Below are positions 1 to 64,000 of a DNA stretch of 64,000 nucleotides, piece after piece. This stretch comes from Patescibacteria group bacterium (GTDB lineage Bacteria; Patescibacteriota; Patescibacteriia; Patescibacteriales; Patescibacteriaceae). Numbering within the stretch: the first letter of the stretch is position 1; each line of letters begins with the position of its first letter. Made by a program: the position numbers and the translations under genes. The notes beneath the pieces were generated by a model that saw nothing but the letters and a program-made list of their open reading frames with translations, did not search any database and was not told where the DNA came from. The DNA is taken from contig CP129471.1 in the NCBI GenBank assembly GCA_030583705.1, positions 50,506 to 114,505 on the forward strand. The letters run 5' to 3'.

Positions 1-18
1 AAACATTGATTATAATAA

Positions 19-48
19 AAAGCCGGGTATTTATCCGGCTTTGTTTAC
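19..48. terminator. GC-rich hairpin (aagccgggtatttatccggcttt) followed by T-run; probable intrinsic terminator
   Basis: Inverted repeat ccggg-N-cccgg flanked by A/T runs, seen directly. Confidence 0.4.
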
Positions 49-72
49 TTAGAATCTTTGAACCTTTTCATT

Positions 73-387
73 TTATAAGATTCTAAAAATTATTTCATCT
101 TGCTCTTCTCTCATCCATTGGTTTATCTTACGCCTCACATATCTTGCTAATACAGCAGTTGAGAAAATATCAACCTTTGCTTTAAGAGCTCTGCTCATTT
201 TTATTGGTGCTTGGTGGCTTATGCTTCTTAGCGTTGTCTTTACCGCTTTGCCGGGTATTTCTTTGGTATTTTCAAGCTTATCCAATAAATCTTCAACCCT
301 AAAAGGATTACGACTGAAAAAGCTATCCTGTATTGGCAAATTTTTTTCTAATTTTTCTAATTTTTTTAATTCTGATAAATACTCCAT
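73..387 (-). CDS. hypothetical small basic protein (104 aa)
   Basis: ORF with good upstream spacing; no motif recognised. Confidence 0.35.
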   Translation of the reverse strand: MEYLSELKKLEKLEKNLPIQDSFFSRNPFRVEDLLDKLENTKEIPGKAVKTTLRSISHQAPIKMSRALKAKVDIFSTAVLARYVRRKINQWMREEQDEIIFRIL

Positions 388-413
388 TGTAATCTCCTTT
401 TTATTTTTATTTT

Positions 414-1598
414 TTGAAGGAAAATTCTCTTTTTTTATACTCTAACGGAAATCTTAAAATATTTCAAGACCTTATGGTAATGTTTACACACGTATTGCAC
501 TTTCTCGCCATTTTACCTTATTTTATTCTTTATGCTATAATGAAATCATATTATTATTTAAAACCTATGCTTAATCTTCATCGAGTTAAATTTTCAGACG
601 CTTTTAGGCTGGCCTCCGCTTTTGGGCTAGTTGCCTTGATTCTTTTGTTTATTTTCTCTATTAGCGATATTTTACTGATCTTTTTAACCGCCCTTATTTT
701 AGCTATCGCCCTAGATCGTCCGATTGATAAACTGGTTAAAAGAGGAATACCCCATGCGGCATCCGTTATTTTTATCTACCTTACCTTATTACTGGTTCTT
801 AGTCTTTCTCTATATCTTATCCTTCCGCCTTTGGCTTATGAAATAAGGAGTTTTGCTATTAATTTCCCAGTCCATCTGGAAAAACTATCTGTCTTTAGTG
901 ATGACTATTTGGCTTATTCGGATGATGATGTTTCGCAACTCTCTGTTTATATTAAAAATATGTCCGATGTTATGGTTTCCAGTTCTCATACCATCTTTGG
1001 GACAGTCTTTAAGATTTTTGGTGGCGCTGCTTCTTTCCTGGCGTTATTCTTTATCGCTTTATTTCTTAACATACAAAGAGACGGTGTAAGGCATTTTATT
1101 TATAAGTTACTTTCAGGTAAGCGCAGAGCGTTTGCTTCGCAGTTTTTTGATAAAATACAGAGCAGGGTTAGTAGTTGGCTTTGGGGAAAGACGGTTAGTT
1201 CTTTAATTGTTGGTGTTATAATCTTTTTCGGTCTTTTAATAATGGGTACTCCTTACGCTGTTACTTTGGCTATTTTAGCAGTGCTACTTAACTTCATACC
1301 TTTTGCCGGTCCGGCAGTAGCTGCCATTCCCGCTATTTTATTATCCTTTATTATTTCTCCTTTTCACGCTTTAGCCGCTGCCCTTTTATATTTTGTGGCT
1401 AACGGGATTATTGAGAGCTTTGTAATAGTCCCGCTCTTTATGAAAAAGGCGATTAAGATGAATCCCGCTCTTTTGATTCTGTTTGTTCTGATTGGTGGGA
1501 AGTTGGGTGGTTTACTTGGTATTATAATTTCCATACCATTAGCGGCTATTGTTTTTCTGATTATTGAAGAATATCTCGGGAAAGATGTTAGTGATTAA
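414..1598 (+). CDS. AI-2E family (PerM/UPF0118) transporter
   Basis: 8-TM protein; central 'ILAIALDRPIDKLVKRGIPHAASVIF' and C-terminal 'IISIPLAAIVFLIIEEY' resemble AI-2E family signatures. Confidence 0.65.
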   Translation: MKENSLFLYSNGNLKIFQDLMVMFTHVLHFLAILPYFILYAIMKSYYYLKPMLNLHRVKFSDAFRLASAFGLVALILLFIFSISDILLIFLTALILAIALDRPIDKLVKRGIPHAASVIFIYLTLLLVLSLSLYLILPPLAYEIRSFAINFPVHLEKLSVFSDDYLAYSDDDVSQLSVYIKNMSDVMVSSSHTIFGTVFKIFGGAASFLALFFIALFLNIQRDGVRHFIYKLLSGKRRAFASQFFDKIQSRVSSWLWGKTVSSLIVGVIIFFGLLIMGTPYAVTLAILAVLLNFIPFAGPAVAAIPAILLSFIISPFHALAAALLYFVANGIIESFVIVPLFMKKAIKMNPALLILFVLIGGKLGGLLGIIISIPLAAIVFLIIEEYLGKDVSD

Positions 1599-1652
1599 TT
1601 TAAGTCTTATAATATAATTATAATTATAATTTAATGTTTAGTGTTTTAAAAA

Positions 1653-1680
1653 AATCGGATTAATGATCCGATTTTTTTAA
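1653..1680. terminator. bidirectional hairpin terminator (atcggat..atccgat + T/A runs)
   Basis: Perfect inverted repeat flanked by A-run and T-run. Confidence 0.4.
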
Positions 1681-1969
1681 CCTTGTTTAATTTTTACTTC
1701 TTACTGCTTAAGAGCAATATCAAATAGGGAAAGCATAACTATAGCAGTTACGATAATCCCTGCTAAAAAACCAGACAAGGAAGATGCAATAACTTTACCC
1801 AACTTATGTCTGAACTTTCTGCTCTCGTTAGAGTAGAAGTCAGCGGCAATTTTTGCTACGACCATATATTTAAAATTAATAAAAATTATACCCTTATTAT
1901 ATCATTTTTAATTTAGACACGCAAGAGCCTTGGCTGATTTTTAGAAAAATGGTATAATTTGTTATATAA

Positions 1970-2977
1970 TTGATGTATTTTATGAATCATATTAAGCCTC
2001 TAAGAAAAAAGTATCATGGACAAACAGCCGGCTCTCTTATGACCTTAAGAGTTCCGATTTTTGACGTTGATTACAAGATAGCAGATATTCATAGCTTCTT
2101 GTCTAAACATTGGAAAAAATACGATAGCTTAGTCTATGTCTATTTTATTGATAATAACCATTACCTTAAAGGCGTTATGTCGGTTAAAGAAATTTTCCGT
2201 CATAACCTCTCTCGTTCGGTGGAGTCGGTGATGAATAAAAATACTAAGGGCGTTTTACCTACTACTAATAAAGAACAAGTTGCCCTTATGGCCTTATCTC
2301 ATGGTATTAAAGCCGTACCAGTGGTTGATGGGCAAAAGAAACTATTAGGCGTAGTTACGATTGATGCCCTTCTAGAAACATTACACGCCGAAGGAGTGGA
2401 GAATCTTTTAAGAGTTGGAGGTGTGGATCATCAAAATATTTATGATAACATTTTTCGTTTATCCATCTGGACTTCGGTTAAGCATCGCCTACCTTGGTTG
2501 TTAATTGGTTTAATGGGAGGTATTGGGGCAGCGGGAATTATTGGCTCTTTTGAGGAAACCTTGGTTAACAATCTAGTTTTAGCCTCTTTTATTCCTTTGG
2601 TAGTCTATATCTCCGCAGCCGTGGGTGCGCAAATGCAGACTTTAATGATTAGAGATATGTCAGTTAATCATAAGCTTAAGTTTTTTAAATATTTCTTTAG
2701 ACAAGGACTAGTGGTTTTAATAATGGGAATAATAATTTCTTTGGTTATGTATTTTTTTGGGAATCTTTGGTATGGACAAGCAATGATTATGGCAGTGATT
2801 AGTGCGGCTATCTTTTGTGCCATGATTTCTTCCTTGTTTATGGGTTTAATCATTCCCTACCTTTTCGGCAAGTTCCGTTTTGATCCCGCTAACGCCAGTG
2901 GCCCGATAGGTACGATTATCCAAGACATCTTAAGTGTAGTGATTTATCTTAGTATTGCTTCAGCGCTTTTGAACTAA
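1970..2977 (+). CDS. mgtE: magnesium transporter MgtE (short form: CBS pair + MgtE membrane domain)
   Basis: CBS-domain region followed by 'RLPWLLIGLMGGIGAAGIIGSFEETL' and a C-terminal TM bundle typical of MgtE. Confidence 0.75.
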   Translation: MMYFMNHIKPLRKKYHGQTAGSLMTLRVPIFDVDYKIADIHSFLSKHWKKYDSLVYVYFIDNNHYLKGVMSVKEIFRHNLSRSVESVMNKNTKGVLPTTNKEQVALMALSHGIKAVPVVDGQKKLLGVVTIDALLETLHAEGVENLLRVGGVDHQNIYDNIFRLSIWTSVKHRLPWLLIGLMGGIGAAGIIGSFEETLVNNLVLASFIPLVVYISAAVGAQMQTLMIRDMSVNHKLKFFKYFFRQGLVVLIMGIIISLVMYFFGNLWYGQAMIMAVISAAIFCAMISSLFMGLIIPYLFGKFRFDPANASGPIGTIIQDILSVVIYLSIASALLN

Positions 2978-3075
2978 AGAGATTAGATTAAGAGCTAATT
3001 AGGTTGGGAACAATTAAATCAAGAAAAATTAAATCAGGAGTAATTAAATTAAAGATAATAAATTAAGAATATAAA

Positions 3076-4296
3076 TTAATTAGAATCTACACCAATCGCC
3101 TCTGAGACGGATTTATAACCGTCTTTTTTAATAAGGTAAGCTAATTCTCGGTTAATTTGAGAAACTACTTGTGGTCCCTGATAGATCATACCGGTTATCA
3201 TCTGCAATAAAGAAGCGCCTGCTCGTATTTTTTCATAAGCGTCTTGTCCGGAAAAAATTCCCCCACAACCGATTATTATAAATTTTTTGCCAGCTAGCTT
3301 ATATATCCTGGCGATTAGCTCGGTGGAAAGTTTAGCTAGAGGCTTGCCACTAAGCCCTCCAACCTCTGGAATAGCTGATGAACCGTTTTTTAACCCCTCT
3401 CTGTTCTTTAGTAGATTAGAACAAATAAAACCGGTTAGGTTATAGTCTTCGGCTATTTTAATTATTCCTCTAAGATCATCTTCGTCTATTTGGGCGGATA
3501 GTTTTAAGAAAATTGGTTTTTTGAAATTATTATTGTTATTATTATTTTCTTGTGTTTTTGTTCTTTCTCCAAATAAGGCGAACATAAGTTTTTCAAGTCT
3601 TTGAGGTTTTAAGAAACTTTCTCCACCAAAGGCATTAGGACAACTTAGATTAATGGTAAGGTAGTCGCCTAGCTGTGTAGTCATTATTTTCTCATAACTT
3701 ATTTTAAAATCATTTATGGCTTCTTGAGTTTCAGCGTTAGCCTGACAATTAGTAGCTGCTAAACTTAAGCCAATCGGCAAAGAAGATTTTTTGTTCTTTA
3801 TATTTCCAAGAACTCGATCAACGCCTTGTCCATTAAGACCTAAGTTTACAACTAAGCTTTTTAATTTTTTAAGTCGCCAAAGTCTTTTACCGGGATTGCC
3901 GGTACAAGCTTGGGCGGTGATGGAACCTATTTCCGCAAAACCAAAACCAACACTTTGAAGTAAATTAACAAGTACACCGTTTTTATCAAAACCGGCAGCC
4001 AAGCCGATCGGATTTTTAAAGTTTATTCCGCCAATATTTTGTTCAAGGGTTTTATTATGAAAGACAAGAAATTTTGATAATATCTTTTTGGCAATTTTTG
4101 AATTACCTAAAAAGGTCCCAAAGGACATCATAAAATTATGTACCTTTTCTTCGTCAAAAAGAAAGAAGATTGGTTTTATAACTCTAGAGTAAAGCCAAGA
4201 TAAGATAATAATTTTAAGAGGTTGTTGGTATGGGGTTTTCATATAAGGTTTACAAAGATTTAAATAATCTTTGGGGCTATTTGAATAAAAAATCAA
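3076..4296 (-). CDS. pyrD: dihydroorotate dehydrogenase, family-2-like architecture
   Basis: Collinear with E. coli PyrD motifs: NPIGLAAGFDKNG, FGFAEIGSIT, GNPGKRLWRL, GLNGQGVD, GGLSGKPL, IGCGGI; N-terminal hydrophobic extension; active-site motif reads LSCPN (Cys) rather than ISSPN; 7-Asn insertion. Confidence 0.8.
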   Translation of the reverse strand: MIFYSNSPKDYLNLCKPYMKTPYQQPLKIIILSWLYSRVIKPIFFLFDEEKVHNFMMSFGTFLGNSKIAKKILSKFLVFHNKTLEQNIGGINFKNPIGLAAGFDKNGVLVNLLQSVGFGFAEIGSITAQACTGNPGKRLWRLKKLKSLVVNLGLNGQGVDRVLGNIKNKKSSLPIGLSLAATNCQANAETQEAINDFKISYEKIMTTQLGDYLTINLSCPNAFGGESFLKPQRLEKLMFALFGERTKTQENNNNNNNFKKPIFLKLSAQIDEDDLRGIIKIAEDYNLTGFICSNLLKNREGLKNGSSAIPEVGGLSGKPLAKLSTELIARIYKLAGKKFIIIGCGGIFSGQDAYEKIRAGASLLQMITGMIYQGPQVVSQINRELAYLIKKDGYKSVSEAIGVDSN

Positions 4297-4335
4297 GGAA
4301 TTATTATTAAGAGATTTTTACTTTTTTGTCTATAT

Positions 4336-5508
4336 ATGTTAGTATATATTTGTTATTTAATCAACTATTTTAATTATATGCCATTTTTTAAAAAATCCTC
4401 TATTAAAACTATTATTAACCCTAAAAGAGGATTTACTTTAATAGAGTTATTGGTAGTTATAGCCGTTATCGGGATTGTTTCAACTCTGGCTGTGGTGGCT
4501 TTAAATAATTCAAGAGCTAGTGCCAGAGACGCTAAGAGAATTTCCGACTTAAGACAAATTTCCTCAGCCCTTGAGCTTTATTATGCTAATAACCAACAAT
4601 ACCCGGCCTCTCTTAATTTTGGTGAGCCTTTGTCTGATGGAGAATTTGTCTACATGGAAAGCTTACCCAGTAACCCAACTCCTCGTACAGACGGTAATTG
4701 CCCTGATCTTGATTATTCCTACTATTCTTTGGGTAATGATTATTCCATTACGACTTGTTTGGGTTCACCTACACAACAAGCCAGTGTTTCAGCTTCACCT
4801 AGCTTTTCTTTGTCTTCTGCCGGAGATTTTCTTTGCGGGCAAATGATTTTTGATAGAGATGGTTATAATTATCCAACAGTACAGATTGGAGGGCAATGTT
4901 GGTTGGCCGAGAACTTAAAAACCAAAACCAAGGCTAATGGTGTTGCTTTAAGTAATCTATATAACGGTTCGGAAAGAGATTGTATAGCCTTGGGTGATGT
5001 AAGGGGTACGGAAGAAGATTGTTCGGCCGGTTATACTCTTTATTCTTGGGCAGCGTCTATGGACTTTGCTCCTTCTTGTAATTTAAACGATTGCCAAGCC
5101 AGTATTACTAGTCCGCACCAAGGTATTTGTCCAGATGGTTGGCATCTGCCGACAGATGATGAATGGCATACCTTGGAAATGTTTTTAAAGGATCCTGCTT
5201 CTACTTGTAACCCAACTCGTCCTGCTCATTGGCAATGTGGACCAGCTGGCGATAAGATGAAAGTTGGCGGTTCCGCTGGTTTTAACGGTATTATGGCTGG
5301 CAAAAGAGATACATTAGGGGATACTTTTGCTGCCAGACGAGAAGGAGCTCATTTTTGGTCTGCCAGCCAAAAACCAGATGATCCGCAAAACGGTGCTTTT
5401 CTTCGTTTAATGTGGCGTTCGGAAACCGGTGGTTGGGTTACTAATACGGTTGGTAGGACTGGTTTTGAAAAAAGAGACGGCTTATCTGTTCGTTGTGTTA
5501 AAAACTAG
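4336..5508 (+). CDS. secreted prepilin-type N-terminal domain fused to Cys-rich FISUMP-like domain (likely start at M 4378)
   Basis: Class III signal 'KRG|FTLIELLVVIAVIG', pilin alpha-1 helix and D-region 'DGNCPD..TCLGSP', then 'GGQCWLAENL', 'YSW', 'CPDGWHLPTDDEW', 'VRCVKN' (Fibrobacter succinogenes major paralogous domain pattern). Confidence 0.7.
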   Translation: MLVYICYLINYFNYMPFFKKSSIKTIINPKRGFTLIELLVVIAVIGIVSTLAVVALNNSRASARDAKRISDLRQISSALELYYANNQQYPASLNFGEPLSDGEFVYMESLPSNPTPRTDGNCPDLDYSYYSLGNDYSITTCLGSPTQQASVSASPSFSLSSAGDFLCGQMIFDRDGYNYPTVQIGGQCWLAENLKTKTKANGVALSNLYNGSERDCIALGDVRGTEEDCSAGYTLYSWAASMDFAPSCNLNDCQASITSPHQGICPDGWHLPTDDEWHTLEMFLKDPASTCNPTRPAHWQCGPAGDKMKVGGSAGFNGIMAGKRDTLGDTFAARREGAHFWSASQKPDDPQNGAFLRLMWRSETGGWVTNTVGRTGFEKRDGLSVRCVKN

Positions 5509-5527
5509 AGATTATTTTCTTTAGAGA

Positions 5528-5953
5528 TTATTTCCTACTATTTTGATTAATTAAAACTCCCAAGAAAGTTATTACCAAAATAATATTTTTTATAATATAC
5601 TGCCCGAAAAAGCTAGGTACTAAAGGAGCGTCCCAAGCGCTTTTTGGCAAAAGAACAAGAGGTCCGGTGGTGGTAATAATGTGAATTATAAAAAGGTAGG
5701 TTACAAACTTCGTCATTTTTGGTATTAAGAACAATATACCAATAATAACTTCAAAAAAACCATAAAGGATAAGAAAGAGGTTAAAGTCCATTATGTTTAT
5801 AGTGGCGTAAAAAAGCTCTTCTACTGCTCCCTCGGCCGGGGATACTCCAAAGATCTTTAAGGCTCCAAACCAAATATAAATCAGAGCCAAACCAACCCTA
5901 GCGGCTTTTTCATAATGAGAAAAATTAAGTTTTTTAATTATTTTTTCCAGCAT
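5528..5953 (-). CDS. DoxX/YkgB (DUF417)-like small membrane protein
   Basis: 4 TM; 'RVGLALIYIWFGALKIFG' resembles DUF417/DoxX N-terminal motif. Confidence 0.4.
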   Translation of the reverse strand: MLEKIIKKLNFSHYEKAARVGLALIYIWFGALKIFGVSPAEGAVEELFYATINIMDFNLFLILYGFFEVIIGILFLIPKMTKFVTYLFIIHIITTTGPLVLLPKSAWDAPLVPSFFGQYIIKNIILVITFLGVLINQNSRK

Positions 5954-6117
5954 ATTTTTAACATCTTAGTTTAGTATTATTAGCTACTGTCTATTATACA
6001 ACAAACTTTTGTTTGGAGCTATTTTTTAAAAGATATATTAAAGATATATTTATGCGCTTATCTAAGGCTTATTTTTGCTCTGTTTTTTTATTTTAGGCTG
6101 TGCTATAATGGCTTTAT

Positions 6118-6870
6118 ATGAAAACTGCTTATTCTCTTATTACCAAAGACATTATTCTTGATGAGCGGACAGTTAGGCCGCTTAAAGAATATATCTTAAA
6201 GATTAAGGACATGCCGTCCGATGACCGACCTAGGGAGAGGTTGGCTAAGCATGGCCCGTCTTCTTTATCTATTGCCGAATTAATGGCAATTATTTTAGGT
6301 AATGGCACTAAAAAAGAAGAGGTTATGGCGATGACCGCCAGAATAGTTAAAGAATATGGAGAGAAAGCTTTATCTAATCAGCAAAAGCCTAAGGTTTTGG
6401 CTGAAGAGTTGGATATACCCCTTGGTAAAGCTATGCAAATAGTAGCTTGTGCTGAACTTGGACGACGCTTTTTTGATAAACCGAGCCATGGTCCGGTGGT
6501 AATAAGAACTGCTAAGGATGTTTATGACTATTTAATAGATCTTCGTAATTTACCAAAAGAACATTTACGAGGTCTTTATCTTAACACTCACCATCGTTTA
6601 ATCCATGATGAAATTATTTCCATTGGTACAATTAACAGTAATCTAATTCATCCAAGAGAAGTCTTTAAACCGGCAGTGGAGTACGGGGCAGCGGCAGTGG
6701 TTTTAGCACATAACCATCCTTCCGGTATAGTAACTCCCAGTAAGGCGGATATAGAGATAACCAATCATGTAATTGCTGCTGGGGAGATTATTGGTATACC
6801 ATTAGTTGATCATGTTATTATTGGTCCAGATTCCTTTGCCAGTATAGAGGCGGATTATCGTCAAGCCTAA
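6118..6870 (+). CDS. radC: RadC-like JAB/MPN domain protein (UPF0758)
   Basis: JAMM motif 'HNHPSG..PS..D' (AVVLAHNHPSGIVTPSKADIEIT) and HhH-like N-terminal region. Confidence 0.75.
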   Translation: MKTAYSLITKDIILDERTVRPLKEYILKIKDMPSDDRPRERLAKHGPSSLSIAELMAIILGNGTKKEEVMAMTARIVKEYGEKALSNQQKPKVLAEELDIPLGKAMQIVACAELGRRFFDKPSHGPVVIRTAKDVYDYLIDLRNLPKEHLRGLYLNTHHRLIHDEIISIGTINSNLIHPREVFKPAVEYGAAAVVLAHNHPSGIVTPSKADIEITNHVIAAGEIIGIPLVDHVIIGPDSFASIEADYRQA

Positions 6871-6935
6871 AATAAACTTAAAGTACTATTGTTATTTTAA
6901 ACTCTCCAAAGCTTATTTAATTTAAAATTAAAATT

Positions 6936-7184
6936 ATGCGCCAGTATCTAATACAAGCGCCCTTCACCTCCATACCTACTAGTTTTACCCAAGGTCTTTT
7001 ATTAAGAGACGATCCTTCAGATATTTCTTCAAATGAAAGACATTTTTATGATCTTTATCATTTGTTTTTAAATAAGTTTGCACGTTTAACCTATAATGCC
7101 TCCTTAAAAGACGAAGAAGCCGAAATCTTAAAAGAAATGCTTAAAGATGTTCTTGAAGCCAAGAAGAGATTAGAAAGAGATTAA
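6936..7184 (+). CDS. hypothetical protein (82 aa)
   Basis: ORF only. Confidence 0.25.
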   Translation: MRQYLIQAPFTSIPTSFTQGLLLRDDPSDISSNERHFYDLYHLFLNKFARLTYNASLKDEEAEILKEMLKDVLEAKKRLERD

Positions 7185-7289
7185 GAAAGGCAGTTAAACT
7201 ATAATTTACTTTAAAATATATTGCCTAAAAAAATATTTTCATATATAATTGAATTTGTTTATTTTTAATATAGTTATTTTTTAAAACAT

Positions 7290-7769
7290 ATGAATGAAGA
7301 AAAAGAAGTAAAAGAAGTTTCAAATCCTGATTCTTCGTCTCGTTTTTTAATGTGGTTATTTGTGGCTTTAGTGCCAGCGGTGGTTATTGTCTATGCCGTT
7401 ATGAATCGTCCCAAACCGCAAGATCAGCTTTTGGTTGCAAATAGCAATGAACAAAATGTTATTACTGAAGAAAAATATCGGGATGGTAGATATGAGGTAA
7501 TTGGTGAATACATTGCTCCAAGCGGACTTGAACAAATTAATGTTTCTGTAGTGTTAAATGATGGAGTTATTACTGAGTCTGAAGTAGGGGCTTTATCCGG
7601 TCATCCGGTTTCTCTTAAATTACAAGAAGCTTTTATCGGTGGACATAATGAAGAAGTGGTTGGTAGAAACATTGATGAAGTTAATTTGGGTGTTATTGCC
7701 GGTTCTTCCTTAACTCCTCGTGGTTTTAATGATGCTTTGGAAAAGATTAAAGCTGAAGCTGCTTTGTAA
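7290..7769 (+). CDS. membrane-anchored FMN-binding (NqrC/RnfG-like FMN_bind) domain protein; candidate flavinylation site Thr in 'AGSSLTP'
   Basis: N-terminal single TM; 'RYEVIGEYIAPSGLEQINVSVVLNDGVITESEV' matches FMN_bind core pattern; C-terminal 'VNLGVIAGSSLTPRGF' aligns with the 'VDAVSGATxTS' flavinylation segment; sits immediately upstream of apbE. Confidence 0.45.
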   Translation: MNEEKEVKEVSNPDSSSRFLMWLFVALVPAVVIVYAVMNRPKPQDQLLVANSNEQNVITEEKYRDGRYEVIGEYIAPSGLEQINVSVVLNDGVITESEVGALSGHPVSLKLQEAFIGGHNEEVVGRNIDEVNLGVIAGSSLTPRGFNDALEKIKAEAAL

Positions 7770-7819
7770 TCATTATTTTTGTATTATTTTTTGCTTATTG
7801 ATTTTTATCTTTTTACTTA

Positions 7820-8701
7820 ATGGAATATTCTTCACATAATTTCTCTGCTATCGGTACTGACTGGACTATTGATCTGCCTTCTAATCTTTCTGCGGCTGAA
7901 CAAAGTTCTTTAGTGGAAAAATTAAAAGACAGACTTGAGCTTTTTGATTTTACTTATTCTCGTTTTAGGGCAGATTCAATTATTACTCTTTGGTCCAAAA
8001 AGGCCGGGCAATATCCTTTACCAGATGATGCCGGGCCTCTTTTGGCTTTATATGAAAAAGTATATTCTTTAACGGATGGCTTAGTTAATCCTTTAATTGG
8101 CAAAACCATTGCTTCGGCCGGTTATGACGCTAATTATTCTTTACGTGCATCTTCTGTTTTAGAAGAAACCCCTTCTTGGGAAGATGTTTTATCTATTGAT
8201 AAAGACTCCATTACTTTTAAAAAACCGGCGATACTTGATTTAGGGGCAGCTGGCAAAGGCTATGCCATTGATCTTTTGTCTGACATATTGACTGAACATG
8301 GGCTTGAATCTTTTATGATTAACGCCGGTGGAGATATTTTTCGTAAGGAAGAAACCGATAGTGTGGTACGGGTTGGCTTAGAAGATCCCCAAGATTCTTC
8401 CAAGGTAATTGGGGTAGCATCTTTACATAACGGCAGTCTTTGTGCCTCAGCCGGTAATCGTCGGGCCTGGCCAGGTTTTCATCATATTATTAACCCGAAA
8501 ACTAAAAAGTCTCCCCAAGATATTATAGCGGTTTGGGTTTCGGCCGAAACAGCCGCTTTAGCGGATATTTTAGCTACTGCTCTTTTCTTTTGTCCCCCAG
8601 AAAAACTTAAGACGACATATGATTTTGAATATGTTATAATTGGAAAAGATCGCTCGGTAAAATATTCCACTAATTTTAAGGGTGAGTTGTTTTTAAAATA
8701 G
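7820..8701 (+). CDS. apbE: FAD:protein FMN transferase ApbE (Ftp)
   Basis: 'YSRFRADSII' N-terminal motif and 'LDLGAAGKGYAIDLL' (GxxGKGYAxD) characteristic of ApbE. Confidence 0.75.
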   Translation: MEYSSHNFSAIGTDWTIDLPSNLSAAEQSSLVEKLKDRLELFDFTYSRFRADSIITLWSKKAGQYPLPDDAGPLLALYEKVYSLTDGLVNPLIGKTIASAGYDANYSLRASSVLEETPSWEDVLSIDKDSITFKKPAILDLGAAGKGYAIDLLSDILTEHGLESFMINAGGDIFRKEETDSVVRVGLEDPQDSSKVIGVASLHNGSLCASAGNRRAWPGFHHIINPKTKKSPQDIIAVWVSAETAALADILATALFFCPPEKLKTTYDFEYVIIGKDRSVKYSTNFKGELFLK

Positions 8702-8767
8702 TTATAATAGTCATAATTTTAAGATTAAGATATTGGTATTCTTAAGGTAATTTCTTAAAAGGTTTTT

Positions 8768-10240
8768 ATGTTAAAGGCCATAGATTCTTTTGTTAACCAA
8801 ATAACCATGTATCGCCTGGTTTTGTATGGACTGGTTATTTTAGCTACCTTATCTGTTATTCTCGGTTTTCTTAATGTGTTGCCTTACTCCGGTTTTGAAC
8901 TTTTAACTTCTTTACTTATTCTTTCTTTAGTTTGTTTTCTTGCCACCAAGATCCTTTCTCGTTTTTATAATGTTGAATCTTCAGTCATTACGGCTTTAAT
9001 CCTCTTTTTTATTTTTGAACCATCCATTGAAAAAACCGGACTTTTAACTTTGGCAGCTATTGGTTTAACGGCTGTTTTAAGTCGTTATATTTTAGCTTGG
9101 CGCGGAAAACATATCTTTAATCCGGCAGCTTTAGCGGCGGTAATTTTTGGTTTAACTGGTAGCGGTTTGGCAGTTTGGTGGGTTGGTAGCGAATTTTTAT
9201 TATTGCCTTCTCTTATTTTGGGCTTTTTGGTAACTAAAAAGATTAGACGAGCTTCTTTGGTTTCATCTTTCATTATTACCGCTACGGTTGTTATGTTAGT
9301 CATTACTTACTTCTCCGGTTATTCTCTAGTTGAAGCTCTAAGGGTTATCTTGTTCTCTTGGCCTCTTATTTTCTTTGCGACCATTATGTTAACTGAACCT
9401 CTAACTACACCGCCTCGTAAAGAAACTCAGTTAGCCTACGGGGTAATTGTTGGTTCGCTTTTTTCCGCCCAGTTTCATTTTGGTCCGATTTATCCGACAC
9501 CGGAGTTAGCTTTGGTTATAGGTAATATTTTTTCTTTTATTGTAAGCAATAAGGGACGATTTAATTTAAGATTGCGTCAAATAGTTAACCTAACACCCTC
9601 CATTAAAGAGTTTGTTTTTAGCCCAGATAAGCCTTTGGTTTTTTTATCGGGGCAATACATGGAATTTACGGTTCAGCCCAAGGGAGCAGATAACCGCGGT
9701 AATCGTCGTTATTTTACCTTAGCCTCTTCCCCAACCGAACAAGAAGCCAGGCTAGGTATTCGCTATAATCAACCCAGTAGTTCTTTTAAGGAAAAATTAA
9801 AATCTCTTAAACCAGGAGACAGAGTAGTGGCTACCCAGGCAATGGGTGATTTTATTTTACCAAAAGATTTATCCACCCCAATGATCTGGCTGGCTGGTGG
9901 TATAGGGATTACTCCTTTTCGTAGTATGGCTAAGTTTGTTTGTGATAATAAACAAACTCTGGATTGCTACCTTTTTTATCTGGCAGCTCAGCAAGAAGAT
10001 TTTGTTTATAGGGAAATTTTTGAAGAAGCGGCTAGTTATGGTCTTAAAACTTTTTACCTTGAAAGTACTAAGGACAAGCCTTTTGATTTTTCTCATTTAA
10101 GCGATTATGTTAAAGATTATGAAAAAAGGTTATTCTATATTTCCGGGCCTAATGGTTTAGTAGAGAGTTTTTCATCAGCGATTATTAAGAATGGTGTGTC
10201 CGGCAAACAAGTTATTAAGGATTATTTCCCTGGTTTTTAA
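8768..10240 (+). CDS. fusion of RnfD/NqrB-like membrane domain and ferredoxin-NADP reductase-like FAD/NAD(P)H-binding domain
   Basis: N-terminal ~260 aa polytopic domain with 'GKHIFNPAAL' (RnfD NPFNPA motif) and 'IMLTEPLTTPP' (cf. RnfD ILTDPVTASTT flavinylation site). C-terminal domain with 'RRYFTLASSP' (RxYS FAD motif) and 'GGIGITPFRSM' (NAD(P) binding). Confidence 0.6.
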   Translation: MLKAIDSFVNQITMYRLVLYGLVILATLSVILGFLNVLPYSGFELLTSLLILSLVCFLATKILSRFYNVESSVITALILFFIFEPSIEKTGLLTLAAIGLTAVLSRYILAWRGKHIFNPAALAAVIFGLTGSGLAVWWVGSEFLLLPSLILGFLVTKKIRRASLVSSFIITATVVMLVITYFSGYSLVEALRVILFSWPLIFFATIMLTEPLTTPPRKETQLAYGVIVGSLFSAQFHFGPIYPTPELALVIGNIFSFIVSNKGRFNLRLRQIVNLTPSIKEFVFSPDKPLVFLSGQYMEFTVQPKGADNRGNRRYFTLASSPTEQEARLGIRYNQPSSSFKEKLKSLKPGDRVVATQAMGDFILPKDLSTPMIWLAGGIGITPFRSMAKFVCDNKQTLDCYLFYLAAQQEDFVYREIFEEAASYGLKTFYLESTKDKPFDFSHLSDYVKDYEKRLFYISGPNGLVESFSSAIIKNGVSGKQVIKDYFPGF

Positions 10241-10254
10241 TTACCTTAAATATT

Positions 10255-11463
10255 ATGTCTACTGCGGCTAAACAGATAAAAGACAACTGTCTTTATTGCG
10301 GTAATAATCCGGTATCTCATCACTGGACTTGGTTTAATGAAACAATGGCTGTAATCTTTAATCCCCTTATTGCCTTCTTAACGGATAATTTTTTAATGCA
10401 AAGATTTAATCGTCTTTTTGATCATATTTTTTCTTTAGTTGGGAAAATTTTAGAAAAAGCCGGCTTTCTTTCTTACGTAAAAGAAAGACCAAATAAATTA
10501 AGTCATAGAACAGAAGTTTTATGGGATGAAGCGGATAGTCGCGGCTGGCGTTTTGAGCGGTTAATTTTTTTTGGGAAAGACCTAGACTATTACCGAGTTT
10601 TTGTTAAAAACGATCATCCAATTCTTTTTTCCGGATTACCAAGACCGCATTATATGCCGGGACTAGGAGATTGGTGGATAGATGATAAATACCTTGTTAA
10701 GAAGGTATTATCAGCTAAAGGCCTACCAATACCAAAAGGTGGAGGGTTTAGTAACTATAATTCATTGTTAAGAGTTTTTAAGAAATTAGATAAGCCAGTA
10801 ATTATTAAACCAAGATTGGGATCAAGGGGTAGACATACTACGACTTTTATAAATTCTGAAGAAGAGTTGTTTAAGGCCTATAAAAGAGCTAAACAACTTT
10901 GTTATTGGGTAATTATGGAAGAACACCTAATAGGTGATGTCTATCGCGGTACTATGATAGGTAGTAAGTTAGTTGGAGTATTAAGTGGTAATCCACCAAG
11001 AATCACCGGAGATGGCCAAAGCACTATCCTACAACTAATTGATCTTAAAAACCAAAACAGACACGAGGGAGTTAGTGTTTTTGTTCCCTCAGATTATACT
11101 AAAGAGTTTTTAAAAAAAATCGGTTATAATCTTAATTCAGTTTTACCTATGGGTACAACCATTGACCTAACCGAAAAGATAGGTGTTTCATATGGAGGCT
11201 CAAGTGCTGAAGTAACACAACAAACGCATCCTAAGATTAAAGATATTCTAGAACAGGCGGCTAAAGCTATTGGTGACCCGATGATTGGCTTTGATTTTAT
11301 TATAAAAGACATTAGCGCTGACCCGGATAACCAAAAATGGGGAATTATTGAATGTAATGGATTGCCCTTTATAAACCTACATCATGACCCAATAGAAGGA
11401 CCACCCATTAACGCAGCCGCTGCAGTCTGGGATTTTGTAGAAAACAATCTTAATTATTATTAA
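10255..11463 (+). CDS. ATP-grasp family protein (RimK/cyanophycin-synthetase-N-terminal-like) with Cys/His-rich N-terminus
   Basis: 'DDKYLVKKVLSAKGLPIPKG', 'VIIKPRLGSRGRHTTTF', 'EEHLIGDVYRG', 'GIIECNGLPF' consistent with ATP-grasp fold; N-terminal 'CLYCGNNPVSHHW'. Confidence 0.5.
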   Translation: MSTAAKQIKDNCLYCGNNPVSHHWTWFNETMAVIFNPLIAFLTDNFLMQRFNRLFDHIFSLVGKILEKAGFLSYVKERPNKLSHRTEVLWDEADSRGWRFERLIFFGKDLDYYRVFVKNDHPILFSGLPRPHYMPGLGDWWIDDKYLVKKVLSAKGLPIPKGGGFSNYNSLLRVFKKLDKPVIIKPRLGSRGRHTTTFINSEEELFKAYKRAKQLCYWVIMEEHLIGDVYRGTMIGSKLVGVLSGNPPRITGDGQSTILQLIDLKNQNRHEGVSVFVPSDYTKEFLKKIGYNLNSVLPMGTTIDLTEKIGVSYGGSSAEVTQQTHPKIKDILEQAAKAIGDPMIGFDFIIKDISADPDNQKWGIIECNGLPFINLHHDPIEGPPINAAAAVWDFVENNLNYY

Positions 11464-11556
11464 TATAATTGCTTAAAACAACCCTAAATGGTATCATAAT
11501 AATATAGATAAATTGCCTTTTAAAAGAGTATTTTTAGCTTCAATTTTAGTCATACT

Positions 11557-12831
11557 GTGATGCTATATAAAAATAAAGAGAATCAAGAAAAAAAGAAAAC
11601 ACCTCAACCATTTGAGGTGTTTAATAGTGGGTTAAATATTGAGTTAAATAGTATGTTAAATAGAAACTTAAACACTAGATTATACAGCAGCAAAGCCTTT
11701 ACTACACAATATAATAAAACAGCAAAAGCCTTCACCCTCATTGAACTATTAGTAGTTATAGCCATCATAGGTATATTATCCACTCTAGTAATAGTAGCTC
11801 TAGGCAATTCACGAGCAGGTGCCAGAGACGCTAAAAGACTAAATGATCTAAAAGCCATGGCTAATGCTCTAGAGCTATATTATGCAGATAATAACTCATA
11901 CCCTGAAGCAGATAACTTTTCTCCTGGAGCTACTTTTGAAGCCGGTGGAGTAGTTTATATGGGCAAAGTACCCAATAACCCTACTCCTCATACAGACGGA
12001 GGTTGTCCAGATAATGATTATACTTATACTCAAATAGAATCAGGACAAAGTTACATTATCTCAACTTGTCTTGGTACTCCAGCAGATAATTCTCCTTATC
12101 CTTCCTCAACTGCTGTTTCATACTCTCCCTCAGGTATGTTTCAATGTGGACAGAACATGGAAGACTTAAGAGATAATAAAACTTATCAAACTGTCCAAAT
12201 TGGTAACCAATGTTGGATGAAAGAAAACTTAGCTTATCTACCATCAGTTAGTCCATCCACTGCGGGTGACGCTTCAATTCCTTATTACTATGTTTATAAT
12301 TATCAGGGTACAGATGTTCAGGCAGCTAAAGTCACCGCTAATTACACTACTCATGGGGCTCTCTATAACTGGCCAGCGGCTACCACCGCTTGTCCTATCG
12401 GCTGGAAACTTCCTACTGATGAAGAATTTAATGTCTTGGAACAATATACTGTAGCGACGATTGCTAGCACTGCCACCCAATATGCTTGTAATACTTCAGT
12501 TACTAGTTGGCCAAGATGTGCGGATAATCTTAATGGAGATCAGGGTGGAACTTTTGGGGTTGGTAAATCTCTAAAGAAAGCTGGACAAGGATCAGGTATT
12601 GGAGCTGGCGATGATTTAGTTGGTTTTTCCGCTATGTTATCTGGCTCTCGTGCCACCTCTTCTGGAGGTATTTTTGCTAATATGCCTGTTTACGGCCTTT
12701 TTTGGTCAGCCCCGCAGTCTACCTCGACTGAAGCTTGGAGTCGGCTTCTGCTCTCCACTTATTCGACAATCTATCGAGGTGCGCTTAATAAAGCTAGTGG
12801 TTATACAGTCCGTTGCCTCAAAGATTCTTAA
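11557..12831 (+). CDS. secreted prepilin-type N-terminal domain fused to FISUMP-like domain, paralog of 4336..5508 (likely start at M 11653)
   Basis: 'AKA|FTLIELLVVIAIIG', 'DGGCPDNDYTYT..STCLGTP', 'GNQCWMKENLAY', 'ALYNWPAA', 'CPIGWKLPTDEEF', 'YTVRCLKDS'. Confidence 0.7.
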   Translation: MMLYKNKENQEKKKTPQPFEVFNSGLNIELNSMLNRNLNTRLYSSKAFTTQYNKTAKAFTLIELLVVIAIIGILSTLVIVALGNSRAGARDAKRLNDLKAMANALELYYADNNSYPEADNFSPGATFEAGGVVYMGKVPNNPTPHTDGGCPDNDYTYTQIESGQSYIISTCLGTPADNSPYPSSTAVSYSPSGMFQCGQNMEDLRDNKTYQTVQIGNQCWMKENLAYLPSVSPSTAGDASIPYYYVYNYQGTDVQAAKVTANYTTHGALYNWPAATTACPIGWKLPTDEEFNVLEQYTVATIASTATQYACNTSVTSWPRCADNLNGDQGGTFGVGKSLKKAGQGSGIGAGDDLVGFSAMLSGSRATSSGGIFANMPVYGLFWSAPQSTSTEAWSRLLLSTYSTIYRGALNKASGYTVRCLKDS

Positions 12832-12945
12832 TTATAATTATTTATCATATCCATATTTACTTGGTACGGTAAAGGTGTTTTTATTTAATTGATATAATCT
12901 CTTTTAAATGCTATACTTTCTTTGTATTAATTTTATTTCTAAGTT

Positions 12946-15522
12946 ATGGCCAGACGTCGTAAGAAAAAAAGCAGTCCGCTAGATTATATAGCCTTTTCCG
13001 GGTTAACCTCTTTAAGTCCTGAAGCTAAAAAGAGCCTCTGGACAGTCTTGTTATTGGCTTTGGGTTTAATCTCTCTTTTAAGTCTTTTTGGTCTTGGGGG
13101 TGAGGTTGGTCTTTATTTTGTTAAAATAATGACTTGGTTATCTGGATGGGGTAAGTGGCTTATCCCTTTTCTTTTGTTTTTATCTGCCTGGTTTGTTTAC
13201 CAAAAAGATACCTACGAGATTACCGCCTTTAACTATCTTGGTATGTTTATTTTCCTTTGGTCTTTCCAAGGTTTATTGCATATCTTTATTGAAGTAGAAC
13301 AATGGTCTAGTTCTTTGGAAAGCGGTGTTGGTGGGGGAAGATTGGGTTGGTCTTTAGCTGCACTGGTTATTCATTTTTTTGATTTTTGGGTTGGTTTAAT
13401 CGCTATTATGACTTTGTTTGTTATAGGTTTAATTTTAATGTTCAATACCAATCTATCTACACTCTTTAAGAAAGGTGCTTGGCCGGCTAAAATACTTTTA
13501 GCGCCCTTCGGTCTTTTTAGAAGACGCTTAGATAATGACAAAGATGAAGAATCCGAAGATGATGAGGAAGAGATTGAAGATGAACAGCCAGAAATTGAAG
13601 AATTAGATGAGAAACAAAGCTTAGATGATTCTTTTAGTTTACGTAGTTTAAGAGATATTATTTCTCCCAGACAAGCGGCGATTGAAAAAGGTAAGGGCGA
13701 GAAAGTTAACGAAGGTCGTTGGAAGCCTTCGCATGTTTCCATAGACTTACCTTTAGATCTTTTAGATAGCCGAAACTCTAAACCAACAGCTGGAGATATA
13801 AAAAGCAACACTGAGATAATTAAAAGTACTTTAGAGAAGTTTGGTATTCCAGTGGAGATGGGAGATGTTAGTGTTGGTCCAACTGTTACCCAATATACTC
13901 TTAAGCCTGATGAAGGAATTAAATTATCAAGGATTACCGCCCTAAACAATGACCTTTCCATGTCCTTAGCCGCCCACCCCGTCCGTATTGAAGCCCCTAT
14001 TCCGGGTAAGTCTTTAGTTGGTATAGAGGTGCCCAATCGCACAGTGGCGACTGTCGGTTTAAGAGAAATTCTTGAAGCTAAAGAGTTTAAGACTCGTTCC
14101 AATAATTTAATGATGGCTCTTGGTAAAGACGTGTCCGGCGAGGTTTGGCTTGATAGTGTTTCTAAAATGCCTCATTTATTGGTAGCTGGTGCCACAGGTT
14201 CTGGTAAGTCGGTGATGTTAAATACTATTATAGTAACTCTCCTTTACCAAAATAACCCAGATGATTTAAGGTTTATCATGGTTGACCCTAAAAGAGTGGA
14301 ATTAACCGTCTATAACGGTCTACCTCATCTTTTAACTCCGGTTATTACTGAAGTTTCAAAAACCATTAACGCCTTAAAGTGGTGTCTTAATGAAATGGAC
14401 AGGCGTTTTGAAACTTTAGCAGCAGCTCATAAAAGAGATATTGCCGGTTATAATCAGAATGCCAAAGAGAAGATGCCCTACATTGTTTTTATTATAGACG
14501 AGTTAGCAGATCTAATGGTAGTAGCCGCTAAAGACATGGAAGCTGGCATCGTTCGTTTATCTCAGATGGCCAGAGCTGTGGGTATTCATTTGGTTTTAGC
14601 TACTCAAAGACCCAGCGTTAATGTTATTACTGGTACGATTAAAGCTAACATGTCGGCTCGTATCGCCTTTTCGGTAACTTCGGGTATTGATTCCAGAACT
14701 ATTCTAGACTCTTTAGGTGCAGAAAAACTTCTAGGTAGAGGAGATATGCTTTTTTCCAACACTTCATTAACTAAACCCAAACGTATCCAGGGTGCTTTAA
14801 TTAGTGATAAAGAAATTAAAAAGATAGTTGATTACATTAAAGAAAGATCTGGTGAACCTTCATATATTAGCGAAATTGTTGAAAGACAAAAAGTTAAAGG
14901 AATGGCCGGTGTTGGTATTGATGGTGGCTCTGACGATGACGATGAATTATTCCAAGAAGCCAAAGAGCTAATTATTAACTCAGGTAAAGCTTCAGCTTCA
15001 TATCTGCAAAGAAGGTTATCTATTGGTTATGCTCGCGCGGCTAGACTTTTGGACTTACTAGAAGAGTCCGGTATTATTGGGCCATCTAATGGTGCTAAAG
15101 CCAGAGAGATAATGGTTAGTAAGGAGGAGTATGAAGCCATAGTAGATCAAGGGGTAGCCGGTGCTAGACTCCATGACCAGGCAAGTTTTAAAGCGCCGGA
15201 TAACTACTTAGAAGATGATGAAGAATCTAATGAAGACGAGGAAGACGAAGAAGAGGATGAAGAAGAGGATAAAGAAGATGAAGAACAAGAAGAGGAAGAG
15301 AAAGAAATTAGTATTAAAAAAGCTGACGTAGAAATAAATGAAGATGACTCTCAATTTGAAGATGATCAAGAAGAAGAGGAAGTTGAAGAGGTTGAGGATG
15401 AACAGCCAGAAGAAGATGATTTAGAAGATCTAGAGCAAGAAGTAGATAATAACAAGACTAAAAACAAAGGAAAGGACTCATCTAATAATTCTCCTGATTT
15501 TAATAAATACTATTCCAGATAG
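12946..15522 (+). CDS. ftsK: DNA translocase FtsK with long acidic C-terminal tail
   Basis: N-terminal TM domain, Walker A 'GATGSGKS', 'FIIDELADLM', gamma domain 'ASASYLQRRLSIGYARAARLLDLLEESGII', then ~140 aa Asp/Glu-rich tail. Confidence 0.85.
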   Translation: MARRRKKKSSPLDYIAFSGLTSLSPEAKKSLWTVLLLALGLISLLSLFGLGGEVGLYFVKIMTWLSGWGKWLIPFLLFLSAWFVYQKDTYEITAFNYLGMFIFLWSFQGLLHIFIEVEQWSSSLESGVGGGRLGWSLAALVIHFFDFWVGLIAIMTLFVIGLILMFNTNLSTLFKKGAWPAKILLAPFGLFRRRLDNDKDEESEDDEEEIEDEQPEIEELDEKQSLDDSFSLRSLRDIISPRQAAIEKGKGEKVNEGRWKPSHVSIDLPLDLLDSRNSKPTAGDIKSNTEIIKSTLEKFGIPVEMGDVSVGPTVTQYTLKPDEGIKLSRITALNNDLSMSLAAHPVRIEAPIPGKSLVGIEVPNRTVATVGLREILEAKEFKTRSNNLMMALGKDVSGEVWLDSVSKMPHLLVAGATGSGKSVMLNTIIVTLLYQNNPDDLRFIMVDPKRVELTVYNGLPHLLTPVITEVSKTINALKWCLNEMDRRFETLAAAHKRDIAGYNQNAKEKMPYIVFIIDELADLMVVAAKDMEAGIVRLSQMARAVGIHLVLATQRPSVNVITGTIKANMSARIAFSVTSGIDSRTILDSLGAEKLLGRGDMLFSNTSLTKPKRIQGALISDKEIKKIVDYIKERSGEPSYISEIVERQKVKGMAGVGIDGGSDDDDELFQEAKELIINSGKASASYLQRRLSIGYARAARLLDLLEESGIIGPSNGAKAREIMVSKEEYEAIVDQGVAGARLHDQASFKAPDNYLEDDEESNEDEEDEEEDEEEDKEDEEQEEEEKEISIKKADVEINEDDSQFEDDQEEEEVEEVEDEQPEEDDLEDLEQEVDNNKTKNKGKDSSNNSPDFNKYYSR

Positions 15523-15616
15523 TTATTGTAGGATAGATAGTGAGATATTGTTAGTTATTAAGATATTGAATGATAAAGGATTAAGAAGATATTAAATTTT
15601 ATTTTCATATAAAAAA

Positions 15617-15658
15617 ACAATTCCCGAGTTGATCTCAAGAATTGTTTTTTTTGATTCC
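15617..15658. terminator. bidirectional hairpin terminator (aacaattc..gaattgtt + T8)
   Basis: 8-bp stem with 14-nt loop followed by T-run, between convergent ftsK and DUF378 genes. Confidence 0.4.
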
Positions 15659-15897
15659 TAATCTTTTTTACCCCAAGTAAACAGAGCGTAAAGGGCCGAC
15701 AAACCTACTAGGATGTAGATTACTCTAGCTACAGCTTCGGTTAGAAAGCTTGCAAGATCCCAGCCGGTAAAAAGTCCAACTAGAAGCCAGTTAAGACCTC
15801 CGATAATCAATAGGACTTGGGCTAGTCTATTTAAATTCATATGTGTGTTTATTACATTAGTAAAGTATCTGAAATGGCTTCGACCTTTATATCTCAA
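15658..15897 (-). CDS. DUF378-like small membrane protein
   Basis: 'IIGGLNWLLVGLF' matches DUF378 'IGALNWGLVG' signature; 2 TM. Confidence 0.55.
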   Translation of the reverse strand: MRYKGRSHFRYFTNVINTHMNLNRLAQVLLIIGGLNWLLVGLFTGWDLASFLTEAVARVIYILVGLSALYALFTWGKKD

Positions 15898-16225
15898 TTA
15901 TATCACTTTTTTAGACTTTTAGCTACTATCTAGAATAGCTGGAATATTTTATATATTAAGGATAAAATAACTTGGTAATGTATAAAAATTTGTAAAAAGT
16001 TATTATATAATTTGGCATTCTTTGATGCTTATAATAAAAAATAACCAATTTACTAAGTAAATCGGTTATTTTTAGGTATTTTTATTAGATTTGGAAGAGC
16101 TTTATCCTATGGATTATTTATAGATTATTTTAGAATAATCATACTTTAATTATATCATTTATTTACTATGTTGTCAATAGATAGTTGGTGTTTTTACTTA
16201 CCCACTGTTTATTCACAGTTTAGTC

Positions 16226-16253
16226 TTGACACTTTTTTTTATTACTGTATAAT
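16226..16253 (+). promoter_or_regulatory. consensus sigma70-type promoter (TTGACA-16 nt-TATAAT) upstream of 23S rRNA
   Basis: Exact TTGACA at 16226-16231 and TATAAT at 16248-16253, ~270 nt upstream of the 23S 5' end. Confidence 0.5.
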
Positions 16254-17146
16254 AACTCTCATATCTCTATGATGTATTTAAGCAACATATTAAATCCTAT
16301 AAGTGGCTAGCGCTTTCTTGTTTGTTTGCGTAGAGGCCGCTTAACAAGCGGTTTTTTTGTTCCCTTAAAAGTATTTTGTCCGCTCGCGGAATTGTTACTT
16401 CGGTAATAATTCCACGACCGTATAAAATACGGTTACCTTAAAAATTGAACACGCGAATAAAGTAACTGTAATTTTGTAAGTTAAGAGTCCAATTAATGAT
16501 GATCTGCATTTTTGAAAACAAAGATGTAGGAAAATCTCGTAAGGGTGTATGGTGGATGCCTTGACTCAAGAAGACGATGAAGGACGTAGCAGTCTGCGAT
16601 AAGCCTCGGTTAGGTGACAAGCAACCTTTGACCCGGGGATTTCCGAATGGGGAAACCTATCCTGTTGAAGACAGGATGTCCGCATGCTGAACACATAGGC
16701 ATGTGAGACGAGTACTCGGTGAACTGAAACATCTTAGTAGCCGAAGGAAAAGAAAACAAATTTAATCTTTTATCAAGATTGACGATTTTTCGTCTGTTTT
16801 GATAAGAGATTGCGATTCCCTGAGTAGTGGCGAGCGAAAGGGGAGCAGCCTAAACCGTTTAGACCATATATACTGGACTCACTTCGGTGAGAAAAGTATG
16901 TTGAAGGAATTAGGTCCATATGTTTTTACGGTGTTGTAAGAGTGCCATGATTGCTACCTAATGCGGCAAGACGGCGCTATTGAATTATTAGTCGAAGGAG
17001 CTGGAAAGCTCGGCCAAAGACGGTGATAGCCCGGTAGACGAAAATAAGACAGGCGTTGTGATGGCAAATCTTAAGTACTGCGGGACTCGTGAAATTCCGT
17101 GGGAAGCAGGGTCGACTATGACCCAAGGCTAAATACTTCTTGAGAT

Positions 17147-17183
<37 letters not shown>

Positions 17184-18692
17184 CATCCCGGTGAGGGAGA
17201 TGAAATAGTATCTGAAACCATATACTTACAAGCAGTCGGAGCCTGTTACCTTCGGGTAATCGGGTGACGGCGTGCCTATTGAAGAATGAGCCAACGAGTT
17301 TGTTGTATGCGGCTTGATTAATTCCGTTAAACGGAAGCAGTCATAGTGAAAGCGAGGGTTAACCGCCCGTACTCTTATTTATTAGAAGTGGCAATAATTT
17401 GTCCTTACGCAAGTAAGGCTTTGTTGTTCTTCTATTAGATAAGAAGGTCGCATGCACAAGACCCGAAGCCGGGTGATCTAACCATGGCCAGGTTGAACCT
17501 TGACGAAAGTCAAGGGGAGGACCGAACCCGTAAGTCGTGCAACACTTTGGGATGAGCTGTGGTTAGCGGAGAAATTCCAATCGAACTCGGCAATAGCTGG
17601 TTCTCCTCGAAATAGCTTTAGGGCTAGCCTCGAGCGCTGAACATGGGGGGTAGAGCACTGAATGGGGGTGGGCCGCAAGGTACCTTCTCCAACCAAACTC
17701 CGAATACCCATGCGTGTAGCTCGGGAGTCAGACTATGGGCGCTAAGGTCCATCAGTCGAAAGGGAAACAGCCCAGATCGCCATCTAAGGTCCCTAAATAT
17801 AAACTAAGTGTAAAAGGTGGTGTCGTGACCGCGACAACTAGGAGGTTGGCTTAGAAGCAGCCATCCTTTAAAGATAGCGTAATAGCTCACTAGTCTAGTC
17901 GTCTCGCGCCGAAAATGTACCGGGGCTAAGTTTATTACCGAAGATGCGAACTTGTTACTTAGGTAACAAGTGGTAGAGGAGCATTCCAACGCCGCTGAAG
18001 TCGTGATGTGAGTCACGGTGGAGGTTTTGGAAGAGAGAATGTTGGCATAAGTAGCATAAAGGCGGGTGAAAACCCCGCCCACCGAAAATCTAAGGGTTCC
18101 TGGGCAACGTAAATCGTCCCAGGGTTAGTCGGCCCTAAGGCGAGGCTGCTGTAGTGGCAGCGTAGTCGATGGATGAGCTGGTTAATACTCCAGCACTACT
18201 GTAATTTTCCGATGGGGGGACGAAGTCTCAAGGTTCAAGCGTTTCTATGGTATGAACGTTGTTGTCCGCAAGAGCTGATCCAGGCAAATCCGGATCACCA
18301 AGCTCAAGCGGTTGACTGAAGACAAAGCTTTCGGGCGGCGTCAATTTGAGCTGAGAGATTTTCCAGAAAAGCCTCTAGGGTTAAGATTATAGTATCCGTA
18401 CCGTAAACCGACACAGGTAGATGAGGCGAGAAGCCTAAGGTGAACGAGAGAACCCTCGTTAAGGAACTCGGCAAAACAGCGGGCGTAAGTTAGCAATAAG
18501 CCCTGCCCCGCGCAAGCGGGGCCGCAGCGAAAGATTTCAAGTGACTGTTTACCAAAAACACAGCTCCCTGCTAACTCGTAAGAGGATGTATAGGGGGTGA
18601 TGCCTGGCCAGTGTCCGAACGTTAAGAGGAGAGGTTAGCACTTCGGTGCGAAGCTTTGAATCGAAGCGCGGATGAACGCCGGCCGTAACTAT

Positions 18693-19408
18693 AGAAGCTT
18701 AGGACGACCCTTTGGGTTTAAGCGTTGTAGTTACGTTAAAAAATCTGACTATATGCTGGAAACTCCCGTTAGACAAGCGGTACTCGGTTAAACACCAGTG
18801 AAAATCCGTTTGGTAGGGACAATCAGCAGGAAAGCTAATACTATGTTAAATATACAAAATATTCCGGACCGTATAGGCTATTATTTAGCCGGTTTTACGG
18901 ACGGAGAAGGTAGTTTTATGGTAGTGGTTCGTAATCGCCCGGATTTTCGGGCCGGTTATAAAGTTTCTCTTTGTTTTAATGTTTCTCAGAAAGAAAGTTA
19001 TATTCTTTCTCAGTTTAAAAAACATTTAGCTTGCGGAACTTTAAGATCACGACCTGATGGAGTCTGGTATTTTGAAGTTAATAACTTCAAGGCTATCAGT
19101 GAAAACATCATTCCTTTTTTTGATCGATTTGGTTTTTTGTCGCAAAACAAGAAAAAGCAATACGCTTTATTTAAGCGAGCGGCTTATATTATAAAAACTG
19201 AAACTCATTTGACCTTAGAGGGTTTTCAAAAAATTCTCTTAATACGAAGTCAAATGAATCGTGGTGGAAAAAGAAAAAACTTAGCATCCTCAGAGACTAT
19301 ACGTCAGACCCGTTTACGGGAAGATATAGTCCGACCTTCAGTGAAAGCTGAAGAGCTCAGCAGAAATGTTTGAGCCACTTAACGGCAACGTTAAGGAGTA
19401 ACAAGATG
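18693..19408 (+). mobile_element. group I intron in 23S rRNA (near E. coli position ~1917) carrying a LAGLIDADG homing endonuclease ORF
   Basis: Exon sequence GTAACTAT^AACGGTCC interrupted; 5' exon ends in U, intron ends in G; contains 'gactatatgctggaaactc' core also seen in the 16S intron 1. Confidence 0.7.
18798..19373 (+). CDS. LAGLIDADG homing endonuclease (intron-encoded; probable true start M 18843)
   Basis: 'YLAGFTDGEGSFMVVV' LAGLIDADG motif; located wholly within 23S intron. Confidence 0.75.
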   Translation: MKIRLVGTISRKANTMLNIQNIPDRIGYYLAGFTDGEGSFMVVVRNRPDFRAGYKVSLCFNVSQKESYILSQFKKHLACGTLRSRPDGVWYFEVNNFKAISENIIPFFDRFGFLSQNKKKQYALFKRAAYIIKTETHLTLEGFQKILLIRSQMNRGGKRKNLASSETIRQTRLREDIVRPSVKAEELSRNV

Positions 19409-19422
19409 AACGGTCCTAAGGT

Positions 19423-19749
19423 TGTGTAATTTTACGAAGGTAAGATTATACAAGGACTGGGACCGTTATCTTAAAGTTCGTTACCTGGCTATAATGAAAG
19501 TTGTAGTTGTCCTAAAACACCCAGTAAAATGCGCTAAAATCTTCAAAAGATTTTTGGTACCACTCTCTTTTATGAGACATGGTAAAAATCCGGAAATACA
19601 CGGAGGCAAGGCGCAGGATTAATTAAATATTAATCCCCAGAGACTTAACACTGGGGTCCTAAGATGTAAGACTAGTATCTGAAGTTAACTAGATTATATT
19701 ATGGATAAGATAAAGTCCGGGCTTAATAGATAATATTAAGAAGGACCAG
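19423..19749 (+). mobile_element. second, ORF-less intron in 23S rRNA (near E. coli ~1931), 14 nt downstream of intron 1
   Basis: Exon AACGGTCCTAAGGT^AGCGAAATTCC interrupted by 327 nt; 5' exon ends U, intron ends G. Confidence 0.55.
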
Positions 19750-19797
<48 letters not shown>

Positions 19798-20289
19798 AAC
19801 TTGAAAACTGTCTCAACGAGGGACTCGGCGAAATTACAGGACCGGTAAAGATGCCGGTTAACCATAGCTAGACGAAAAGACCCCGTGAAGCTTTACTACA
19901 GCTTGATATTGGGTTAGGGATATATCTGTTCAGAATAGGTGGGAGCCTTCGGGCGCCAGTGAGATACCACCCTGGTATATTTTTAATCCTCACTTCGATC
20001 CGTGAATCCGGATAAAGGACAGTATCTGGTGGGTAGTTTGTCTGGGGCGGATGCCTCCTAAAAGGTAACGGAGGCGTTTACAAAGGTTGGCTATCTCGGG
20101 ATGGAAACCCGGGAGATAGTGTAAAGGCATAAGCCAGCTTTACTGCAAGACCTACAAGTCGCGCAGTTGCGAAAGCAGAACTTAGTGATCCGACCGTGCG
20201 AAATAGAACGGCGGAAGCTCATCGGATAAAAGCTACTCCGGGGATAACAGGCTAGTCACGCCCAAGCGTCCACAGCGACGGCGTGGTTC

Positions 20290-20322
<33 letters not shown>

Positions 20323-20332
20323 GTGGAGAAGC

Positions 20333-20385
<53 letters not shown>

Positions 20386-20732
20386 CCGTCGTAAGACAGG
20401 TCGGTCTCCTCTCTACTATGGTCGCGGAAATTTGAGAAGGCTCTTCCCTAGTACGAGAGGACCGGGAAGAACGAAGCTCTAGTGTGCCAGTTGTCCTACC
20501 AAGGGCATTGCTGGGTAGCTACCTTCGGTTTAGATAAACGCTGAAAGCATCTAAGCGTGAAGCTGTCTTCAAGATTAGATTTCATAGGTTGGTCAGAGAC
20601 TATGACCTTGATAGGCTCCAGGTGTAAGTCCGGTAACGGATTGAGCCGAGGAGTACTAATAAACCATTAGATTTTCCTACAATTTTGTTTTTAAATCACA
20701 GTCTTTATTCGTGTGTCAATTTATAAGAGTTT

Positions 20733-20861
20733 GATGGCGCCGTCTTGGTGGTTCTTGCGAAGGGGTCACACCTGTTCTCATCTCGAACACAGAAGTTAAG
20801 CCCTTCAGCGCCGATGATACTTGGGCCGCCCAAGCCCTGGGAAAGTAGGTCGCCGCCAGGA
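20733..20861 (+). rRNA. rrf: 5S rRNA
   Basis: 'ggcgccgtcttggtgg..cctgttctcatctcgaacacagaagttaagc..gccgatgatacttggg..gtaggtcgccgccagg' matches 5S consensus. Confidence 0.85.
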
Positions 20862-20883
20862 CAGCGCTATTAAACAAAGAAAA

Positions 20884-20909
20884 ACCGCCCAATATGGGTG
20901 GTTTTTTTG
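20884..20909 (+). terminator. intrinsic terminator after 5S rRNA (accgccca atat gggtggt + T7)
   Basis: Hairpin plus T-run seen directly. Confidence 0.5.
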
Positions 20910-21012
20910 ATTTTATTAAACTTTTTATTGACTTTTTTAGGGAGTGGGTTAGAATTAAATTAAATAAGAACTGGTTTATTTTAAGGATTAAATCTATTTT
21001 TAATATTAGTAT

Positions 21013-21435
21013 ATGGAGGATACAAAAAATATAAGTCAAGAAGAGAAAACTATCTATCGCAAACACTTCAATGCACGAATGTGGGTAGCTTTTACTATTA
21101 CGTTATTGTTAGTTATAGCTACAATCCCATTTTCATTTGCTAACAATGCTGATTACCCGGATTATCCGGTAATAATATTCCCTGCCTTATTTATTGGTTT
21201 GGGTATTTGGAGCTTATTGTTGTGGGGATATGTGCCTCGAATTTTCTCTCTTTCTGAATATCTTTATAAAAGATCATACCGAATATTTAGATATAGATTT
21301 CTACCACTTACTGAAGATGCTGAAATTATAGCTAAACAAAGAATTTATAAAAAAGTAAATCCAATCTGGAATATTCTTATTGCTTTAGGGCTCTTCTTTT
21401 GGGGTTATTTACTATATTTATCTGTGATGATATAA
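21013..21435 (+). CDS. hypothetical 4-TM membrane protein
   Basis: Hydrophobic segments; no motif recognised. Confidence 0.3.
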   Translation: MEDTKNISQEEKTIYRKHFNARMWVAFTITLLLVIATIPFSFANNADYPDYPVIIFPALFIGLGIWSLLLWGYVPRIFSLSEYLYKRSYRIFRYRFLPLTEDAEIIAKQRIYKKVNPIWNILIALGLFFWGYLLYLSVMI

Positions 21436-21518
21436 TCGACTTAACTAAGATATTTAAACGTGCTACCTTGTAACTATTTTTGGGAGATCCCCCTGATCCG
21501 GAGTTTTACTTCGGTGAT

Positions 21519-21548
21519 TATAAGAAAACTCGAGTCATGACTCGAGTT
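21519..21548. terminator. palindromic hairpin (aaaactcgagtcatgactcgagttttt), bidirectional terminator
   Basis: Perfect 9-bp palindrome flanked by A/T runs between convergent genes. Confidence 0.4.
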
Positions 21549-21581
21549 TTTCTTTTATTAGATATTGGGAAAAGACTATTT

Positions 21582-24578
21582 TTAGTTATTCTTAATATTC
21601 TCTTCGGTTTGTTTTTTCCAGAGTAGATATCCTGCCAATCCACTGGTCATGATTATTCCAATAATAATGTATTGAATCATTTTTTTCTTGTTATCTCTGG
21701 TTTGAGCTAGTAGATTTTTTTGTAGTTCATCATTTTCTACAGTATTATTTATAGCATCTTGGCTATCTGGTCTTTTTATATCTTCCTTATTTCTTGGAGT
21801 AAGCCTTATTTTATCTCCTTCGGGTATGGTTAATCCTGTAACAGATAATTTATCTCCCACTTTAAATCCCCCAACAGTTAAACCACTACCCTTGGTTAGA
21901 TAAACCTCCACCTCGCCTTGTTCATCGATTAAAGTGAGTCTTGGACTTTTCTTGGCCGCTACTTCTCCATTAAAGATTACCAATTTTGGATGAGGAGGGT
22001 TTTGTATGCTTTGTGAATTTTCTTCTTGTGGTTGTATGATGTCTCCTTGTCCGATCTTGATAATATCTTTTAGATCCGAGGTTTTAATTCTTGGGCCAAC
22101 TTGTGTTTCAGATAATGTTCCGGTTATTGATATCCTATCTCCAATAGACATTTCAGGGAAAAGCTTTTTTGAATTATATACCTGATAGATTTCCTTAGCG
22201 GTATCCGGCTTAAAATGAAAGTACTGGACACTAAAAGAACCTGGTAGGGCCACTACTGTGCCAGTCATGAGATTTTGGCCGTTTTTGGTGGTCGTCTTAG
22301 GGTCTGCAGTCGTGCTTAGGGCATTAGCTTTTCCCGGGGTTGGCGTTTTAGTCCAAGTCCAGCCTGAACCGATAATTATGTAAGATTGTTCTTCTGGGGC
22401 ATTACTATATGAAACACTGTCTATAATCTCTTGCCCGTATCTTAAAGTTATTGTTTCATTGGCATTACCCAAGGGGATGGGTAGATATTGCGAGGTTAAG
22501 ACAAAATAAGCACCAGGAGCTATCTCCAGATTTTCGTTAAAACTTTGTCCTTGTTTGTTTTTAGTTGAGATAGACCAACCTAAGAGGTTAACTGTTTGTT
22601 CTCCAATATTTTTTAATTCCAACCATTCTTTATCTCCATCCGCCCCCTTGGGGTTGGGAAATATTTCACTTAAACGCAGAGAGGTTGGACCGGTTAAGTT
22701 AAGATTTTGCGTATCAGGTCCTCCAGTATGGTTTTGCCCTTTGGCTATATTAATTTTTTTACTAATCATGGACACTCCATATTCTGTCCCAACTGTTAAA
22801 ATTACCGTATAATTACCAGCTTTAACATAGACATGTTCAGGATGTTTTTCTTCACTAATACTACCGTCTCCGAAGTTCCAGACATAAGATAATTTTCCTC
22901 CACCAGAGATAGTGTCTGAGCTATCGAAAGTAATTATTTCTCCATCTTCAATAATCCCAGACCAATTAAAGCCGGCGGTTGGGGGAGTGATAAAGACATT
23001 TCTTTTGTTGGGAGTTTGAATCATAGTCCACTGCCAGCTTAGGTTTACTTGTTCCCCGCCTTCGTTTACCATAGCATAACTAAAACCTTCAGCTGTTTCT
23101 TTATATGAGACAGTGTGTAGGGCGGTAGATCTCAAGGGTTGATGAAGTTTAATGGTGGCTCCTGAGTTATTTAAATTAAATCCAACGCTTGAGTTAATGG
23201 TTAAATAATCTCTGGCTTTAATGGTTTGTCCTTGCTTAAATTCATAGGTAAAGATTCCGCCGATGTCTAGTCGCCAGCCGTTTAAGTTAACAGTTGTTTC
23301 TCCTCTGTTATATAGTTCAATAAACTCTTGTCCAGGTAGCTCACTGTCTATACCTATCGGGTTAGGGAATATTTCGCTGATTACTATATCCTTTGTGTAG
23401 TCATAGCCTCCAGTTTTTTCTCCTTCGTTTATTTTGGTTATAAGGTTAGGGCCGTTTTTGGTGGGGGTTGAGGTTAGAAAAAAACTTTCTTTATCTGAAG
23501 AAGCCTTAAAGCCATCTTCTTGCCTGGCTGTACTAAAACCTTTACCAGCTGCCGGAGCGTTGTCTTCTACTAGGCCGTCATTCCAGTCTCCATAAGTAAC
23601 CTGATCAATTATCTGGTTAAGTTGATTACGTAAAATAATAATATCTCCACTATTGTTAAGAGCACCTTTTGGTTTATTAATAATATAATAACGATTATTT
23701 TCTTCCGCACCGATTAGACCGGTAAGTTTTGTTTTAGCACCAGAGCCGTCTTCAATCGTCCAGTCTGTTAAGTTAACAGGCTCTTGTGTAATGTTATAAA
23801 GTTCAATCCACTCATCTTGTCCACTTGGCGGATCGGAGACAAACTCGTTAATAACAATATCTGTTAGTCCGTTATTATTATTAGACTCTTCTTCGTTGTT
23901 GCTTTGCTCATTTTCTTCTTCTTGATTTTCTTGCTCATTTTCTTCTTCTTGCTCCTCCTCATTTTCTTCATTTTCACTCTCCTCTTCCTCGTTATTTTCT
24001 TCATTAATAATATGAAAATCTAGGCTGTTGTTGTTTGTGTCTTGATAGTTTATTCTCTCTAGCCATTGGTTAGCTCCCGGGTTGATGGGGTAAGCTGAGC
24101 CCTCAACTAAGGCGTTTAAAGCTTCTCCCCAACCGACAGCGTCAATAATCGCACCGGTGTTATTGGAGCCAAAGCGCAGAGCTATGGCATTATCATTGGC
24201 AATGGTCTGATTTGAAGAAATATCTGCCCCTAGCGATTCGGCAAAACCGTTATTGGCATTTGCCCAAGTGTAGATACCACCCGGTAAAAGCAGCGTCGCT
24301 TCGCTCCAGCTAATAATCATTGTGTCGGTTATACCGTTTTTGGTTCGTTTAACCAATCTAAGGCCATTTAAATCCAAGGTTTCGTTAGTGTTATTATAAA
24401 AAACCACCGCATCCTGATCTGTTTTACCAGGCCCTCCGGTAATGCGTACTCGGTTAATTAAGAGATCGCCGGGTGAAATGGCTCTAACGATCGGGACAAC
24501 GATTAAAAGAGCTATGGCAGCTAAGGCTACATAACCCAATAGACGACCAAGAGGTCGTTTCTCTCCAAAATAAAACAT
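21582..24578 (-). CDS. large surface protein: N-terminal signal/TM, four lamin-tail domains (LTD), acidic low-complexity linker, PKD domain, C-terminal TM anchor (start likely at M 24578 rather than 24686)
   Basis: LTD-like repeats 'IVINEFVSDP..DEWIELYNITQEPVNLTDWTIEDGSG', 'IVISEIFPNP..QEFIELYNRGETTVNLNGWRLD', 'LRLSEIFPNP..EWLELKNIGEQTVNLLGWSIS'; PKD 'LSYVWNFGDGS..HVYVKAGNYTVILTV'; C-terminal 'IIIGIIMTSGLAGYLLWKK'. Confidence 0.65.
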   Translation of the reverse strand: MFYFGEKRPLGRLLGYVALAAIALLIVVPIVRAISPGDLLINRVRITGGPGKTDQDAVVFYNNTNETLDLNGLRLVKRTKNGITDTMIISWSEATLLLPGGIYTWANANNGFAESLGADISSNQTIANDNAIALRFGSNNTGAIIDAVGWGEALNALVEGSAYPINPGANQWLERINYQDTNNNSLDFHIINEENNEEEESENEENEEEQEEENEQENQEEENEQSNNEEESNNNNGLTDIVINEFVSDPPSGQDEWIELYNITQEPVNLTDWTIEDGSGAKTKLTGLIGAEENNRYYIINKPKGALNNSGDIIILRNQLNQIIDQVTYGDWNDGLVEDNAPAAGKGFSTARQEDGFKASSDKESFFLTSTPTKNGPNLITKINEGEKTGGYDYTKDIVISEIFPNPIGIDSELPGQEFIELYNRGETTVNLNGWRLDIGGIFTYEFKQGQTIKARDYLTINSSVGFNLNNSGATIKLHQPLRSTALHTVSYKETAEGFSYAMVNEGGEQVNLSWQWTMIQTPNKRNVFITPPTAGFNWSGIIEDGEIITFDSSDTISGGGKLSYVWNFGDGSISEEKHPEHVYVKAGNYTVILTVGTEYGVSMISKKINIAKGQNHTGGPDTQNLNLTGPTSLRLSEIFPNPKGADGDKEWLELKNIGEQTVNLLGWSISTKNKQGQSFNENLEIAPGAYFVLTSQYLPIPLGNANETITLRYGQEIIDSVSYSNAPEEQSYIIIGSGWTWTKTPTPGKANALSTTADPKTTTKNGQNLMTGTVVALPGSFSVQYFHFKPDTAKEIYQVYNSKKLFPEMSIGDRISITGTLSETQVGPRIKTSDLKDIIKIGQGDIIQPQEENSQSIQNPPHPKLVIFNGEVAAKKSPRLTLIDEQGEVEVYLTKGSGLTVGGFKVGDKLSVTGLTIPEGDKIRLTPRNKEDIKRPDSQDAINNTVENDELQKNLLAQTRDNKKKMIQYIIIGIIMTSGLAGYLLWKKQTEENIKNN

Positions 24579-24618
24579 AAGATTAATGTTAATGAACGGA
24601 GAGATTTTTGGAGAGGTT

Positions 24619-25671
24619 TTAAGAGGAGAGTTTGTTTTTAAACCAATTAACCCAAGGTATTTCCATGGGGTTAACTTTGTTTTCAAGAGCTAAATAGTAT
24701 GTTAGCCAACCACCTAATTGCAACATAACCAGGGCTTGGATTAAAGCGTTTGAGCCAACAAGGCTATATGAACAAACAGTAATATTTTGTTTCTTAATAA
24801 CTTCTTTAGTTAAATCAAGTCGTTTATTGATTCTTTTGTCATTAAGGCTTGATTCAAAAAACAAAGCAGCCAGTCTTTTTTTATTGGAGGACGGATACTT
24901 AAGACCTTCCATGGCAAAATGGTTCATTTCGGATAAGACCAAGTAAGAGGCGTAGTTTTTGGCGTTTTCGCACCATTGGTTACGTAGAGTCTTAAGATTA
25001 CCTTCAAATAATGGACCACCGATTAAAATAGTTTCTTTATCTGATAGCTTTTTTGCCAATTTTTTAATTGAAGAGCTATTATTTTTTAGATCTTTGTTAC
25101 TTTTTTTAACTTGTTTGATTAAATCTTTTATTTCTTTGTCTGGTAATTTAATTACTCCGAGTTTTTTAAGTATAAGCAAGAAAGAAGCTAAGGAAAGACC
25201 AAGTCCGGCACGGGGTTGATTAGATGGATTGGTTTTGGTACTAAAACAAAAACGGGAAATATTGTCTTTTTCGGCTTTTTTAAATAAGGTACTGTTTTTA
25301 TCTCCGGTTAAAGCCAGTAGTTGAGCACCTCTTTTTTTAGCTTTGTCATAAGCGACTAAGACTTCTTCGGTAGTTCCGGAATAAGAAGAAAGGATGTAGA
25401 GAGTTTTTTTATTAACATGACCATTAAGTTCATAACCTGGTTCAATAATTAAGGGGATTTTAAGTTTATTTTGCCAAATTGATTTAATAATCTCCGCTCC
25501 AAGATTGGAACCACCCATACCGTTAACAACTATTTTATCTATGTTTTTAACAGAGGGTTTTATGATAAGGTTTTTTTCATCACTAAAAACCGCTGCCATT
25601 TGATCCGGCAACTTACTTAAAGATTCTTCAAAGACTGGGAAACGCATTGAGCGCTTGAGAGCGAGAAACAT
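24619..25671 (-). CDS. bifunctional phosphoglucose/phosphomannose isomerase (SIS domain, archaeal-type PGI/PMI family)
   Basis: 'IVVNGMGGSNLGAEII' SIS motif and overall ~330 aa two-SIS layout. Confidence 0.55.
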   Translation of the reverse strand: MFLALKRSMRFPVFEESLSKLPDQMAAVFSDEKNLIIKPSVKNIDKIVVNGMGGSNLGAEIIKSIWQNKLKIPLIIEPGYELNGHVNKKTLYILSSYSGTTEEVLVAYDKAKKRGAQLLALTGDKNSTLFKKAEKDNISRFCFSTKTNPSNQPRAGLGLSLASFLLILKKLGVIKLPDKEIKDLIKQVKKSNKDLKNNSSSIKKLAKKLSDKETILIGGPLFEGNLKTLRNQWCENAKNYASYLVLSEMNHFAMEGLKYPSSNKKRLAALFFESSLNDKRINKRLDLTKEVIKKQNITVCSYSLVGSNALIQALVMLQLGGWLTYYLALENKVNPMEIPWVNWFKNKLSS

Positions 25672-25764
25672 AATATAGATAGTGTAGCGGATTTTAGGAA
25701 AGAAATCAAGCTTAGTTGCCTACTTAGATGATTTGTTTTTTTAGGGCTTTATCAAGCTCAACTT

Positions 25765-27084
25765 CTAAAACAATTTTCTCCCCCTTTCTTCCTTTTCTTT
25801 ATCAGTAAAAATTCTAACTGTACCATACTCTCCGTCATAGCCGGGTTTAATAGTTAATTTACCCTCTCTTACTCTCTTAATACCTTCGGTAATCTGGGGA
25901 AAAGTTTTATTTATAGTTTTAAGATCAGTGTCTAGGAGTATGGTTAGTTCTGATCCTAGCTCTTTCGTCATTGCCTCATAAATCTGTTGAACCTTTTTAG
26001 AGAAGCGACTTTTAATATTTAATGATTCAGCGATTATCTTATCCAACTCCACAATTTTTACAAAAGGCGATACCTTTTCTGGTCTTTCTCCTTCTTTTCT
26101 GTCTGCTAGTTCTTCAACTCTGTTTAATACCCCAATAACCAACGGCTTATTGCATTTTGGACAAAGATTTTGGTGTTTTTTAGATTCTTTAGGTTCAAAA
26201 CTTATATTACAAGCCCGATGTCCGTCGTAATGGTACATGCCTTCTTCCGGATAGAACTCTATGGTTTTAATAATTTTTTCTGTTTTTTTGTAGCGGATAA
26301 TATCATAAATTTCTTGGTAGCTTGGTTCTTTACTTAAAGAAAAAACACTAGCTTCTCTAGCCAAATTAGCTAAAGAGTGGGCGTCTGAAGAAGAAAGCAG
26401 GGTAAGGTTATCTAAACCAAAGATTCGCCAATTCATGTCGGGGTCACTGGAAATACCGGTTTCATAGGCATAGATATGTTCAGTTTGTTCATGAAAACAT
26501 TCTTCTACTGAGTTAAAGCCGGATTTTGAACCAAACATAGAAAACCAAGGAGTCCAGATATGGGCGGGGTAGATTAAGAAATTGGGATCAATGGATAAAC
26601 AAAGTTTAACTAGAGCAGGGCAGCTCATACCGAGAATAGGTCTTCCGTCTGAACGGATATTGTAGTGTTTATCCAGATAGTCGTTTAAAGTTTTAACCGC
26701 TTTAAGGTTAGGAGCGGTAACCATAATGTGTACTCTTCGGGCTTTTCCGCCATCTTTGTATATTAAAGATAATTCGGTAGAGAGAATAAATTTAATGGAG
26801 TTGTCTTGAGAGGTTTTTAGCCTATATAATCCCGAAGAGTTAATTTCTTCAAGTTGGTTATTAATATCTCTAAACCAAGCCGGATAGGTAAAGTCACCGG
26901 TAGCAATAATATCGATACCCTTAACCCTACAATTAGCTTCAATATTAGGTAGAGTAAGCCTAGGACTGCAGGCCCGGGAATATTTGGAATGGATATGGAG
27001 ATCTAGAATGTGGTTCATGGGGTTATTGTAGCAAAAAAAGAGGTCAGAGGAAAGGTTTTTATTTAGGGCGATAATCATAAACAC
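25765..27084 (-). CDS. PHP-domain phosphoesterase with C-terminal Zn-ribbon, endonuclease Q-like (possible start M 27018)
   Basis: 'ILDLHIHSKYSRACS' PHP metal-binding motif near N-terminus, 'CPKCNKPLVIGV' Zn-ribbon; ~420 aa as EndoQ family. Confidence 0.45.
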   Translation of the reverse strand: MFMIIALNKNLSSDLFFCYNNPMNHILDLHIHSKYSRACSPRLTLPNIEANCRVKGIDIIATGDFTYPAWFRDINNQLEEINSSGLYRLKTSQDNSIKFILSTELSLIYKDGGKARRVHIMVTAPNLKAVKTLNDYLDKHYNIRSDGRPILGMSCPALVKLCLSIDPNFLIYPAHIWTPWFSMFGSKSGFNSVEECFHEQTEHIYAYETGISSDPDMNWRIFGLDNLTLLSSSDAHSLANLAREASVFSLSKEPSYQEIYDIIRYKKTEKIIKTIEFYPEEGMYHYDGHRACNISFEPKESKKHQNLCPKCNKPLVIGVLNRVEELADRKEGERPEKVSPFVKIVELDKIIAESLNIKSRFSKKVQQIYEAMTKELGSELTILLDTDLKTINKTFPQITEGIKRVREGKLTIKPGYDGEYGTVRIFTDKEKEERGRKLF

Positions 27085-27138
27085 CTCAATAGGTTGAGGT
27101 GTTTAAGTATTTACCAGGTTATTAATATGGCTTATTAA

Positions 27139-27540
27139 TTATTTCCTATGTTTCTCGCACCGGCAGTTTTTTCCAATAAAAGCTTCAAAATATTCTTTAC
27201 CGTAATTATAGAAAAGTTCTTCCCCGACTTTAATATTTCGTGTAGCCCTAAATCTTATTCGTTTGGCGTATTGAATTGGTTCGCAGTTGGTTTTAATGCA
27301 AGCATGATTAATATAGCGGGCGAGGTTTGAGGGGTTATTACCGTCAATCGTCCAGGTCTTGCCTAAAGCGAACAAGTATTTGCCTTGTTTCTTTTGGGCC
27401 TGTTCATCGGTTAACAGAGGTCCTGTATATTCAATGATAAAAGAACCTTTTTTAATGGGTTCTATAACAAATAAACCAAGGCCGGAAGTGCCTCGTTTAA
27501 CACATAATTTAGCACGTTGATCATTATTAATTGATTTCAT
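27139..27540 (-). CDS. SET-domain protein (putative protein-lysine methyltransferase) with post-SET Cys cluster
   Basis: 'GLFVIEPIKKGSFIIEYTG', 'YINHAC..NCEP' (NHSC motif), 'ELFYNYG', C-terminal 'CRCEKH'. Confidence 0.7.
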   Translation of the reverse strand: MKSINNDQRAKLCVKRGTSGLGLFVIEPIKKGSFIIEYTGPLLTDEQAQKKQGKYLFALGKTWTIDGNNPSNLARYINHACIKTNCEPIQYAKRIRFRATRNIKVGEELFYNYGKEYFEAFIGKNCRCEKHRK

Positions 27541-27542
27541 AG

Positions 27543-27971
27543 CTAGCTTTTTTCGTAGTTAAATTTTTTCCTTTTTAATTTCTTTAGTTTTTTGACCTCA
27601 ACAAATTCTGCTGTTTCATATTTAATTAAGACTCCTTGTGCTAACTTAGCTCCCTTTTTTATACTTATAGATTTATTAGTTGTATTTTTAAATATTAATT
27701 GTATTTCATCGTCATCACCACAAAAGAAGGGATCAATGATACCAACAGAATGAGGCATAACTAAACCTGTATGAGTTGGAGTGCTACTACGTGAAACAAC
27801 TAATAATACATATCCTTTGGGTATAACTAAGGCAACATTGGATGGTATGCTTCGTATTTCATTGGGCTTAATAACTATGTTGGTTCTGCATAAAAAATCA
27901 AAGCCAGCTGCCCTTTTTTCGTATTCTGGGAGTGATATATTTTCATCAAAGCGTTTTATTTTAATTTTCAT
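27543..27971 (-). CDS. dut: dUTP diphosphatase / dCTP deaminase-family protein
   Basis: 'VVSRSSTPTHTGLVMPHSVGIIDPFFCGDDDEIQLIF' matches trimeric dUTPase motifs 3-4. Confidence 0.55.
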   Translation of the reverse strand: MKIKIKRFDENISLPEYEKRAAGFDFLCRTNIVIKPNEIRSIPSNVALVIPKGYVLLVVSRSSTPTHTGLVMPHSVGIIDPFFCGDDDEIQLIFKNTTNKSISIKKGAKLAQGVLIKYETAEFVEVKKLKKLKRKKFNYEKS

Positions 27972-28009
27972 ATATCTTCTACTATTATTTTTTAATGGTG
28001 TAATGAGCC

Positions 28010-28207
28010 TTACTCTTTCTTTTTAGTTATAAACATTACAACTAAGGAAGCAATAAATATTGCGATAAAGGTGTAAAGAACCTTCATGAAGGCTTCTTTA
28101 GCCATTTCATTGGTAATAACCTCCCAAATTGTTAAGATCGCAATGAATAAGGTAACCAAGGAGAATAGGATCAATAAGATCCCTATAAATTGCTTAATTT
28201 TTGACAT
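28010..28207 (-). CDS. small 2-TM membrane protein (65 aa)
   Basis: ORF with hydrophobic helices; promoter-like motif upstream. Confidence 0.3.
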   Translation of the reverse strand: MSKIKQFIGILLILFSLVTLFIAILTIWEVITNEMAKEAFMKVLYTFIAIFIASLVVMFITKKKE

Positions 28208-28388
28208 AGAGTTAAATTAATTATTAATAAATAAATTTTATAGATAACATAAAAACTAACTAAATTTTATCAATATTTAGCTAATTTTACAAGGACATTT
28301 ATATATTTCTTTAAAAACACTAAGTCTCTTCTCTAAATAAAGGAATTATTTATTTTTATTTACAACCAGCTTCTTCATATATTTTCCC

Positions 28389-28916
28389 CTAAAGTGATTC
28401 ACTCCTCTTAATAATTTCTTGTGCTATTTTTCTAAGTGAACGATTTGCATCTATAATGATTACACCTTTTTGTTTTAAATTATTTTCCCATTTGGTTTTC
28501 TGACTAAATATCCATTTTTGAACCTCAGTTGTTCGTCCAAATTCATTTATTTCACGAGCTTTAAGTCTTTCACGAAGTATATTTTGGTTTGTTTTTAATA
28601 AAAATACTTTATTAAATAATGGGAGTAAATCATCTAGATTTGAGGCGGTTCCACAGTAGAATATGATTCCTTCTGAATTTTTACGAATAAGGCTTTGTAG
28701 TCTTTTTTTATTACAGATCCAATCGCTTTGTTTTACATTTTCAAGATTATCATTGTCATAATTTTTAAATGGTTTATTTGTTCCTTTGTGAGTTATGGTA
28801 AATAAACCGTTAATATCTTCAATTCCAAATGCTTTGTGGCCAAGTTTATTTAGTTCGTTACAAATGGTAGATTTACCTGTACCAGCAATACCTGTTATTA
28901 ATATTTGTTTGGCCAT
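28389..28916 (-). CDS. P-loop NTPase / small-molecule kinase (AAA_33-like)
   Basis: Walker A 'GIAGTGKST' at N-terminus; 175 aa kinase-like size. Confidence 0.5.
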   Translation of the reverse strand: MAKQILITGIAGTGKSTICNELNKLGHKAFGIEDINGLFTITHKGTNKPFKNYDNDNLENVKQSDWICNKKRLQSLIRKNSEGIIFYCGTASNLDDLLPLFNKVFLLKTNQNILRERLKAREINEFGRTTEVQKWIFSQKTKWENNLKQKGVIIIDANRSLRKIAQEIIKRSESL

Positions 28917-28971
28917 ATACTATTTATTATTTTAATTTTCATGTTAGGTTTTTTGGTCTTCTGGTTTATTT

Positions 28972-29490
28972 TCAGCGTTGGTCGTTATTAAAATAATAAT
29001 CCAGAACTCCCAGCTGTAGGGTAAATATTTTTTCAGGTGATTTTTCAAATATATTTTTTAGTTCAGATTTCTTAATCCACTTAATATCTTTACATTCTTC
29101 TTGCTGCGCAATCGGTTCTTTATTTTCAACCCTACAAATAAAAACAAATCCAATCCAAGGTTCCCCGCCTTTTATTTGCTGTTGACAACAGAATGGTTGA
29201 AAGGCAAAAGAGCCATCATTTTTTGGAGAATGTGTTTTGGTTTTTATATTAGGAAATATTTCTAAAATTTTTAATCCGGTTTCTTCCAATACCTCTCTAT
29301 AAAGAGCATCATAAACATTTTCGTATTTATCAATCCAACCAGCCGGAATTTCTAAAGTTCCGGAATACTCAGGATCTTTTTCCGGCTTCCATCTGGTTTG
29401 CATCAAAATTTCAGTTTCACCGTTATGCTCTCTTTCTATTATAGCCGAAACAACAGGGAAACAAGTGTTAATTGTATTTATTTCAGTCAT
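28972..29490 (-). CDS. NUDIX hydrolase
   Basis: Nudix box 'ALYREVLEETGLKI'. Confidence 0.7.
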   Translation of the reverse strand: MTEINTINTCFPVVSAIIEREHNGETEILMQTRWKPEKDPEYSGTLEIPAGWIDKYENVYDALYREVLEETGLKILEIFPNIKTKTHSPKNDGSFAFQPFCCQQQIKGGEPWIGFVFICRVENKEPIAQQEECKDIKWIKKSELKNIFEKSPEKIFTLQLGVLDYYFNNDQR

Positions 29491-29623
29491 ATTACTGATT
29501 AGTTAATAGTCTGGTAATTAAATATTTTTTAAGATAGTAGCTAAATTTTATCAATATTTAGCCAATTATGCAAATAAAATAGGCTTGTTTTGCTTCTCTT
29601 GGTTTTTCTGCTACACTGAAGCT

Positions 29624-30697
29624 ATGATTATTTTTTTATACGGTCCGGACGATTTTCGGGCAAGACGAAAAATTATTGAGCTTAAAGCTAAATTTGTAAC
29701 CGAAGTGGATTCGGAGGGTTTAAGCGTTTCTTATTTGGACGGGCAGACTGCTACGCTTGAGGTATTTAACGAAATAATCACCCCCAAGTCTTTATTCTCA
29801 GATAAGCGCTTAGTGGTTATTGATAATTTACTTCGTAATAAGAATAAAGAGTTTATAACTGAAGCAGCAGATTTTTTTATTAAGGAAAAAGATAGTGAAA
29901 ATATTTTGGTTGTATATGAAGAAAGTTTTATTGAGAAAAAAACCGGTGGTAAGGTTTCTATTATGAAACCGGGGGCAGGAGATCGTTTATCTCCTCTTAA
30001 CAAAGCCGAGAAAAAGCTTTTTGATAGCCTTTCCAAAGGACCCTTTGTCCAGCCCTTTATGAAATTATCTGGTAGTGACTTAACTAAGTATCTGGCGGTT
30101 TTAGCTAAAGAACAAAAGGTTTCCTTAACCGTACCGGCCGCTAATCTCTTAGTGCGTTTTTTGGGTGATGATCTTTGGCTTTTATCTAATGAACTCTCTA
30201 AGTTGTCTGCTTATGTCTTGGCTCAATATAATAAAAAAGAGAAACAAAAGGAGAAACAGACTACGGAAAAAAACCCTTCTTCCCCAATTATCTCCGAAGC
30301 TGAAGTTAAAGAACAAACTGGCAAAACTTCTTCTGAAAGTATTTTTTCCCTAACAGATGCTTTAGCTAATCGGCAAAACGCTTTGGCACTAGAGTTTCTT
30401 AACCAACAGTTTAAGGCTGGTGTACATCCCCAGTATTTAGTTACTATGATGCTTTGGCAATTTAAGACCTTAGCGATGGTTAGAGAAGCCCTAGATAACG
30501 GAGTTTCACAAACCGAGCTTAAAAAGGCTTTAAAGCTTCATCCTTATGTTATTGAAAAAAGTATTAACCAGGTAAGGCGCTTTAGTCTATCTGCTATTAA
30601 AAAGGTTATTAACGAATTACTTGAACTTGATCTTAAAAATAAAACCGGCCAAGGAGAACTAAACGTTCTTTTGCCGGTAACGGTAGCTAAGTTTTAG
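29624..30697 (+). CDS. holA: DNA polymerase III delta subunit (ORF opens at 29585; likely start 'MIIFLYGPDD')
   Basis: N-terminal 'IIFLYGPDDFRARRKIIELKAKF' typical HolA start; ~340 aa. Confidence 0.6.
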   Translation: MIIFLYGPDDFRARRKIIELKAKFVTEVDSEGLSVSYLDGQTATLEVFNEIITPKSLFSDKRLVVIDNLLRNKNKEFITEAADFFIKEKDSENILVVYEESFIEKKTGGKVSIMKPGAGDRLSPLNKAEKKLFDSLSKGPFVQPFMKLSGSDLTKYLAVLAKEQKVSLTVPAANLLVRFLGDDLWLLSNELSKLSAYVLAQYNKKEKQKEKQTTEKNPSSPIISEAEVKEQTGKTSSESIFSLTDALANRQNALALEFLNQQFKAGVHPQYLVTMMLWQFKTLAMVREALDNGVSQTELKKALKLHPYVIEKSINQVRRFSLSAIKKVINELLELDLKNKTGQGELNVLLPVTVAKF

Positions 30698-30739
30698 GTA
30701 AGAAAAAGTAGTTAATAAACAGTGGTTAATGATAAAAAA

Positions 30740-30765
30740 ATAAGGGCTAAGCCCTTATTTTTATT
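30740..30765. terminator. bidirectional hairpin terminator (taagggcttagccctta)
   Basis: Inverted repeat between convergent holA and rpsT. Confidence 0.4.
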
Positions 30766-31030
30766 TCTTACCTAAAGCGGCGTTAAGTTTTTTGTGAAGA
30801 CGAGACTTCTTCCTGCCGGCTGTATTCTTTTTGATCAAACCGGTTTTAGCGGCTTTATCTAAAGTCTTGGCGGTTTGTCTTAGAAGCTCTTTAGCTCCTT
30901 CTTCTCCGGCGGCAATGGCCTTTTTGGTTTTCTTGGTTAAAAGATTAATTTTATCTTTTACCTCAAGGTTAGCGGCCGCTCTTTTCAAACCCTTACGCAG
31001 CTCTTTCTTGGCTGATGGTTTATTTGGCAT
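30761..31030 (-). CDS. rpsT: 30S ribosomal protein S20
   Basis: 'MPNKPSAKKELRKGLKRAAANLEVK' and overall Lys/Ala-rich 89 aa matches S20. Confidence 0.8.
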   Translation of the reverse strand: MPNKPSAKKELRKGLKRAAANLEVKDKINLLTKKTKKAIAAGEEGAKELLRQTAKTLDKAAKTGLIKKNTAGRKKSRLHKKLNAALGKK

Positions 31031-31310
31031 ATTATATGATAATAATTAAGCAATACCAGGATTCTAGTATACATAGCAATATTCAGCTGAATATTGAGAC
31101 TTAAGTTAATAAATTTGTCTAAATTTCTATACTTAGCTTATTTTAACTATATTATAGTTAACTTTTTTTGTCAATATTTCTTGGTCTTATATAGTAAGAG
31201 ATAAAGTATTTTTAAGTAATTTACGGACTAATTCTGGGTATTGACAGTATTAAAATTATATGTAATAATGATTAATTCTTTAAAAACCAAAAAAACAAAG
31301 GAGAATCATC

Positions 31311-32690
31311 ATGGACATTTTAGTGTATTTAATTTCTATTTTGCCGTTTATATTGGTAATACTACTTGTTCTTATAGTAGTTCGTCTTGCGGCTAAATAC
31401 CGCGTTGTTGTACCAACCAATATGGTTGACATAGTGCAGTCAAGAAGAAATACCACTTCATATGGCACTGGACAAGAAGGTAAGAATGTGTATTTTGCTT
31501 GGCCAAGCTGGATACCTCGTATAGGTGTCACAGTTATTAAACTTCCTGTTTCAAACTTCGATCTTTCCCTAAAGGACTACGAAGCATATGATAAGGACAG
31601 AGTACCTTTTATGGTTGACGTGACAGCGTTCTTTCGTATTACAGATACAAGAATTGCTGCGCAAAGAGTAAAAAGCGTGGAAGATCTTACTCACCAATTA
31701 CGCTTAATAGTTCAAGGTGCTGTTCGAAAGGTTCTTGCTTCGGACGTTATTGATGAAGTTATGACACAGCGTTCAAAATTTGGCGAACAGTTTACTGCAG
31801 AAGTTAAGGATCAGCTTGTAGAATGGGGAGTTGAATCAGTAAAATTCATGGAATTAATGGATATACGTGACTCCCATGAAAGTAGAGTTATCGCTAATAT
31901 TATGGCAAAAAAAATATCTCATGTTGAGATGGAGAGCCGTCAAGAAGTAGCGAAAAACAACAAGCAAGCTAGAACTGCAGAAATTGAAGCCGAACAGGTT
32001 GTGGACATAAGGAAGCAGGAAGCAGAACAGGCTGTTGGAGAAAGAACAGCTGATAAAGATAAGGCGGTTGGGATTGCTAAAGAAACTTCTAAGCAAGAAG
32101 TTTTATCGGCAGAAAAAGTTACCAAAGAAAAGGAGATGCAAGTCAAGAAAGTTGATGAAGTGCAATCTGCAGAGATTAAGAAGGAGAGAGAAATTGTTGC
32201 TGCTGAAGAAGACAAGAAGACAAATGTGATTAGAGCTGAAGGACAACTTGAAGCTAAGCGTCATGAAGCTTCCGGTATTCAAGCTGAGGGTACGGCCAGA
32301 GCTGAATCTGAAAAATTAATGCAACTTGCTTCAGTTGAAGCCATGATTACGTTGGCGAAAGAAATTGGTGCTAACCCCAATTATCAAACCTACCTTGCTA
32401 CCCTCGAAGCAATTAAAGCCTACATAGCTGTTGGTAGTAAGCAGGCAGAGGCTTTAAAAAATGCTGACGTTAAAGTCATATCAAATGCAGGTAAGCCAAC
32501 TGAAGGTTTTAAGGGTGTTATGGATATTTTTTCAAGCCAGGGAGGAGCAGAGCTTGGAGCCATGGTTGAGGCTTTTGCTCAAACACCAACAGGAGAAAAA
32601 TTCCTTCATAAGTTAGGTGTTGATATGCCAAAACAACCGGTGAGTCAAGAAGAAAAAGATGTTAAAGTTGTTAAAAATTCAACAGAATAA
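31311..32690 (+). CDS. flotillin-like SPFH/Band-7 domain protein
   Basis: N-terminal TM, SPFH region 'NVYFAWPSWIPRIGVTVIKLPVS', long Glu/Ala/Lys coiled coil (flotillin repeats), GGAGG-type RBS upstream. Confidence 0.7.
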   Translation: MDILVYLISILPFILVILLVLIVVRLAAKYRVVVPTNMVDIVQSRRNTTSYGTGQEGKNVYFAWPSWIPRIGVTVIKLPVSNFDLSLKDYEAYDKDRVPFMVDVTAFFRITDTRIAAQRVKSVEDLTHQLRLIVQGAVRKVLASDVIDEVMTQRSKFGEQFTAEVKDQLVEWGVESVKFMELMDIRDSHESRVIANIMAKKISHVEMESRQEVAKNNKQARTAEIEAEQVVDIRKQEAEQAVGERTADKDKAVGIAKETSKQEVLSAEKVTKEKEMQVKKVDEVQSAEIKKEREIVAAEEDKKTNVIRAEGQLEAKRHEASGIQAEGTARAESEKLMQLASVEAMITLAKEIGANPNYQTYLATLEAIKAYIAVGSKQAEALKNADVKVISNAGKPTEGFKGVMDIFSSQGGAELGAMVEAFAQTPTGEKFLHKLGVDMPKQPVSQEEKDVKVVKNSTE

Positions 32691-32764
32691 ATAGCAATTT
32701 TTTAATTTTAAATAAGTATAAAATAAACCATTTGACACGATAAGTACGTCAAATGGTTTTTTAT

Positions 32765-33298
32765 TTATAAAAGTTTAAGATAATCCAGCCCAAGATAGCC
32801 AACTTCAACATCTGTCATTTTTCCACTTCGTAGAAGTTCTCTGAATTCCTTAAGAGGCATTATAGTAACTTCGGCAAATTCTTGGTCGTCCAGTGTTTGT
32901 TCCTCAGTTTTTTTACAATCTCTAACCACAACACAATACCGGCGCCTGGTGGAATAAGCGCAGTCTAATACTTCCGTCACTAGTTCGGCTTGGCCTGTAT
33001 AACCGGTTTCTTCTTTTAGTTCCCTTAGAGCCGCTTCCTCGGGTGTTTCTCCTTCATCCATACCTCCTCCGGGCAGTTCGTTGAGAATTTCCTTGGGCCC
33101 TGGTCTGAATTGTTTAGCGAGAATAATCTTTTGATCTTCAGTTACTGCTACAATAGCAACGGCTTGACCTTCTTTTTTAATATAAAAATCAACTTCTTGT
33201 TCATTAGGCATTTTAAAGATAACTTTTTCAATTTCTTTACCATACTTACTTTTAAAAACAGTTTCCCGAGAGATTTCTTCCCATTCTTTAATTTCCAT
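32765..33298 (-). CDS. NUDIX hydrolase (ADP-ribose pyrophosphatase-like)
   Basis: Nudix box 'GGGMDEGETPEEAALRELKEETGY'. Confidence 0.7.
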   Translation of the reverse strand: MEIKEWEEISRETVFKSKYGKEIEKVIFKMPNEQEVDFYIKKEGQAVAIVAVTEDQKIILAKQFRPGPKEILNELPGGGMDEGETPEEAALRELKEETGYTGQAELVTEVLDCAYSTRRRYCVVVRDCKKTEEQTLDDQEFAEVTIMPLKEFRELLRSGKMTDVEVGYLGLDYLKLL

Positions 33299-33402
33299 AT
33301 AATTGTATTTATTATTATTCTTCTAATAGTAGTTAATAAGTATGCTTTTGTAAAGATTGACAAAGCCGTAAATTAAGACTATGATTTAAGTAGTTTTAAG
33401 AC

Positions 33403-33630
33403 TTGTTTAATTCTAAACCTATGGAACCGATAGTGCAAGAAATATTTGAACTAGTAATGATTAAGCTCCGTGAACAGGCAGCTTATACTCGTGATGCTTA
33501 TAAAGAAGTTGTTATTGAAACCATTGATTATTTTACTGAACGCGGTAAGATCTCTGATGACGATAATCTGGAATTTATTGAAGATCAATTAATGGAGATG
33601 TGGGAAAGAGTGGAAGCTAATTTGGATTAA
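33403..33630 (+). CDS. hypothetical small acidic protein (75 aa)
   Basis: ORF only. Confidence 0.3.
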   Translation: MFNSKPMEPIVQEIFELVMIKLREQAAYTRDAYKEVVIETIDYFTERGKISDDDNLEFIEDQLMEMWERVEANLD

Positions 33631-33649
33631 GTATTTTATTTTAAAAATA

Positions 33650-33677
33650 AAAAACGACCAAAAGGTCGTTTTTTTGT
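33650..33677. terminator. bidirectional hairpin terminator (aacgacc aaaa ggtcgtt + T7)
   Basis: Seen directly between convergent genes. Confidence 0.45.
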
Positions 33678-33704
33678 TTGCTTGTATTTATGTTATTTCT
33701 GATT

Positions 33705-35516
33705 CTATTTAATACCCAGATCTTTCTTTCTTTGTACTAATTTATCTAGTATCCCTTTACGGATGCGGATGTTAAGTGGTGTTACTTCTACTAGCTCATC
33801 GTCTGAGATGTATTCTAGACTTTCTTCAAGATCCATGGTTTTTGGTGCTTTAAAGTGTTCGCTTACACCGTCTCCTTTGGAGCGCATATTGGTTAGCTGT
33901 TTGGCTTTACAAACATTAATCTCTAAATCTCCGCTTCTTGAATGTTGTCCCACTACTTGTCCTTTATAGACAGGGATACCTGGTCCAAAGAAAAGTATGC
34001 CTCTGTCTTGGATGTTGAGTAGACCATAGAGGTTGGTAGTACCGTTTTCAAAAGCCACTAAAGAACCTCTTTCTCTTTCCGGCCAAGGAGCAGAATCTTG
34101 TTCGTATTTAAGAAAACTGGCGTTAATAATTCCCAAACCTCTGGTGTCGGATAAAAACTCTGAGCGATAGCCGAAAAGACCTCTGGTTGGGATAGTGAAT
34201 TCCAAGAAAGTAATATTATTCTCCGTACGCATATCTTTCATTTCGCCATGACGACTGCCCAGTTTTTGAATTACCGAGCCGGCATATTCTTCAGGTACTT
34301 CCACTAAGACTTGTTCAAAAGGTACCAGGGTTTTATTATCTTGTTTCTTCACAATTACTTGCGGACGTGAAACTTGGAATTCAAAACCTTCTCTACGTAA
34401 TCTTTCGATTAGGATAGCTAAGTGCAATTCTCCTCTACCGGAAACTGTCCAGCCTTCTCCACTTTTTTCATCAACTCGCAAGGCCATATCGTTCTCCAAC
34501 TCTTTCATTAATCTTTCTTGGATTTGTCTTGAGGTACTGAACTTACCTTCTTTACCAGCAAAGGGTGAGTCATTAACGGAAAAAACCATTTGAACAGTTG
34601 GTTCCTCAATAGTTAAAACCGGTAAGGCTTGGGGATTGTCTGCATCGGCAATAGTTTCCCCGATCATAATGTCTTCCATCCCTGAAATAGCTACGATGTC
34701 GCCAGCCAAAGCTTCGGTAGCGTCGTTTCTTTCAAGACCCTGGTAGGTCATTAAAGAAACCAGACGATGGAAACTTGTCTTACCCTCTCTATTTATTCTG
34801 GCGATTTTTTGTCCGGCCTTAAGGGTACCGTTATATATTCTGCCGGTAGCTACTCTGCCTTTAAAAGCATCGCCGGTAATGGCGGTGATTAAAAGTTGAA
34901 GCGGAGCATCTGGTTGAACTTTTGGTGCGGGAATATTTTTTAAGATAGTTTCAAAAATCGGTGTAATGTCCTTCATCTCGGCTAGATTATCGTCATTGCC
35001 AGCCAAACCGTTTTTGGCGGAAGCATAGACAATGGGGAAGTCAATAATCTCATCCGAGGCTCCTAGCTCAACAAAAAGATCAAAGGTTTTATTTAAGGCA
35101 TAATCAACACGAGCACCAGGTTTATCTATCTTATTAACCACTACGATAATTCGCAGGTTAAGTTCCAAAGCTTTTTTTAAAACAAAACGAGTTTGTGGCA
35201 TAGGGCCTTCTTTGGCGTCAATTAACAAAAGACAGCCGTCTGCCATTTTTAAGACACGTTCAACTTCACCACCAAAGTCAGCGTGACCAGGGGTGTCAAT
35301 AATATTTATCTTAGTTTCTTTGTAGATAACTGAAGCGTTTTTAGAAAAAATGGTAATACCACGTTCTTTTTCCAATTCATTGGAATCCATGATCAGTTCA
35401 CGATCTGCAGTTTCCTTATTAAGACGAGTCTCGGACTGTTTTAATAAAGCATCCACCAAGGTGGTCTTACCGTGGTCTACGTGAGCGATAATGGCGATAT
35501 TGCGAATAGAGTTCAT
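33705..35516 (-). CDS. typA: translational GTPase TypA/BipA
   Basis: '[19 protein letters not shown]', '[14 protein letters not shown]', 603 aa. Confidence 0.9.
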
Positions 35517-35656
35517 AGGATTAAAAAAGACTTAAACAAAACATATAAAAAAGCCGCTTTTAAGCGACAGAAGATTTAATGCTTAATATACTTATTACTT
35601 TAATTATAGCTTATATTTTAGGGGTTGTCAATGTTATTTGCTATTGACTTTTTTAA

Positions 35657-35872
35657 GTGTTTTATAGTAGTATGATTTTAAATCAAAAAGGAGTTATTTT
35701 GAATTTATTATCAGTTCTTTATTTAGTTCTTTATCAACCCCAACTTGATCCTGGCGTTGACGGTGACATTCAACTTTGCGGATTGATTTTTTTGGTAATA
35801 GCTGCTTTGTTGGTAATGGTGGCTTTTGCAGGAAGCTCAGATGATGGTGGCTCAGATGGATGGGGTGATTAA
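35657..35872 (+). CDS. hypothetical small membrane protein (71 aa)
   Basis: ORF with two hydrophobic segments; weak. Confidence 0.2.
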   Translation: MFYSSMILNQKGVILNLLSVLYLVLYQPQLDPGVDGDIQLCGLIFLVIAALLVMVAFAGSSDDGGSDGWGD

Positions 35873-35924
35873 TTTATTAAATTTAATGAAGATGAAGGCA
35901 GCGCATTCTTATGAGTTGCCTTTT

Positions 35925-36692
35925 TTATTTCCCCAAAATAAACGCTAACAAAATAAGTCCCATTGCTATTCTGTACCAACCAAAGACGGTAAAGTCATGT
36001 TTTTGTATGTAGTTTAATAGGAATTTAATAGCTATAATAGCTGTTATAAAGGCGGTAATTGCCCCCACGGCTATCATTAACCATTCATTGGAGGAAAAAC
36101 TGAAATCACTTTTATAAAGATCTAAAAAGGTTGCACCCGCCATAGTTGGGACGGCTAAAAGAAAAGAAAACTCCACTATGGTTTTTCTGTTTATTCCTAA
36201 AAGTAACCCTCCGATAATCGTAGCCCCTGATCTTGAAACTCCGGGAATAATCGCCAAGGCTTGAAAAAGACCTATCCCAATAGCAGTTTTAGGTTTAATT
36301 TCATCGTTATCTTTTTTTCTTTTAAGATGCCATTTTTCAAAAACTATAAGAGCTAGACCTCCGATAATTAAAGCCCAAGCCACTACGGTTAGGTTTTCTA
36401 AAAAGACATTTTTAATAATCGGGTAAGCCGCTAATCCGATAAGGGCGGTTGGTATAAAAGCGGTTAAGACTCTTAGGTTGGTTTTTTTATCTTTTAAAAA
36501 TCTTTTACCATATAAAAACAAAACCGCCAAGATAGCGCCTAACTGGATATAGACCGTAAAGCTTTTAACAAAGTCGGTCATGGTTAAACCCAGGATCTCG
36601 GAAGTTATCATTAAATGCCCAGTTGAAGAAATAGGTAAGAACTCGGTAAAGCCCTCAACAATTCCCAAAATAATAGCTTCAAATAGTGTCAT
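35925..36692 (-). CDS. uppP: undecaprenyl-diphosphatase
   Basis: 'GIVEGFTEFLPISSTGHL' BacA/UppP signature. Confidence 0.85.
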   Translation of the reverse strand: MTLFEAIILGIVEGFTEFLPISSTGHLMITSEILGLTMTDFVKSFTVYIQLGAILAVLFLYGKRFLKDKKTNLRVLTAFIPTALIGLAAYPIIKNVFLENLTVVAWALIIGGLALIVFEKWHLKRKKDNDEIKPKTAIGIGLFQALAIIPGVSRSGATIIGGLLLGINRKTIVEFSFLLAVPTMAGATFLDLYKSDFSFSSNEWLMIAVGAITAFITAIIAIKFLLNYIQKHDFTVFGWYRIAMGLILLAFILGK

Positions 36693-36747
36693 ATTTTTCT
36701 TCTTAGGTATTTATGTTATACTAGCAGTATAACAATTATTAAACAAT

Positions 36748-38244
36748 ATGCCAAAACTTACTTTTTTAAAACGTTTCGATCTTGAGGTTATCGCCTTTAC
36801 GTCCGGTGCTTCGGTTATGACCGTTGAATTGGTTGGATCACGCTTAGTAGCACCATTTTTGGGAGGTTCTTTAGTTGTCTGGACAACTTTAATCGGGGTA
36901 ATTTTAGCTTGTTTGTCTTTAGGTTATACTATAGGTGGACGTTTGGCAGATAAACAACCCAGTCGTTTAATACTGGCGGTTGTTATGGCCGGAGCGGGCT
37001 TGTTAATTGCCGCCGTTAATTGGCAAATAGCTTTAGTGGCGTCTTTTTCTTCTTTAATGATTGACTCTTTCGGCTTAGAATTTGCTTCAATCCTCTCAGC
37101 CTTATTCTTATTCGCTCTTCCTAGTATCCTATTGGGCATGATACCCCCTTATGCTATTAAATTAAGACTTACCTCAACTGGACAAACCGGGAAAGTAGCC
37201 GGTAATCTATATGCTATCTCAACAGTTGGAAGTATTGTCGGAACCTTTTTAACCGGTTTTTGGTGGGTACCGACTTTCGGTAGTTCAGCTACTTTGTTTG
37301 GTGTTAGCTTAGCTCTTTTAATTATTGGCTTCTTATTCTTAGCCTCCTCTCGTTTTTTGCCATATTCTTTAATGATTATCCTGGTCGCTTCAGCTGCCTT
37401 TTTCTATGAACCTAACTTTTATTTTAACCGAGACTCCATTAAAAATTTCTATGAAAGTCGTTACAGTACCTTTTTCCTACTGGAAGGTACAGACAGTGAA
37501 ACAAATAGGCCTGTTTTACAAATTTTAACTTCTCGTTATGTGGCCCAGTCTGGACGTTTTTTAGACGGGGATGATTTACTTTTCCCCTATACTCGTTTTT
37601 TTGATCATATTTTTGATCTTAATCCCGAGACAGATAAAGTGTTAATGATAGGTGGTGGAGCTTTTACTTATCCAAATCGTTTTGCCGCCATACATCCGGA
37701 TAAAGTTATTGAGGTGGTGGAAATAGACCCGTTTTTAACTGAGTTGGCTCAGAAACACTTTAATTTGGAACTAAGAGATAATTTAATTATTCATAATCAA
37801 GATGGGAGATTGTTTTTAAATAATAATGAGAAGAAATATGACGCTGTTTTGTTAGACGCTTTTAGTTCCGCGGGTTCAGTACCATTTCAATTAGCTACTA
37901 CAGAAGCGGTTGAAATGATCTATGATTCTCTTAATGATAACGGAGTGGTAATAGTTAATGTTATAGGTGCCACAGAAGGTAAGTATGCCCGTTTTGTAGA
38001 GGCTCAGTTTGCTGTTTATCAAGAAGTTTTTGGGCAGGCCATAGCTTATCCCCTTAAAACAAAAATTAAAGAAAACGAAGGAGAGGGTAAGGATTTAATT
38101 AACATTATGATTGTAGCTATTAAGAATCCAGATGAAGCCAATAAGGAACAAAGCCTTGAGCAAGAAAGTTACACTCCAAACCCAGCTCGTGTCTTAACCG
38201 ATGACTGGGCACCGGTGGATTATTATGTGTCAGGGATATTATAA
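36748..38244 (+). CDS. polytopic membrane domain fused to spermidine-synthase-like (PABS) aminopropyltransferase domain
   Basis: ~6 N-terminal TMs, then 'VLMIGGGAFTYP', 'VVEIDP', 'AVLLDAFSS' resembling SpeE fold motifs. Confidence 0.55.
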   Translation: MPKLTFLKRFDLEVIAFTSGASVMTVELVGSRLVAPFLGGSLVVWTTLIGVILACLSLGYTIGGRLADKQPSRLILAVVMAGAGLLIAAVNWQIALVASFSSLMIDSFGLEFASILSALFLFALPSILLGMIPPYAIKLRLTSTGQTGKVAGNLYAISTVGSIVGTFLTGFWWVPTFGSSATLFGVSLALLIIGFLFLASSRFLPYSLMIILVASAAFFYEPNFYFNRDSIKNFYESRYSTFFLLEGTDSETNRPVLQILTSRYVAQSGRFLDGDDLLFPYTRFFDHIFDLNPETDKVLMIGGGAFTYPNRFAAIHPDKVIEVVEIDPFLTELAQKHFNLELRDNLIIHNQDGRLFLNNNEKKYDAVLLDAFSSAGSVPFQLATTEAVEMIYDSLNDNGVVIVNVIGATEGKYARFVEAQFAVYQEVFGQAIAYPLKTKIKENEGEGKDLINIMIVAIKNPDEANKEQSLEQESYTPNPARVLTDDWAPVDYYVSGIL

Positions 38245-38398
38245 TAATTGGATGATTGTAGTGTTGTAAAAAGTAATTTTTATTTAATTATTAATCTTGC
38301 TTTATTACTGATTTTCAGATATAATTTTTTTTACTTTGTTTCATTGTTTTAACCCTTCTGCTTTTATTTAAATATATATTAATCACTCTCTTAACCCT

Positions 38399-39121
38399 AT
38401 GTCCGGACACTCCAAATGGGCCACCACCAAACGAGCTAAGGCAGTAGTTGATGCCAAACGCGGTGCGGCTTTTACTAAATTTAGTCGTTTAATTTCTTTA
38501 GCTGCTAAGGCGGGCGGTGATCCTGAAACCAATTTTCAGTTGCGTGATGCCATAGATAAGGCTAGGGGAATTAATATGCCCAAAGATAATATAGAAAGAG
38601 CCATTAAGCGAGGTACTGGTGAAGACGGTGGTGATACTATTGAAGAGTTGGTTTATGAGGGAATGGGACCTTTGGGAATACAATTTGTTATTAGGGTTTT
38701 AACCGACAACCGTAATCGTTCGGCAGCTAATATTCGTCATCTTCTTGCTAAACACGGCGGTTCCCTAGGGGCTGTCTTATGGAACTTTGAACAAAAAAGT
38801 GTCTTTTTGATCAGCCGAGAAGCTTTTAGTGCTTTAAAAAAAGACTATGAAGAGTTCTTTTTGGAGGCTATTGAAGCCGGTTTTGATGATATTATTAACG
38901 AAGAAGACGGTTTAACGTTATATGGTTCTTCGGCTGATTTTGCTAAACTTAAACAATGGTTAGTGGACATTAATTTAAGTCTTGAATCTTCGGAAATTGA
39001 ATTTATTGCCAAAGAAAAGATTAAATTAAATGAAGCAGATAAGAAGAAAATTGAGGCTTTTATTGAAGCCCTTGAGGAGGATGACGATATTAGAGATTAT
39101 GCGAGTAATTTAGATGATTAG
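38399..39121 (+). CDS. yebC: YebC/PmpR family DNA-binding transcriptional regulator
   Basis: 'MSGHSKWATTKRAKAVVDAKRG' canonical N-terminus. Confidence 0.85.
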   Translation: MSGHSKWATTKRAKAVVDAKRGAAFTKFSRLISLAAKAGGDPETNFQLRDAIDKARGINMPKDNIERAIKRGTGEDGGDTIEELVYEGMGPLGIQFVIRVLTDNRNRSAANIRHLLAKHGGSLGAVLWNFEQKSVFLISREAFSALKKDYEEFFLEAIEAGFDDIINEEDGLTLYGSSADFAKLKQWLVDINLSLESSEIEFIAKEKIKLNEADKKKIEAFIEALEEDDDIRDYASNLDD

Positions 39122-39177
39122 ATACCTAGTATTTAATTGATTATACATTAATTAAAATTAAGATTAAATTTTTTAAA

Positions 39178-39672
39178 ATGTCTTCAAGAATTATCATGGG
39201 CTTTGATCCTGGCTTAGCCGATACCGGTTACGGGATAATTAAAGAAGAGGGCAACAAGCTTACTTGTCTGGCCTATGGCTCTATTATTACTAAGGCTAAA
39301 ACTTCTTTATCTGAACGTCTAGAAATTATTTACCAAGAAACTTCCAAGCTTTTAAAAAAACATAAGCCGGAATTAGTGGCTGTTGAACAACTGTTTTTTT
39401 CTAGAAACGTTTCCACTGCTTTAATTGTTGGACATGCCAGAGGAGTAGTACTCTTAGCCATTGAACAAGCTAACTTGCCTATGATTGAATTTACCCCCAA
39501 TCAGGTTAAGCAGTCGGTTTCCGCTTATGGTTCGGCTGGTAAGACCCAGGTACAGAAAATGGTTAAAACTCTTTTGGGACTTAAAGAAATACCTAAACCG
39601 GACGACGCGGCCGACGCTTTAGCCGTAGCTATTTGCGGACTTAATTCTAGGGAGTACTTAAAAAAGAAATAA
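39178..39672 (+). CDS. ruvC: crossover junction endodeoxyribonuclease RuvC
   Basis: 'IIMGFDPGLADTGYGII', 'AVEQLFF', 'DDAADALAVAIC'. Confidence 0.85.
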   Translation: MSSRIIMGFDPGLADTGYGIIKEEGNKLTCLAYGSIITKAKTSLSERLEIIYQETSKLLKKHKPELVAVEQLFFSRNVSTALIVGHARGVVLLAIEQANLPMIEFTPNQVKQSVSAYGSAGKTQVQKMVKTLLGLKEIPKPDDAADALAVAICGLNSREYLKKK

Positions 39673-39775
39673 GAAGAAAAGAAATAAGAAGATATTTAAA
39701 AAATAAATAAGGAAAAGAAAAAGATAAAAAAGATCTCTAAAGCCTTTAGCTGTACACAAAAAGTGTTCAATGACC

Positions 39776-39804
39776 TTGACTTTTGTTTTTAGGTATGCTA
39801 TACT
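39776..39804 (+). promoter_or_regulatory. putative promoter TTGACT-17-TATACT
   Basis: Seen directly ~80 nt upstream of 39882 ORF. Confidence 0.3.
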
Positions 39805-39881
39805 TAAAATATATCAGTAAAAGACTTGTGTATAAAATAAAAACAAGTTTTAGATAACTAAACTAAAATAAAAACAAAAAA

Positions 39882-40187
39882 ATGAATAACTCTTTACAAG
39901 GTACTCAAGCCCTTACTTGGCGTTCGTACCAATTAATAAGAAAGAAAGCAATGGATCAGGAGCGCAGCTTAGCTGGGCTTGTGATAAGTCTGTCCATTGC
40001 TTTTTTTCTTGTCATTACCAGCTCAATGGTGGTCAACAGCTTTATCTCCTCATGGGAGAATAAGCAAACAATACAAGAGAACAGAAGAGAGAACTTGGTG
40101 GAAAGTCGTTCTTTGGTTTTAAATATTCAAGAGACTAAATCTCTGGAGTTTTTTTATTTGAATAATAAAAAAGACCTAGTCTCTTAG
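39882..40187 (+). CDS. hypothetical single-TM protein (101 aa)
   Basis: ORF; one hydrophobic helix. Confidence 0.3.
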   Translation: MNNSLQGTQALTWRSYQLIRKKAMDQERSLAGLVISLSIAFFLVITSSMVVNSFISSWENKQTIQENRRENLVESRSLVLNIQETKSLEFFYLNNKKDLVS

Positions 40188-40216
40188 TATTAAGTTATTT
40201 TTAATATATTAAACAT

Positions 40217-41983
40217 ATGAGTATTGAGAATATAGAATCAAATTCCTCAACTTTATCTGCCGAGCAGATTAAAGAAAAAACTGAGGCTTTAAAAATGAAA
40301 ATTAAAGAATTTGATAAAAAGAAAAAAGAGGATGTTAAGAAGCAGATGAATAAAAGAGAAGACGTTATACAAGAAATTAAAGATAATGAATCTTTAATTG
40401 AAGAGATGAAGATAAATATGGCTTATTTTGAAGATCTGCAGAAAAACCCAGAATTAGTTAGTGAGGATATTTTAAAAGAATACGAAGAGATTAAAGGCAT
40501 CTTTAATGATTTAAGTAAGCGCAAAGATGATTTGCAAGGTATGATCAACACCATTGAGGCTAATGATGAAATTATGGGATCGGTTAGAGAAGAAGCTGGA
40601 GAGATTAACGAACAAAGGAGTAAAAACGAGAAAATGGGCTTTAAAAGCGAATTTGCGCCGGTTGAGGCTCTTAATGAAATAGAAATTGTTGAGGTTAAAA
40701 ATGAAGAAGAGTTTGATCAAAACCATTATGAAGCATGGATTAACGGAAAAAAATTACCTGATCTTCCTTCTAGATTTCTTAACTTAAGAAAAGGTTTTTC
40801 TAAATACCCTACGGAAATTCAGATTGGTCAAAAATTCATATTTATAGATCCAGATAAACCTGAGGTTAAGTATCCCGAGATTGTTAATGAAAGGGATGAT
40901 TCAGTTTTATTAAATGGTAGAAAAATTAGAGGTAATGATATTTTATTTAGCGATGGTCATAATATAAGGTTTGATTTGGAAAATGATAAATTCGCTTATT
41001 TTAATAAGGAAGGTGATTTTTATGTTAATGATCATCAATGGAGCAAAGGGGCAGATCGTTATGCTAAGTTTGATGCTAAATACAACAATGTTGCTCTTTT
41101 CAGATCCAGAGAAGTAATTGTTAATGATAAGCTATGGCAAATGCCTAATAGTGATAAATTTAATAATCTTAATGAACCAACTAGCACCGAATTAAGGATT
41201 ATTAGTGGTGATTTTAATAAAAACACGGTAGCCGCAGTCATAGATGCAAGACGTAATGTTTTTTCTCTTGATCCTTTAGATAAGGAAGACGAACATAGAA
41301 GTGGACAGACAGTTTTAATGGGAGATCTTCATGGTGCCAAGAAACAATGGAATAATAACTGGGACTCAATCAAAAAAATTGTTGTTGATTCCAAAACAGA
41401 CAGTGTAGCGGTGGTAGCTAACAGAGACAAAATAGAGAATATTATTGTCATTAATGATGTTGAAGTTTCCACTCAAAAACCGATTGCAGAAATAGAGCGC
41501 TTTAGGATGGAAGACGGCTCTTTATATATTCAATATAAAACTTCTTTGTCTGGCGAAGTTGTGGCTGAAAAGATAACTTTAACACCAAATGCTCAGGAAG
41601 CTTTTAATAATAGAATTAAAGAACAACAAGACGAAGAACTTTTAAAATCTTTAAGAACAGAGATATTGTCCAAGAATGTTAACTTGGAGGATCTTTTAAA
41701 GGCTTTACCTGAAAATGAAAAATTAAAAGAAGAATTAAAAAATGCAGAGTCTTCTTCTAATCTTTATTATGAAAAATCCAGTGAGTATAAAGAGAGCAAG
41801 GAGCAATTGGAAAAAGATTTAGAAAAAGAAAGAAAGGAAAAGAAAAACAATATGGACGTTTATCAAGAAAAAGTCAGTAATTTACTTTCCATTATTTCTA
41901 ATTTACCTGAGAAGAAAATCGGTTCAGGCTATTCTTTATCTAAAGAAGACCATGATAAGCTAATTAAGTTATTAAAAGAATAA
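40217..41983 (+). CDS. hypothetical 588-aa Glu/Lys-rich coiled-coil protein with central globular domain
   Basis: Long ORF, coiled-coil-like N- and C-termini; no catalytic motif recognised. Confidence 0.45.
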   Translation: MSIENIESNSSTLSAEQIKEKTEALKMKIKEFDKKKKEDVKKQMNKREDVIQEIKDNESLIEEMKINMAYFEDLQKNPELVSEDILKEYEEIKGIFNDLSKRKDDLQGMINTIEANDEIMGSVREEAGEINEQRSKNEKMGFKSEFAPVEALNEIEIVEVKNEEEFDQNHYEAWINGKKLPDLPSRFLNLRKGFSKYPTEIQIGQKFIFIDPDKPEVKYPEIVNERDDSVLLNGRKIRGNDILFSDGHNIRFDLENDKFAYFNKEGDFYVNDHQWSKGADRYAKFDAKYNNVALFRSREVIVNDKLWQMPNSDKFNNLNEPTSTELRIISGDFNKNTVAAVIDARRNVFSLDPLDKEDEHRSGQTVLMGDLHGAKKQWNNNWDSIKKIVVDSKTDSVAVVANRDKIENIIVINDVEVSTQKPIAEIERFRMEDGSLYIQYKTSLSGEVVAEKITLTPNAQEAFNNRIKEQQDEELLKSLRTEILSKNVNLEDLLKALPENEKLKEELKNAESSSNLYYEKSSEYKESKEQLEKDLEKERKEKKNNMDVYQEKVSNLLSIISNLPEKKIGSGYSLSKEDHDKLIKLLKE

Positions 41984-41987
41984 AGGT

Positions 41988-42254
41988 ATGTTTGGCATTT
42001 TCCCTAAAACCATGGATCATTATTTTGGAAATAAAAAGAATGATGATGACAAAGAAAAGATTAAAGAAGAGTCTAAAGAAAGCTCCCAAGATGAAGATAA
42101 GAAAGCCTTGTCTGTAGATTCGGATAGTCCAAAAAATTTAAAAAAAGATTCTCAACCTTTTGGTTATCATCCTGGTTCACGTCGTGAACGTGACGAAGAT
42201 GATACTATGGATTATAGGGATCTTAGCGGTTTATCTGAAAGCAAAGAGGATTAA
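41988..42254 (+). CDS. small acidic low-complexity protein (88 aa)
   Basis: ORF immediately downstream, D/E/K/S-rich. Confidence 0.3.
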   Translation: MFGIFPKTMDHYFGNKKNDDDKEKIKEESKESSQDEDKKALSVDSDSPKNLKKDSQPFGYHPGSRRERDEDDTMDYRDLSGLSESKED

Positions 42255-42286
42255 ATAAACTTTATTTATTATTTTATTATATTAAT

Positions 42287-42475
42287 ATGATAATTAATGA
42301 TTTTCAAAATTTAGCCGGTTCTGAAAAATTGAACCCTTATCCTTCATATAATTCTCCAAAGGAGGAGCAAGATCAAGCTCAAAATCAAGATAAAGGTCAA
42401 AATAAAGACCGAGGAGATGATTATGAAATGGAAATGCCTTTTGAGCCTAATTATAATGAAGAGCTGGAGGAATAG
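42287..42475 (+). CDS. small acidic low-complexity protein (62 aa)
   Basis: ORF, D/E/Q/N-rich. Confidence 0.25.
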   Translation: MIINDFQNLAGSEKLNPYPSYNSPKEEQDQAQNQDKGQNKDRGDDYEMEMPFEPNYNEELEE

Positions 42476-42663
42476 TAATATATAGCTAGATTCAGACAGA
42501 GAGGAAAAATAATTTTAATCCCGCTTCCGTATAACAACTCCCCTTGGGGGGTTGTTTTGCTTTAGGTAAATAGGTTATACTAAGAGAGTTAATTATTTAA
42601 GCTTTATAATAGTGATTTTTAGTTTTCAGGTTTTCAGGTTTACTCTAACTTTATTAGTCTTAT

Positions 42664-45327
42664 ATGTTTTTGGAAAAATTGGAAATTCATGGTTTTAAAT
42701 CTTTTGCCGGGAAATATAGTTTAGTTTTCCCGGGAGTTGTTAATGGTAGTGCCCAGGGCATGACGGCTATTGTTGGCCCTAATGGTTCCGGGAAATCAAA
42801 CATTGCCGATGCTGTGCGTTGGGCCTTGGGCGAACAGAGTATGAAGTCTTTACGAGGTAAGAAATCCGAAGATATTATCTTTTCCGGTTCTGGCAAAAAG
42901 GCTCGTTTAAGTTTGGCTGAGGTGACCATGCATTTTAATAACGAAGACGGTCGTGCACCCATAGACTACCGACAATTTACCATTACTCGCCGGCTTTATC
43001 GGGATGGAGAAAGTGAATATCTTCTAAACGGACAACGGGTTCGTTTAATGGATATTGAGCTTCTTTTAGCTAAAGCCAATGTCGGACAAAAAACTTACAG
43101 TGTAGTCGGACAAGGTACGGTGGAGGGTTTTTTAAGCACCTCTTTAGCAGATAGAAAAGAGTTCTTTGATGAAGCAACCGGTGTTAAGCAGTTTCAGATT
43201 AAAAGAGATGATTCTTTAAATAAGTTGCGTTTAAGCCTTGAGCATCTTGGGCAGGCTGAGATGTTAGTGGCTGAAGTTGAACCAAGATTACAACAGCTAA
43301 CCAGACAAGTGGGACGTTTACGTAAACGGGGTCAGCTGGAGGTTGAACTTAAAGATCTGCAATTGGCTTATTACCGTTCGGTTTGGCATGAACTTAACGA
43401 TCATTTTACCGAAGGTAATAAAAAACTTTTAGAGCTGGATAAAGCCAAGCAAGTTAAGGATAAAAAACTGGCTGCTGTTACTGCTGAGTTGGTTAGTGCC
43501 CAAAGACAGGCCGGGGCTGGTCGTACTTTTGATAAACTTCAACAGGAATTAAGTTCTTGTCAGGCAGAAAAAGAACGTCTTGGCTCGGAGTTGGCTACGG
43601 TTAACGCTCGTTTGGAATTATCTTTGGAAAAAGCTGGTAAATTTGACTTGGCCTTTTTCCGTCGCCGCCAAACCGAGTTAACCAGAGAAGAAGCGAGATT
43701 AGGCGAAGAAGTTGAAGTTCTATCCAGACAGTTTAGCTCTGAAGAAAAAGAAGTTTTAAATTTGGAAAAAGAACGCCAAAGCTTATCTTCGGCTATTGCG
43801 GAAGCTCATAATAAACTAGGAGAGGATGATGTTTCTGGAGGCAATGATTATTTTGTTAATTTAAAAAATCGTCTTAAAAAGACTTTGGAGATATTATACT
43901 TAGCTGAGAATGCAAATGATACCGAAGGTATTAAATCCGCTTTGCGAGACTTGCGCCAAGAGTTAACCGAACTTCATGATTTAGCTGATAGAGGTGGTTC
44001 TTCGGTTGTTCAGCGTTCTCGAGCCGGTTTAATGGCTTTAACCGATTCCAAAGAAGAAATACTTGAAAAATTACGTTTAGCTAATCGTTCTTTAGCTGTT
44101 AGTGGAGAAAGGTTAAGGCTTTTAAAAGAAAGTCGGCAATCTGTAGTTAAAGAGTTGACCTCGGTTTCATCTCGTTTAAAAGAAGACTCAGGACTTGAGC
44201 CAGCTTCCTTGGAGGTTAAAAAAGAGCTTGAAAGAGCCATGGCTGAGTCAGATAAGGTTTTAGCCGAGATAAGGACTAAATTAAACGCTTATACAGCTGA
44301 ACAAGAGAATGAAAGACAACAGCTTTTTACTCTCCAAAACAGTCAGCAAGCCTTGCAAGGTGAGGTTAATGAATTATCTTCTGAATTAAATGAAGCTCGA
44401 GTAGACTCAGCTCGTTATGAAACCAAGCTTGAGGATTTGGAGGTTGAGATTAGACAGCAGTTGGGTGGCCTTAAAGAAGTTCGTGAAACAAGACTAAAAG
44501 AAGATGTAGACAGGCAAGCCGCTCGTGATAAGATAGCCTCACTTAAGCGACAACTTGAACTGATCGGGGGGCTTGATCCAGAAATTGAGAATGAATACTT
44601 AACCACTAAAGAACGTTACGACTTTTTAACCGGACAGATTAATGATTTAATGGAAACTGGCCAATCTTTGGAAAAAGTTGTTGAGGAGCTTGATATGGTA
44701 ATTAAAGAGCGTTTTGATAAAGCCTTTGCTATTATTGCCAAGAAGTTTCAGGAATACTTTAAAATACTTTTTGATGGTGGGCAGGCTGGTATAGTTAAGG
44801 TTATGGTGGACGACCCGTCTTTGGAAGAAAATAATGAAGAAATGAAAAAGGAAGGTGAGGTAACTCATTTGGATGAGACTTTAGCCGCAGTAGCCGAAAG
44901 TGAAGTTTCCACTTTATCTGCTAAGAAACTTAAGAGGATTAAGTTCTTACAAAAACATAATGCCACCGGTTTGGCTGGTATTGAAATTACCGCTTGTCCG
45001 CCCGGTAAAAAGATTATGTCTATTAGTATGTTATCTGGTGGTGAAAGAGCCTTAACGGCCATTGCTTTAATCGCGGCGATTATTAGTGCCAATCCTTCGC
45101 CTTTTGTAGTGTTGGATGAAGTTGACGCTGCTTTGGATGAAGCGAACTCAGAAAGACTGGCCAAGGTCTTGGATGATCTTTCACATAAGACGCAATTTAT
45201 TGTTATTACTCACAACCGAGCTTCCATGGTACGGGCTTCGGTTTTATATGGAGTTTCCATGCAGGATGATGGAGTCTCTAAATTGCTTAGTATTACCTTA
45301 GAAGAAGCCAAATTTAGGAACGCTTAG
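42664..45327 (+). CDS. smc: SMC-like chromosome segregation ATPase (short, 887 aa, no obvious canonical hinge)
   Basis: N-terminal 'FLEKLEIHGFKSFAG..IVGPNGSGKSNIADAVRWALGEQS', C-terminal 'LSGGERALTAIALIAAI..VLDEVDAALDEAN..ITHNRASM'. Confidence 0.75.
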   Translation: MFLEKLEIHGFKSFAGKYSLVFPGVVNGSAQGMTAIVGPNGSGKSNIADAVRWALGEQSMKSLRGKKSEDIIFSGSGKKARLSLAEVTMHFNNEDGRAPIDYRQFTITRRLYRDGESEYLLNGQRVRLMDIELLLAKANVGQKTYSVVGQGTVEGFLSTSLADRKEFFDEATGVKQFQIKRDDSLNKLRLSLEHLGQAEMLVAEVEPRLQQLTRQVGRLRKRGQLEVELKDLQLAYYRSVWHELNDHFTEGNKKLLELDKAKQVKDKKLAAVTAELVSAQRQAGAGRTFDKLQQELSSCQAEKERLGSELATVNARLELSLEKAGKFDLAFFRRRQTELTREEARLGEEVEVLSRQFSSEEKEVLNLEKERQSLSSAIAEAHNKLGEDDVSGGNDYFVNLKNRLKKTLEILYLAENANDTEGIKSALRDLRQELTELHDLADRGGSSVVQRSRAGLMALTDSKEEILEKLRLANRSLAVSGERLRLLKESRQSVVKELTSVSSRLKEDSGLEPASLEVKKELERAMAESDKVLAEIRTKLNAYTAEQENERQQLFTLQNSQQALQGEVNELSSELNEARVDSARYETKLEDLEVEIRQQLGGLKEVRETRLKEDVDRQAARDKIASLKRQLELIGGLDPEIENEYLTTKERYDFLTGQINDLMETGQSLEKVVEELDMVIKERFDKAFAIIAKKFQEYFKILFDGGQAGIVKVMVDDPSLEENNEEMKKEGEVTHLDETLAAVAESEVSTLSAKKLKRIKFLQKHNATGLAGIEITACPPGKKIMSISMLSGGERALTAIALIAAIISANPSPFVVLDEVDAALDEANSERLAKVLDDLSHKTQFIVITHNRASMVRASVLYGVSMQDDGVSKLLSITLEEAKFRNA

Positions 45328-45402
45328 TTTTGTCTTTATTTTTTCTAATTTTAGCCATATTTTTAGTAATTTTGTTAACTTTTATTTTAGTCTTTTAAAA
45401 AG

Positions 45403-45437
45403 CTTGACATGATTTTAAAAATAACATATTATTATTC
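45403..45437 (+). promoter_or_regulatory. putative promoter TTGACA-17-TATTAT upstream of 16S rRNA
   Basis: Seen directly ~300 nt upstream of 16S 5' end. Confidence 0.3.
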
Positions 45438-45738
45438 TTACTGATTATCTAAATAAGTATATCGCCCATGGCTGAGCTGATATAAACTATTAGAGACAAT
45501 TTGAAAACACGTTAAAGAAAAAACAGTGATGTGCAGCAGACAAGCTCGTATCCCTGTTTTTTCTTTCACGCTTGGAAGAAAAAAGAACTTTAAAAATTAA
45601 GATTTTTGTGCGAACAGGCGCCGATTCTAAATTCGGAAAATTCTATTTTCTATTCCTAACGCTTTTTAAGCGTTACTTGTTATGGACGGTCAAGTAAAAA
45701 ACCGCCGTTGGAAACCAACCAACTAAAAAATTACATCA

Positions 45739-45773
<35 letters not shown>

Positions 45774-46214
45774 ATGTGTCTAAGGCATGCAAGTCGAACG
45801 CGCGTAGCAATACGCGAGTGGCAAACGGGAGAGTAACACATTGGTAACTTACCTTGAAGACGGGTATAGCTCGGAGAAATCCGAGGTAATCCCCGATAGT
45901 CATGGGGGGACATAAGTCATTCCCATGTAAATGGTCCGCCGCTTCAAGAGAGGCCTATGTTCTATCAGCTTGTTGGTAAGGTAACGGCTTACCAAGGCTA
46001 CGACGGATAGCGGGTGTGAGAGCATGACCCGCCTCACTGGGACTGAGAAACTGCCCAGACTCCTACGGGAGGCTGCAGTCAAGAATCTTCCTCAATGGCC
46101 GCAAGGCTGAAGGAGCGACATCGCGTGCAGGAGGAAGCCCTTCGGGGTGTAAACTGCTTTTCTCTGGGAAGAAACAATGACGGTACCAGAGGAATAAGGG
46201 GTTGCTAAACTCGT

Positions 46215-47112
46215 AAAATAAAATTTAGCAGTAAACCTTGTATTATCGGAGTGCGACTCTTAACGGTAACGTTAAGATGCATAACTCGGCTTATATGCTG
46301 GGAACTCTAACCACGTTAATAATCTGCTGTTTAGTGGTTAGACAATCAGCAGGGAAGTTGTTATGATTCAGTTATGAATATTAGTTTAACACAAAGACAA
46401 AGATCAATTGTCATCGGCAATATTTTAGGTGATGGTTATTTGGATTTTAATGGTTTTCGCGGAACCAGGCTTCAAATGAAGCAGTCTAAAAATTATAAAA
46501 TGTATATTTTTTGGCTTTATCGTGAATTCTTTAATATATGCAAAGATCATCCCAAAGCAAGACCTGATGGTAGTCAATGGTTTTTCGGTACAAGATACCT
46601 AGATGAGCTAACAGAATTAAGGCAACGATTTTATAACATTTCAGGTAAAAAAATCGTTCCCAATGAGATCGGTAAAATTTTAACCGACCCTCTTTCTTTA
46701 GCTGTTTGGTATATGGACGACGGAACATTGGACTGGAGACTTAAAGATCATTATGCTTTCAGTTTAGCCATCAATTGCTTTTCTCTATCGGAAGCGGCAA
46801 TGTTATCCAATACATTGCTCTGTAATTTTGATATTAAAACAACTGTGCAAAATCCTTTGTGCAGAGGTAAAAGATATCCAAGATTATACATAGGCAAAAC
46901 CGGCAGAGATAAATTTTTGTCTTTAATAAAACCTTATATGGTTTCTTGTTTTAACTATAAATTACCTCCTCATAATTAACCCCTCAGAGACTGATCCTTA
47001 AGTGGAGAGATAGCGGTACTTCAACTATGTTGAAAATCAATCTGCCGCTATAAAACGCCGGGCATCCTATTTTTATAGGATGGTGATATAGTCCAATTGG
47101 CAATATTTATTG
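46215..47112 (+). mobile_element. group I-type intron in 16S rRNA inserted inside the universal 515F site (after E. coli ~516), carrying a LAGLIDADG ORF
   Basis: Exon GCTAAACTCGT^GCCAGCAGCAGCGGTAATAC; 5' exon ends U, intron ends G; shares 'atatgctgggaactc' and 'acaatcagcagg' elements with 23S intron 1. Confidence 0.65.
46374..46979 (+). CDS. double-motif LAGLIDADG homing endonuclease (intron-encoded)
   Basis: 'IGNILGDGYLD' and 'LAVWYMDDGTLD' motifs. Confidence 0.75.
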   Translation: MNISLTQRQRSIVIGNILGDGYLDFNGFRGTRLQMKQSKNYKMYIFWLYREFFNICKDHPKARPDGSQWFFGTRYLDELTELRQRFYNISGKKIVPNEIGKILTDPLSLAVWYMDDGTLDWRLKDHYAFSLAINCFSLSEAAMLSNTLLCNFDIKTTVQNPLCRGKRYPRLYIGKTGRDKFLSLIKPYMVSCFNYKLPPHN

Positions 47113-47372
47113 GCCAGCAGCAGCGGTAATACGAGTACCCCAAGCGTTATCCGGATTTATTGGGCGTAAAGCGTGCGTAGGCGGTTTATAACATCTCTTG
47201 TTAAATCCCAAGGCTCAACCTTGGGGCTGCGGGAGATATGGATAAACTAGAGACTGGGAGAGGCAAGCGGAATTGCTGGTGTAGGGGTTAAATCCGTTAA
47301 TATCAGCAGGAACACCAAAAGCGAAGGCAGCTTGCTAGAACAGTTCTGACGCTCAGGCACGAAAGCGTGGGG

Positions 47373-47403
<31 letters not shown>

Positions 47404-47482
47404 CGCCGTAAACGATGGATGCTGAGCATTGGGAGTTTCGACCCTCTCAGTGCTGTCTATCTAAGTTAACACCTTAAGCATC

Positions 47483-47524
<42 letters not shown>

Positions 47525-47525
47525 A

Positions 47526-47569
<44 letters not shown>

Positions 47570-47989
47570 ATTAAGCGAGGAACCTCACCAAGGTTTGACA
47601 TATAGCTGCAGACCCCTGGAAACAGGGGAGCCTTCGAGGGTGCTATACAGATGCTGCATGGTTGTCGTCAGCTCGTGTTGTGAAATGTACCGTTAAGTCG
47701 GGAAACGAGCGCAACCCCTACCCTATGTTTTACGTGTCATAGGGGACTGTCTGCTTTAAGCAGGAGGAAGGTGGGGATGACGTCAAATCAGCATGGTTCT
47801 TACACCTTGGGCGACACACGTGCTACAATGGGAAGTACAAAGGGACGCCAAACCGTAAGGTGGAGCAAATCCCAAAAAACTTCTCTCAGTTCGGATTGAG
47901 GGCTGCAACTCGCCCTCATGAAGCTGGAATCGCTAGTAAACGCGGATCAGCCATGCCGCGTTGAATACGTTCTCGGGTCTTGTACTCAC

Positions 47990-48878
47990 AATAAAAGCGC
48001 CGGGCAGTTTAATGGAGAAGATTGTTTATAACATATCTTCTTATAATCCAAGGAGTTAAAATCTCCTCCTCCGTATCGTCTACGGAGAGTAGTTGAAGGA
48101 TAGTCGTCAATCGTGAGGTTGGCGGTGAAGGATCCGGAAACAAATTTTAGTCCGACATAAAAACGGTCGCATCGACTTTTGAATAGGTGGTGAGCAAAAG
48201 GAAGATGCCAAGCCAAGACCGGTTGGAATGAAAGGAATGGAACATTAAATGACCCCGGGAGATCTTGCGCTGTCTTATTTGTATGTTATTATATAAATAA
48301 GTAAAGAAACTTACGCAGCGTAAGAAGTCAGCTGAATCATAGTACCTCGTTTTTCGAGGGAAGGATTCACTCAGTGCATATGGAATTAGAGACAAATTAC
48401 ATTGTCGGTTTGGTTGACGGAGAAGGAAGTTTTACGGTTTACGTAAAAGATCCGGATTCCGTTAAGCAAGTTAAGAGGCGAACAAAAGTTGAGCCGAGAT
48501 TTTTTATTAAGCTAATTGAGAAAGATAAAGAAATTCTTTTTCAGCTTAAAAAATATTTTGGTTGCGGTAATGTTTATTTTCAAAAAGACAACCGCTTAAA
48601 TCATCGTAATTGTTATCGCTATGAAGTATCGAATAGACAAGATTTGTTTAATATTATAATTCCTTTTTTCGAAAGTAACGTTTTGAAGTTACGCTCAAAA
48701 CGTGGTGACTTCGAAATTTTTTGCAGAATTATGAAGATGATACAGAATAAAGATCATCTAACAGATTCTGGCTGGTATAAAATATACCGGCTTAAGCAAA
48801 AAATGCATTAGAGCTCGCGTAGTGCGGGAAATCCGCTCGCTACGTGGGAACATCAATTTACAGTTTCGTAAAGATAAT
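47990..48878 (+). mobile_element. second intervening sequence in 16S rRNA at ~E. coli 1397-1400 (inside 1392/1406 universal region), carrying LAGLIDADG ORF; boundaries approximate
   Basis: 'cttgtactcac' and 'cgcccgtcacacca' separated by ~890 nt; boundary does not obey simple U/G group I rule so exact ends uncertain. Confidence 0.5.
48374..48811 (+). CDS. single-motif LAGLIDADG homing endonuclease (intron-encoded)
   Basis: 'IVGLVDGEGSFTVYV' motif; 145 aa (I-CreI-like size). Confidence 0.7.
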   Translation: MHMELETNYIVGLVDGEGSFTVYVKDPDSVKQVKRRTKVEPRFFIKLIEKDKEILFQLKKYFGCGNVYFQKDNRLNHRNCYRYEVSNRQDLFNIIIPFFESNVLKLRSKRGDFEIFCRIMKMIQNKDHLTDSGWYKIYRLKQKMH

Positions 48879-49253
48879 CGCCCGTCACACCAAGAGAGTC
48901 GGAGGCACCCGAACCCGCTATTGGAGCGGGGAAGGTGAAATCGATGATAAGGGTGAAGTCGTAACAAGGCATCCGTAGCGGAAGCTGTGGATGGATCACC
49001 TCCTTTCTAGGGAGAATTGTCCGCCTTAATTTAAGGTATGGACATGGTCGGCTAATCAACGCTCCGGTTACCGGAGATAGATTGGCAGAGAAACTTGAAT
49101 TGGCGCCTGTTCGCACTGAAATTAAAGCCAGCTGTTTTGTTTTACAAGACAGTCTTTTGGCTTACAAATAGTTTATGGGCCTATTTGTTTTTCAACAAAA
49201 AAAGACCGGCTTGTAAGAAAGGTCTTTTTTTGTTAGAATAAAAATTGCTTTTT

Positions 49254-49330
49254 CGGGCATATAGCTCAGTTGGTTAGAGCGCAACACTGATAATGTTGAG
49301 GTCCATGGTTCGAATCCATGTATGCCCACC
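49254..49330 (+). tRNA. tRNA-Ile (anticodon GAT), CCA encoded
   Basis: Cloverleaf folded by eye: acceptor gggcata/tatgccc, anticodon loop 'ctGATaa', T-arm 'ggttcgaatcc'. Confidence 0.85.
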
Positions 49331-49351
49331 AAGAAGCTTAGCTTCTTTTTG

Positions 49352-49424
49352 TCGCGGGGTAGAGCAGCTGGCAGCTCGCCAGGCCCATAACCTGGAGGTC
49401 GCGGGTTCGAATCCCGCCCCCGCA
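49352..49424 (+). tRNA. tRNA-Met (anticodon CAT), probable initiator (C1:A72 mismatch); no encoded CCA
   Basis: Acceptor cgcgggg/ccccgca with C1-A72 mismatch, anticodon loop 'ccCATaa', T-arm 'gcgggttcgaatcccgc'. Confidence 0.75.
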
Positions 49425-49431
49425 ACAAGTT

Positions 49432-49503
49432 CGCCTTGGTAGCTCAGTGGTAGAGCAGTGGCCTGAAGAGCCTCGTGTCGTCAGTTCGATTCTGACCCAA
49501 GGC
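49432..49503 (+). tRNA. tRNA-Phe (anticodon GAA); no encoded CCA
   Basis: Acceptor gccttgg/ccaaggc, D-arm 'gctcagtggtagagc', anticodon loop 'ctGAAga', T-arm 'gtcagttcgattctgac'. Confidence 0.8.
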
Positions 49504-49516
49504 ACAGTTTTATCTA

Positions 49517-49587
49517 ACGGGGTGTCGTATACCGGTAGTACGCACGCTTTGGGAGCGTGTTGACTGGGTTCAATTCCCAGCACCCCG
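49517..49587 (+). tRNA. tRNA-Pro (anticodon TGG); no encoded CCA
   Basis: Acceptor cggggtg/caccccg, anticodon stem cacgc/gcgtg with loop 'ttTGGga', T-arm 'ctgggttcaattcccag'. Confidence 0.75.
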
Positions 49588-49597
49588 ACAAAGAATA

Positions 49598-49669
49598 AGC
49601 GGGTATAGTATAATGGCTATTATGTTGGCCTTCCAAGCCGAAGATGCGGGTTCGATCCCCGCTACCCGC
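49598..49669 (+). tRNA. tRNA-Gly (anticodon TCC), U73 discriminator; no encoded CCA
   Basis: Acceptor gcgggta/tacccgc, anticodon loop 'ctTCCaa', T-arm 'gcgggttcgatccccgc'. Confidence 0.75.
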
Positions 49670-49693
49670 TCATAGGTTTTTTTGAATTACGAA

Positions 49694-49722
49694 AAATAAC
49701 CCCATAGGGGGTTATTTTTGTA
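49694..49722 (+). terminator. intrinsic terminator after tRNA cluster (aacccc atag ggggtt + T5)
   Basis: Seen directly. Confidence 0.5.
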
Positions 49723-49728
49723 TTTAAA

Positions 49729-49757
49729 AAAGAGATTCTTTTGGAATCTCTTTTAGG
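49729..49757. repeat. palindromic hairpin element 'aaaaaagagattcttttggaatctcttt' (copy 1 of 2)
   Basis: 28-nt identical copy at 52063..52090; 8-bp stem agagattc/gaatctct. Confidence 0.7.
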
Positions 49758-49764
49758 ATGGATT

Positions 49765-50634
49765 TTATTTTAGTTTTGTAAGCCCACTTACCATTGAAGT
49801 TGATTTCGGTATGCTTTCGGTTAGTTTTAGTTGGTATAGGATTTTAGCTATGTATTGCAAGTCTTTTTTGGAGACTTCGTTTGTGTAGCTCCATTCAATA
49901 TCCTTAAACCAACTTTTAACATCTTTTGGTAATAAGCCGTATCTTTTTGATATTTCTTTTATACTGTGATCGCCTTCTTCTTTTGCTATACGGCAGAATT
50001 CTGATACAGTTGAAGAAATTTTTAAGACCGTATTTTTATGCTTCTCAAGGAATTTATTATTAGCCACTAAAACAAAAGATGGCCATGGTGTTGGTCTTAT
50101 TCCCAGTAGCTTAAAATCCCCTGAATCAACATATGGTTTGGTGGTATATTTTTCCCAAAAGAAGACAGAAGATTCTTTTTTCTTAAAAGATTCAACAGCT
50201 CCTAAGAGATTATTTACAACCTTAAATTCAATATTAGCAGTCTCCCAGCCTCTTATTTGAGCATCCACTATAGCCATTAAATGTGATCCAGAACCGTATC
50301 TGCTGATAGCGTAGGTTTGCCCATTAATATCGTTAATTGAGTTTATCTTAGAATCTTTTGGAACATGAATTCCCCACAGTAATGGTGATTGAACGTAAGT
50401 TTTAATGATTCTGAAGTCTGCTTTATGGGCTAGGGCGTTAACCGCTCCTTCGGTTAAGATTACAGCCATATCAAGCTTTCCATTGTTAAGATCACCGCAC
50501 ATGGCACCGGTACCGGTGCCATAATCAGTCCAATCAAGGTCAATACCTTGCTGGCTGAACGCTTTAGATTCAGTAGCAAGGTGCCAAGGATAATTAAAGT
50601 GTTCAGGGACTCCACCTATTTTTACTTTAAGCAT
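49765..50634 (-). CDS. periplasmic-binding-protein-like (type 2 PBP fold) protein, possibly NMT1/THI5- or MqnA/MqnD-like
   Basis: 289 aa; 'KIGGVPEHFNYPWHL' N-terminal motif; assignment by general resemblance only. Confidence 0.35.
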   Translation of the reverse strand: MLKVKIGGVPEHFNYPWHLATESKAFSQQGIDLDWTDYGTGTGAMCGDLNNGKLDMAVILTEGAVNALAHKADFRIIKTYVQSPLLWGIHVPKDSKINSINDINGQTYAISRYGSGSHLMAIVDAQIRGWETANIEFKVVNNLLGAVESFKKKESSVFFWEKYTTKPYVDSGDFKLLGIRPTPWPSFVLVANNKFLEKHKNTVLKISSTVSEFCRIAKEEGDHSIKEISKRYGLLPKDVKSWFKDIEWSYTNEVSKKDLQYIAKILYQLKLTESIPKSTSMVSGLTKLK

Positions 50635-51148
50635 ATTTTTTTACTTTATGTTTATGAATATGGGGGTGATATTTTTCAATGAGATTTATTCCAACTGCCT
50701 CAGCTGCTATCCTTTCTGTTCTGCACCCTAAAGAATCTTTATATTCATGATCGGTTTTAATACAAACCAATCCATTTAAGTTTTTGTTAATAATGGGAAC
50801 ATAAAACTCTTTTATTTTAGAGCTTGTGTTTACTCTGATTTTTGTCCATCTTTTTATTTTTATATCAAGATAAGGAATCTGATTCCAGATGACATAACCC
50901 TCCTGGAGTGTTTTTTGGTAGTATCTTTTGATTACTTTTATATTTTCATCTACGGATCCACTGCCACCAGAAAAAATTGGGGCAGATATCATATATACAT
51001 CTCCAAAGAAAGACAACTTTTCTATTTCCCATTTTGCAACCTGTAGTAAATCAACATAATCCTTTACAGATAGAAATTTGATATTTCTTACAGGCCAAAG
51101 ATAGAATAACATATATAACCTTAGAATTAGTTGTTGAGTTTTTCTCAT
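50627..51148 (-). CDS. hypothetical protein, DUF4406 / nucleoside 2-deoxyribosyltransferase-like fold suspected
   Basis: 'YMISAPIFSGGSGSVDENI' and 'VIWNQIPY' loosely resemble DUF4406; 8-nt overlap with downstream gene suggests operon. Confidence 0.3.
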   Translation of the reverse strand: MRKTQQLILRLYMLFYLWPVRNIKFLSVKDYVDLLQVAKWEIEKLSFFGDVYMISAPIFSGGSGSVDENIKVIKRYYQKTLQEGYVIWNQIPYLDIKIKRWTKIRVNTSSKIKEFYVPIINKNLNGLVCIKTDHEYKDSLGCRTERIAAEAVGINLIEKYHPHIHKHKVKKYA

Positions 51149-51302
51149 ATTGTTTGTTGTTTAATTTTTAATGTTATTTGACATAATATCATTTATGTGT
51201 TATTTTGTCATTAATTATAACTGTGATATAATACAATAGGTATAAAATGTCTGAAAATAAAGGATTATTAATTAATATACTGTTGTCATAAAATATAACA
51301 AT

Positions 51303-52046
51303 ATGGATAAAAACTTAATCAATTCGCTTGTTTATTGTGGGTTCACTAAGAATGAATCAGCTATTTATATTTATTTGTTGAAGAAAATTGAAGCTACGGT
51401 TTTTGATATTTCCAAGGAAACAAGTATTCCTAGGGCTACGGTTTATTTAACTCTTGATAAATTGAAAAAACAAAAAATTGTTTCTTTGTTTAGGAAAAAT
51501 AATGTTCAATATTATACTCCTGAGAATCCCCTGAGATTAAAAGCTATAATTGAAGAGAAAGACAAAGCTATTAAAAATATTTTACCTGAGTTAAACGCGA
51601 TTATTGATACTGATTCGGAAAGACCCGATGTGAGGCTTTATACAGGTGTTGATGGTGTTAAAATAGTCTTGGAAGACATTCTAGACACTATGGTAAGAAA
51701 AAGGCAAAATATGCTCTTGGCCGCTTCTCGAACAGAAATTATTGATAGATTTCCTAAATATTTTCCTGACTGGATTGATCGCAGAGAAAAATTAAAGATA
51801 AAAAGCAGATTGATTCTACCAGAGTCTGAAAGAAAAAAGCATATTTTTGAACAAAATGAATGGAGAGAGGTGAGATATTTACCAGATACTTTTGGTTTTA
51901 AAGCAATGATTGAGATTTATGCAAATAAAATAGCTGTTTTTAATTTAAAAGAGGGAGAGATTTACTCAATAGTGATTGAATCAGAATCAATTGTACAAAC
52001 TTTTATTCAATTTTTTATGTTCTCATGGGAAAATTCTCAACCTTAG
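51303..52046 (+). CDS. TrmB-like winged-helix transcriptional regulator
   Basis: N-terminal 'LVYCGFTKNESAIYIYLLKK..VFDISKETSIPRATVYLTLDKLKKQKIV' HTH typical of TrmB family. Confidence 0.5.
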   Translation: MDKNLINSLVYCGFTKNESAIYIYLLKKIEATVFDISKETSIPRATVYLTLDKLKKQKIVSLFRKNNVQYYTPENPLRLKAIIEEKDKAIKNILPELNAIIDTDSERPDVRLYTGVDGVKIVLEDILDTMVRKRQNMLLAASRTEIIDRFPKYFPDWIDRREKLKIKSRLILPESERKKHIFEQNEWREVRYLPDTFGFKAMIEIYANKIAVFNLKEGEIYSIVIESESIVQTFIQFFMFSWENSQP

Positions 52047-52062
52047 GTTAGTGTATTTTATG

Positions 52063-52090
52063 AATAAAAAAGAGATTCTTTTGGAATCTC
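52063..52090. repeat. palindromic hairpin element 'aaaaaagagattcttttggaatctcttt' (copy 2 of 2)
   Basis: Identical to 49729..49756. Confidence 0.7.
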
Positions 52091-52117
52091 TTTATGGTTT
52101 TTAAAATTATAATTTCT

Positions 52118-53191
52118 TTAATACATGGAGTAGTAGAATCCATAGCATCCTACACTTAGTCCTGCACCAAAGGTGCAGACAATTATTAAGTCTTGGTCTT
52201 TTATTTGTCCTGACTCTATTTTTTTAGAAATTAGAGCCAAGGTTGAGACGCTGCTGGTGTTGCCACCTGCAAAGTCTTGATGAAATGTTCCTTTGTAAGC
52301 CTTCCAGGTGCTTTTTATTTTCTCCTGAAGAAGTGAAACTGTTTTTCCACTTGGTTGATGAGTAAACAAGTGGTTTATGTTTTTTGGGTTAATATCGGCT
52401 GTTTTGACTGCTCGATCAAGATCCTCAATAACTTGTCCTCCAACAAATCTATGAACTTTTGGCCCATCTTGTTGGAAGAGCTCTTCTTTATGTTTGTATA
52501 TTGAGTCAAGATTTCCTTCCTCTGGATATGAGTTCATGTCAAAGAAGGAAAACTGCTCATGTAAAGACGAGCTTAGAACTACGGCTGCTGCTGCGTCACT
52601 GAACAGATTACTGGCTTTCCAGTTATCTGTTTTAGCCAACTCAGTAGCCTTTTCTGCTAAAACTACTAAGACTGTTTTAGCGCTGCCTGATCTGATCATG
52701 CTCCAGCCAATAAAAATCCCTATGCTGCCGACAGTACAAGCTTCTTGAACATCAAAACACACAGCAGATGATTTAATGGTAGAGCCGTTGTGTTTATAAA
52801 GATAATTTTTTACCCGATCAGCTAGTGACGGGTAACCTGGGCCGGTATTTGATGCTCCTATAATCATATCAATCTCCCCATATTTTATCCTTGCTTTTTC
52901 AATTGCTTTAGTGGCCGCAATCCCGGCCATTTCTTCTATCTCGCCGTTGAAAAATAATCTATCCACGACTCCTGTTTGCTTTCGGCATTTTTCTGCCTTA
53001 GCAGTAATTTCCTCATTTGTAAAAGGTGGAGGATGTCCAAACAAGCTTTCTCTACCCTCTGGGGATAGTTTTTCCTCAATAAACCTTTCTTGTGAAAAAA
53101 TTTCAAATTTTTCACTATCTTCTTTTTGTGTATGAGAGAAATTTACTAACCTTACGCGTAAACTTGGGCAATTATTTGTGTTAACGAACAT
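52118..53191 (-). CDS. thiolase-fold condensing enzyme, FabH (KAS III)-like
   Basis: 'AVCFDVQEACTVGS' (active-site Cys region), 'FTHQPSGKTV', C-terminal 'TFGAGLSVGCYGF'. Confidence 0.55.
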   Translation of the reverse strand: MFVNTNNCPSLRVRLVNFSHTQKEDSEKFEIFSQERFIEEKLSPEGRESLFGHPPPFTNEEITAKAEKCRKQTGVVDRLFFNGEIEEMAGIAATKAIEKARIKYGEIDMIIGASNTGPGYPSLADRVKNYLYKHNGSTIKSSAVCFDVQEACTVGSIGIFIGWSMIRSGSAKTVLVVLAEKATELAKTDNWKASNLFSDAAAAVVLSSSLHEQFSFFDMNSYPEEGNLDSIYKHKEELFQQDGPKVHRFVGGQVIEDLDRAVKTADINPKNINHLFTHQPSGKTVSLLQEKIKSTWKAYKGTFHQDFAGGNTSSVSTLALISKKIESGQIKDQDLIIVCTFGAGLSVGCYGFYYSMY

Positions 53192-53406
53192 CTTTTAGCT
53201 CTCCTTTTAATTTAGTTTTTTATTTTATATTTACTCCAACCTTAGTTTATTTTCTTATTTATGTCAATTTTAGCTTAGGCTATATTTAAAGCTCCATTTT
53301 ATGGTTCTTTAGAGGTTTTCTTGCTTCTCTTGACATAAACCCGTCTTTGCCTTAGTATAGAGGTACCGTCTAATGCTCATTTTTGAGTTTTTTTATTTAT
53401 ATAATT

Positions 53407-53703
53407 ATGTTAACTATTCGTTTATCTCGCGTCGGCAAAAAGAGTTATCCAACTTATCGTTTAACGATTGCTGAAAAAAGTCGCGATCCATATGGTAAGG
53501 CTTTGGAGATTCTTGGTTCATATAATCCTCATACTAAAGAATTAGTAGCTAAGGATGAAAGGATCAGGTACTGGATTTCCAAGGGTGCTGGTACTTCTCC
53601 CACGGTTAATAACCTTTTAATCTCCAAGAATGTTATTGAAGGTAAAAAAGTTAAAGCCTCTAAGTCCGGCAAGAAAAAAGCCGGCGAAGCCGAAACCAAA
53701 TAA
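53407..53703 (+). CDS. rpsP: 30S ribosomal protein S16 (ORF opens at 53383; likely start MLTIRL)
   Basis: 'MLTIRLSRVGKKSYPTYRLTIAEKSRDP' canonical S16 N-terminus. Confidence 0.85.
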   Translation: MLTIRLSRVGKKSYPTYRLTIAEKSRDPYGKALEILGSYNPHTKELVAKDERIRYWISKGAGTSPTVNNLLISKNVIEGKKVKASKSGKKKAGEAETK

Positions 53704-53737
53704 TCTTTTTAAATAAAGCTCCCGAATTTCGGGGGCT

Positions 53738-55810
53738 TTATTGTTTTTTTAGTTTGATAATTAGCTCTATGGTTTCTTCAGATATTTCTCCCCTAAATTG
53801 TTCGGTTATTTCTTTAATATTAGCTTGAGGCTCTCTTTGTAGGAAAGTTTGTATGGCTTTTTCTTCTTTGGGTTTAATAATATGTTCAAGTTTGGGTTTA
53901 AGACCTTTGTCCGATAAGAAGACCAGATGATTAATTATTTCTTTTTCTTTAAGCCCTCGGGCTTTGGCCATTTGTTTAATATCTAGACCCTTGTTAACCA
54001 GCTCTAGAGTTTCCAGTTGGGTAAGTTTGGTGGCTAGTTTATTACTCTTATCCTTATTAGTCTCCACTTCAATATTTTCTCCTGCTTGGTTTTTAAAGAC
54101 TTCGGATTTTAGGCAAGTATCGCATCTTTCGCAACGATTCATTTCGTAGTCTCCAAAGTATTCTAAAAGATATTTTTGCCGACAACCTTCGGTGTAGACG
54201 TAATTCTCCATATAGTCAAGCTTGCCATAGGCCTTAGCTGCTTTATTTTTAAGTCTAGTTGTGTCTATGTTTAGTTCTTCTGGTTCAACTCTTTTAAGAA
54301 GTTCTAGCTCCGTACCTCTAAAAGGAGGTAGGTATTCAATCACTTCTTCAGCCGAGAGTTTTTTTAAAAGTTTGGTTAGAGAATCTTTTTTAACTTCCAA
54401 TAAACTAGCCGCTTCTTCAAGGTTAATAGCCCAACCGTTTTTAAGTTTTTCTTCAAAGCGAGCAAAGAGTTTATCAAAAATTTCAAGTTGTTTTTTAGCC
54501 CTACCGCCTAGCGAATCTCTGGCTTCTTCCACTGAAGTTAAAAGTTTTAAACCGGCTTGCCCGACTTTTTCTCTTTCTCTTCTAATATAACCTTCTTGTT
54601 CAAGAATTCTTAAGCAAGTACCAATAGCGGTTTCTGGAGAATCTTCACTTAAGGCTTTTTTAATTTCGCCATAGGTTAAGAGAATACGATTTTCTTTATA
54701 CTCAAGCAGATACTCATAGACGGCAGAAATTAGTGCCGGATCAGGGTTATCTCCTCGGATAAAGAATTCTCGCAAATAACGATCTCTTGGATGATAAAGT
54801 AAAAGACAAACACTGGGTTGCCCATCTCTACCAGCTCTACCCGCTTCTTGGTAATAGGCTTCAATCGTACCAGGTAGGTCGTAGTGTATAACAAAACGAA
54901 TATCCGGTTTGTCTATGCCCATACCAAAAGCGTTGGTGGCAACAATTACTCTGGCTTTACCGCTCATAAAGTTTTCTTGTATCCAGCGGCGTTCTTCAGG
55001 TTGTAGTCCGGCGTGGTAACCTACCGCCTCTACTCCATTGGATAAAAGCATTTCCAGAAGTTGATCGGCCTTGGCCCTGGTACCGGCATAAATTACTCCG
55101 CATTGATCAGATAGTCTAGTGACAATATCAACAATTACAAAAGGCTTTTGTGTCTCATTAGCTTGACTCACACCGAATTGTAAATTAGGTCGGGCAAAAC
55201 CGTTAATTATACAGTGGGGATTAACTAGCCCTAGTTGGGTAATAATATCTTCTCGTACCTCTGGGGTGGCAGTCGCTGTTAGGGCGATAATGGTCGGGGA
55301 TCCTATAAGTTCAACGGCTTTTTTTAATCTAGTGTAACTTGGTCTAAAATCATGACCCCATTGGCTAATACAATGAGCTTCATCTACGGCAAAGAGACTT
55401 ATTTTAGTTTTTTTTAGATTAGTGATAAAGTCTTGGTTATAAAATCTTTCCGGAGCAATATAGACTAGCTTGTAATGCCCTTCGGACATTTTAGCAAGAC
55501 GTTTTTTAGATTCTTCTTCACTTAAGGCGCTGTTAATGTAAGTGGCTGGTATGTTGCGGGCAACTAGAGCGTCTACTTGGTCTTTCATTAAGGCGATTAG
55601 GGGGGAAATAACCAAGGTTACACCCGGTAAAGCCAAGGCTGGTATTTGGTAGCATAAAGACTTACCACCACCGGTTGGCATAATAACTACTGTGTTTTCT
55701 CCGGCTATAACTCTTTGTACTGCCGATAATTGGCCTGGACGAAAATTAGCAAAGCCGTAGTATTTTTGGAGAAGTGCCAGAGGGTCGGAGGGAGATATAG
55801 TTTTATTCAT
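53738..55810 (-). CDS. recQ: ATP-dependent DNA helicase RecQ
   Basis: 'VIMPTGGGKSLCYQIPAL', 'DEAHCISQWGHDFRPSY', Zn-binding Cys cluster 'CERCDTC'. Confidence 0.85.
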   Translation of the reverse strand: MNKTISPSDPLALLQKYYGFANFRPGQLSAVQRVIAGENTVVIMPTGGGKSLCYQIPALALPGVTLVISPLIALMKDQVDALVARNIPATYINSALSEEESKKRLAKMSEGHYKLVYIAPERFYNQDFITNLKKTKISLFAVDEAHCISQWGHDFRPSYTRLKKAVELIGSPTIIALTATATPEVREDIITQLGLVNPHCIINGFARPNLQFGVSQANETQKPFVIVDIVTRLSDQCGVIYAGTRAKADQLLEMLLSNGVEAVGYHAGLQPEERRWIQENFMSGKARVIVATNAFGMGIDKPDIRFVIHYDLPGTIEAYYQEAGRAGRDGQPSVCLLLYHPRDRYLREFFIRGDNPDPALISAVYEYLLEYKENRILLTYGEIKKALSEDSPETAIGTCLRILEQEGYIRREREKVGQAGLKLLTSVEEARDSLGGRAKKQLEIFDKLFARFEEKLKNGWAINLEEAASLLEVKKDSLTKLLKKLSAEEVIEYLPPFRGTELELLKRVEPEELNIDTTRLKNKAAKAYGKLDYMENYVYTEGCRQKYLLEYFGDYEMNRCERCDTCLKSEVFKNQAGENIEVETNKDKSNKLATKLTQLETLELVNKGLDIKQMAKARGLKEKEIINHLVFLSDKGLKPKLEHIIKPKEEKAIQTFLQREPQANIKEITEQFRGEISEETIELIIKLKKQ

Positions 55811-55906
55811 AAAAGTAAGATTCTCCCTGTTTGGGATGATTAAATTAAGGTTATTTTATTTAAAAACAAATTGTTTTAAATAAGATTTATTCAAGTGTTT
55901 AAAAGA

Positions 55907-56758
55907 TTATTTTAGTCTGTATTTTTTAAAAATTTCTAGAGTATTCCAAAAAGCCATGGCAATGGTCATGGGACCAACACCTCCCGGGACGGGAGTAATA
56001 TAGCCTTCTATTTTTTCAGTGTCTGAGAATTTAACATCGCCGGTAATTGAACCGTCTGCCATGGTACTGATTCCGATATCAATAATTACACTGTGGGGTT
56101 TAAGCATTTCCCCGGTTAAATAACCGGCTTGGCCGATGGCGGTAATTATAATGTCTGCATTTAGGGTGGTTGTTTTAAGGTTAGGATCTTTTTTATCTGC
56201 TAAAACAGTTTCAGCGCCTTGTCTTTTGAGTATCTCTGCTAAGTTACCTTCAAAGATTTCTGAATTACCGATGATGACGATTTTTTTGTTTCTTAGGTCT
56301 AATTCAAGACTACTTAGCATGGCAAAAATTACACCATAAACGGGGGGCATAATAGCCGATGAGATTTGTTTTGGATCCATTAGTTTGGCTAAGTTTTTTT
56401 CGGTAAAGCCGTCCACGTCTTTTTCTGGCGCTATAGTGTTAACGATTTTGTTGGTGTTAAGGTTTTTAGGTAAAGGAAGCTGAACTAAAATAGCATCTAC
56501 TTCTTTATCTTTATTTAAGAAATCTATCATCTCAAGCATTTGTTCTTCGGTAATATCCTCATCACAGCGGTAGACATGGGTATCAATACCTACTTCTTTG
56601 GCTTGTTTTTCTTTTAAGCCGACATAAAGAGCGGAATCGGCTCTTTCTCCAACTAGAATAATAGCCAGACCGGGGCGTGGTCCGTTAAGTGATTTTATGT
56701 CCAGGACAATTTTATCTTTTATAACTTTAGCCAAAGCTCGGCCGTCTATGATTTTCAT
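55907..56758 (-). CDS. folD: bifunctional methylenetetrahydrofolate dehydrogenase/cyclohydrolase
   Basis: 'YITPVPGGVGPMTIAM', 'GLKEKQAKEVGI'. Confidence 0.85.
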   Translation of the reverse strand: MKIIDGRALAKVIKDKIVLDIKSLNGPRPGLAIILVGERADSALYVGLKEKQAKEVGIDTHVYRCDEDITEEQMLEMIDFLNKDKEVDAILVQLPLPKNLNTNKIVNTIAPEKDVDGFTEKNLAKLMDPKQISSAIMPPVYGVIFAMLSSLELDLRNKKIVIIGNSEIFEGNLAEILKRQGAETVLADKKDPNLKTTTLNADIIITAIGQAGYLTGEMLKPHSVIIDIGISTMADGSITGDVKFSDTEKIEGYITPVPGGVGPMTIAMAFWNTLEIFKKYRLK

Positions 56759-56795
56759 ATAGTTGACAACATTTCAATATCTATATATACTTAAA

Positions 56796-57503
56796 TTACC
56801 TGCCCGTGGATACGGGATTGCGATCCGCAAGACCTGGCTTATTGCCAGGTTTTTGCTTTATGTTAGTTATGTATTTTTTAATATTTTGTGCATTAATAAT
56901 AAGATTAGAAAGAGATTTTAGCTCATGGGTAATATTACCTCCTTTTACTAAAATGATTTTCTTATCTTTACTTTTTAGATATCTCATAAGAGAAGCAAAG
57001 TCTGCGTCACCCGAAAAAAGACATAAAGAGTCATATTGATCCATCTGTCTTATTGAGTCTACCGCTATTTCTACGTCAAAGTTGCATTTTGGCAAGTTAA
57101 TATATATGCCATCTTTATCTGTTTTTGTCTCTCTTGTGTTGGTAATTATTTCCGAATCGTTTAAATGATGCCTAACCCACTGAATAGGCTTTGTAAATAC
57201 CCTTGATTTACCAAAAGTGGCTCTGACTGATTTTATAAAAGCTAAAGAATTTAATCTCTTTGAGTCATGTCCATAGTAAAATCTTACATGATTTGAAAAA
57301 GTATTTATAAATAATTTTAATAATCTAAAATCTATTATTAACTTTTCATTTTCTTTTAAACTTTGGTTACGTGAATTTTGTTTATCTTTTTCAAACCAAT
57401 AATTTACGTTACCAAAGTCTATATAAGTAAAGATTTTTCCATATTCTTCATTTATACCAACATCTTCTCTTATGAACTCTTCTTTTAATTTATCCAATTT
57501 CAT
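56796..57503 (-). CDS. NYN-domain (LabA-like) protein
   Basis: 'YIDFGNVNYW', 'LFSGDADFASLMRYLKSKDKKIILV' match the PIN-like NYN/LabA pattern. Confidence 0.5.
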   Translation of the reverse strand: MKLDKLKEEFIREDVGINEEYGKIFTYIDFGNVNYWFEKDKQNSRNQSLKENEKLIIDFRLLKLFINTFSNHVRFYYGHDSKRLNSLAFIKSVRATFGKSRVFTKPIQWVRHHLNDSEIITNTRETKTDKDGIYINLPKCNFDVEIAVDSIRQMDQYDSLCLFSGDADFASLMRYLKSKDKKIILVKGGNITHELKSLSNLIINAQNIKKYITNIKQKPGNKPGLADRNPVSTGR

Positions 57504-57517
57504 ATTCTTTTCTTAAA

Positions 57518-58756
57518 TTAATAAGGTAGAGGGTAGCGAAGGCAAAGTTCGGAAATCATTTTTTTGCATTCCATTAGCTCGTCCGTATTTTGTGAGTTTT
57601 GCAGGGCCTTAATTATTATCCTTATTACTTCTTCGGTTTCTTTTTCCCTAAAGCCTCTAGTGGTAATAGCCGGTGTACCTAGTCTTATACCAGAAGGGTT
57701 AAGTGGTGGATTAGGATCGTTTGGTACAGTAGAGCGGGAAACCGATATACCGATTTCTTCTAAAATTCTTTCTGCTTCTTTACCTGAAAGATTTTTGTTT
57801 TGTAGGTCAATAACCAAAAGATGATTATCTGTTCCGCCAGAGACTATAGTGTAGTTATTATCCATAAAGATCTTGGCCATAATTTTGGCGTTAGCTATAA
57901 CCTGCTTGGCGTAAGTTTTAAATTCTGGTTGTAGTGCCTCATTAAAAGCTACGGCTTTAGCGGCTGTAACATGATCATGCGGTCCTCCTTGTATACCTGG
58001 GAAGACGGCACGATCTATAGCTTTGGCGTGTTGTTCTTTGCACATAATAATTGCACCTCTTGGTCCTCGTAGAGTCTTATGGGTGGTGGTCATAACAATA
58101 TCAAAAAAAGGTACTGGATTAGAGAGCTCACCAGCGGCGATTAAACCGGCCGGGTGGGAAATATCTGCCATAGTTAGTGCTCCGACTTCATCCGCTATTT
58201 TTTTAAAGCCTTCCCAATCTATTTCTCTTGAATAGGCGCTAAAGCCGGCTACGATCATTGCTGGCTTATTGGCCAAGGCAATCTCTCTTACTTGTTCCAT
58301 GTCAACCAGGCCGTTTTGACCCAGTCTATATTGTACGAAGTTATAAAGCAGGCCGGAAAAGTTAATCGGGTGTCCATGGGATAAATGTCCGCCGTGATCA
58401 AGACGCAAGCCCATTACGGTATCTCCTGGTTTTAACATGGCCAGATAAATTGCCGCGTTGGCTGGGGAGCCAGAAAGAGGTTGGACGTTAACATGCTCTG
58501 CGCCGAAGAGTTTTTTAGCTCTTTCTTGGGCTAGTTTTTCTACTTCATCAATAACACCGTTGCCACCATAGTATCTTTTACCAGGGTAGCCTTCACTGTA
58601 TTTATTAGCCAAAGGCGAGGATAGGGCTTCTAAAACCGCTGGAGAAACATAGTTTTCCGAAGCAATTAGCTCCAATTCGTTATTCTGGCGAACTGTTTCT
58701 TGTGTAATCAGGTTACCTATCTCCTGATCAGAATCTTTTATTGTATTGTGGATCAT
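57518..58756 (-). CDS. glyA: serine hydroxymethyltransferase
   Basis: 'TTHKTLRGPRGA', 'YSEGYPGKRYYGG', 412 aa. Confidence 0.9.
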   Translation of the reverse strand: MIHNTIKDSDQEIGNLITQETVRQNNELELIASENYVSPAVLEALSSPLANKYSEGYPGKRYYGGNGVIDEVEKLAQERAKKLFGAEHVNVQPLSGSPANAAIYLAMLKPGDTVMGLRLDHGGHLSHGHPINFSGLLYNFVQYRLGQNGLVDMEQVREIALANKPAMIVAGFSAYSREIDWEGFKKIADEVGALTMADISHPAGLIAAGELSNPVPFFDIVMTTTHKTLRGPRGAIIMCKEQHAKAIDRAVFPGIQGGPHDHVTAAKAVAFNEALQPEFKTYAKQVIANAKIMAKIFMDNNYTIVSGGTDNHLLVIDLQNKNLSGKEAERILEEIGISVSRSTVPNDPNPPLNPSGIRLGTPAITTRGFREKETEEVIRIIIKALQNSQNTDELMECKKMISELCLRYPLPY

Positions 58757-58824
58757 GGTAGTTTTTTATGCTATAATTAAAGCATACGCCGTTTGGCGCA
58801 ATATAACTATTTAATCATATAATT

Positions 58825-60021
58825 ATGTTAAAAACAAGACTGTTTTTCTTGGCCTCCTTTGCCCTATCTTTGGTTGCCTTGTTTTATCTGGCACCTTCGG
58901 CCGAGGCTGTTTCGTTTCGTTCGGGCGATATTGTAAATATTGATTCCGGACAAACGGTTAGTGAGAGCCTCTACGTGGTTGCTTCAACTTTAACAGTGGA
59001 TGGTAAAGTAGAGGGAGATTTAATCTGTGCTGCAGATTCATTAACGGTTAATGGAGAGGTAACTGGTGATATTATCTGTGTTGGTTCAACCATAGTAATT
59101 AACGGACAAGTTGGAGGCAATCTTCGTTTGTTTGGTTCAACCCTAACACTTGGTGGACAAATTGAGAAAAATACTTCATTAGGAGCTATGATTTTGTCTT
59201 TTACTTCTAATTCAGAAATTAAAGGAGATTTATTATATTGGGCAGCCACTTCAGATTTACGCGGTAAGGTAGGTAGAGATATAGATGGTTACGGTACGGC
59301 AGTAACTGTTGCTGGAGAAGTAGGTCGTAATCTTTATCTTTTTTCGGACAGAGTAAGAGCTAATAAGAAAAACGATAATACTCCTGGTATAACCCTAGAA
59401 AGCGGCGTGGTTGTTGGAGGAAATTTTGGTTATTCATCTGGTGATGAACCGGTTGTTGAAGAAGGAGTTTCAATAGCCGGTGAAACTATCAGGCATGAGT
59501 TTAAAATGGGAAAAGATAAAGCCCCTAACCCAATGGCTTGGGTTTGGTGGAAAGTTTTATCTATTTTCTCAGCTTTGGTGATTGGTTTAGTTTTGGTAAT
59601 TTGGCTAGATAAGCCTTTACGAAAAATTGATAATCTAATGTTTAGTAAATCAAATCCGGCTTTGGGTTGGGGACTATTTGCTTTAATAATTATTCCTCTA
59701 ATTGCCATTGTTCTCTTGTTTACGATTATCGGTATACCCTTGGCTTTGGTTACGGCCGGACTTTGGTTTTTGGCGGTTTACTTGGCTAAAATAATAACCG
59801 CTATAGTAGTTGGGCAAAGGATTATGAAAAAATATTTAGATAAAGCGGAGAATGATAAGAAAAGCTTACCTTTGTTTTGGCCGATGGTTGTCGGTATAGT
59901 GGTCTGCTATCTAATATTCGCAATCCCGGTAATCGGCTGGGCAGCTTCTTTCCTAGCTACAGTTTGGGGATTGGGAGGTATTTGGATGTACGGCAAGAGC
60001 CTAAGAGAGAAACAACCATAA
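58825..60021 (+). CDS. signal-peptide-bearing beta-helical repeat (bactofilin/polymer-forming-like) domain with C-terminal 4-TM anchor
   Basis: N-terminal 'LFFLASFALSLVALFYLAPSAEA'; repeated 'V.G.V.GD.I..G..I...G.VGG' units; C-terminal hydrophobic helices. Confidence 0.45.
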   Translation: MLKTRLFFLASFALSLVALFYLAPSAEAVSFRSGDIVNIDSGQTVSESLYVVASTLTVDGKVEGDLICAADSLTVNGEVTGDIICVGSTIVINGQVGGNLRLFGSTLTLGGQIEKNTSLGAMILSFTSNSEIKGDLLYWAATSDLRGKVGRDIDGYGTAVTVAGEVGRNLYLFSDRVRANKKNDNTPGITLESGVVVGGNFGYSSGDEPVVEEGVSIAGETIRHEFKMGKDKAPNPMAWVWWKVLSIFSALVIGLVLVIWLDKPLRKIDNLMFSKSNPALGWGLFALIIIPLIAIVLLFTIIGIPLALVTAGLWFLAVYLAKIITAIVVGQRIMKKYLDKAENDKKSLPLFWPMVVGIVVCYLIFAIPVIGWAASFLATVWGLGGIWMYGKSLREKQP

Positions 60022-60044
60022 AAGGAAATTAATCTAAAAAGAAA

Positions 60045-60088
60045 ATCTCCTGGTTATAAACTATATAACTAGGAGATTTTTATTTTCT
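60045..60088 (+). terminator. long hairpin terminator (atctcctggttata..tataactaggagat + T5)
   Basis: 14-bp stem with one mismatch, T-run. Confidence 0.45.
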
Positions 60089-60343
60089 TGGTTTTTTATG
60101 CGGTTAAGATTTATATTGATTTATTATATTATATAAACACCTCAGAGCGTTGAGGTGTTTTAGCTCTTAAAAAAATCAGGCACCATCCGTTTTTCAGCGC
60201 ATAGTATTAATGGTATTTTAAAAATAAATTAGGTGCTCTTCTAAAAACAGGATTGTTGTTTTTTGCCTTGATTTTTTACTGTAAATCAACTATACTGTCC
60301 TTACAGATGACCAATGGTCTTATTTTTTATTATATTATAAAAC

Positions 60344-62119
60344 ATGAAAAACATTCGCAATTTTTGTATTATCGCTCATATTGATCACGGCAAGTCCACT
60401 TTGGCGGATCGGATGCTTGAGGTTACCGGTACGGTTGAGGCTCGTAAAATGAAAGAGCAGCTTTTGGATCGTATGGATATTGAACGAGAGCGTGGTATTA
60501 CCATTAAGTTAACGCCGGTTACCATGAATTATAAAGACCATGTTCTTAACCTAATAGATACCCCCGGACACGTTGATTTTACTTATGAGGTTTCTCGTTC
60601 TTTGGCGGCCGTAGAGGGAGCCGTTCTATTAGTTGATGCTTCCCAAGGCATACAAGCCCAAACTTTAGCTAATTTGTATCTGGCTATGGAGCAAGATTTA
60701 ACCATTATTCCCGTACTTAACAAGATAGACTTACCGGCAGCTGATCCCCAACGAGTTAGCGAAGAAGTTATTAAACTTTTGGGTTGTTCAAAAGATGATA
60801 TAATTTTAGCTTCCGGTAAAACCGGACAGGGAGTTGAAGAAATTTTAGAGGCAGTTATTTCCAAGGTTTCTCCGCCCTTGGGTGAAGAAAAAAAACCGAC
60901 CCGTGCTTTAATCTTTGATTCTAATTTCGACGAATATCGCGGCGTGGTTGCTTATTTGCGAGTCGTGGATGGCTGTATTAAAAAAGGCGATAGAATCGCC
61001 TTATTGGCCAGTAAAGCCAAGAGCGAAGCTTTGGATGTTGGAGTTTTTAAACCAGATTATACTTCAACCGGTTCTCTTAAGGCCGGCGAGATCGGTTACC
61101 TTATTACCGGTTTTAAGAGCGTGGAGGAGTGTCGAGTTGGAGACACGGTTTCTTTAATTGGACAGACCGCTGAACCCTTAAAGGGCTATCATGAAGCTAA
61201 ACCCATGGTTTTTGCCGGACTTTTTCCTAAACAAGGAGATGATTTTGGGAAATTACGTGATGGACTGGAAAAACTTAAACTTAATGACGCTGCCTTGCAA
61301 TATGAAACCGAACAATCTCAGGCTTTAGGCTTGGGTTTTCGTTGCGGTTTTTTGGGGCTTTTGCATTTGGAGATAGTCCAAGAAAGATTGAGTAGAGAAT
61401 ATAATCTTGATTTAATTGTTACCGTACCTAGTGTAGCTTATCGGGTAAAGATTAAGAGTGGAGAGATTTTAATTGTTCGTAGCCCGCAAACCTTGCCGGA
61501 ACAAAACGTTCTTGAAGAAATAGAAGAGCCTTGGGTTAAACTGGACGTGGTAACTCCTAAGAGTTATATTGGCGGTATTATGAATTTGGTACAAGAAAGA
61601 AGAGCTGTTTATTTAACTACTGAGTATCTGGACGCTGAAAGAGTGGTACTGCATTACGAAATACCCATGTCCGCTATTTTAACCAATTTTTATGATAAGA
61701 TAAAAAGTATCTCTTCAGGTTATGCTTCTATTAACTATGAGTATTTTACCTATCGTCCGGCTGAGGTGGTTAAAATGGATATTATGGTGGCCGAGGAAAT
61801 TGTTGAATCTTTATCTATTATTGTCTACCGAGACGAGGCCCATAAACGAGGCAAAGAGATAGTTAATGTTTTAAAAGACAGTTTACCTAAGCAGATGTTT
61901 GTTGTTAAACTACAAGCAGCGGTTGGCGGTTCAGTGGTGGCTGGCGAAAGAATTTCGGCTATGCGCAAAGATGTAACAGCTAAATTATATGGTGGAGACG
62001 TTTCTCGTAAGCGAAAGTTACTGGAAAAACAAAAAAGGGGTAAAAAGAAGATGATGGCCTCCGGGCGAGGTAGTGTGGATATTCCATCAGATACTTTTGT
62101 TAAGTTACTTAAGCAATAA
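60344..62119 (+). CDS. lepA: elongation factor 4
   Basis: 'NFCIIAHIDHGKSTLADRML', 'DTPGHVDFTYEVSRSL', 591 aa. Confidence 0.9.
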   Translation: MKNIRNFCIIAHIDHGKSTLADRMLEVTGTVEARKMKEQLLDRMDIERERGITIKLTPVTMNYKDHVLNLIDTPGHVDFTYEVSRSLAAVEGAVLLVDASQGIQAQTLANLYLAMEQDLTIIPVLNKIDLPAADPQRVSEEVIKLLGCSKDDIILASGKTGQGVEEILEAVISKVSPPLGEEKKPTRALIFDSNFDEYRGVVAYLRVVDGCIKKGDRIALLASKAKSEALDVGVFKPDYTSTGSLKAGEIGYLITGFKSVEECRVGDTVSLIGQTAEPLKGYHEAKPMVFAGLFPKQGDDFGKLRDGLEKLKLNDAALQYETEQSQALGLGFRCGFLGLLHLEIVQERLSREYNLDLIVTVPSVAYRVKIKSGEILIVRSPQTLPEQNVLEEIEEPWVKLDVVTPKSYIGGIMNLVQERRAVYLTTEYLDAERVVLHYEIPMSAILTNFYDKIKSISSGYASINYEYFTYRPAEVVKMDIMVAEEIVESLSIIVYRDEAHKRGKEIVNVLKDSLPKQMFVVKLQAAVGGSVVAGERISAMRKDVTAKLYGGDVSRKRKLLEKQKRGKKKMMASGRGSVDIPSDTFVKLLKQ

Positions 62120-62315
62120 GGAGAGTTTTAGAGGGTTGGTAGGCAGGGTGCTTTAATAAAATATCATTCTTTATTTATTAATAATTAAAAGTAAAAAATA
62201 TGAAAAGAAGACAAATAATGAAAATTCTTTGGGGGATCTTGAGTGTAATTATTATTATTTCTATGGTAGCTTGGGGTTTTGTTGGGATAATGTAAAGACT
62301 TTTTAAAAATATTTA

Positions 62316-64000
62316 ATGGCAATACAAAAACAATGGCAATTAGCTGAAGCGGCACCTGAAGAATTTTTTTCTTTATGTCCAGAGTTGTCTCGCGGTTTAG
62401 TTCAGCTTTTATATAATAAGGGATTTAGGAGTCATGAGGAGATTGAGGAATTTCTTTATCCGGAAAAAGTCGCCTTAGCGGACGATCCTTTTTTGTTTCG
62501 TGATATGGCGGTAGCGGTGGCGGTAATTATTAAACACATTAAACAGGGTAGTAAGATAGTGGTTTGCGGAGACTATGACGCTGATGGTGTTACCTCGTCT
62601 GCTCTTTTAGAACAAGTTTTAAAAACCCTTAAGGCTAAAGTTGAGGTTTGGATTCCTAGTCGTTTTGGTGAGGGCTACGGTCTTAACAAGGAAATCGTTA
62701 AAGAGCTAGTTGAAAATAATTTTAGTTTGATCATTACCGTAGATAACGGTATTAAGGCTCGTGAAGAAATAATTTATGCGCAATCTTTGGGTCTTGAAGT
62801 GGTGGTTACTGATCATCATGAGGGTCCTAAAACTAATGAAGAAATGCCCCCTTGTCCGGTAATTGATCCAATCCTTGAACAAGAAACTTATCCATATAAG
62901 TATCTTTGCGGTGTTGGTGTGGCCTTTAAGTTGTCTCAAGCTTTAATTAAAAAGTCCACCTTAAGTGAAGAAGATAAAACAAGGCTTGAAGAAGCTGTTT
63001 TAGACTTAGTAGCGATTGGGACGATTGCGGATTGTGTTAGTTTAACGGGAGAGAACAGGCGTTTGGTTAAAAAAGGTCTTGAGCTACTTAATAAAAAAAC
63101 TCGTTTAGGCTTAAGAGAATTGATTAATATTTCCCAGTTAAGCCTTGGAGAAATTACTGAATGGAATATTTCTTGGCAAATTACACCTCGTTTAAACGCG
63201 GCTGGTAGAATTGATCATGCCACCTCCGCCTATCGTCTTTTAGCCACTCAAGATACTGAGGAAGCCAAAAAGATTGCCCTAGAGCTTAACCAAAGAAATA
63301 CCGAACGCCAAGCCTTAACTGAGTCAATCGTTAAAGCAGCTGCTGCACAATTTGGAGAAAAAACCTATGGAGAAAAACTTTTAGTAGCAATAGCCGATGA
63401 CGTTTTAGGCGAGGGCGAGAGTTGGTCTGAGGGAGTGGTTGGTTTAGCGGCCGGGCGATTAGCTGAAAGATTTAACCGTCCTTGTTTGGTAATTTGCCAA
63501 AGTGAAGGTAATATTAAGGGTTCTGGAAGAAGTATTGAACAGTTTGATATAGTTAATAGTTTGGACTTTGGCAAGCAATATCTTTCAAGGTACGGTGGAC
63601 ATAAGATGGCTTGCGGTTTTACGATTAAAGACAAAGAGAGTGTTAATCCTTTTGTTGAGGCGGTTAAAAAGCACGCTGAAGAGGTTTTGTCTGGAATTAA
63701 TCTGGCTCCAAAGCTTAAACTTGAAGCCGAACTATCCGCCCTTGATCTAAAACCCAATATTATTAAAGAGCTGGATCTTTTAAGGCCATATGGACAAGAC
63801 AATATAGAGCCTAAGTTTCTTTTGTCTAATATGATTGTAGAAGATATTTTAGTGATGGGTAAAGAAAAAAATCACCTTAAGTTTATGGTAGCCGGTCTTT
63901 GGGCAGTAGCTTTTAATCGGGCAACAGATTGGCAAGACATTAAAATCGGTGATAAAATTGATTTAGCGGCCAATTGCGAATTAAATGTTTTTAACGGTCG
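62316..64000 (+). CDS. recJ: single-stranded-DNA-specific exonuclease RecJ (3' end beyond window)
   Basis: Open frame from ATG 62316 to window end; 'IVVCGDYDADGVTSSALL' DHH motif, 'DHH'-family layout. Confidence 0.8.
   Translation, partial: MAIQKQWQLAEAAPEEFFSLCPELSRGLVQLLYNKGFRSHEEIEEFLYPEKVALADDPFLFRDMAVAVAVIIKHIKQGSKIVVCGDYDADGVTSSALLEQVLKTLKAKVEVWIPSRFGEGYGLNKEIVKELVENNFSLIITVDNGIKAREEIIYAQSLGLEVVVTDHHEGPKTNEEMPPCPVIDPILEQETYPYKYLCGVGVAFKLSQALIKKSTLSEEDKTRLEEAVLDLVAIGTIADCVSLTGENRRLVKKGLELLNKKTRLGLRELINISQLSLGEITEWNISWQITPRLNAAGRIDHATSAYRLLATQDTEEAKKIALELNQRNTERQALTESIVKAAAAQFGEKTYGEKLLVAIADDVLGEGESWSEGVVGLAAGRLAERFNRPCLVICQSEGNIKGSGRSIEQFDIVNSLDFGKQYLSRYGGHKMACGFTIKDKESVNPFVEAVKKHAEEVLSGINLAPKLKLEAELSALDLKPNIIKELDLLRPYGQDNIEPKFLLSNMIVEDILVMGKEKNHLKFMVAGLWAVAFNRATDWQDIKIGDKIDLAANCELNVFNG

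Follow-up and report, generated by a model that had tools for sequence, protein, structure and literature searches.

We are highly confident that the 23S rRNA gene of this organism, a Patescibacteria (CPR) bacterium with a small genome, is interrupted by two independent group I introns, inserted at E. coli positions 1917 and 1931 on either side of a 14-nt exon. The first intron has the make-up of a complete mobile unit, the second is devoid of an ORF, and both would most likely be removed by self-splicing. Twin rRNA introns at 1917/1931 are an already documented habit of CPR, and the pair described here is no new kind of element; the only point that reaches beyond catalogued cases is a putative U-A pair at the 5' splice site of the second intron, together with the kinship of this intron to short inserts that have been left unclassified. 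All positions given below refer to the window, i.e., the whole stretch of 64,000 nt that was analyzed, in which one 23S gene was seen; the genome measures about 0.87 Mb.

The 23S rRNA gene, the host of both introns, extends from 16529 to 20679 on the plus strand (Rfam LSU_rRNA_bacteria, 2377 bits), and all features described within it lie on the same strand. It is followed by the 5S rRNA gene at 20744-20861 (Rfam 5S, 92 bits), and the Rfam scan of the window placed the 16S gene about 25 kb further downstream, with no linkage to the 23S gene. E. coli rrlH served as the alignment reference (MAFFT), and its numbering was checked on the H69 sequence (GGCCGTAACTATAACGGTCCTAAGGTAGCG, starting at 1906). 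This alignment located a first insertion of 716 nt (18693-19408) directly after U1917 and a second insertion of 327 nt (19423-19749) directly after U1931, the exons on either side of the inserts being colinear with E. coli 23S.

The 5' exon ends with the eight nucleotides GUAACUAU (18685-18692, E. coli 1910-1917). The mini-exon between the two inserts, AACGGUCCUAAGGU (19409-19422, E. coli 1918-1931), was established by direct reading and by alignment with E. coli, and corresponds to the 3' half of helix 69. The 3' exon starts with AGCGAAAUUCC (19750-19760, E. coli 1932 onwards), as found by direct reading, the E. coli alignment, and a local Rfam scan. The exons are thus read in the order GTAACTAT^AACGGTCCTAAGGT^AGCGAAATTCC, with the 14-nt AACGGTCCTAAGGT between the inserts, and the form devoid of both introns is GTAACTAT|AACGGTCCTAAGGT|AGCGAAATT, with the junctions UAU|AACGG and AGGU|AGCG. 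The flanks of intron 1 restore by themselves an uninterrupted 23S sequence (GTAACTAT|AACGG). An earlier note on this DNA had proposed two inserts of these lengths, 14 nt apart, which obey the rule of a 5'-exon U and an intron-terminal G. All of its coordinates and lengths proved exact in the alignment with E. coli, and the boundaries are unambiguous, as any shift destroys the exon sequence; both 5' exons end with T/U and both inserts end with G.

Intron 1 (18693-19408, terminal omegaG at 19408) was recognized as an L1917 group I intron from its insertion site, partial Rfam hits, and covariation. Its guide region comprises a P10 guide (18723-26) and the IGS (18727-34). P1 is formed by 8 bp between the end of the 5' exon and positions 18727-18734 (GUAACUAU/GUAGUUAC), with a U18692.G18727 pair at the splice site that was found both by eye and with a script and is conserved in 16 of 16 members of the L1917 family. 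In P10, CGUU pairs over 4 bp with AACG, the first four bases of the mini-exon. The core contains P3 (18744-49/19303-08, UCUGAC/GUCAGA), P4 (18754-59/18823-28, UGCUGG/UCAGCA), P5 (18764-67/18816-19), P6 (18829-30/19288-89), P6a (18834-38/19281-85), and P7 (19295-300/19326-31), where J6/7-P7 reads UCAGA-GACUAU and P7' reads AUAGUC. These elements are accompanied by P8 (19309-20), P9 (19336-53), P9.1 (19355-75), and P9.2 (19378-95), the last of which is capped by a GCAA loop.

The L1917 introns used for comparison were gathered from contigs encoding homologues of the intron protein and from a scan of a genome collection. Their hosts were Patescibacteria, Acidobacteria, Nitrospirota, Gemmatimonadota, Actinomycetota, proteobacteria, and a Coxiella endosymbiont. 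In the alignment of 16 of these introns, from which the ORFs had been trimmed (alignment A1), 95.5% of the cells were standard-paired vs. 31-40% when the partners were slid, 19 pairs were changed on both sides, and none of 500 shuffles matched the observed values. Compensatory changes were present in P3, P5, P7, P9, and P9.1, and RNAalifold independently found P1, P3, P4, P5, P5a/b, P6, P6a, P8, P9, P9.1, and P9.2. A local scan with the Rfam Intron_gpI model returned two partial hits on intron 1, of 35.0 bits (E 6.3e-7) and 18.2 bits, below the RF00028 gathering threshold of 50 bits; the hits are split and remain under the threshold because the 435-nt ORF segment in P6 breaks the alignment with the model. 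Intron 1 is a member of the widespread L1917 group I family.

The LAGLIDADG endonuclease that had been proposed for the first intron is encoded at 18843-19373 (ATG at 18843, stop codon at 19371-73). The protein has 176 aa and a single LAGLIDADG_1 domain (PF00961, E 4.9e-18, 66.3 bits vs. a cut-off of 23.1) carrying the motif YYLAGFTDGEGSF; in the translation, LAGFTDGEG is intact with the acidic residue at its end. The ORF starts just after the 5' strand of P6a, reads through P6a', P6', P7, P3', P8, P7', and P9, and stops in P9.1; the last ~30 residues are thus encoded by the sequence of the ribozyme core. Comparison with PDB entries showed that the whole chain aligns with each half of I-SmaMI/I-OnuI-type enzymes (E ~1e-39) and also with single-domain archaeal enzymes. 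I-OnuI, I-SmaMI, and single-domain LAGLIDADG enzymes (PDB 4lq0, 4z1z, 5gkk, and 3e54) belong to the same LAGLIDADG_1 fold family as the intron protein. However, I-OnuI and I-SmaMI are monomeric, whereas the intron protein consists of one domain and is presumably a homodimer on a pseudo-palindromic site.

Among 3733 homologues of this protein in public data, three with 67-69% identity (P0015, P0020, and P0033) were traced to their loci (L008-L014), and all of them are located in L1917 introns, as expected of a site-specific lineage. The H69 stem (GGCCG...CGGTC) is a pseudo-palindrome with its centre at 1915, two bases from the insertion point. We infer that the single-domain protein acts as a homodimer on this pseudo-palindrome: it would cut intron-less 23S alleles within the H69 sequence at ~1915-1917, with GGCCGTAACTATAACGGTCCTAAGG and CGCCGGCCGTAACTATAACGGTCCTAAGGTAGCG as the predicted intron-less target sequence, and repair would copy intron 1 into the cleaved allele.

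Intron 2 (19423-19749, omegaG at 19749) was assigned as a CPR-type L1931 group I intron from its Rfam score, its minimum free energy fold, and covariation. It begins with a 5' hairpin (19423-52), followed by AGGAC (19453-57), which pairs with GUCCU (19509-13) after P2, and by GGGACCGUU (19459-67), which is complementary to the first nine bases of the mini-exon (19409-17) and pairs with them at -13.7 kcal/mol; both pairings are conserved. The helices that follow are P2 (19487-508), P3 (19520-25/19650-55), P4 (19530-34/19611-15), P5 (19540-44/19602-06), P5a (19550-57/19590-97), P6 (19616-36), P7 (19642-46/19713-17), P8 (19657-705), and P9 (19722-40). The single-sequence fold contained the 5' hairpin, P2-P5, P5a, P5b, P6, P8, and P9 (z = -4.3). 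In the local Rfam scan, intron 2 reached 42.4 bits (E 3.8e-9) over 19457-19740 and the full span of the model (positions 1-253), also below the gathering threshold.

Relatives of intron 2 were sought by scanning a collection of species genomes for AACGGTCCTAAGGT with any base but A after it. The scan returned at least 120 loci, with 76 genuine 23S genes carrying an insertion at L1931 among the matches listed. Two kinds of L1931 insert were distinguished among these matches. The classic type is found in many phyla and has the guide CGCU-A-GCCUUAG within its first ~20 nt, whereas the CPR type opens at the splice site itself with a covarying hairpin, continues with a conserved AAGGACUGGGACYGUU, and further in has a conserved G(C/U)U(G/A)CCU that abuts the 5' side of a P2 hairpin with a GNRA cap. 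The closest relatives of intron 2 among the loci compared (L008, L100, and L139) have all of its helices in common. When intron 2 was compared with these three, 96.4% of the cells were paired and 16 pairs were changed on both sides, values that none of 500 shuffles reached. The three relatives hold a 460-nt LAGLIDADG_1 ORF within P8, where P8 of intron 2 measures 51 nt. As had been surmised, no convincing ORF was found in intron 2, the sole candidate being a TTG-initiated ORF of 66 aa that has no Pfam match. Judging from its relatives, intron 2 is the ORF-less state of a mobile, CPR-typical L1931 intron.

For both inserts, the decisive support for the group I assignment made in the earlier note is comparative, i.e., covariation and RNAalifold. 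The Rfam Intron_gpI scan that it had suggested as a check detected the two introns locally with the E-values given above, but their 42.4 and 35.0 bits fall short of 50, and a scan of the whole window gave no intron hit at the gathering threshold.

The recognition of the splice sites by intron 2 was then considered. The sequence GUU|ACCU (19480-19486), directly 5' of P2, is exactly complementary to the ligated junction AGGU|AGC, one G.U pair included: GUU with the AGC of the 3' exon would form P10, and ACCU with the AGGU of the 5' exon would form a P1 of 4 bp. GUUACCU was taken as the guide of intron 2, although other assignments of P1 are possible, since the AGGAC/GUCCU pairing and that of GGGACCGUU with the mini-exon would be pseudoknotted with this P1. 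The use of GGGACCGUU or AGGAC as the 5'-exon guide was rejected for this same pseudoknot and since both fall short of the splice site, and they were kept as accessory pairings. Two other candidates, AUCUUA (19468) and AUUUUA, would also give a U-A pair and are not conserved, so that the conserved GYURCCU beside P2 was preferred.

With this guide, A19483 stands opposite U19422 at the splice site, and the canonical U.G pair is replaced by U-A. No guide with a G opposite U1931 was seen by eye in the sequence of intron 2, including the classic GCCUUAG near the 5' end. The homologous guide position is a G in the three closest relatives (G(C/U)UGCCU), which gives the canonical U.G pair, and six identical public contigs also read GUUACCU. 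The U.G pair at the 5' splice site has been called required or critical in the literature on group I introns. The intact core of intron 2 and its identical sequence in contigs from several samples argue that the U-A pair may be tolerated here.

A pattern scan of metagenomes, in which 120 of 121 matches were listed and 84 without the CCTAAGGT exon end within 120 nt upstream were dropped, brought the distinct CPR-type L1931 inserts, of genomic and metagenomic origin, to 34. Among the matches listed, the base opposite the splice-site U is an A in 18 of these inserts and a G in 16. Of the inserts of the A class, again among the matches listed, 15 of 18 have a distance of only ~41 nt between the guide and J6/7, too short to accommodate P4-P6, and intron 2 of the window is one of the three that keep these helices. 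The elements devoid of P4-P6 (~205-250 nt) retain P1/P10, P2, P3, P7, P8, P9, and omegaG, and these parts covary. One such A-class element of 204 nt scored 11.8 bits on the Rfam group I model, and such a low score probably explains why surveys left inserts of this size unclassified.

These observations would fit a rather unlikely scenario, in which the CPR-type L1931 lineage has relaxed two supposedly essential features of group I introns: U-A would replace U.G in about half of the inserts, including intron 2, and P4-P6 would have been lost in most of those, intron 2 not among them. If this reading is true, intron 2, with its U-A pair and its P4-P6, would be an intermediate form, and the minimized elements would recognize the 5' splice site without a wobble receptor. 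Should the short elements be excised and their exons ligated, they would be naturally minimized group I ribozymes, or derivatives that act with the help of a protein or in trans, and their splicing would be informative about the minimal group I ribozyme that suffices in vivo.

Alternatively, intron 2 may be a decaying group I relic that has lost its endonuclease gene and the wobble G and that self-splices inefficiently, its removal requiring help, for instance from a host factor or from a LAGLIDADG maturase encoded by intron 1 or by a different intron. LAGLIDADG proteins are known maturases in organelles, and a splice-site pair that is U-A while the closest relatives have G, a P1 of only 4 bp, and the absence of an ORF are what such decay would leave behind. 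The wider CPR L1931 lineage points the same way, the A variant being accompanied there by further reduction, as in the 15 inserts that lack room for P4-P6 and in the element of 11.8 bits. We nevertheless consider this explanation unlikely. P3-P9, J6/7, J8/7, and omegaG of intron 2 are intact and covary with those of its relatives, and an identical sequence in six contigs from three studies is not that of a sporadic lesion. Moreover, with the single 23S gene seen in the window and a genome of this size, removal must be efficient, and the frequency and conservation of the A variant speak for its being tolerated.

Removal of both introns from the pre-rRNA would be needed for the formation of H69-H71. 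The most likely route remains guanosine-initiated self-splicing, in which each guide would align its own two exons. The guides would use separate parts of the mini-exon, AACG being engaged by P10 of intron 1 and AGGU by P1 of intron 2. The catalytic activity of both ribozymes, and any order in which they would splice, are predicted here from sequence.

It is very improbable that one or both inserts are instead intervening sequences (IVSs) that RNase III-type processing would excise with no rejoining of the ends, so that the 23S rRNA would be in fragments, as it is in some other bacteria. Intron 2 does open with a hairpin (19423-19452) that abuts the exon, the Rfam gathering score is passed by neither insert, and CPR 23S genes hold short non-intron insertions that are thought to be IVSs (PMC11270868). 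However, each insert ends with G and has a complete, covarying group I core and a guide that matches the exons on either side. In addition, a 14-nt piece of an essential intersubunit bridge would be detached by a break inside H69-H71. Known IVS sites also lie elsewhere in 23S rRNA, in helices 9, 25, and 45.

The whole 1.07-kb exon-intron-exon-intron-exon stretch recurs in six independent short public contigs from three studies, each of which shows 100% identity over the two introns and the mini-exon; the cassette is thus not an assembly accident of the window. In two contigs (L002 and L003), the identical intron cassette is joined to a 5' exon sequence that is 20-26% different. These two cases show that chimeric joins, or transfers, do happen around the locus. 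An assembly chimera of intron-containing fragments from different organisms can nevertheless practically be dismissed: the window sits within a contig of 869,590 bp, its flanking exons align colinearly with E. coli 23S, and four more contigs, recovered from several samples, agree with it at 99.8-100% from the exon on one side through both introns to the exon on the other. The same 14-nt exon between an L1917 and an L1931 intron was found in 17 of the 76 L1931-bearing genomes among the matches listed. Among the closest 23S relatives, the presence of the introns is patchy, L009 and L010 having only the L1917 intron and L100 only the L1931 intron, as expected of mobile elements. The state of intron 2, with its ORF-bearing relatives, would fit a cycle of gain, ORF loss, and intron loss.

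Intron 1 was also compared with the first intron of the 16S rRNA gene, which is inserted after E. coli U516 (46215-47112; boundaries by blastn and by eye). The earlier note had observed core elements common to these two introns and had suggested that a related intron family colonized both rRNA genes. The motifs are indeed present in both, TnTGCTGGRA (P4) at 18751 and 46293, and ATCAGCAGGRAA (P4'/P6) at 18819 and 46342. However, both motifs occur together in 30 of 31 L1917 and 24 of 71 L1931 introns from many phyla, among the matches listed, and they are thus a subgroup-wide core consensus and not a sign of a special link between 23S and 16S. The periphery also differs, the 16S intron having a short P5 and an extra insertion of ~55 nt between P7 and P3' when compared to intron 1, and its endonuclease belongs to a different family, LAGLIDADG_2 vs. 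LAGLIDADG_1. Comparison of the two ORF-containing introns thus lends the idea of one family in both genes no support beyond the subgroup level. A global alignment of the two introns gave gap-inflated identities, was meaningful only at the shared core motifs, and was not counted as evidence of a specific kinship.

Two further observations were made on the 16S side. The hairpin CUUAACG-GYAA-CGUUAAG, which is P9.2 of intron 1, is also present near the 5' end of the 16S intron and was absent from all other loci compared, forming a genome-specific link between 23S and 16S. In addition, 16S position 1400 is occupied in the window by a group II-like insert that carries a LAGLIDADG gene, a feature in common with the CPR inserts of PMC11270868.

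The locus is an example of the tolerance of CPR for several mobile introns in a single rRNA operon. It also illustrates the homing cycle, with an ORF-bearing L1917 intron beside an ORF-less L1931 intron whose sisters keep the gene. Since neither intron passes the default Rfam threshold, the 23S gene would be mis-sized if the introns were not annotated.

Among the closest known arrangements is that of Synechococcus sp. C9, in which 14 nt separate an L1917 from an L1931 intron and a single-motif LAGLIDADG gene is present in both (Haugen et al. 2007, PMC1995217). The insertion sites and the 14-nt exon are the same as in the window, and the ORF of the Synechococcus L1917 intron runs from P6 through P7, P3, and P8 into P9 (PMC1995217), an unusual overlap that is the same in intron 1. 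In contrast, an endonuclease gene is found in both Synechococcus introns, whereas the L1931 intron of the window has none. The L1931 lineage also differs: that of the window is CPR-typical, its 5' hairpin adjoining the splice site and its guide lying ~58 nt into the intron, compared to a guide within the first ~20 nt.

For CPR, Tsurumaki et al. 2024 (PMC11270868) report insertions in 82% of 23S genes, name 1917, 1931, and 1952 among the sites at which LAGLIDADG_1 is concentrated, and demonstrate cleavage of its site by a CPR enzyme, I-ShaI. In host clade, position, and group-I-like structure, the sites 23IS6 (1917) and 23IS7 (1931) described there match the window. The proteins encoded by these inserts are mostly single-domain LAGLIDADG_1, and ORF-bearing and ORF-less forms coexist at one site, as in the L1931 introns considered here. 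The inserts were classed by Rfam models, and the sections available contain neither a description of P1 or of a guide, nor a discussion of a U-A splice-site pair or of a relation to short unclassified inserts.

Twin introns are also found in Coxiella. The locus of a Coxiella endosymbiont (L089) has L1917 and L1931 introns with a 14-nt exon, like the window. As cited in PMC11270868, C. burnetii carries two introns 34 nt apart, Cbu.L1917 and Cbu.L1951 (Raghavan et al. 2007); its second site is thus 1951 with a 34-nt exon, whereas that of the window is 1931 with a 14-nt exon. The deviation from the group I rule in C. burnetii is at omegaG, whereas that of the window would be at the G of the 5' splice-site wobble.

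The arrangement of the two 23S introns, the L1917 group I intron with its LAGLIDADG_1 gene (18693-19408) and the L1931 group I intron (19423-19749), was also found in two public contigs, L002 and L003, in which both introns and the 14-nt mini-exon between them (19409-19422) are 100% identical to the window. When positions 1-620 of L002 and 1-580 of L003 were compared with window 18100-18760, the upstream 23S exon was found to diverge by 20-26%, identity to the window beginning at 18585 in L002 and at 18663 in L003. Either these contigs are chimeric assemblies joined in conserved rRNA, or the cassette of two introns was transferred laterally very recently, with co-conversion of its flanks.

Several introns in one 23S gene were also observed at other loci. 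In L008 (GCA_054005455.1), four consecutive introns occupy positions 2844-6341, at about L1917, L1931, L1951, and L2500. Every one of them contains a separate LAGLIDADG gene, of the LAGLIDADG_1 type in three introns and of the LAGLIDADG_2 type in the fourth to be counted. In L089, from a Coxiella endosymbiont of Ornithodoros amblus, a 670-nt L1917 intron (5323-5992) aligns with the ORF-bearing family and adjoins a 287-nt L1931 intron. Stop codons and a deletion appear to break the endonuclease frame of this L1917 intron, and the gene is probably decaying.

Among the matches listed, many Patescibacteria 23S genes carry L1931 inserts of 204-254 nt (L123, 2477-2680; also L038, L043, L050, L054, L085, L119, L129, L145, L166, L201, L225, and others). 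The 5' hairpin, the guide GCUACC(U), P2, P3, P7, P8, a covarying 4-bp P9, and the intron-terminal G (omegaG) are all retained, the P4-P6 domain is absent so that the 5' strand of P3 leads directly to J6/7, and the guide base facing the splice-site U, canonically G, is replaced by A. These short inserts were not recognized by Rfam (11.8 bits for L123). Several CPR-type L1931 inserts with a G at this wobble position (L116, L152, L141, L185, L144, L202, and L222) have no G directly before AGCGAAATTCC (for example, an insert ending in ...GGAAGCGAAA, followed by AGCG). Either omegaG is missing from these inserts, or their boundary was misplaced by the search pattern.

The 16S rRNA gene is interrupted after E. 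coli U516 by a group I-like intron of ~898 nt (46215-47112) containing a LAGLIDADG_2 endonuclease ORF of 201 aa (46374-46979). Rfam reported no Intron_gpI match in it at E <= 0.01, and the Rfam 16S matches misplaced its boundaries, at 46248/46914. An 18-nt GNRA-capped hairpin, CTTAACGG[C/T]AACGTTAAG, is common to P9.2 of the L1917 intron (19378-19395) and the 5' region of this 16S intron (46259-46276), with 0.03 matches expected by chance, and was not found in any other locus retrieved, including the other L1917 introns. The common hairpin could reflect an intron-to-intron exchange or a shared docking or binding partner.

The rRNA genes of the window are unlinked. The 23S-5S pair and the 16S gene share a strand, with the pair ~25 kb upstream, and five clustered tRNA genes follow the 16S gene (rRNA/tRNA regions at 16529-20861, 45740-49005, and 49255-49670). 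Relative to E. coli, domain I of the 23S rRNA contains four additional segments of 50-73 nt each (16759-16808, 16857-16909, 16924-16984, and 17371-17443), which could represent either expansion segments or short intervening sequences.

Finally, a second 16S insertion is located at E. coli 1399/1400 (47990-48878). It gave weak, below-threshold matches to group II D1-D4 (27-32 bits, 48107-48366) and contains a LAGLIDADG_1 ORF of 145 aa (48374-48811) sharing 30% identity with the L1917 enzyme. This insertion fits the "group II-like IS with LHE at 16S 1400" known from CPR (PMC11270868).

Follow-up and report, generated by a model that had tools for sequence, protein, structure and literature searches.

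Six consecutive genes on the minus strand of a 64,000-nt stretch of DNA (the window), from a small, gene-dense genome of an uncultured, Falkowbacteria-like member of the Patescibacteria (CPR), raise the question of whether they work together. A first-pass annotation had read the row, in the order NUDIX hydrolase, P-loop kinase, 65-aa membrane protein, dUTPase, SET-domain protein, and EndoQ-like protein, as an operon for the avoidance and repair of deaminated bases. The six ORFs and their order were borne out by the coordinates (Table 1), and the domain calls agreed with profile searches (Pfam SET, dUTPase, and NUDIX; TIGR00375). The observation was real in part and its interpretation partly supported: the family assignments were right, but the functional-operon reading failed. 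The six-gene cluster is ordinary, a patchwork of independently gained pieces at a variable spot of the genome.

Table 1. Genes and sequence elements of the locus (window coordinates).
Feature	Position	Strand	Evidence or remark
Bifunctional phosphoglucose/phosphomannose isomerase (PGI)	24619..25671	-	Pfam/NCBIfam-type profile matches; directly downstream of EndoQ
Endonuclease Q family protein, 417 aa	25765..27018	-	PHP, Zn-binding, and C-terminal helical domains
Extended −10 element TGCTACAAT	27025..27033	-	Putative promoter; end 6 nt before EndoQ ATG
Hairpin, 12-bp stem, 4-nt loop	27078..27105	-	Folding; 34 nt past SET stop codon
Small SET-domain methyltransferase, 133 aa	27139..27540	-	Pfam PF00856, E = 1.7e-23
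Trimeric-dUTPase-family protein, 142 aa	27543..27971	-	Pfam PF00692, E = 1.9e-18
65-aa hydrophobic, putative membrane protein	28010..28207	-	Upstream of dUTPase
36-nt repeat copy 2, upstream of 65-aa gene	28257..28292	-	Promoter-like TTGTAA-N17-TG-TAAAAT
Strain-specific segment with NUDIX and kinase	28293..29537	.	blastn breaks at 29538 and 28292
P-loop kinase, 175 aa, cassette gene 2	28389..28916	-	Pfam AAA_18, E = 8e-11
NUDIX hydrolase, 172 aa, cassette gene 1	28972..29490	-	Pfam PF00293, E = 1e-16
36-nt direct repeat copy 1, upstream of NUDIX	29538..29573	-	Promoter-like TTTGCA-N18-TG-TAAAAT

The spacers from NUDIX/kinase down to EndoQ/PGI measured 55, 181, 38, 2, 120, and 93 nt. The 2-nt dUTPase/SET spacer was as annotated. 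The description of all junctions as short or overlapping held for some (2 and 38 nt) but not for the longer ones (120 and 181 nt), and none of the measured spacers was an overlap. The longest EndoQ-like ORF spans 25765-27084 on the minus strand, and with a GTG start the SET/EndoQ spacer would be 54 nt. The ATG at 27018 is the most likely start, because homologues and the gene calls on sister contigs share the resulting length.

Transcription signals argued against one operon. Promoter-like elements were observed in the 94-nt and 181-nt spacers, and the SET/EndoQ spacer carries a hairpin and a −10 element. The hairpin (ΔG −15.2 kcal/mol, z = −5.8; none of 200 shuffles folded equally well) looks like a terminator; its U tract is imperfect, it was missed by the terminator scan, and some read-through from SET into EndoQ may occur. 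A like extended −10 architecture precedes holA (29609-29617), PGI (25681-25688), and a gene at 6118, and the relative L014 shows TTGTCA-N17-TGCTATACT-N8-ATG upstream of its EndoQ. The hairpin after SET, together with the extended −10 element before the EndoQ ATG, suggests that EndoQ is transcribed separately. Its mRNA would be leaderless or near-leaderless, probably from its own putative promoter. The promoters were assigned by motif matches only, and the promoter scan as a whole was not enriched (29 sites against 24.7 ± 4.6 in shuffles).

With its Zn-binding domain, the PHP protein is a genuine homologue of the EndoQ family, and not a member of a different PHP subfamily without a Zn-ribbon. 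TIGR00375 spanned it end to end (E = 1.2e-52), with a score of 179.5 under the trusted cut-off of 326.6. The P. furiosus EndoQ structure 5zb8 matched with E = 4.7e-49 (5zb8 and 7k30, E ~5e-49, residues 6-383), and all six metal ligands (H8, H10, E76, H84, H139, and D193; mapped via PMC5961232) were kept. At least 8000 homologues exist, and among the matches listed the named ones were from Patescibacteria, where NCBI labels them 'endonuclease Q family protein'. The presence of EndoQ in this group is already known and common.

The neighbourhoods of these homologues did not reproduce the row. SET, dUTPase, the kinase, and the 65-aa gene were found in none of 80 EndoQ loci from distinct other species, even by tblastn at E ≤ 1 (upstream sequence extends for 2.5 kb or more in 59 of these loci). 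Directly upstream of EndoQ, among 73 loci, the commonest gene was a nucleotidyltransferase (20 loci); NUDIX was seen once, and dUTPase and SET never. EndoQ adjoins PGI in the nearest relatives L012, L013, and L014, and PGI, which is unrelated to repair, is its conserved downstream partner there. The nearest species L013, L014, and L066 retained S20-holA and EndoQ-PGI, with other genes occupying the gap between. The close SET orthologues of other species (71–78% identity) shared one context in six of six cases, ferric reductase / DsbB-DsbA(-MscL)-SET / RsgA, with dUTPase beside none of them. Relatives of the dUTPase in other species (four loci) lay near an integrase, in YbeY-DAGK-FtsA-FtsZ, or in CarS-dUTPase-NUDIX, so that one relative has a NUDIX gene next downstream.

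A single functional operon, in which dUTPase and NUDIX would clean the pool, EndoQ would nick dU/dI, and SET would regulate a chromatin-like target, is on this evidence highly improbable, as its arrangement recurred at none of the 80 EndoQ, six SET, and four dUTPase loci of other species; the synteny data have already largely refuted it. It draws support from the co-directional genes, the 2-nt dUTPase/SET spacer, and the fact that EndoQ and dUTPase both act on the problem of uracil in DNA (PMC5961232, PMC6202378; established knowledge). Different, non-orthologous NUDIX genes also abut EndoQ, stopping 2 nt before its ATG in L013 and within ~7 nt of it in L066, so a loose NUDIX-EndoQ association may exist in this sub-clade. 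The hairpin and separate −10 element ahead of EndoQ, the dUTPase without motif V, and the NUDIX protein, whose best named matches were generic MutT/Nudix models, all far under their cut-offs, count against the operon. The first-pass annotation had itself named independent promoters and a lack of conserved synteny as contrary to its reading, and both promoter-like elements and missing synteny are what we found. The pieces also differ in strain distribution. That dUTPase and EndoQ share a 'uracil' theme is due to chance placement; the two were not inherited together as a module.

The strain distribution was read from same-species contigs (L096-L101 and L107-L108; 96–98% nucleotide identity to the window). 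The NUDIX and kinase segment was absent from all of them, a further point against one repair operon. It is a 1.28-kb insertion found in this strain only, flanked by a 36-nt direct repeat: blastn of L096-L101 against the window gave a 36-nt query overlap at the break points 29538/28292, and where the break points meet, sister strains have a single, hybrid repeat. The two copies are 89% identical, copy 1 carries the palindrome GCTAAAT-N9-ATTTAGC, and the 22-nt exact core of the repeat occurs twice in 64 kb against 0.02 expected. As to direction, we infer a gain rather than a loss. The turnover of small gene cassettes in promoter regions is a minor curiosity in itself.

The 2-nt dUTPase/SET junction is likewise a strain-level recombination breakpoint, which also speaks against the repair operon. 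In L096-L098 a serine hydrolase follows dUTPase at the identical 2-nt spacing in place of SET, and similarity to the window stops at 27536, just inside SET, past the common 'TAG CT ATGAA'. The 65-aa gene always lies ahead of dUTPase within the species and is 98% identical in L096-L101. The order 65-aa, dUTPase, SET, EndoQ, and PGI was kept in at least four independent same-species contigs, so dUTPase and SET are likely co-transcribed through their 2-nt spacer.

This stability, the single upstream promoter-like element, the tight spacers of 38 and 2 nt, and the hairpin after SET would fit a species-specific unit of 65-aa gene, dUTPase, and SET, co-transcribed from the palindromic promoter, whose last two products cooperate; for example, the dUTPase-like protein could be a regulator or a SET substrate. 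The protein scored 77, under the NCBIfam dut cut-offs of 102-103, matched 8hrv and B. subtilis YncF/YosS in the PDB (E ~1e-14), and in the alignment lacks motif V (RGGFGSTG), as do its nearest Patescibacteria relatives, with motifs I-IV kept. This loss suggests an altered dUTPase function. Such cooperation is nevertheless distinctly unlikely: in L096-L098 this promoter, the 65-aa gene, and dUTPase are followed by the serine hydrolase, SET orthologues in other species never adjoin dUTPase, and motif-V-less dUTPase relatives were found without SET nearby. The loss of motif V in this clade is a minor curiosity of its own.

Phages often carry genes for dUTPases, NUDIX proteins, and nucleotide kinases, and the five genes from NUDIX to SET might be read as a prophage or mobile-element remnant with a nucleotide-metabolism and holin module. 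PHROG matches for dUTPase (1.3e-29) and NUDIX (7.5e-12) agree with this, as do the sole family match of the 65-aa protein (holin-like, sub-threshold, E = 0.009), the integrase beside one dUTPase relative, and low GC3 in kinase, dUTPase, and NUDIX (0.17 in the kinase, where the window background is 0.29 ± 0.04). The kinase (Walker A GIAGTGKST; best PDB matches adenylate kinase 6/hCINAP, E ~1e-4) has relatives at 72% and 63% identity that adjoin a family B polymerase and a HerA/Zot-like ATPase, or a phage-type integrase. The NUDIX protein has a perfect Nudix box, GWIDKYENVYDALYREVLEETGL, and no orthologue among the 106 loci compared. That the whole block is such a remnant is still very unlikely. 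The block and its surroundings showed no sign of an integrase, capsid, terminase, or attachment site, and 2.9 million viral contigs contained no close relatives of kinase or NUDIX. SET had no better than a 39% match there, in a giant-virus MAG; its GC3 is normal (0.33), and in other Patescibacteria the gene is chromosomal and conserved. The differing strain distributions indicate that the pieces did not arrive together. A mobile origin of the NUDIX-kinase pair alone is plausible.

Very probably, then, at least four pieces, each with a history of its own, make up this co-directional mosaic in a variable slot beside holA. EndoQ, PGI, and a large surface protein would form the locally ancestral block, adjoining holA in the nearest other species. 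The 65-aa gene and dUTPase would be a species-level unit under a promoter-like palindromic element, and SET, found otherwise after DsbB-DsbA, appears to have been joined to dUTPase exactly at the stop/start boundary. NUDIX and kinase are the strain-only 1.28-kb cassette, bounded by the 36-nt duplication of the promoter element; its GC3 is low, and relatives of its kinase occur in mobile-element-like contexts.

The SET protein itself had been called unexpected for a bacterium and a possible host-directed effector. The former was overstated, as SET genes occur in free-living and environmental bacteria and archaea (PMC3980110) and orthologues with 65–78% identity are spread across many Patescibacteria. 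A host-directed role is not indicated, since no secretion signal was seen on reading the sequence by eye and the gene is as conserved as its housekeeping-type neighbours.

Compared with known systems, the row resembles conserved uracil and nucleotide-pool gene clusters in its co-directional genes and theme, but their defining property, a gene order kept across lineages, was absent when tested. The dUTPase-like protein passed the Pfam threshold and has motifs I-IV (AAGFDF, SRSS, GIIDxxxxG, and KLAQ) like the homotrimeric B. subtilis YncF/YosS and E. coli Dut; unlike these it has lost motif V (RGxxGFGSTG), which 38–44% identical homologues retain, and the motif III Tyr is Phe. The SET protein, like Methanosarcina mazei Gö1-SET and the chlamydial and Bacillus proteins, is a lone ~130-aa domain with AdoMet and catalytic motifs GxG, NHxC, and ELxxxY (here GLGLF, NHAC, and EELFYNY), and PDB SET domains matched it with E ~1e-13. 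It differs from them in its C-terminal CxCxxH (CRCEKH) instead of the canonical post-SET CxCx4C and in showing no sign of secretion or a host-directed role; its orthologues in other Patescibacteria follow DsbB-DsbA and are not near chromatin-protein genes.

For EndoQ, the closest known systems are PfuEndoQ (5zb8/7k30) and the bacterial EndoQ of Bacillus pumilus and B. subtilis. To our knowledge, no PCNA partner is to be expected in a bacterium. Along its whole length the protein aligns colinearly with PfuEndoQ, with the same three domains. Pocket residues H139, T142, E167, G169, and D193 are kept (PMC5961232 mapping), L170 is replaced by Ile and N191 by Ser, and the first Zn ligand is His, not Cys (HxxC...CxxC), as in L013 and L014. 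The protein is most likely a functional lesion-specific endonuclease that would nick 5' of dU, dI, and abasic sites, presumably through two PHP-bound metal ions as catalytic centre.

The first-pass annotation had read six minus-strand genes as an operon for the avoidance and repair of deaminated bases, with an embedded SET gene. All six ORFs were recovered in the ORF list, and the domain names held in Pfam (SET 1.7e-23, dUTPase 1.9e-18, NUDIX 1e-16, and AAA_18 8e-11). Both the existence of the genes and their names are thereby confirmed; they are new members of known families from an uncultured CPR bacterium. The spacers along the row are 55, 181, 38, 2, 54, and 93 nt, and the SET/PHP spacer rises from 54 to 120 nt if endonuclease Q (EndoQ) starts at the ATG at 27018. 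The junctions had been described as short or overlapping; this is true of the 2-nt dUTPase/SET spacer, the single tight junction, and not of the remaining spacers of 38-181 nt, and no genes overlap. The divergent holA gene lies upstream of the row; the phosphoglucose/phosphomannose isomerase (PGI) gene and a gene for a 1034-aa LTD/PKD surface protein lie downstream of EndoQ on the same strand.

Positions of the gene row, its downstream neighbour, and the interrupted rRNA genes in the window
Feature	Position	Strand	Basis or remark
NUDIX	28972-29490	-	ORF list
P-loop kinase	28389-28916	-	ORF list
65-aa hydrophobic protein	28010-28207	-	ORF list
dUTPase	27543-27971	-	ORF list
SET	27139-27540	-	ORF list
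PHP protein (EndoQ)	25765-27084	-	ORF list; better-supported start = ATG at 27018
Phosphoglucose/phosphomannose isomerase	24619-25671	-	Downstream of EndoQ
16S rRNA	45741-48044		Matched as 45741-46248 + 46914-48044; LAGLIDADG_2 ORF 46374-46979 in insertion
23S rRNA	16529-20679		4151 nt vs 2925-nt model; holds LAGLIDADG_1 ORF 18798-19373

The host genome is small and gene-dense, with a window GC of ~36%, and its genes usually stand in long co-directional series. The 16S gene stands ~25 kb apart from 23S-5S, and both are interrupted by insertions encoding LAGLIDADG endonucleases. Unlinked, interrupted rRNA genes are typical for CPR genomes. SET and EndoQ homologues at 65-78% identity came from Patescibacteria/CPR metagenome bins, the EndoQ matches being named Falkowbacteria, Parcubacteria, and Kuenenbacteria and the SET matches Doudnabacteria and Yonathbacteria. 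Many GTDB representative MAGs with Patescibacteria-type EndoQ loci (L013-L016, L020, L021, and others) carry the title 'uncultured Gammaproteobacteria bacterium', probably through an error of labelling at submission.

Gene order was compared across species with one genome per GTDB species, giving 80 EndoQ loci (L012-L091) with flanks of up to 8 kb on each side, 59 of which carry at least 2.5 kb of upstream sequence. By tblastn, the window SET, dUTPase, kinase, and 65-aa protein were absent from all 80 loci even at E ≤ 1, and the window's two NUDIX proteins gave weak matches at the level of the Nudix box (E 0.006-0.08) in three loci. Sensitivity was checked with dUTPases of 57-70% identity, which reached E ≤ 2e-55 in other loci. 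The gene directly upstream of EndoQ was scanned with Pfam in 73 loci. The commonest was a MobA/IspD-like nucleotidyltransferase of ~245 aa on the same strand (20/73), followed by CofD and SIS (5 each) and NUDIX (1); dUTPase or SET occupied this position in none of the 73. A NUDIX protein of 164-168 aa precedes EndoQ in two of the nearest other species; its gene stops 2 nt short of the ATG in L013 and no more than ~7 nt short of it in L066.

The other genes of the row also have different neighbours elsewhere. Six SET orthologues (71-78% identity) share one conserved neighbourhood, with the order ferric reductase / DsbB-DsbA(-MscL)-SET, convergent with RsgA; in the SET-orthologue loci (L001-L011) the ferric-reductase-like gene is divergent and SET is found at about 6001-6460 in most. 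Relatives of the dUTPase (57-70% identity) occur in three settings: after an integrase, in YhcG-dUTPase-YbeY-DAGK-FtsA-FtsZ, and in CarS-dUTPase-NUDIX. The gene order of the row is not conserved in relatives: none of 80 EndoQ, 6 SET, or 4 dUTPase loci has it. In the nearest other species (L013, L014, and L066), EndoQ is 68-78% identical to that of the window and S20-holA is kept. EndoQ-PGI is kept in L013 and L014, and the large surface protein also in L014; the L066 locus ends inside EndoQ. The gap between holA and EndoQ holds a secreted-looking protein and a non-orthologous NUDIX in L013 and L066; in L014 it holds a membrane protein of 139 aa, encoded on the opposite strand. These different gap genes mark the holA-EndoQ space as a variable slot.

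Sister contigs of the same species (L096-L101, L107, and L108) were found by exact-protein look-ups and showed 96-98% nucleotide identity to the window. Window positions 28293-29537, carrying NUDIX and kinase, are missing from L096-L101 (blastn) and from L107 and L108 (gene table). Each break point falls at a copy of a 36-nt direct repeat (28257-28292 and 29538-29573); the copies are 89% identical and share a 22-nt exact core, which occurs only twice in 64 kb against 0.02 expected. The other strains have one hybrid repeat copy, in which the left half matches the holA-proximal repeat and the right half the repeat beside the 65-aa gene. Because the segment is absent from all sister contigs and bounded by repeats, NUDIX and kinase form a 1,281-nt indel private to the window strain. 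The more parsimonious account is that the window strain gained it from a mobile source; loss from the other strains by recombination between the repeats is a possible but less parsimonious one.

The kinase has the lowest GC3 of the region (0.17, background 0.29 ± 0.04). The only relatives found for it (72%, 63%, and 59% identity) include one that adjoins a family B DNA polymerase and a HerA/Zot-like ATPase and another that adjoins a phage-type integrase. Scans of viral contigs with kinase, NUDIX, and SET found no close relatives, and the PHROGs scan gave generic dUTPase and NUDIX matches only. The kinase shows a Walker A motif (GIAGTGKST) and the AAA_18 domain; its other matches were weak, to AK6/hCINAP at 1e-4 and to a partial dTMP-kinase C-terminus at 1e-6, far under the cut-off. 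It is the one gene of the row, and a peripheral one, for which assignment from sequence was ambiguous. In the NUDIX protein GWIDKYENVYDALYREVLEETGL is an exact fit to the Nudix box GX5EX7REUXEEXGU, and the Pfam score (PF00293) is 61.6 bits against a cut-off of 21.1. All named equivalog models fell far under their cut-offs, leaving no assignable substrate. A conserved NUDIX partner was rejected: the similarity of the window NUDIX to the NUDIX proteins upstream of EndoQ (L013/L066) and downstream of dUTPase (L094) does not go beyond the level of the Nudix box, and the protein has no significant similarity to an unassigned 166-aa ORF that precedes the kinase in L104. A defence system was also rejected, as PADLOC on all six proteins gave no evidence for one; its hits were weak or generic, with NUDIX matching PDC-S07 and the kinase matching VakA at 1e-4.

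A second difference between strains was observed at the dUTPase/SET junction. The match of L096-L098 to the window ends at 27536, right after a shared 'TAG CT ATGAA', and in these contigs dUTPase is followed by a PF06821 serine hydrolase and then NAD-salvage genes in place of SET/EndoQ. This divergence identifies the 2-nt junction as a within-species recombination breakpoint, and its use as a sign of translational coupling is not borne out. The order holA / 65-aa-dUTPase-SET-EndoQ-PGI was found in L099-L101, L107, and L108; the arrangement from the 65-aa gene to PGI is real and restricted to part of one species. In L096 (8432-16413), dUTPase is followed by the serine hydrolase, a 199-aa protein, and four further genes: an ADP-ribosylglycohydrolase, an NAD synthase fused to a nucleotidyltransferase domain, an NAPRTase, and an isochorismatase-family (nicotinamidase-type) protein. 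The last four have the look of an NAD-salvage island, to which the 64-kb window has no counterpart. Another strain-level indel, at window 31058-33342, carries a Band_7/flotillin gene and the second NUDIX (32765-33298); it is present in the window strain and L096/L097, is replaced by 22 unrelated nt in L099/L100, and has no flanking repeat. Strains that are 96-98% identical differ by turnover of small gene cassettes.

Transcription signals were read from specific repeated elements and folding statistics, not from the consensus scan, which gave no overall enrichment of promoter-like sites and placed no terminator behind SET. The 36-nt repeat copies, one upstream of NUDIX-kinase and one upstream of 65-aa-dUTPase-SET, carry promoter-like TTTGCA-N18-TAAAAT and TTGTAA-N17-TAAAAT, each with a TG extension. 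Both copies contain the palindrome GCTAAAT-N9-ATTTAGC, which has no further occurrence in the window and no exact match in 106 fetched loci; with only these two copies, it was rejected as a regulon motif. After SET there is a 12-bp hairpin (27078-27105, ΔG −15.2 kcal/mol, z = −5.8) with a U tract that is not clean. Downstream of the hairpin, TGCTACAAT ends 6 nt before the EndoQ ATG. An extended −10 of the form TGCTA(C/T)A(A/C)T stands 6-9 nt before the start codons of the gene at 6118 (6101-6109), PGI (25681-25688), EndoQ (27025-27033), and holA (29609-29617), and also at 7983-7991 in L014, where EndoQ is preceded by TTGTCA-N17-TGCTATACT-N8-ATG. On the strength of this recurring element the holA start was moved to the ATG at 29624. 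The pattern points to frequent use of leaderless or near-leaderless mRNAs by the organism, and EndoQ appears to have its own putative leaderless-type promoter. These motif matches (duplicated promoter-like elements, hairpin, and extended −10) suggest three or four transcription units at the least; read-through past the SET hairpin is possible.

The best-supported account of the row is a mosaic of four parts. The EndoQ-PGI block would be ancestral and the 65-aa-dUTPase unit species-level; SET would have been joined to that unit in some strains, and the NUDIX-kinase cassette is private to the window strain. Acquisition of the whole block as a single horizontally acquired island was rejected, as the pieces differ in strain distribution and GC3. 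Neither synteny nor the strain comparison favours a functionally coupled six-gene operon, and a co-inherited deaminated-base module finds no support, its order being unconserved across species and polymorphic within the species. The row has little bearing on DNA-repair biology, since the apparent uracil-repair operon vanishes on comparison with relatives and sister strains. Close packing of co-directional genes, down to a junction of 2 nt, is no indicator of functional coupling in gene-dense CPR genomes. What remains of note is a dUTPase clade lacking motif V, the leaderless-type promoters, and cassette exchange between near-identical strains.

The dUTPase scored 66.9 bits with Pfam PF00692 (gathering 22), and motifs I-IV are present and align with those of homologues; NCBIfam dut cut-offs were not reached. 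Motif V (RGxxGFGSTG; RGGFGSTG in homologues) is absent from the window protein and from the aligned homologues P0243-P0275 (alignment A2), and is present in P0290, P0293, P0300, and P0344. The nearest Patescibacteria relatives of the protein have lost motif V as well, and in this clade the motif III Tyr is replaced by Phe; homologues at 38-44% identity keep both motif V and this Tyr. Loss of motif V may have impaired or altered the protein. Catalytic competence in this clade is uncertain, and it would be unsafe to take activity for granted. The first 16 nt of the gene (ATGAAAATTAAAATAA, 27956-27971) are repeated exactly at 28927-28942 in the NUDIX/kinase spacer, where the copy reads M-K-I-K-I-stop; this could be the scar of a recombination event or a coincidence in AT-rich sequence, with a rough chance expectation of ~0.05.

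The SET protein scored 83.4 bits with PF00856 (gathering 22.4). The motifs GxG, NHxC, and ELxxxY are present as GLGLF, YINHAC, and EELFYNY in the sequence and in the alignment with EZH2. Its C-terminus CRCEKH (CxCxxH) is similar to the post-SET Zn-cluster pattern CxCx4C, although not canonical. Stand-alone SET proteins are documented in environmental bacteria and archaea (PMC3980110). The orthologue neighbourhoods give no clue to a protein-lysine substrate, and neither of the proposed roles, a chromatin-directed one tied to repair or that of a host-directed effector, found support. L100 (4131-4646) and L108 (3609-4124) carry one additional SET-domain gene, inserted on its own upstream of bacA, between the bacA start codon and a promoter-like TGTTATACT element. 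Its 171-aa product is a paralogue with 33% identity to the SET protein of the window. The gene is absent from L099 and from the window (corresponding spacer 36693-36747).

Three differences between strains at gene boundaries can be set side by side: NUDIX-kinase, bounded by the 36-nt duplicated palindromic promoter; SET versus serine hydrolase at the shared 'TAG CT ATGAA'; and the extra SET paralogue between promoter and bacA in a sister strain. A highly speculative reading, which we hold to be very improbable, is that the holA-EndoQ slot and other promoter-bearing spacers of this genome are hotspots that swap one- or two-gene cassettes precisely at gene boundaries, the newcomer inheriting the resident promoter. 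If a dedicated mechanism used the palindrome GCTAAAT-N9-ATTTAGC as a recombination or operator site, this would be an undescribed CPR cassette-exchange system, with SET genes that vary between strains and dUTPase genes without motif V as accessory cargo.

The EndoQ-like identity assigned to the PHP/Zn protein was upheld. TIGR00375 matched it end to end (E = 1.2e-52, model positions 3-373 of 374) with 179.5 bits, below the curated NCBIfam cut-off of 326.6. This model is a 'hypothetical equivalog' built from closer sequences, so the score places the protein in a divergent bacterial clade of the family. Homologues exceed 8000, several of them already labelled 'endonuclease Q family protein'. Judged from its sequence, the protein is a genuine and already-recognised member of the EndoQ family. 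[quoted passage not shown] The residues of the PHP two-metal site are H8, H10, E76, H84, H139, and D193 (PMC5961232); all six are identical in the alignment to 5zb8, and the lesion-pocket residues of PfuEndoQ are mostly kept. The Zn ligands of PfuEndoQ are C249, C252, C268, and C271, whereas the window protein has H-x2-C...C-x2-C (YHYDGHRAC...LCPKC), in which three Cys are kept and the first ligand is His; the same variant is present in the relatives L013 and L014. EndoQ is widespread and well conserved across Patescibacteria, and the predicted activity of the window protein, nicking 5' of dU, dI, or abasic sites, is most likely the same as in the characterised EndoQs.
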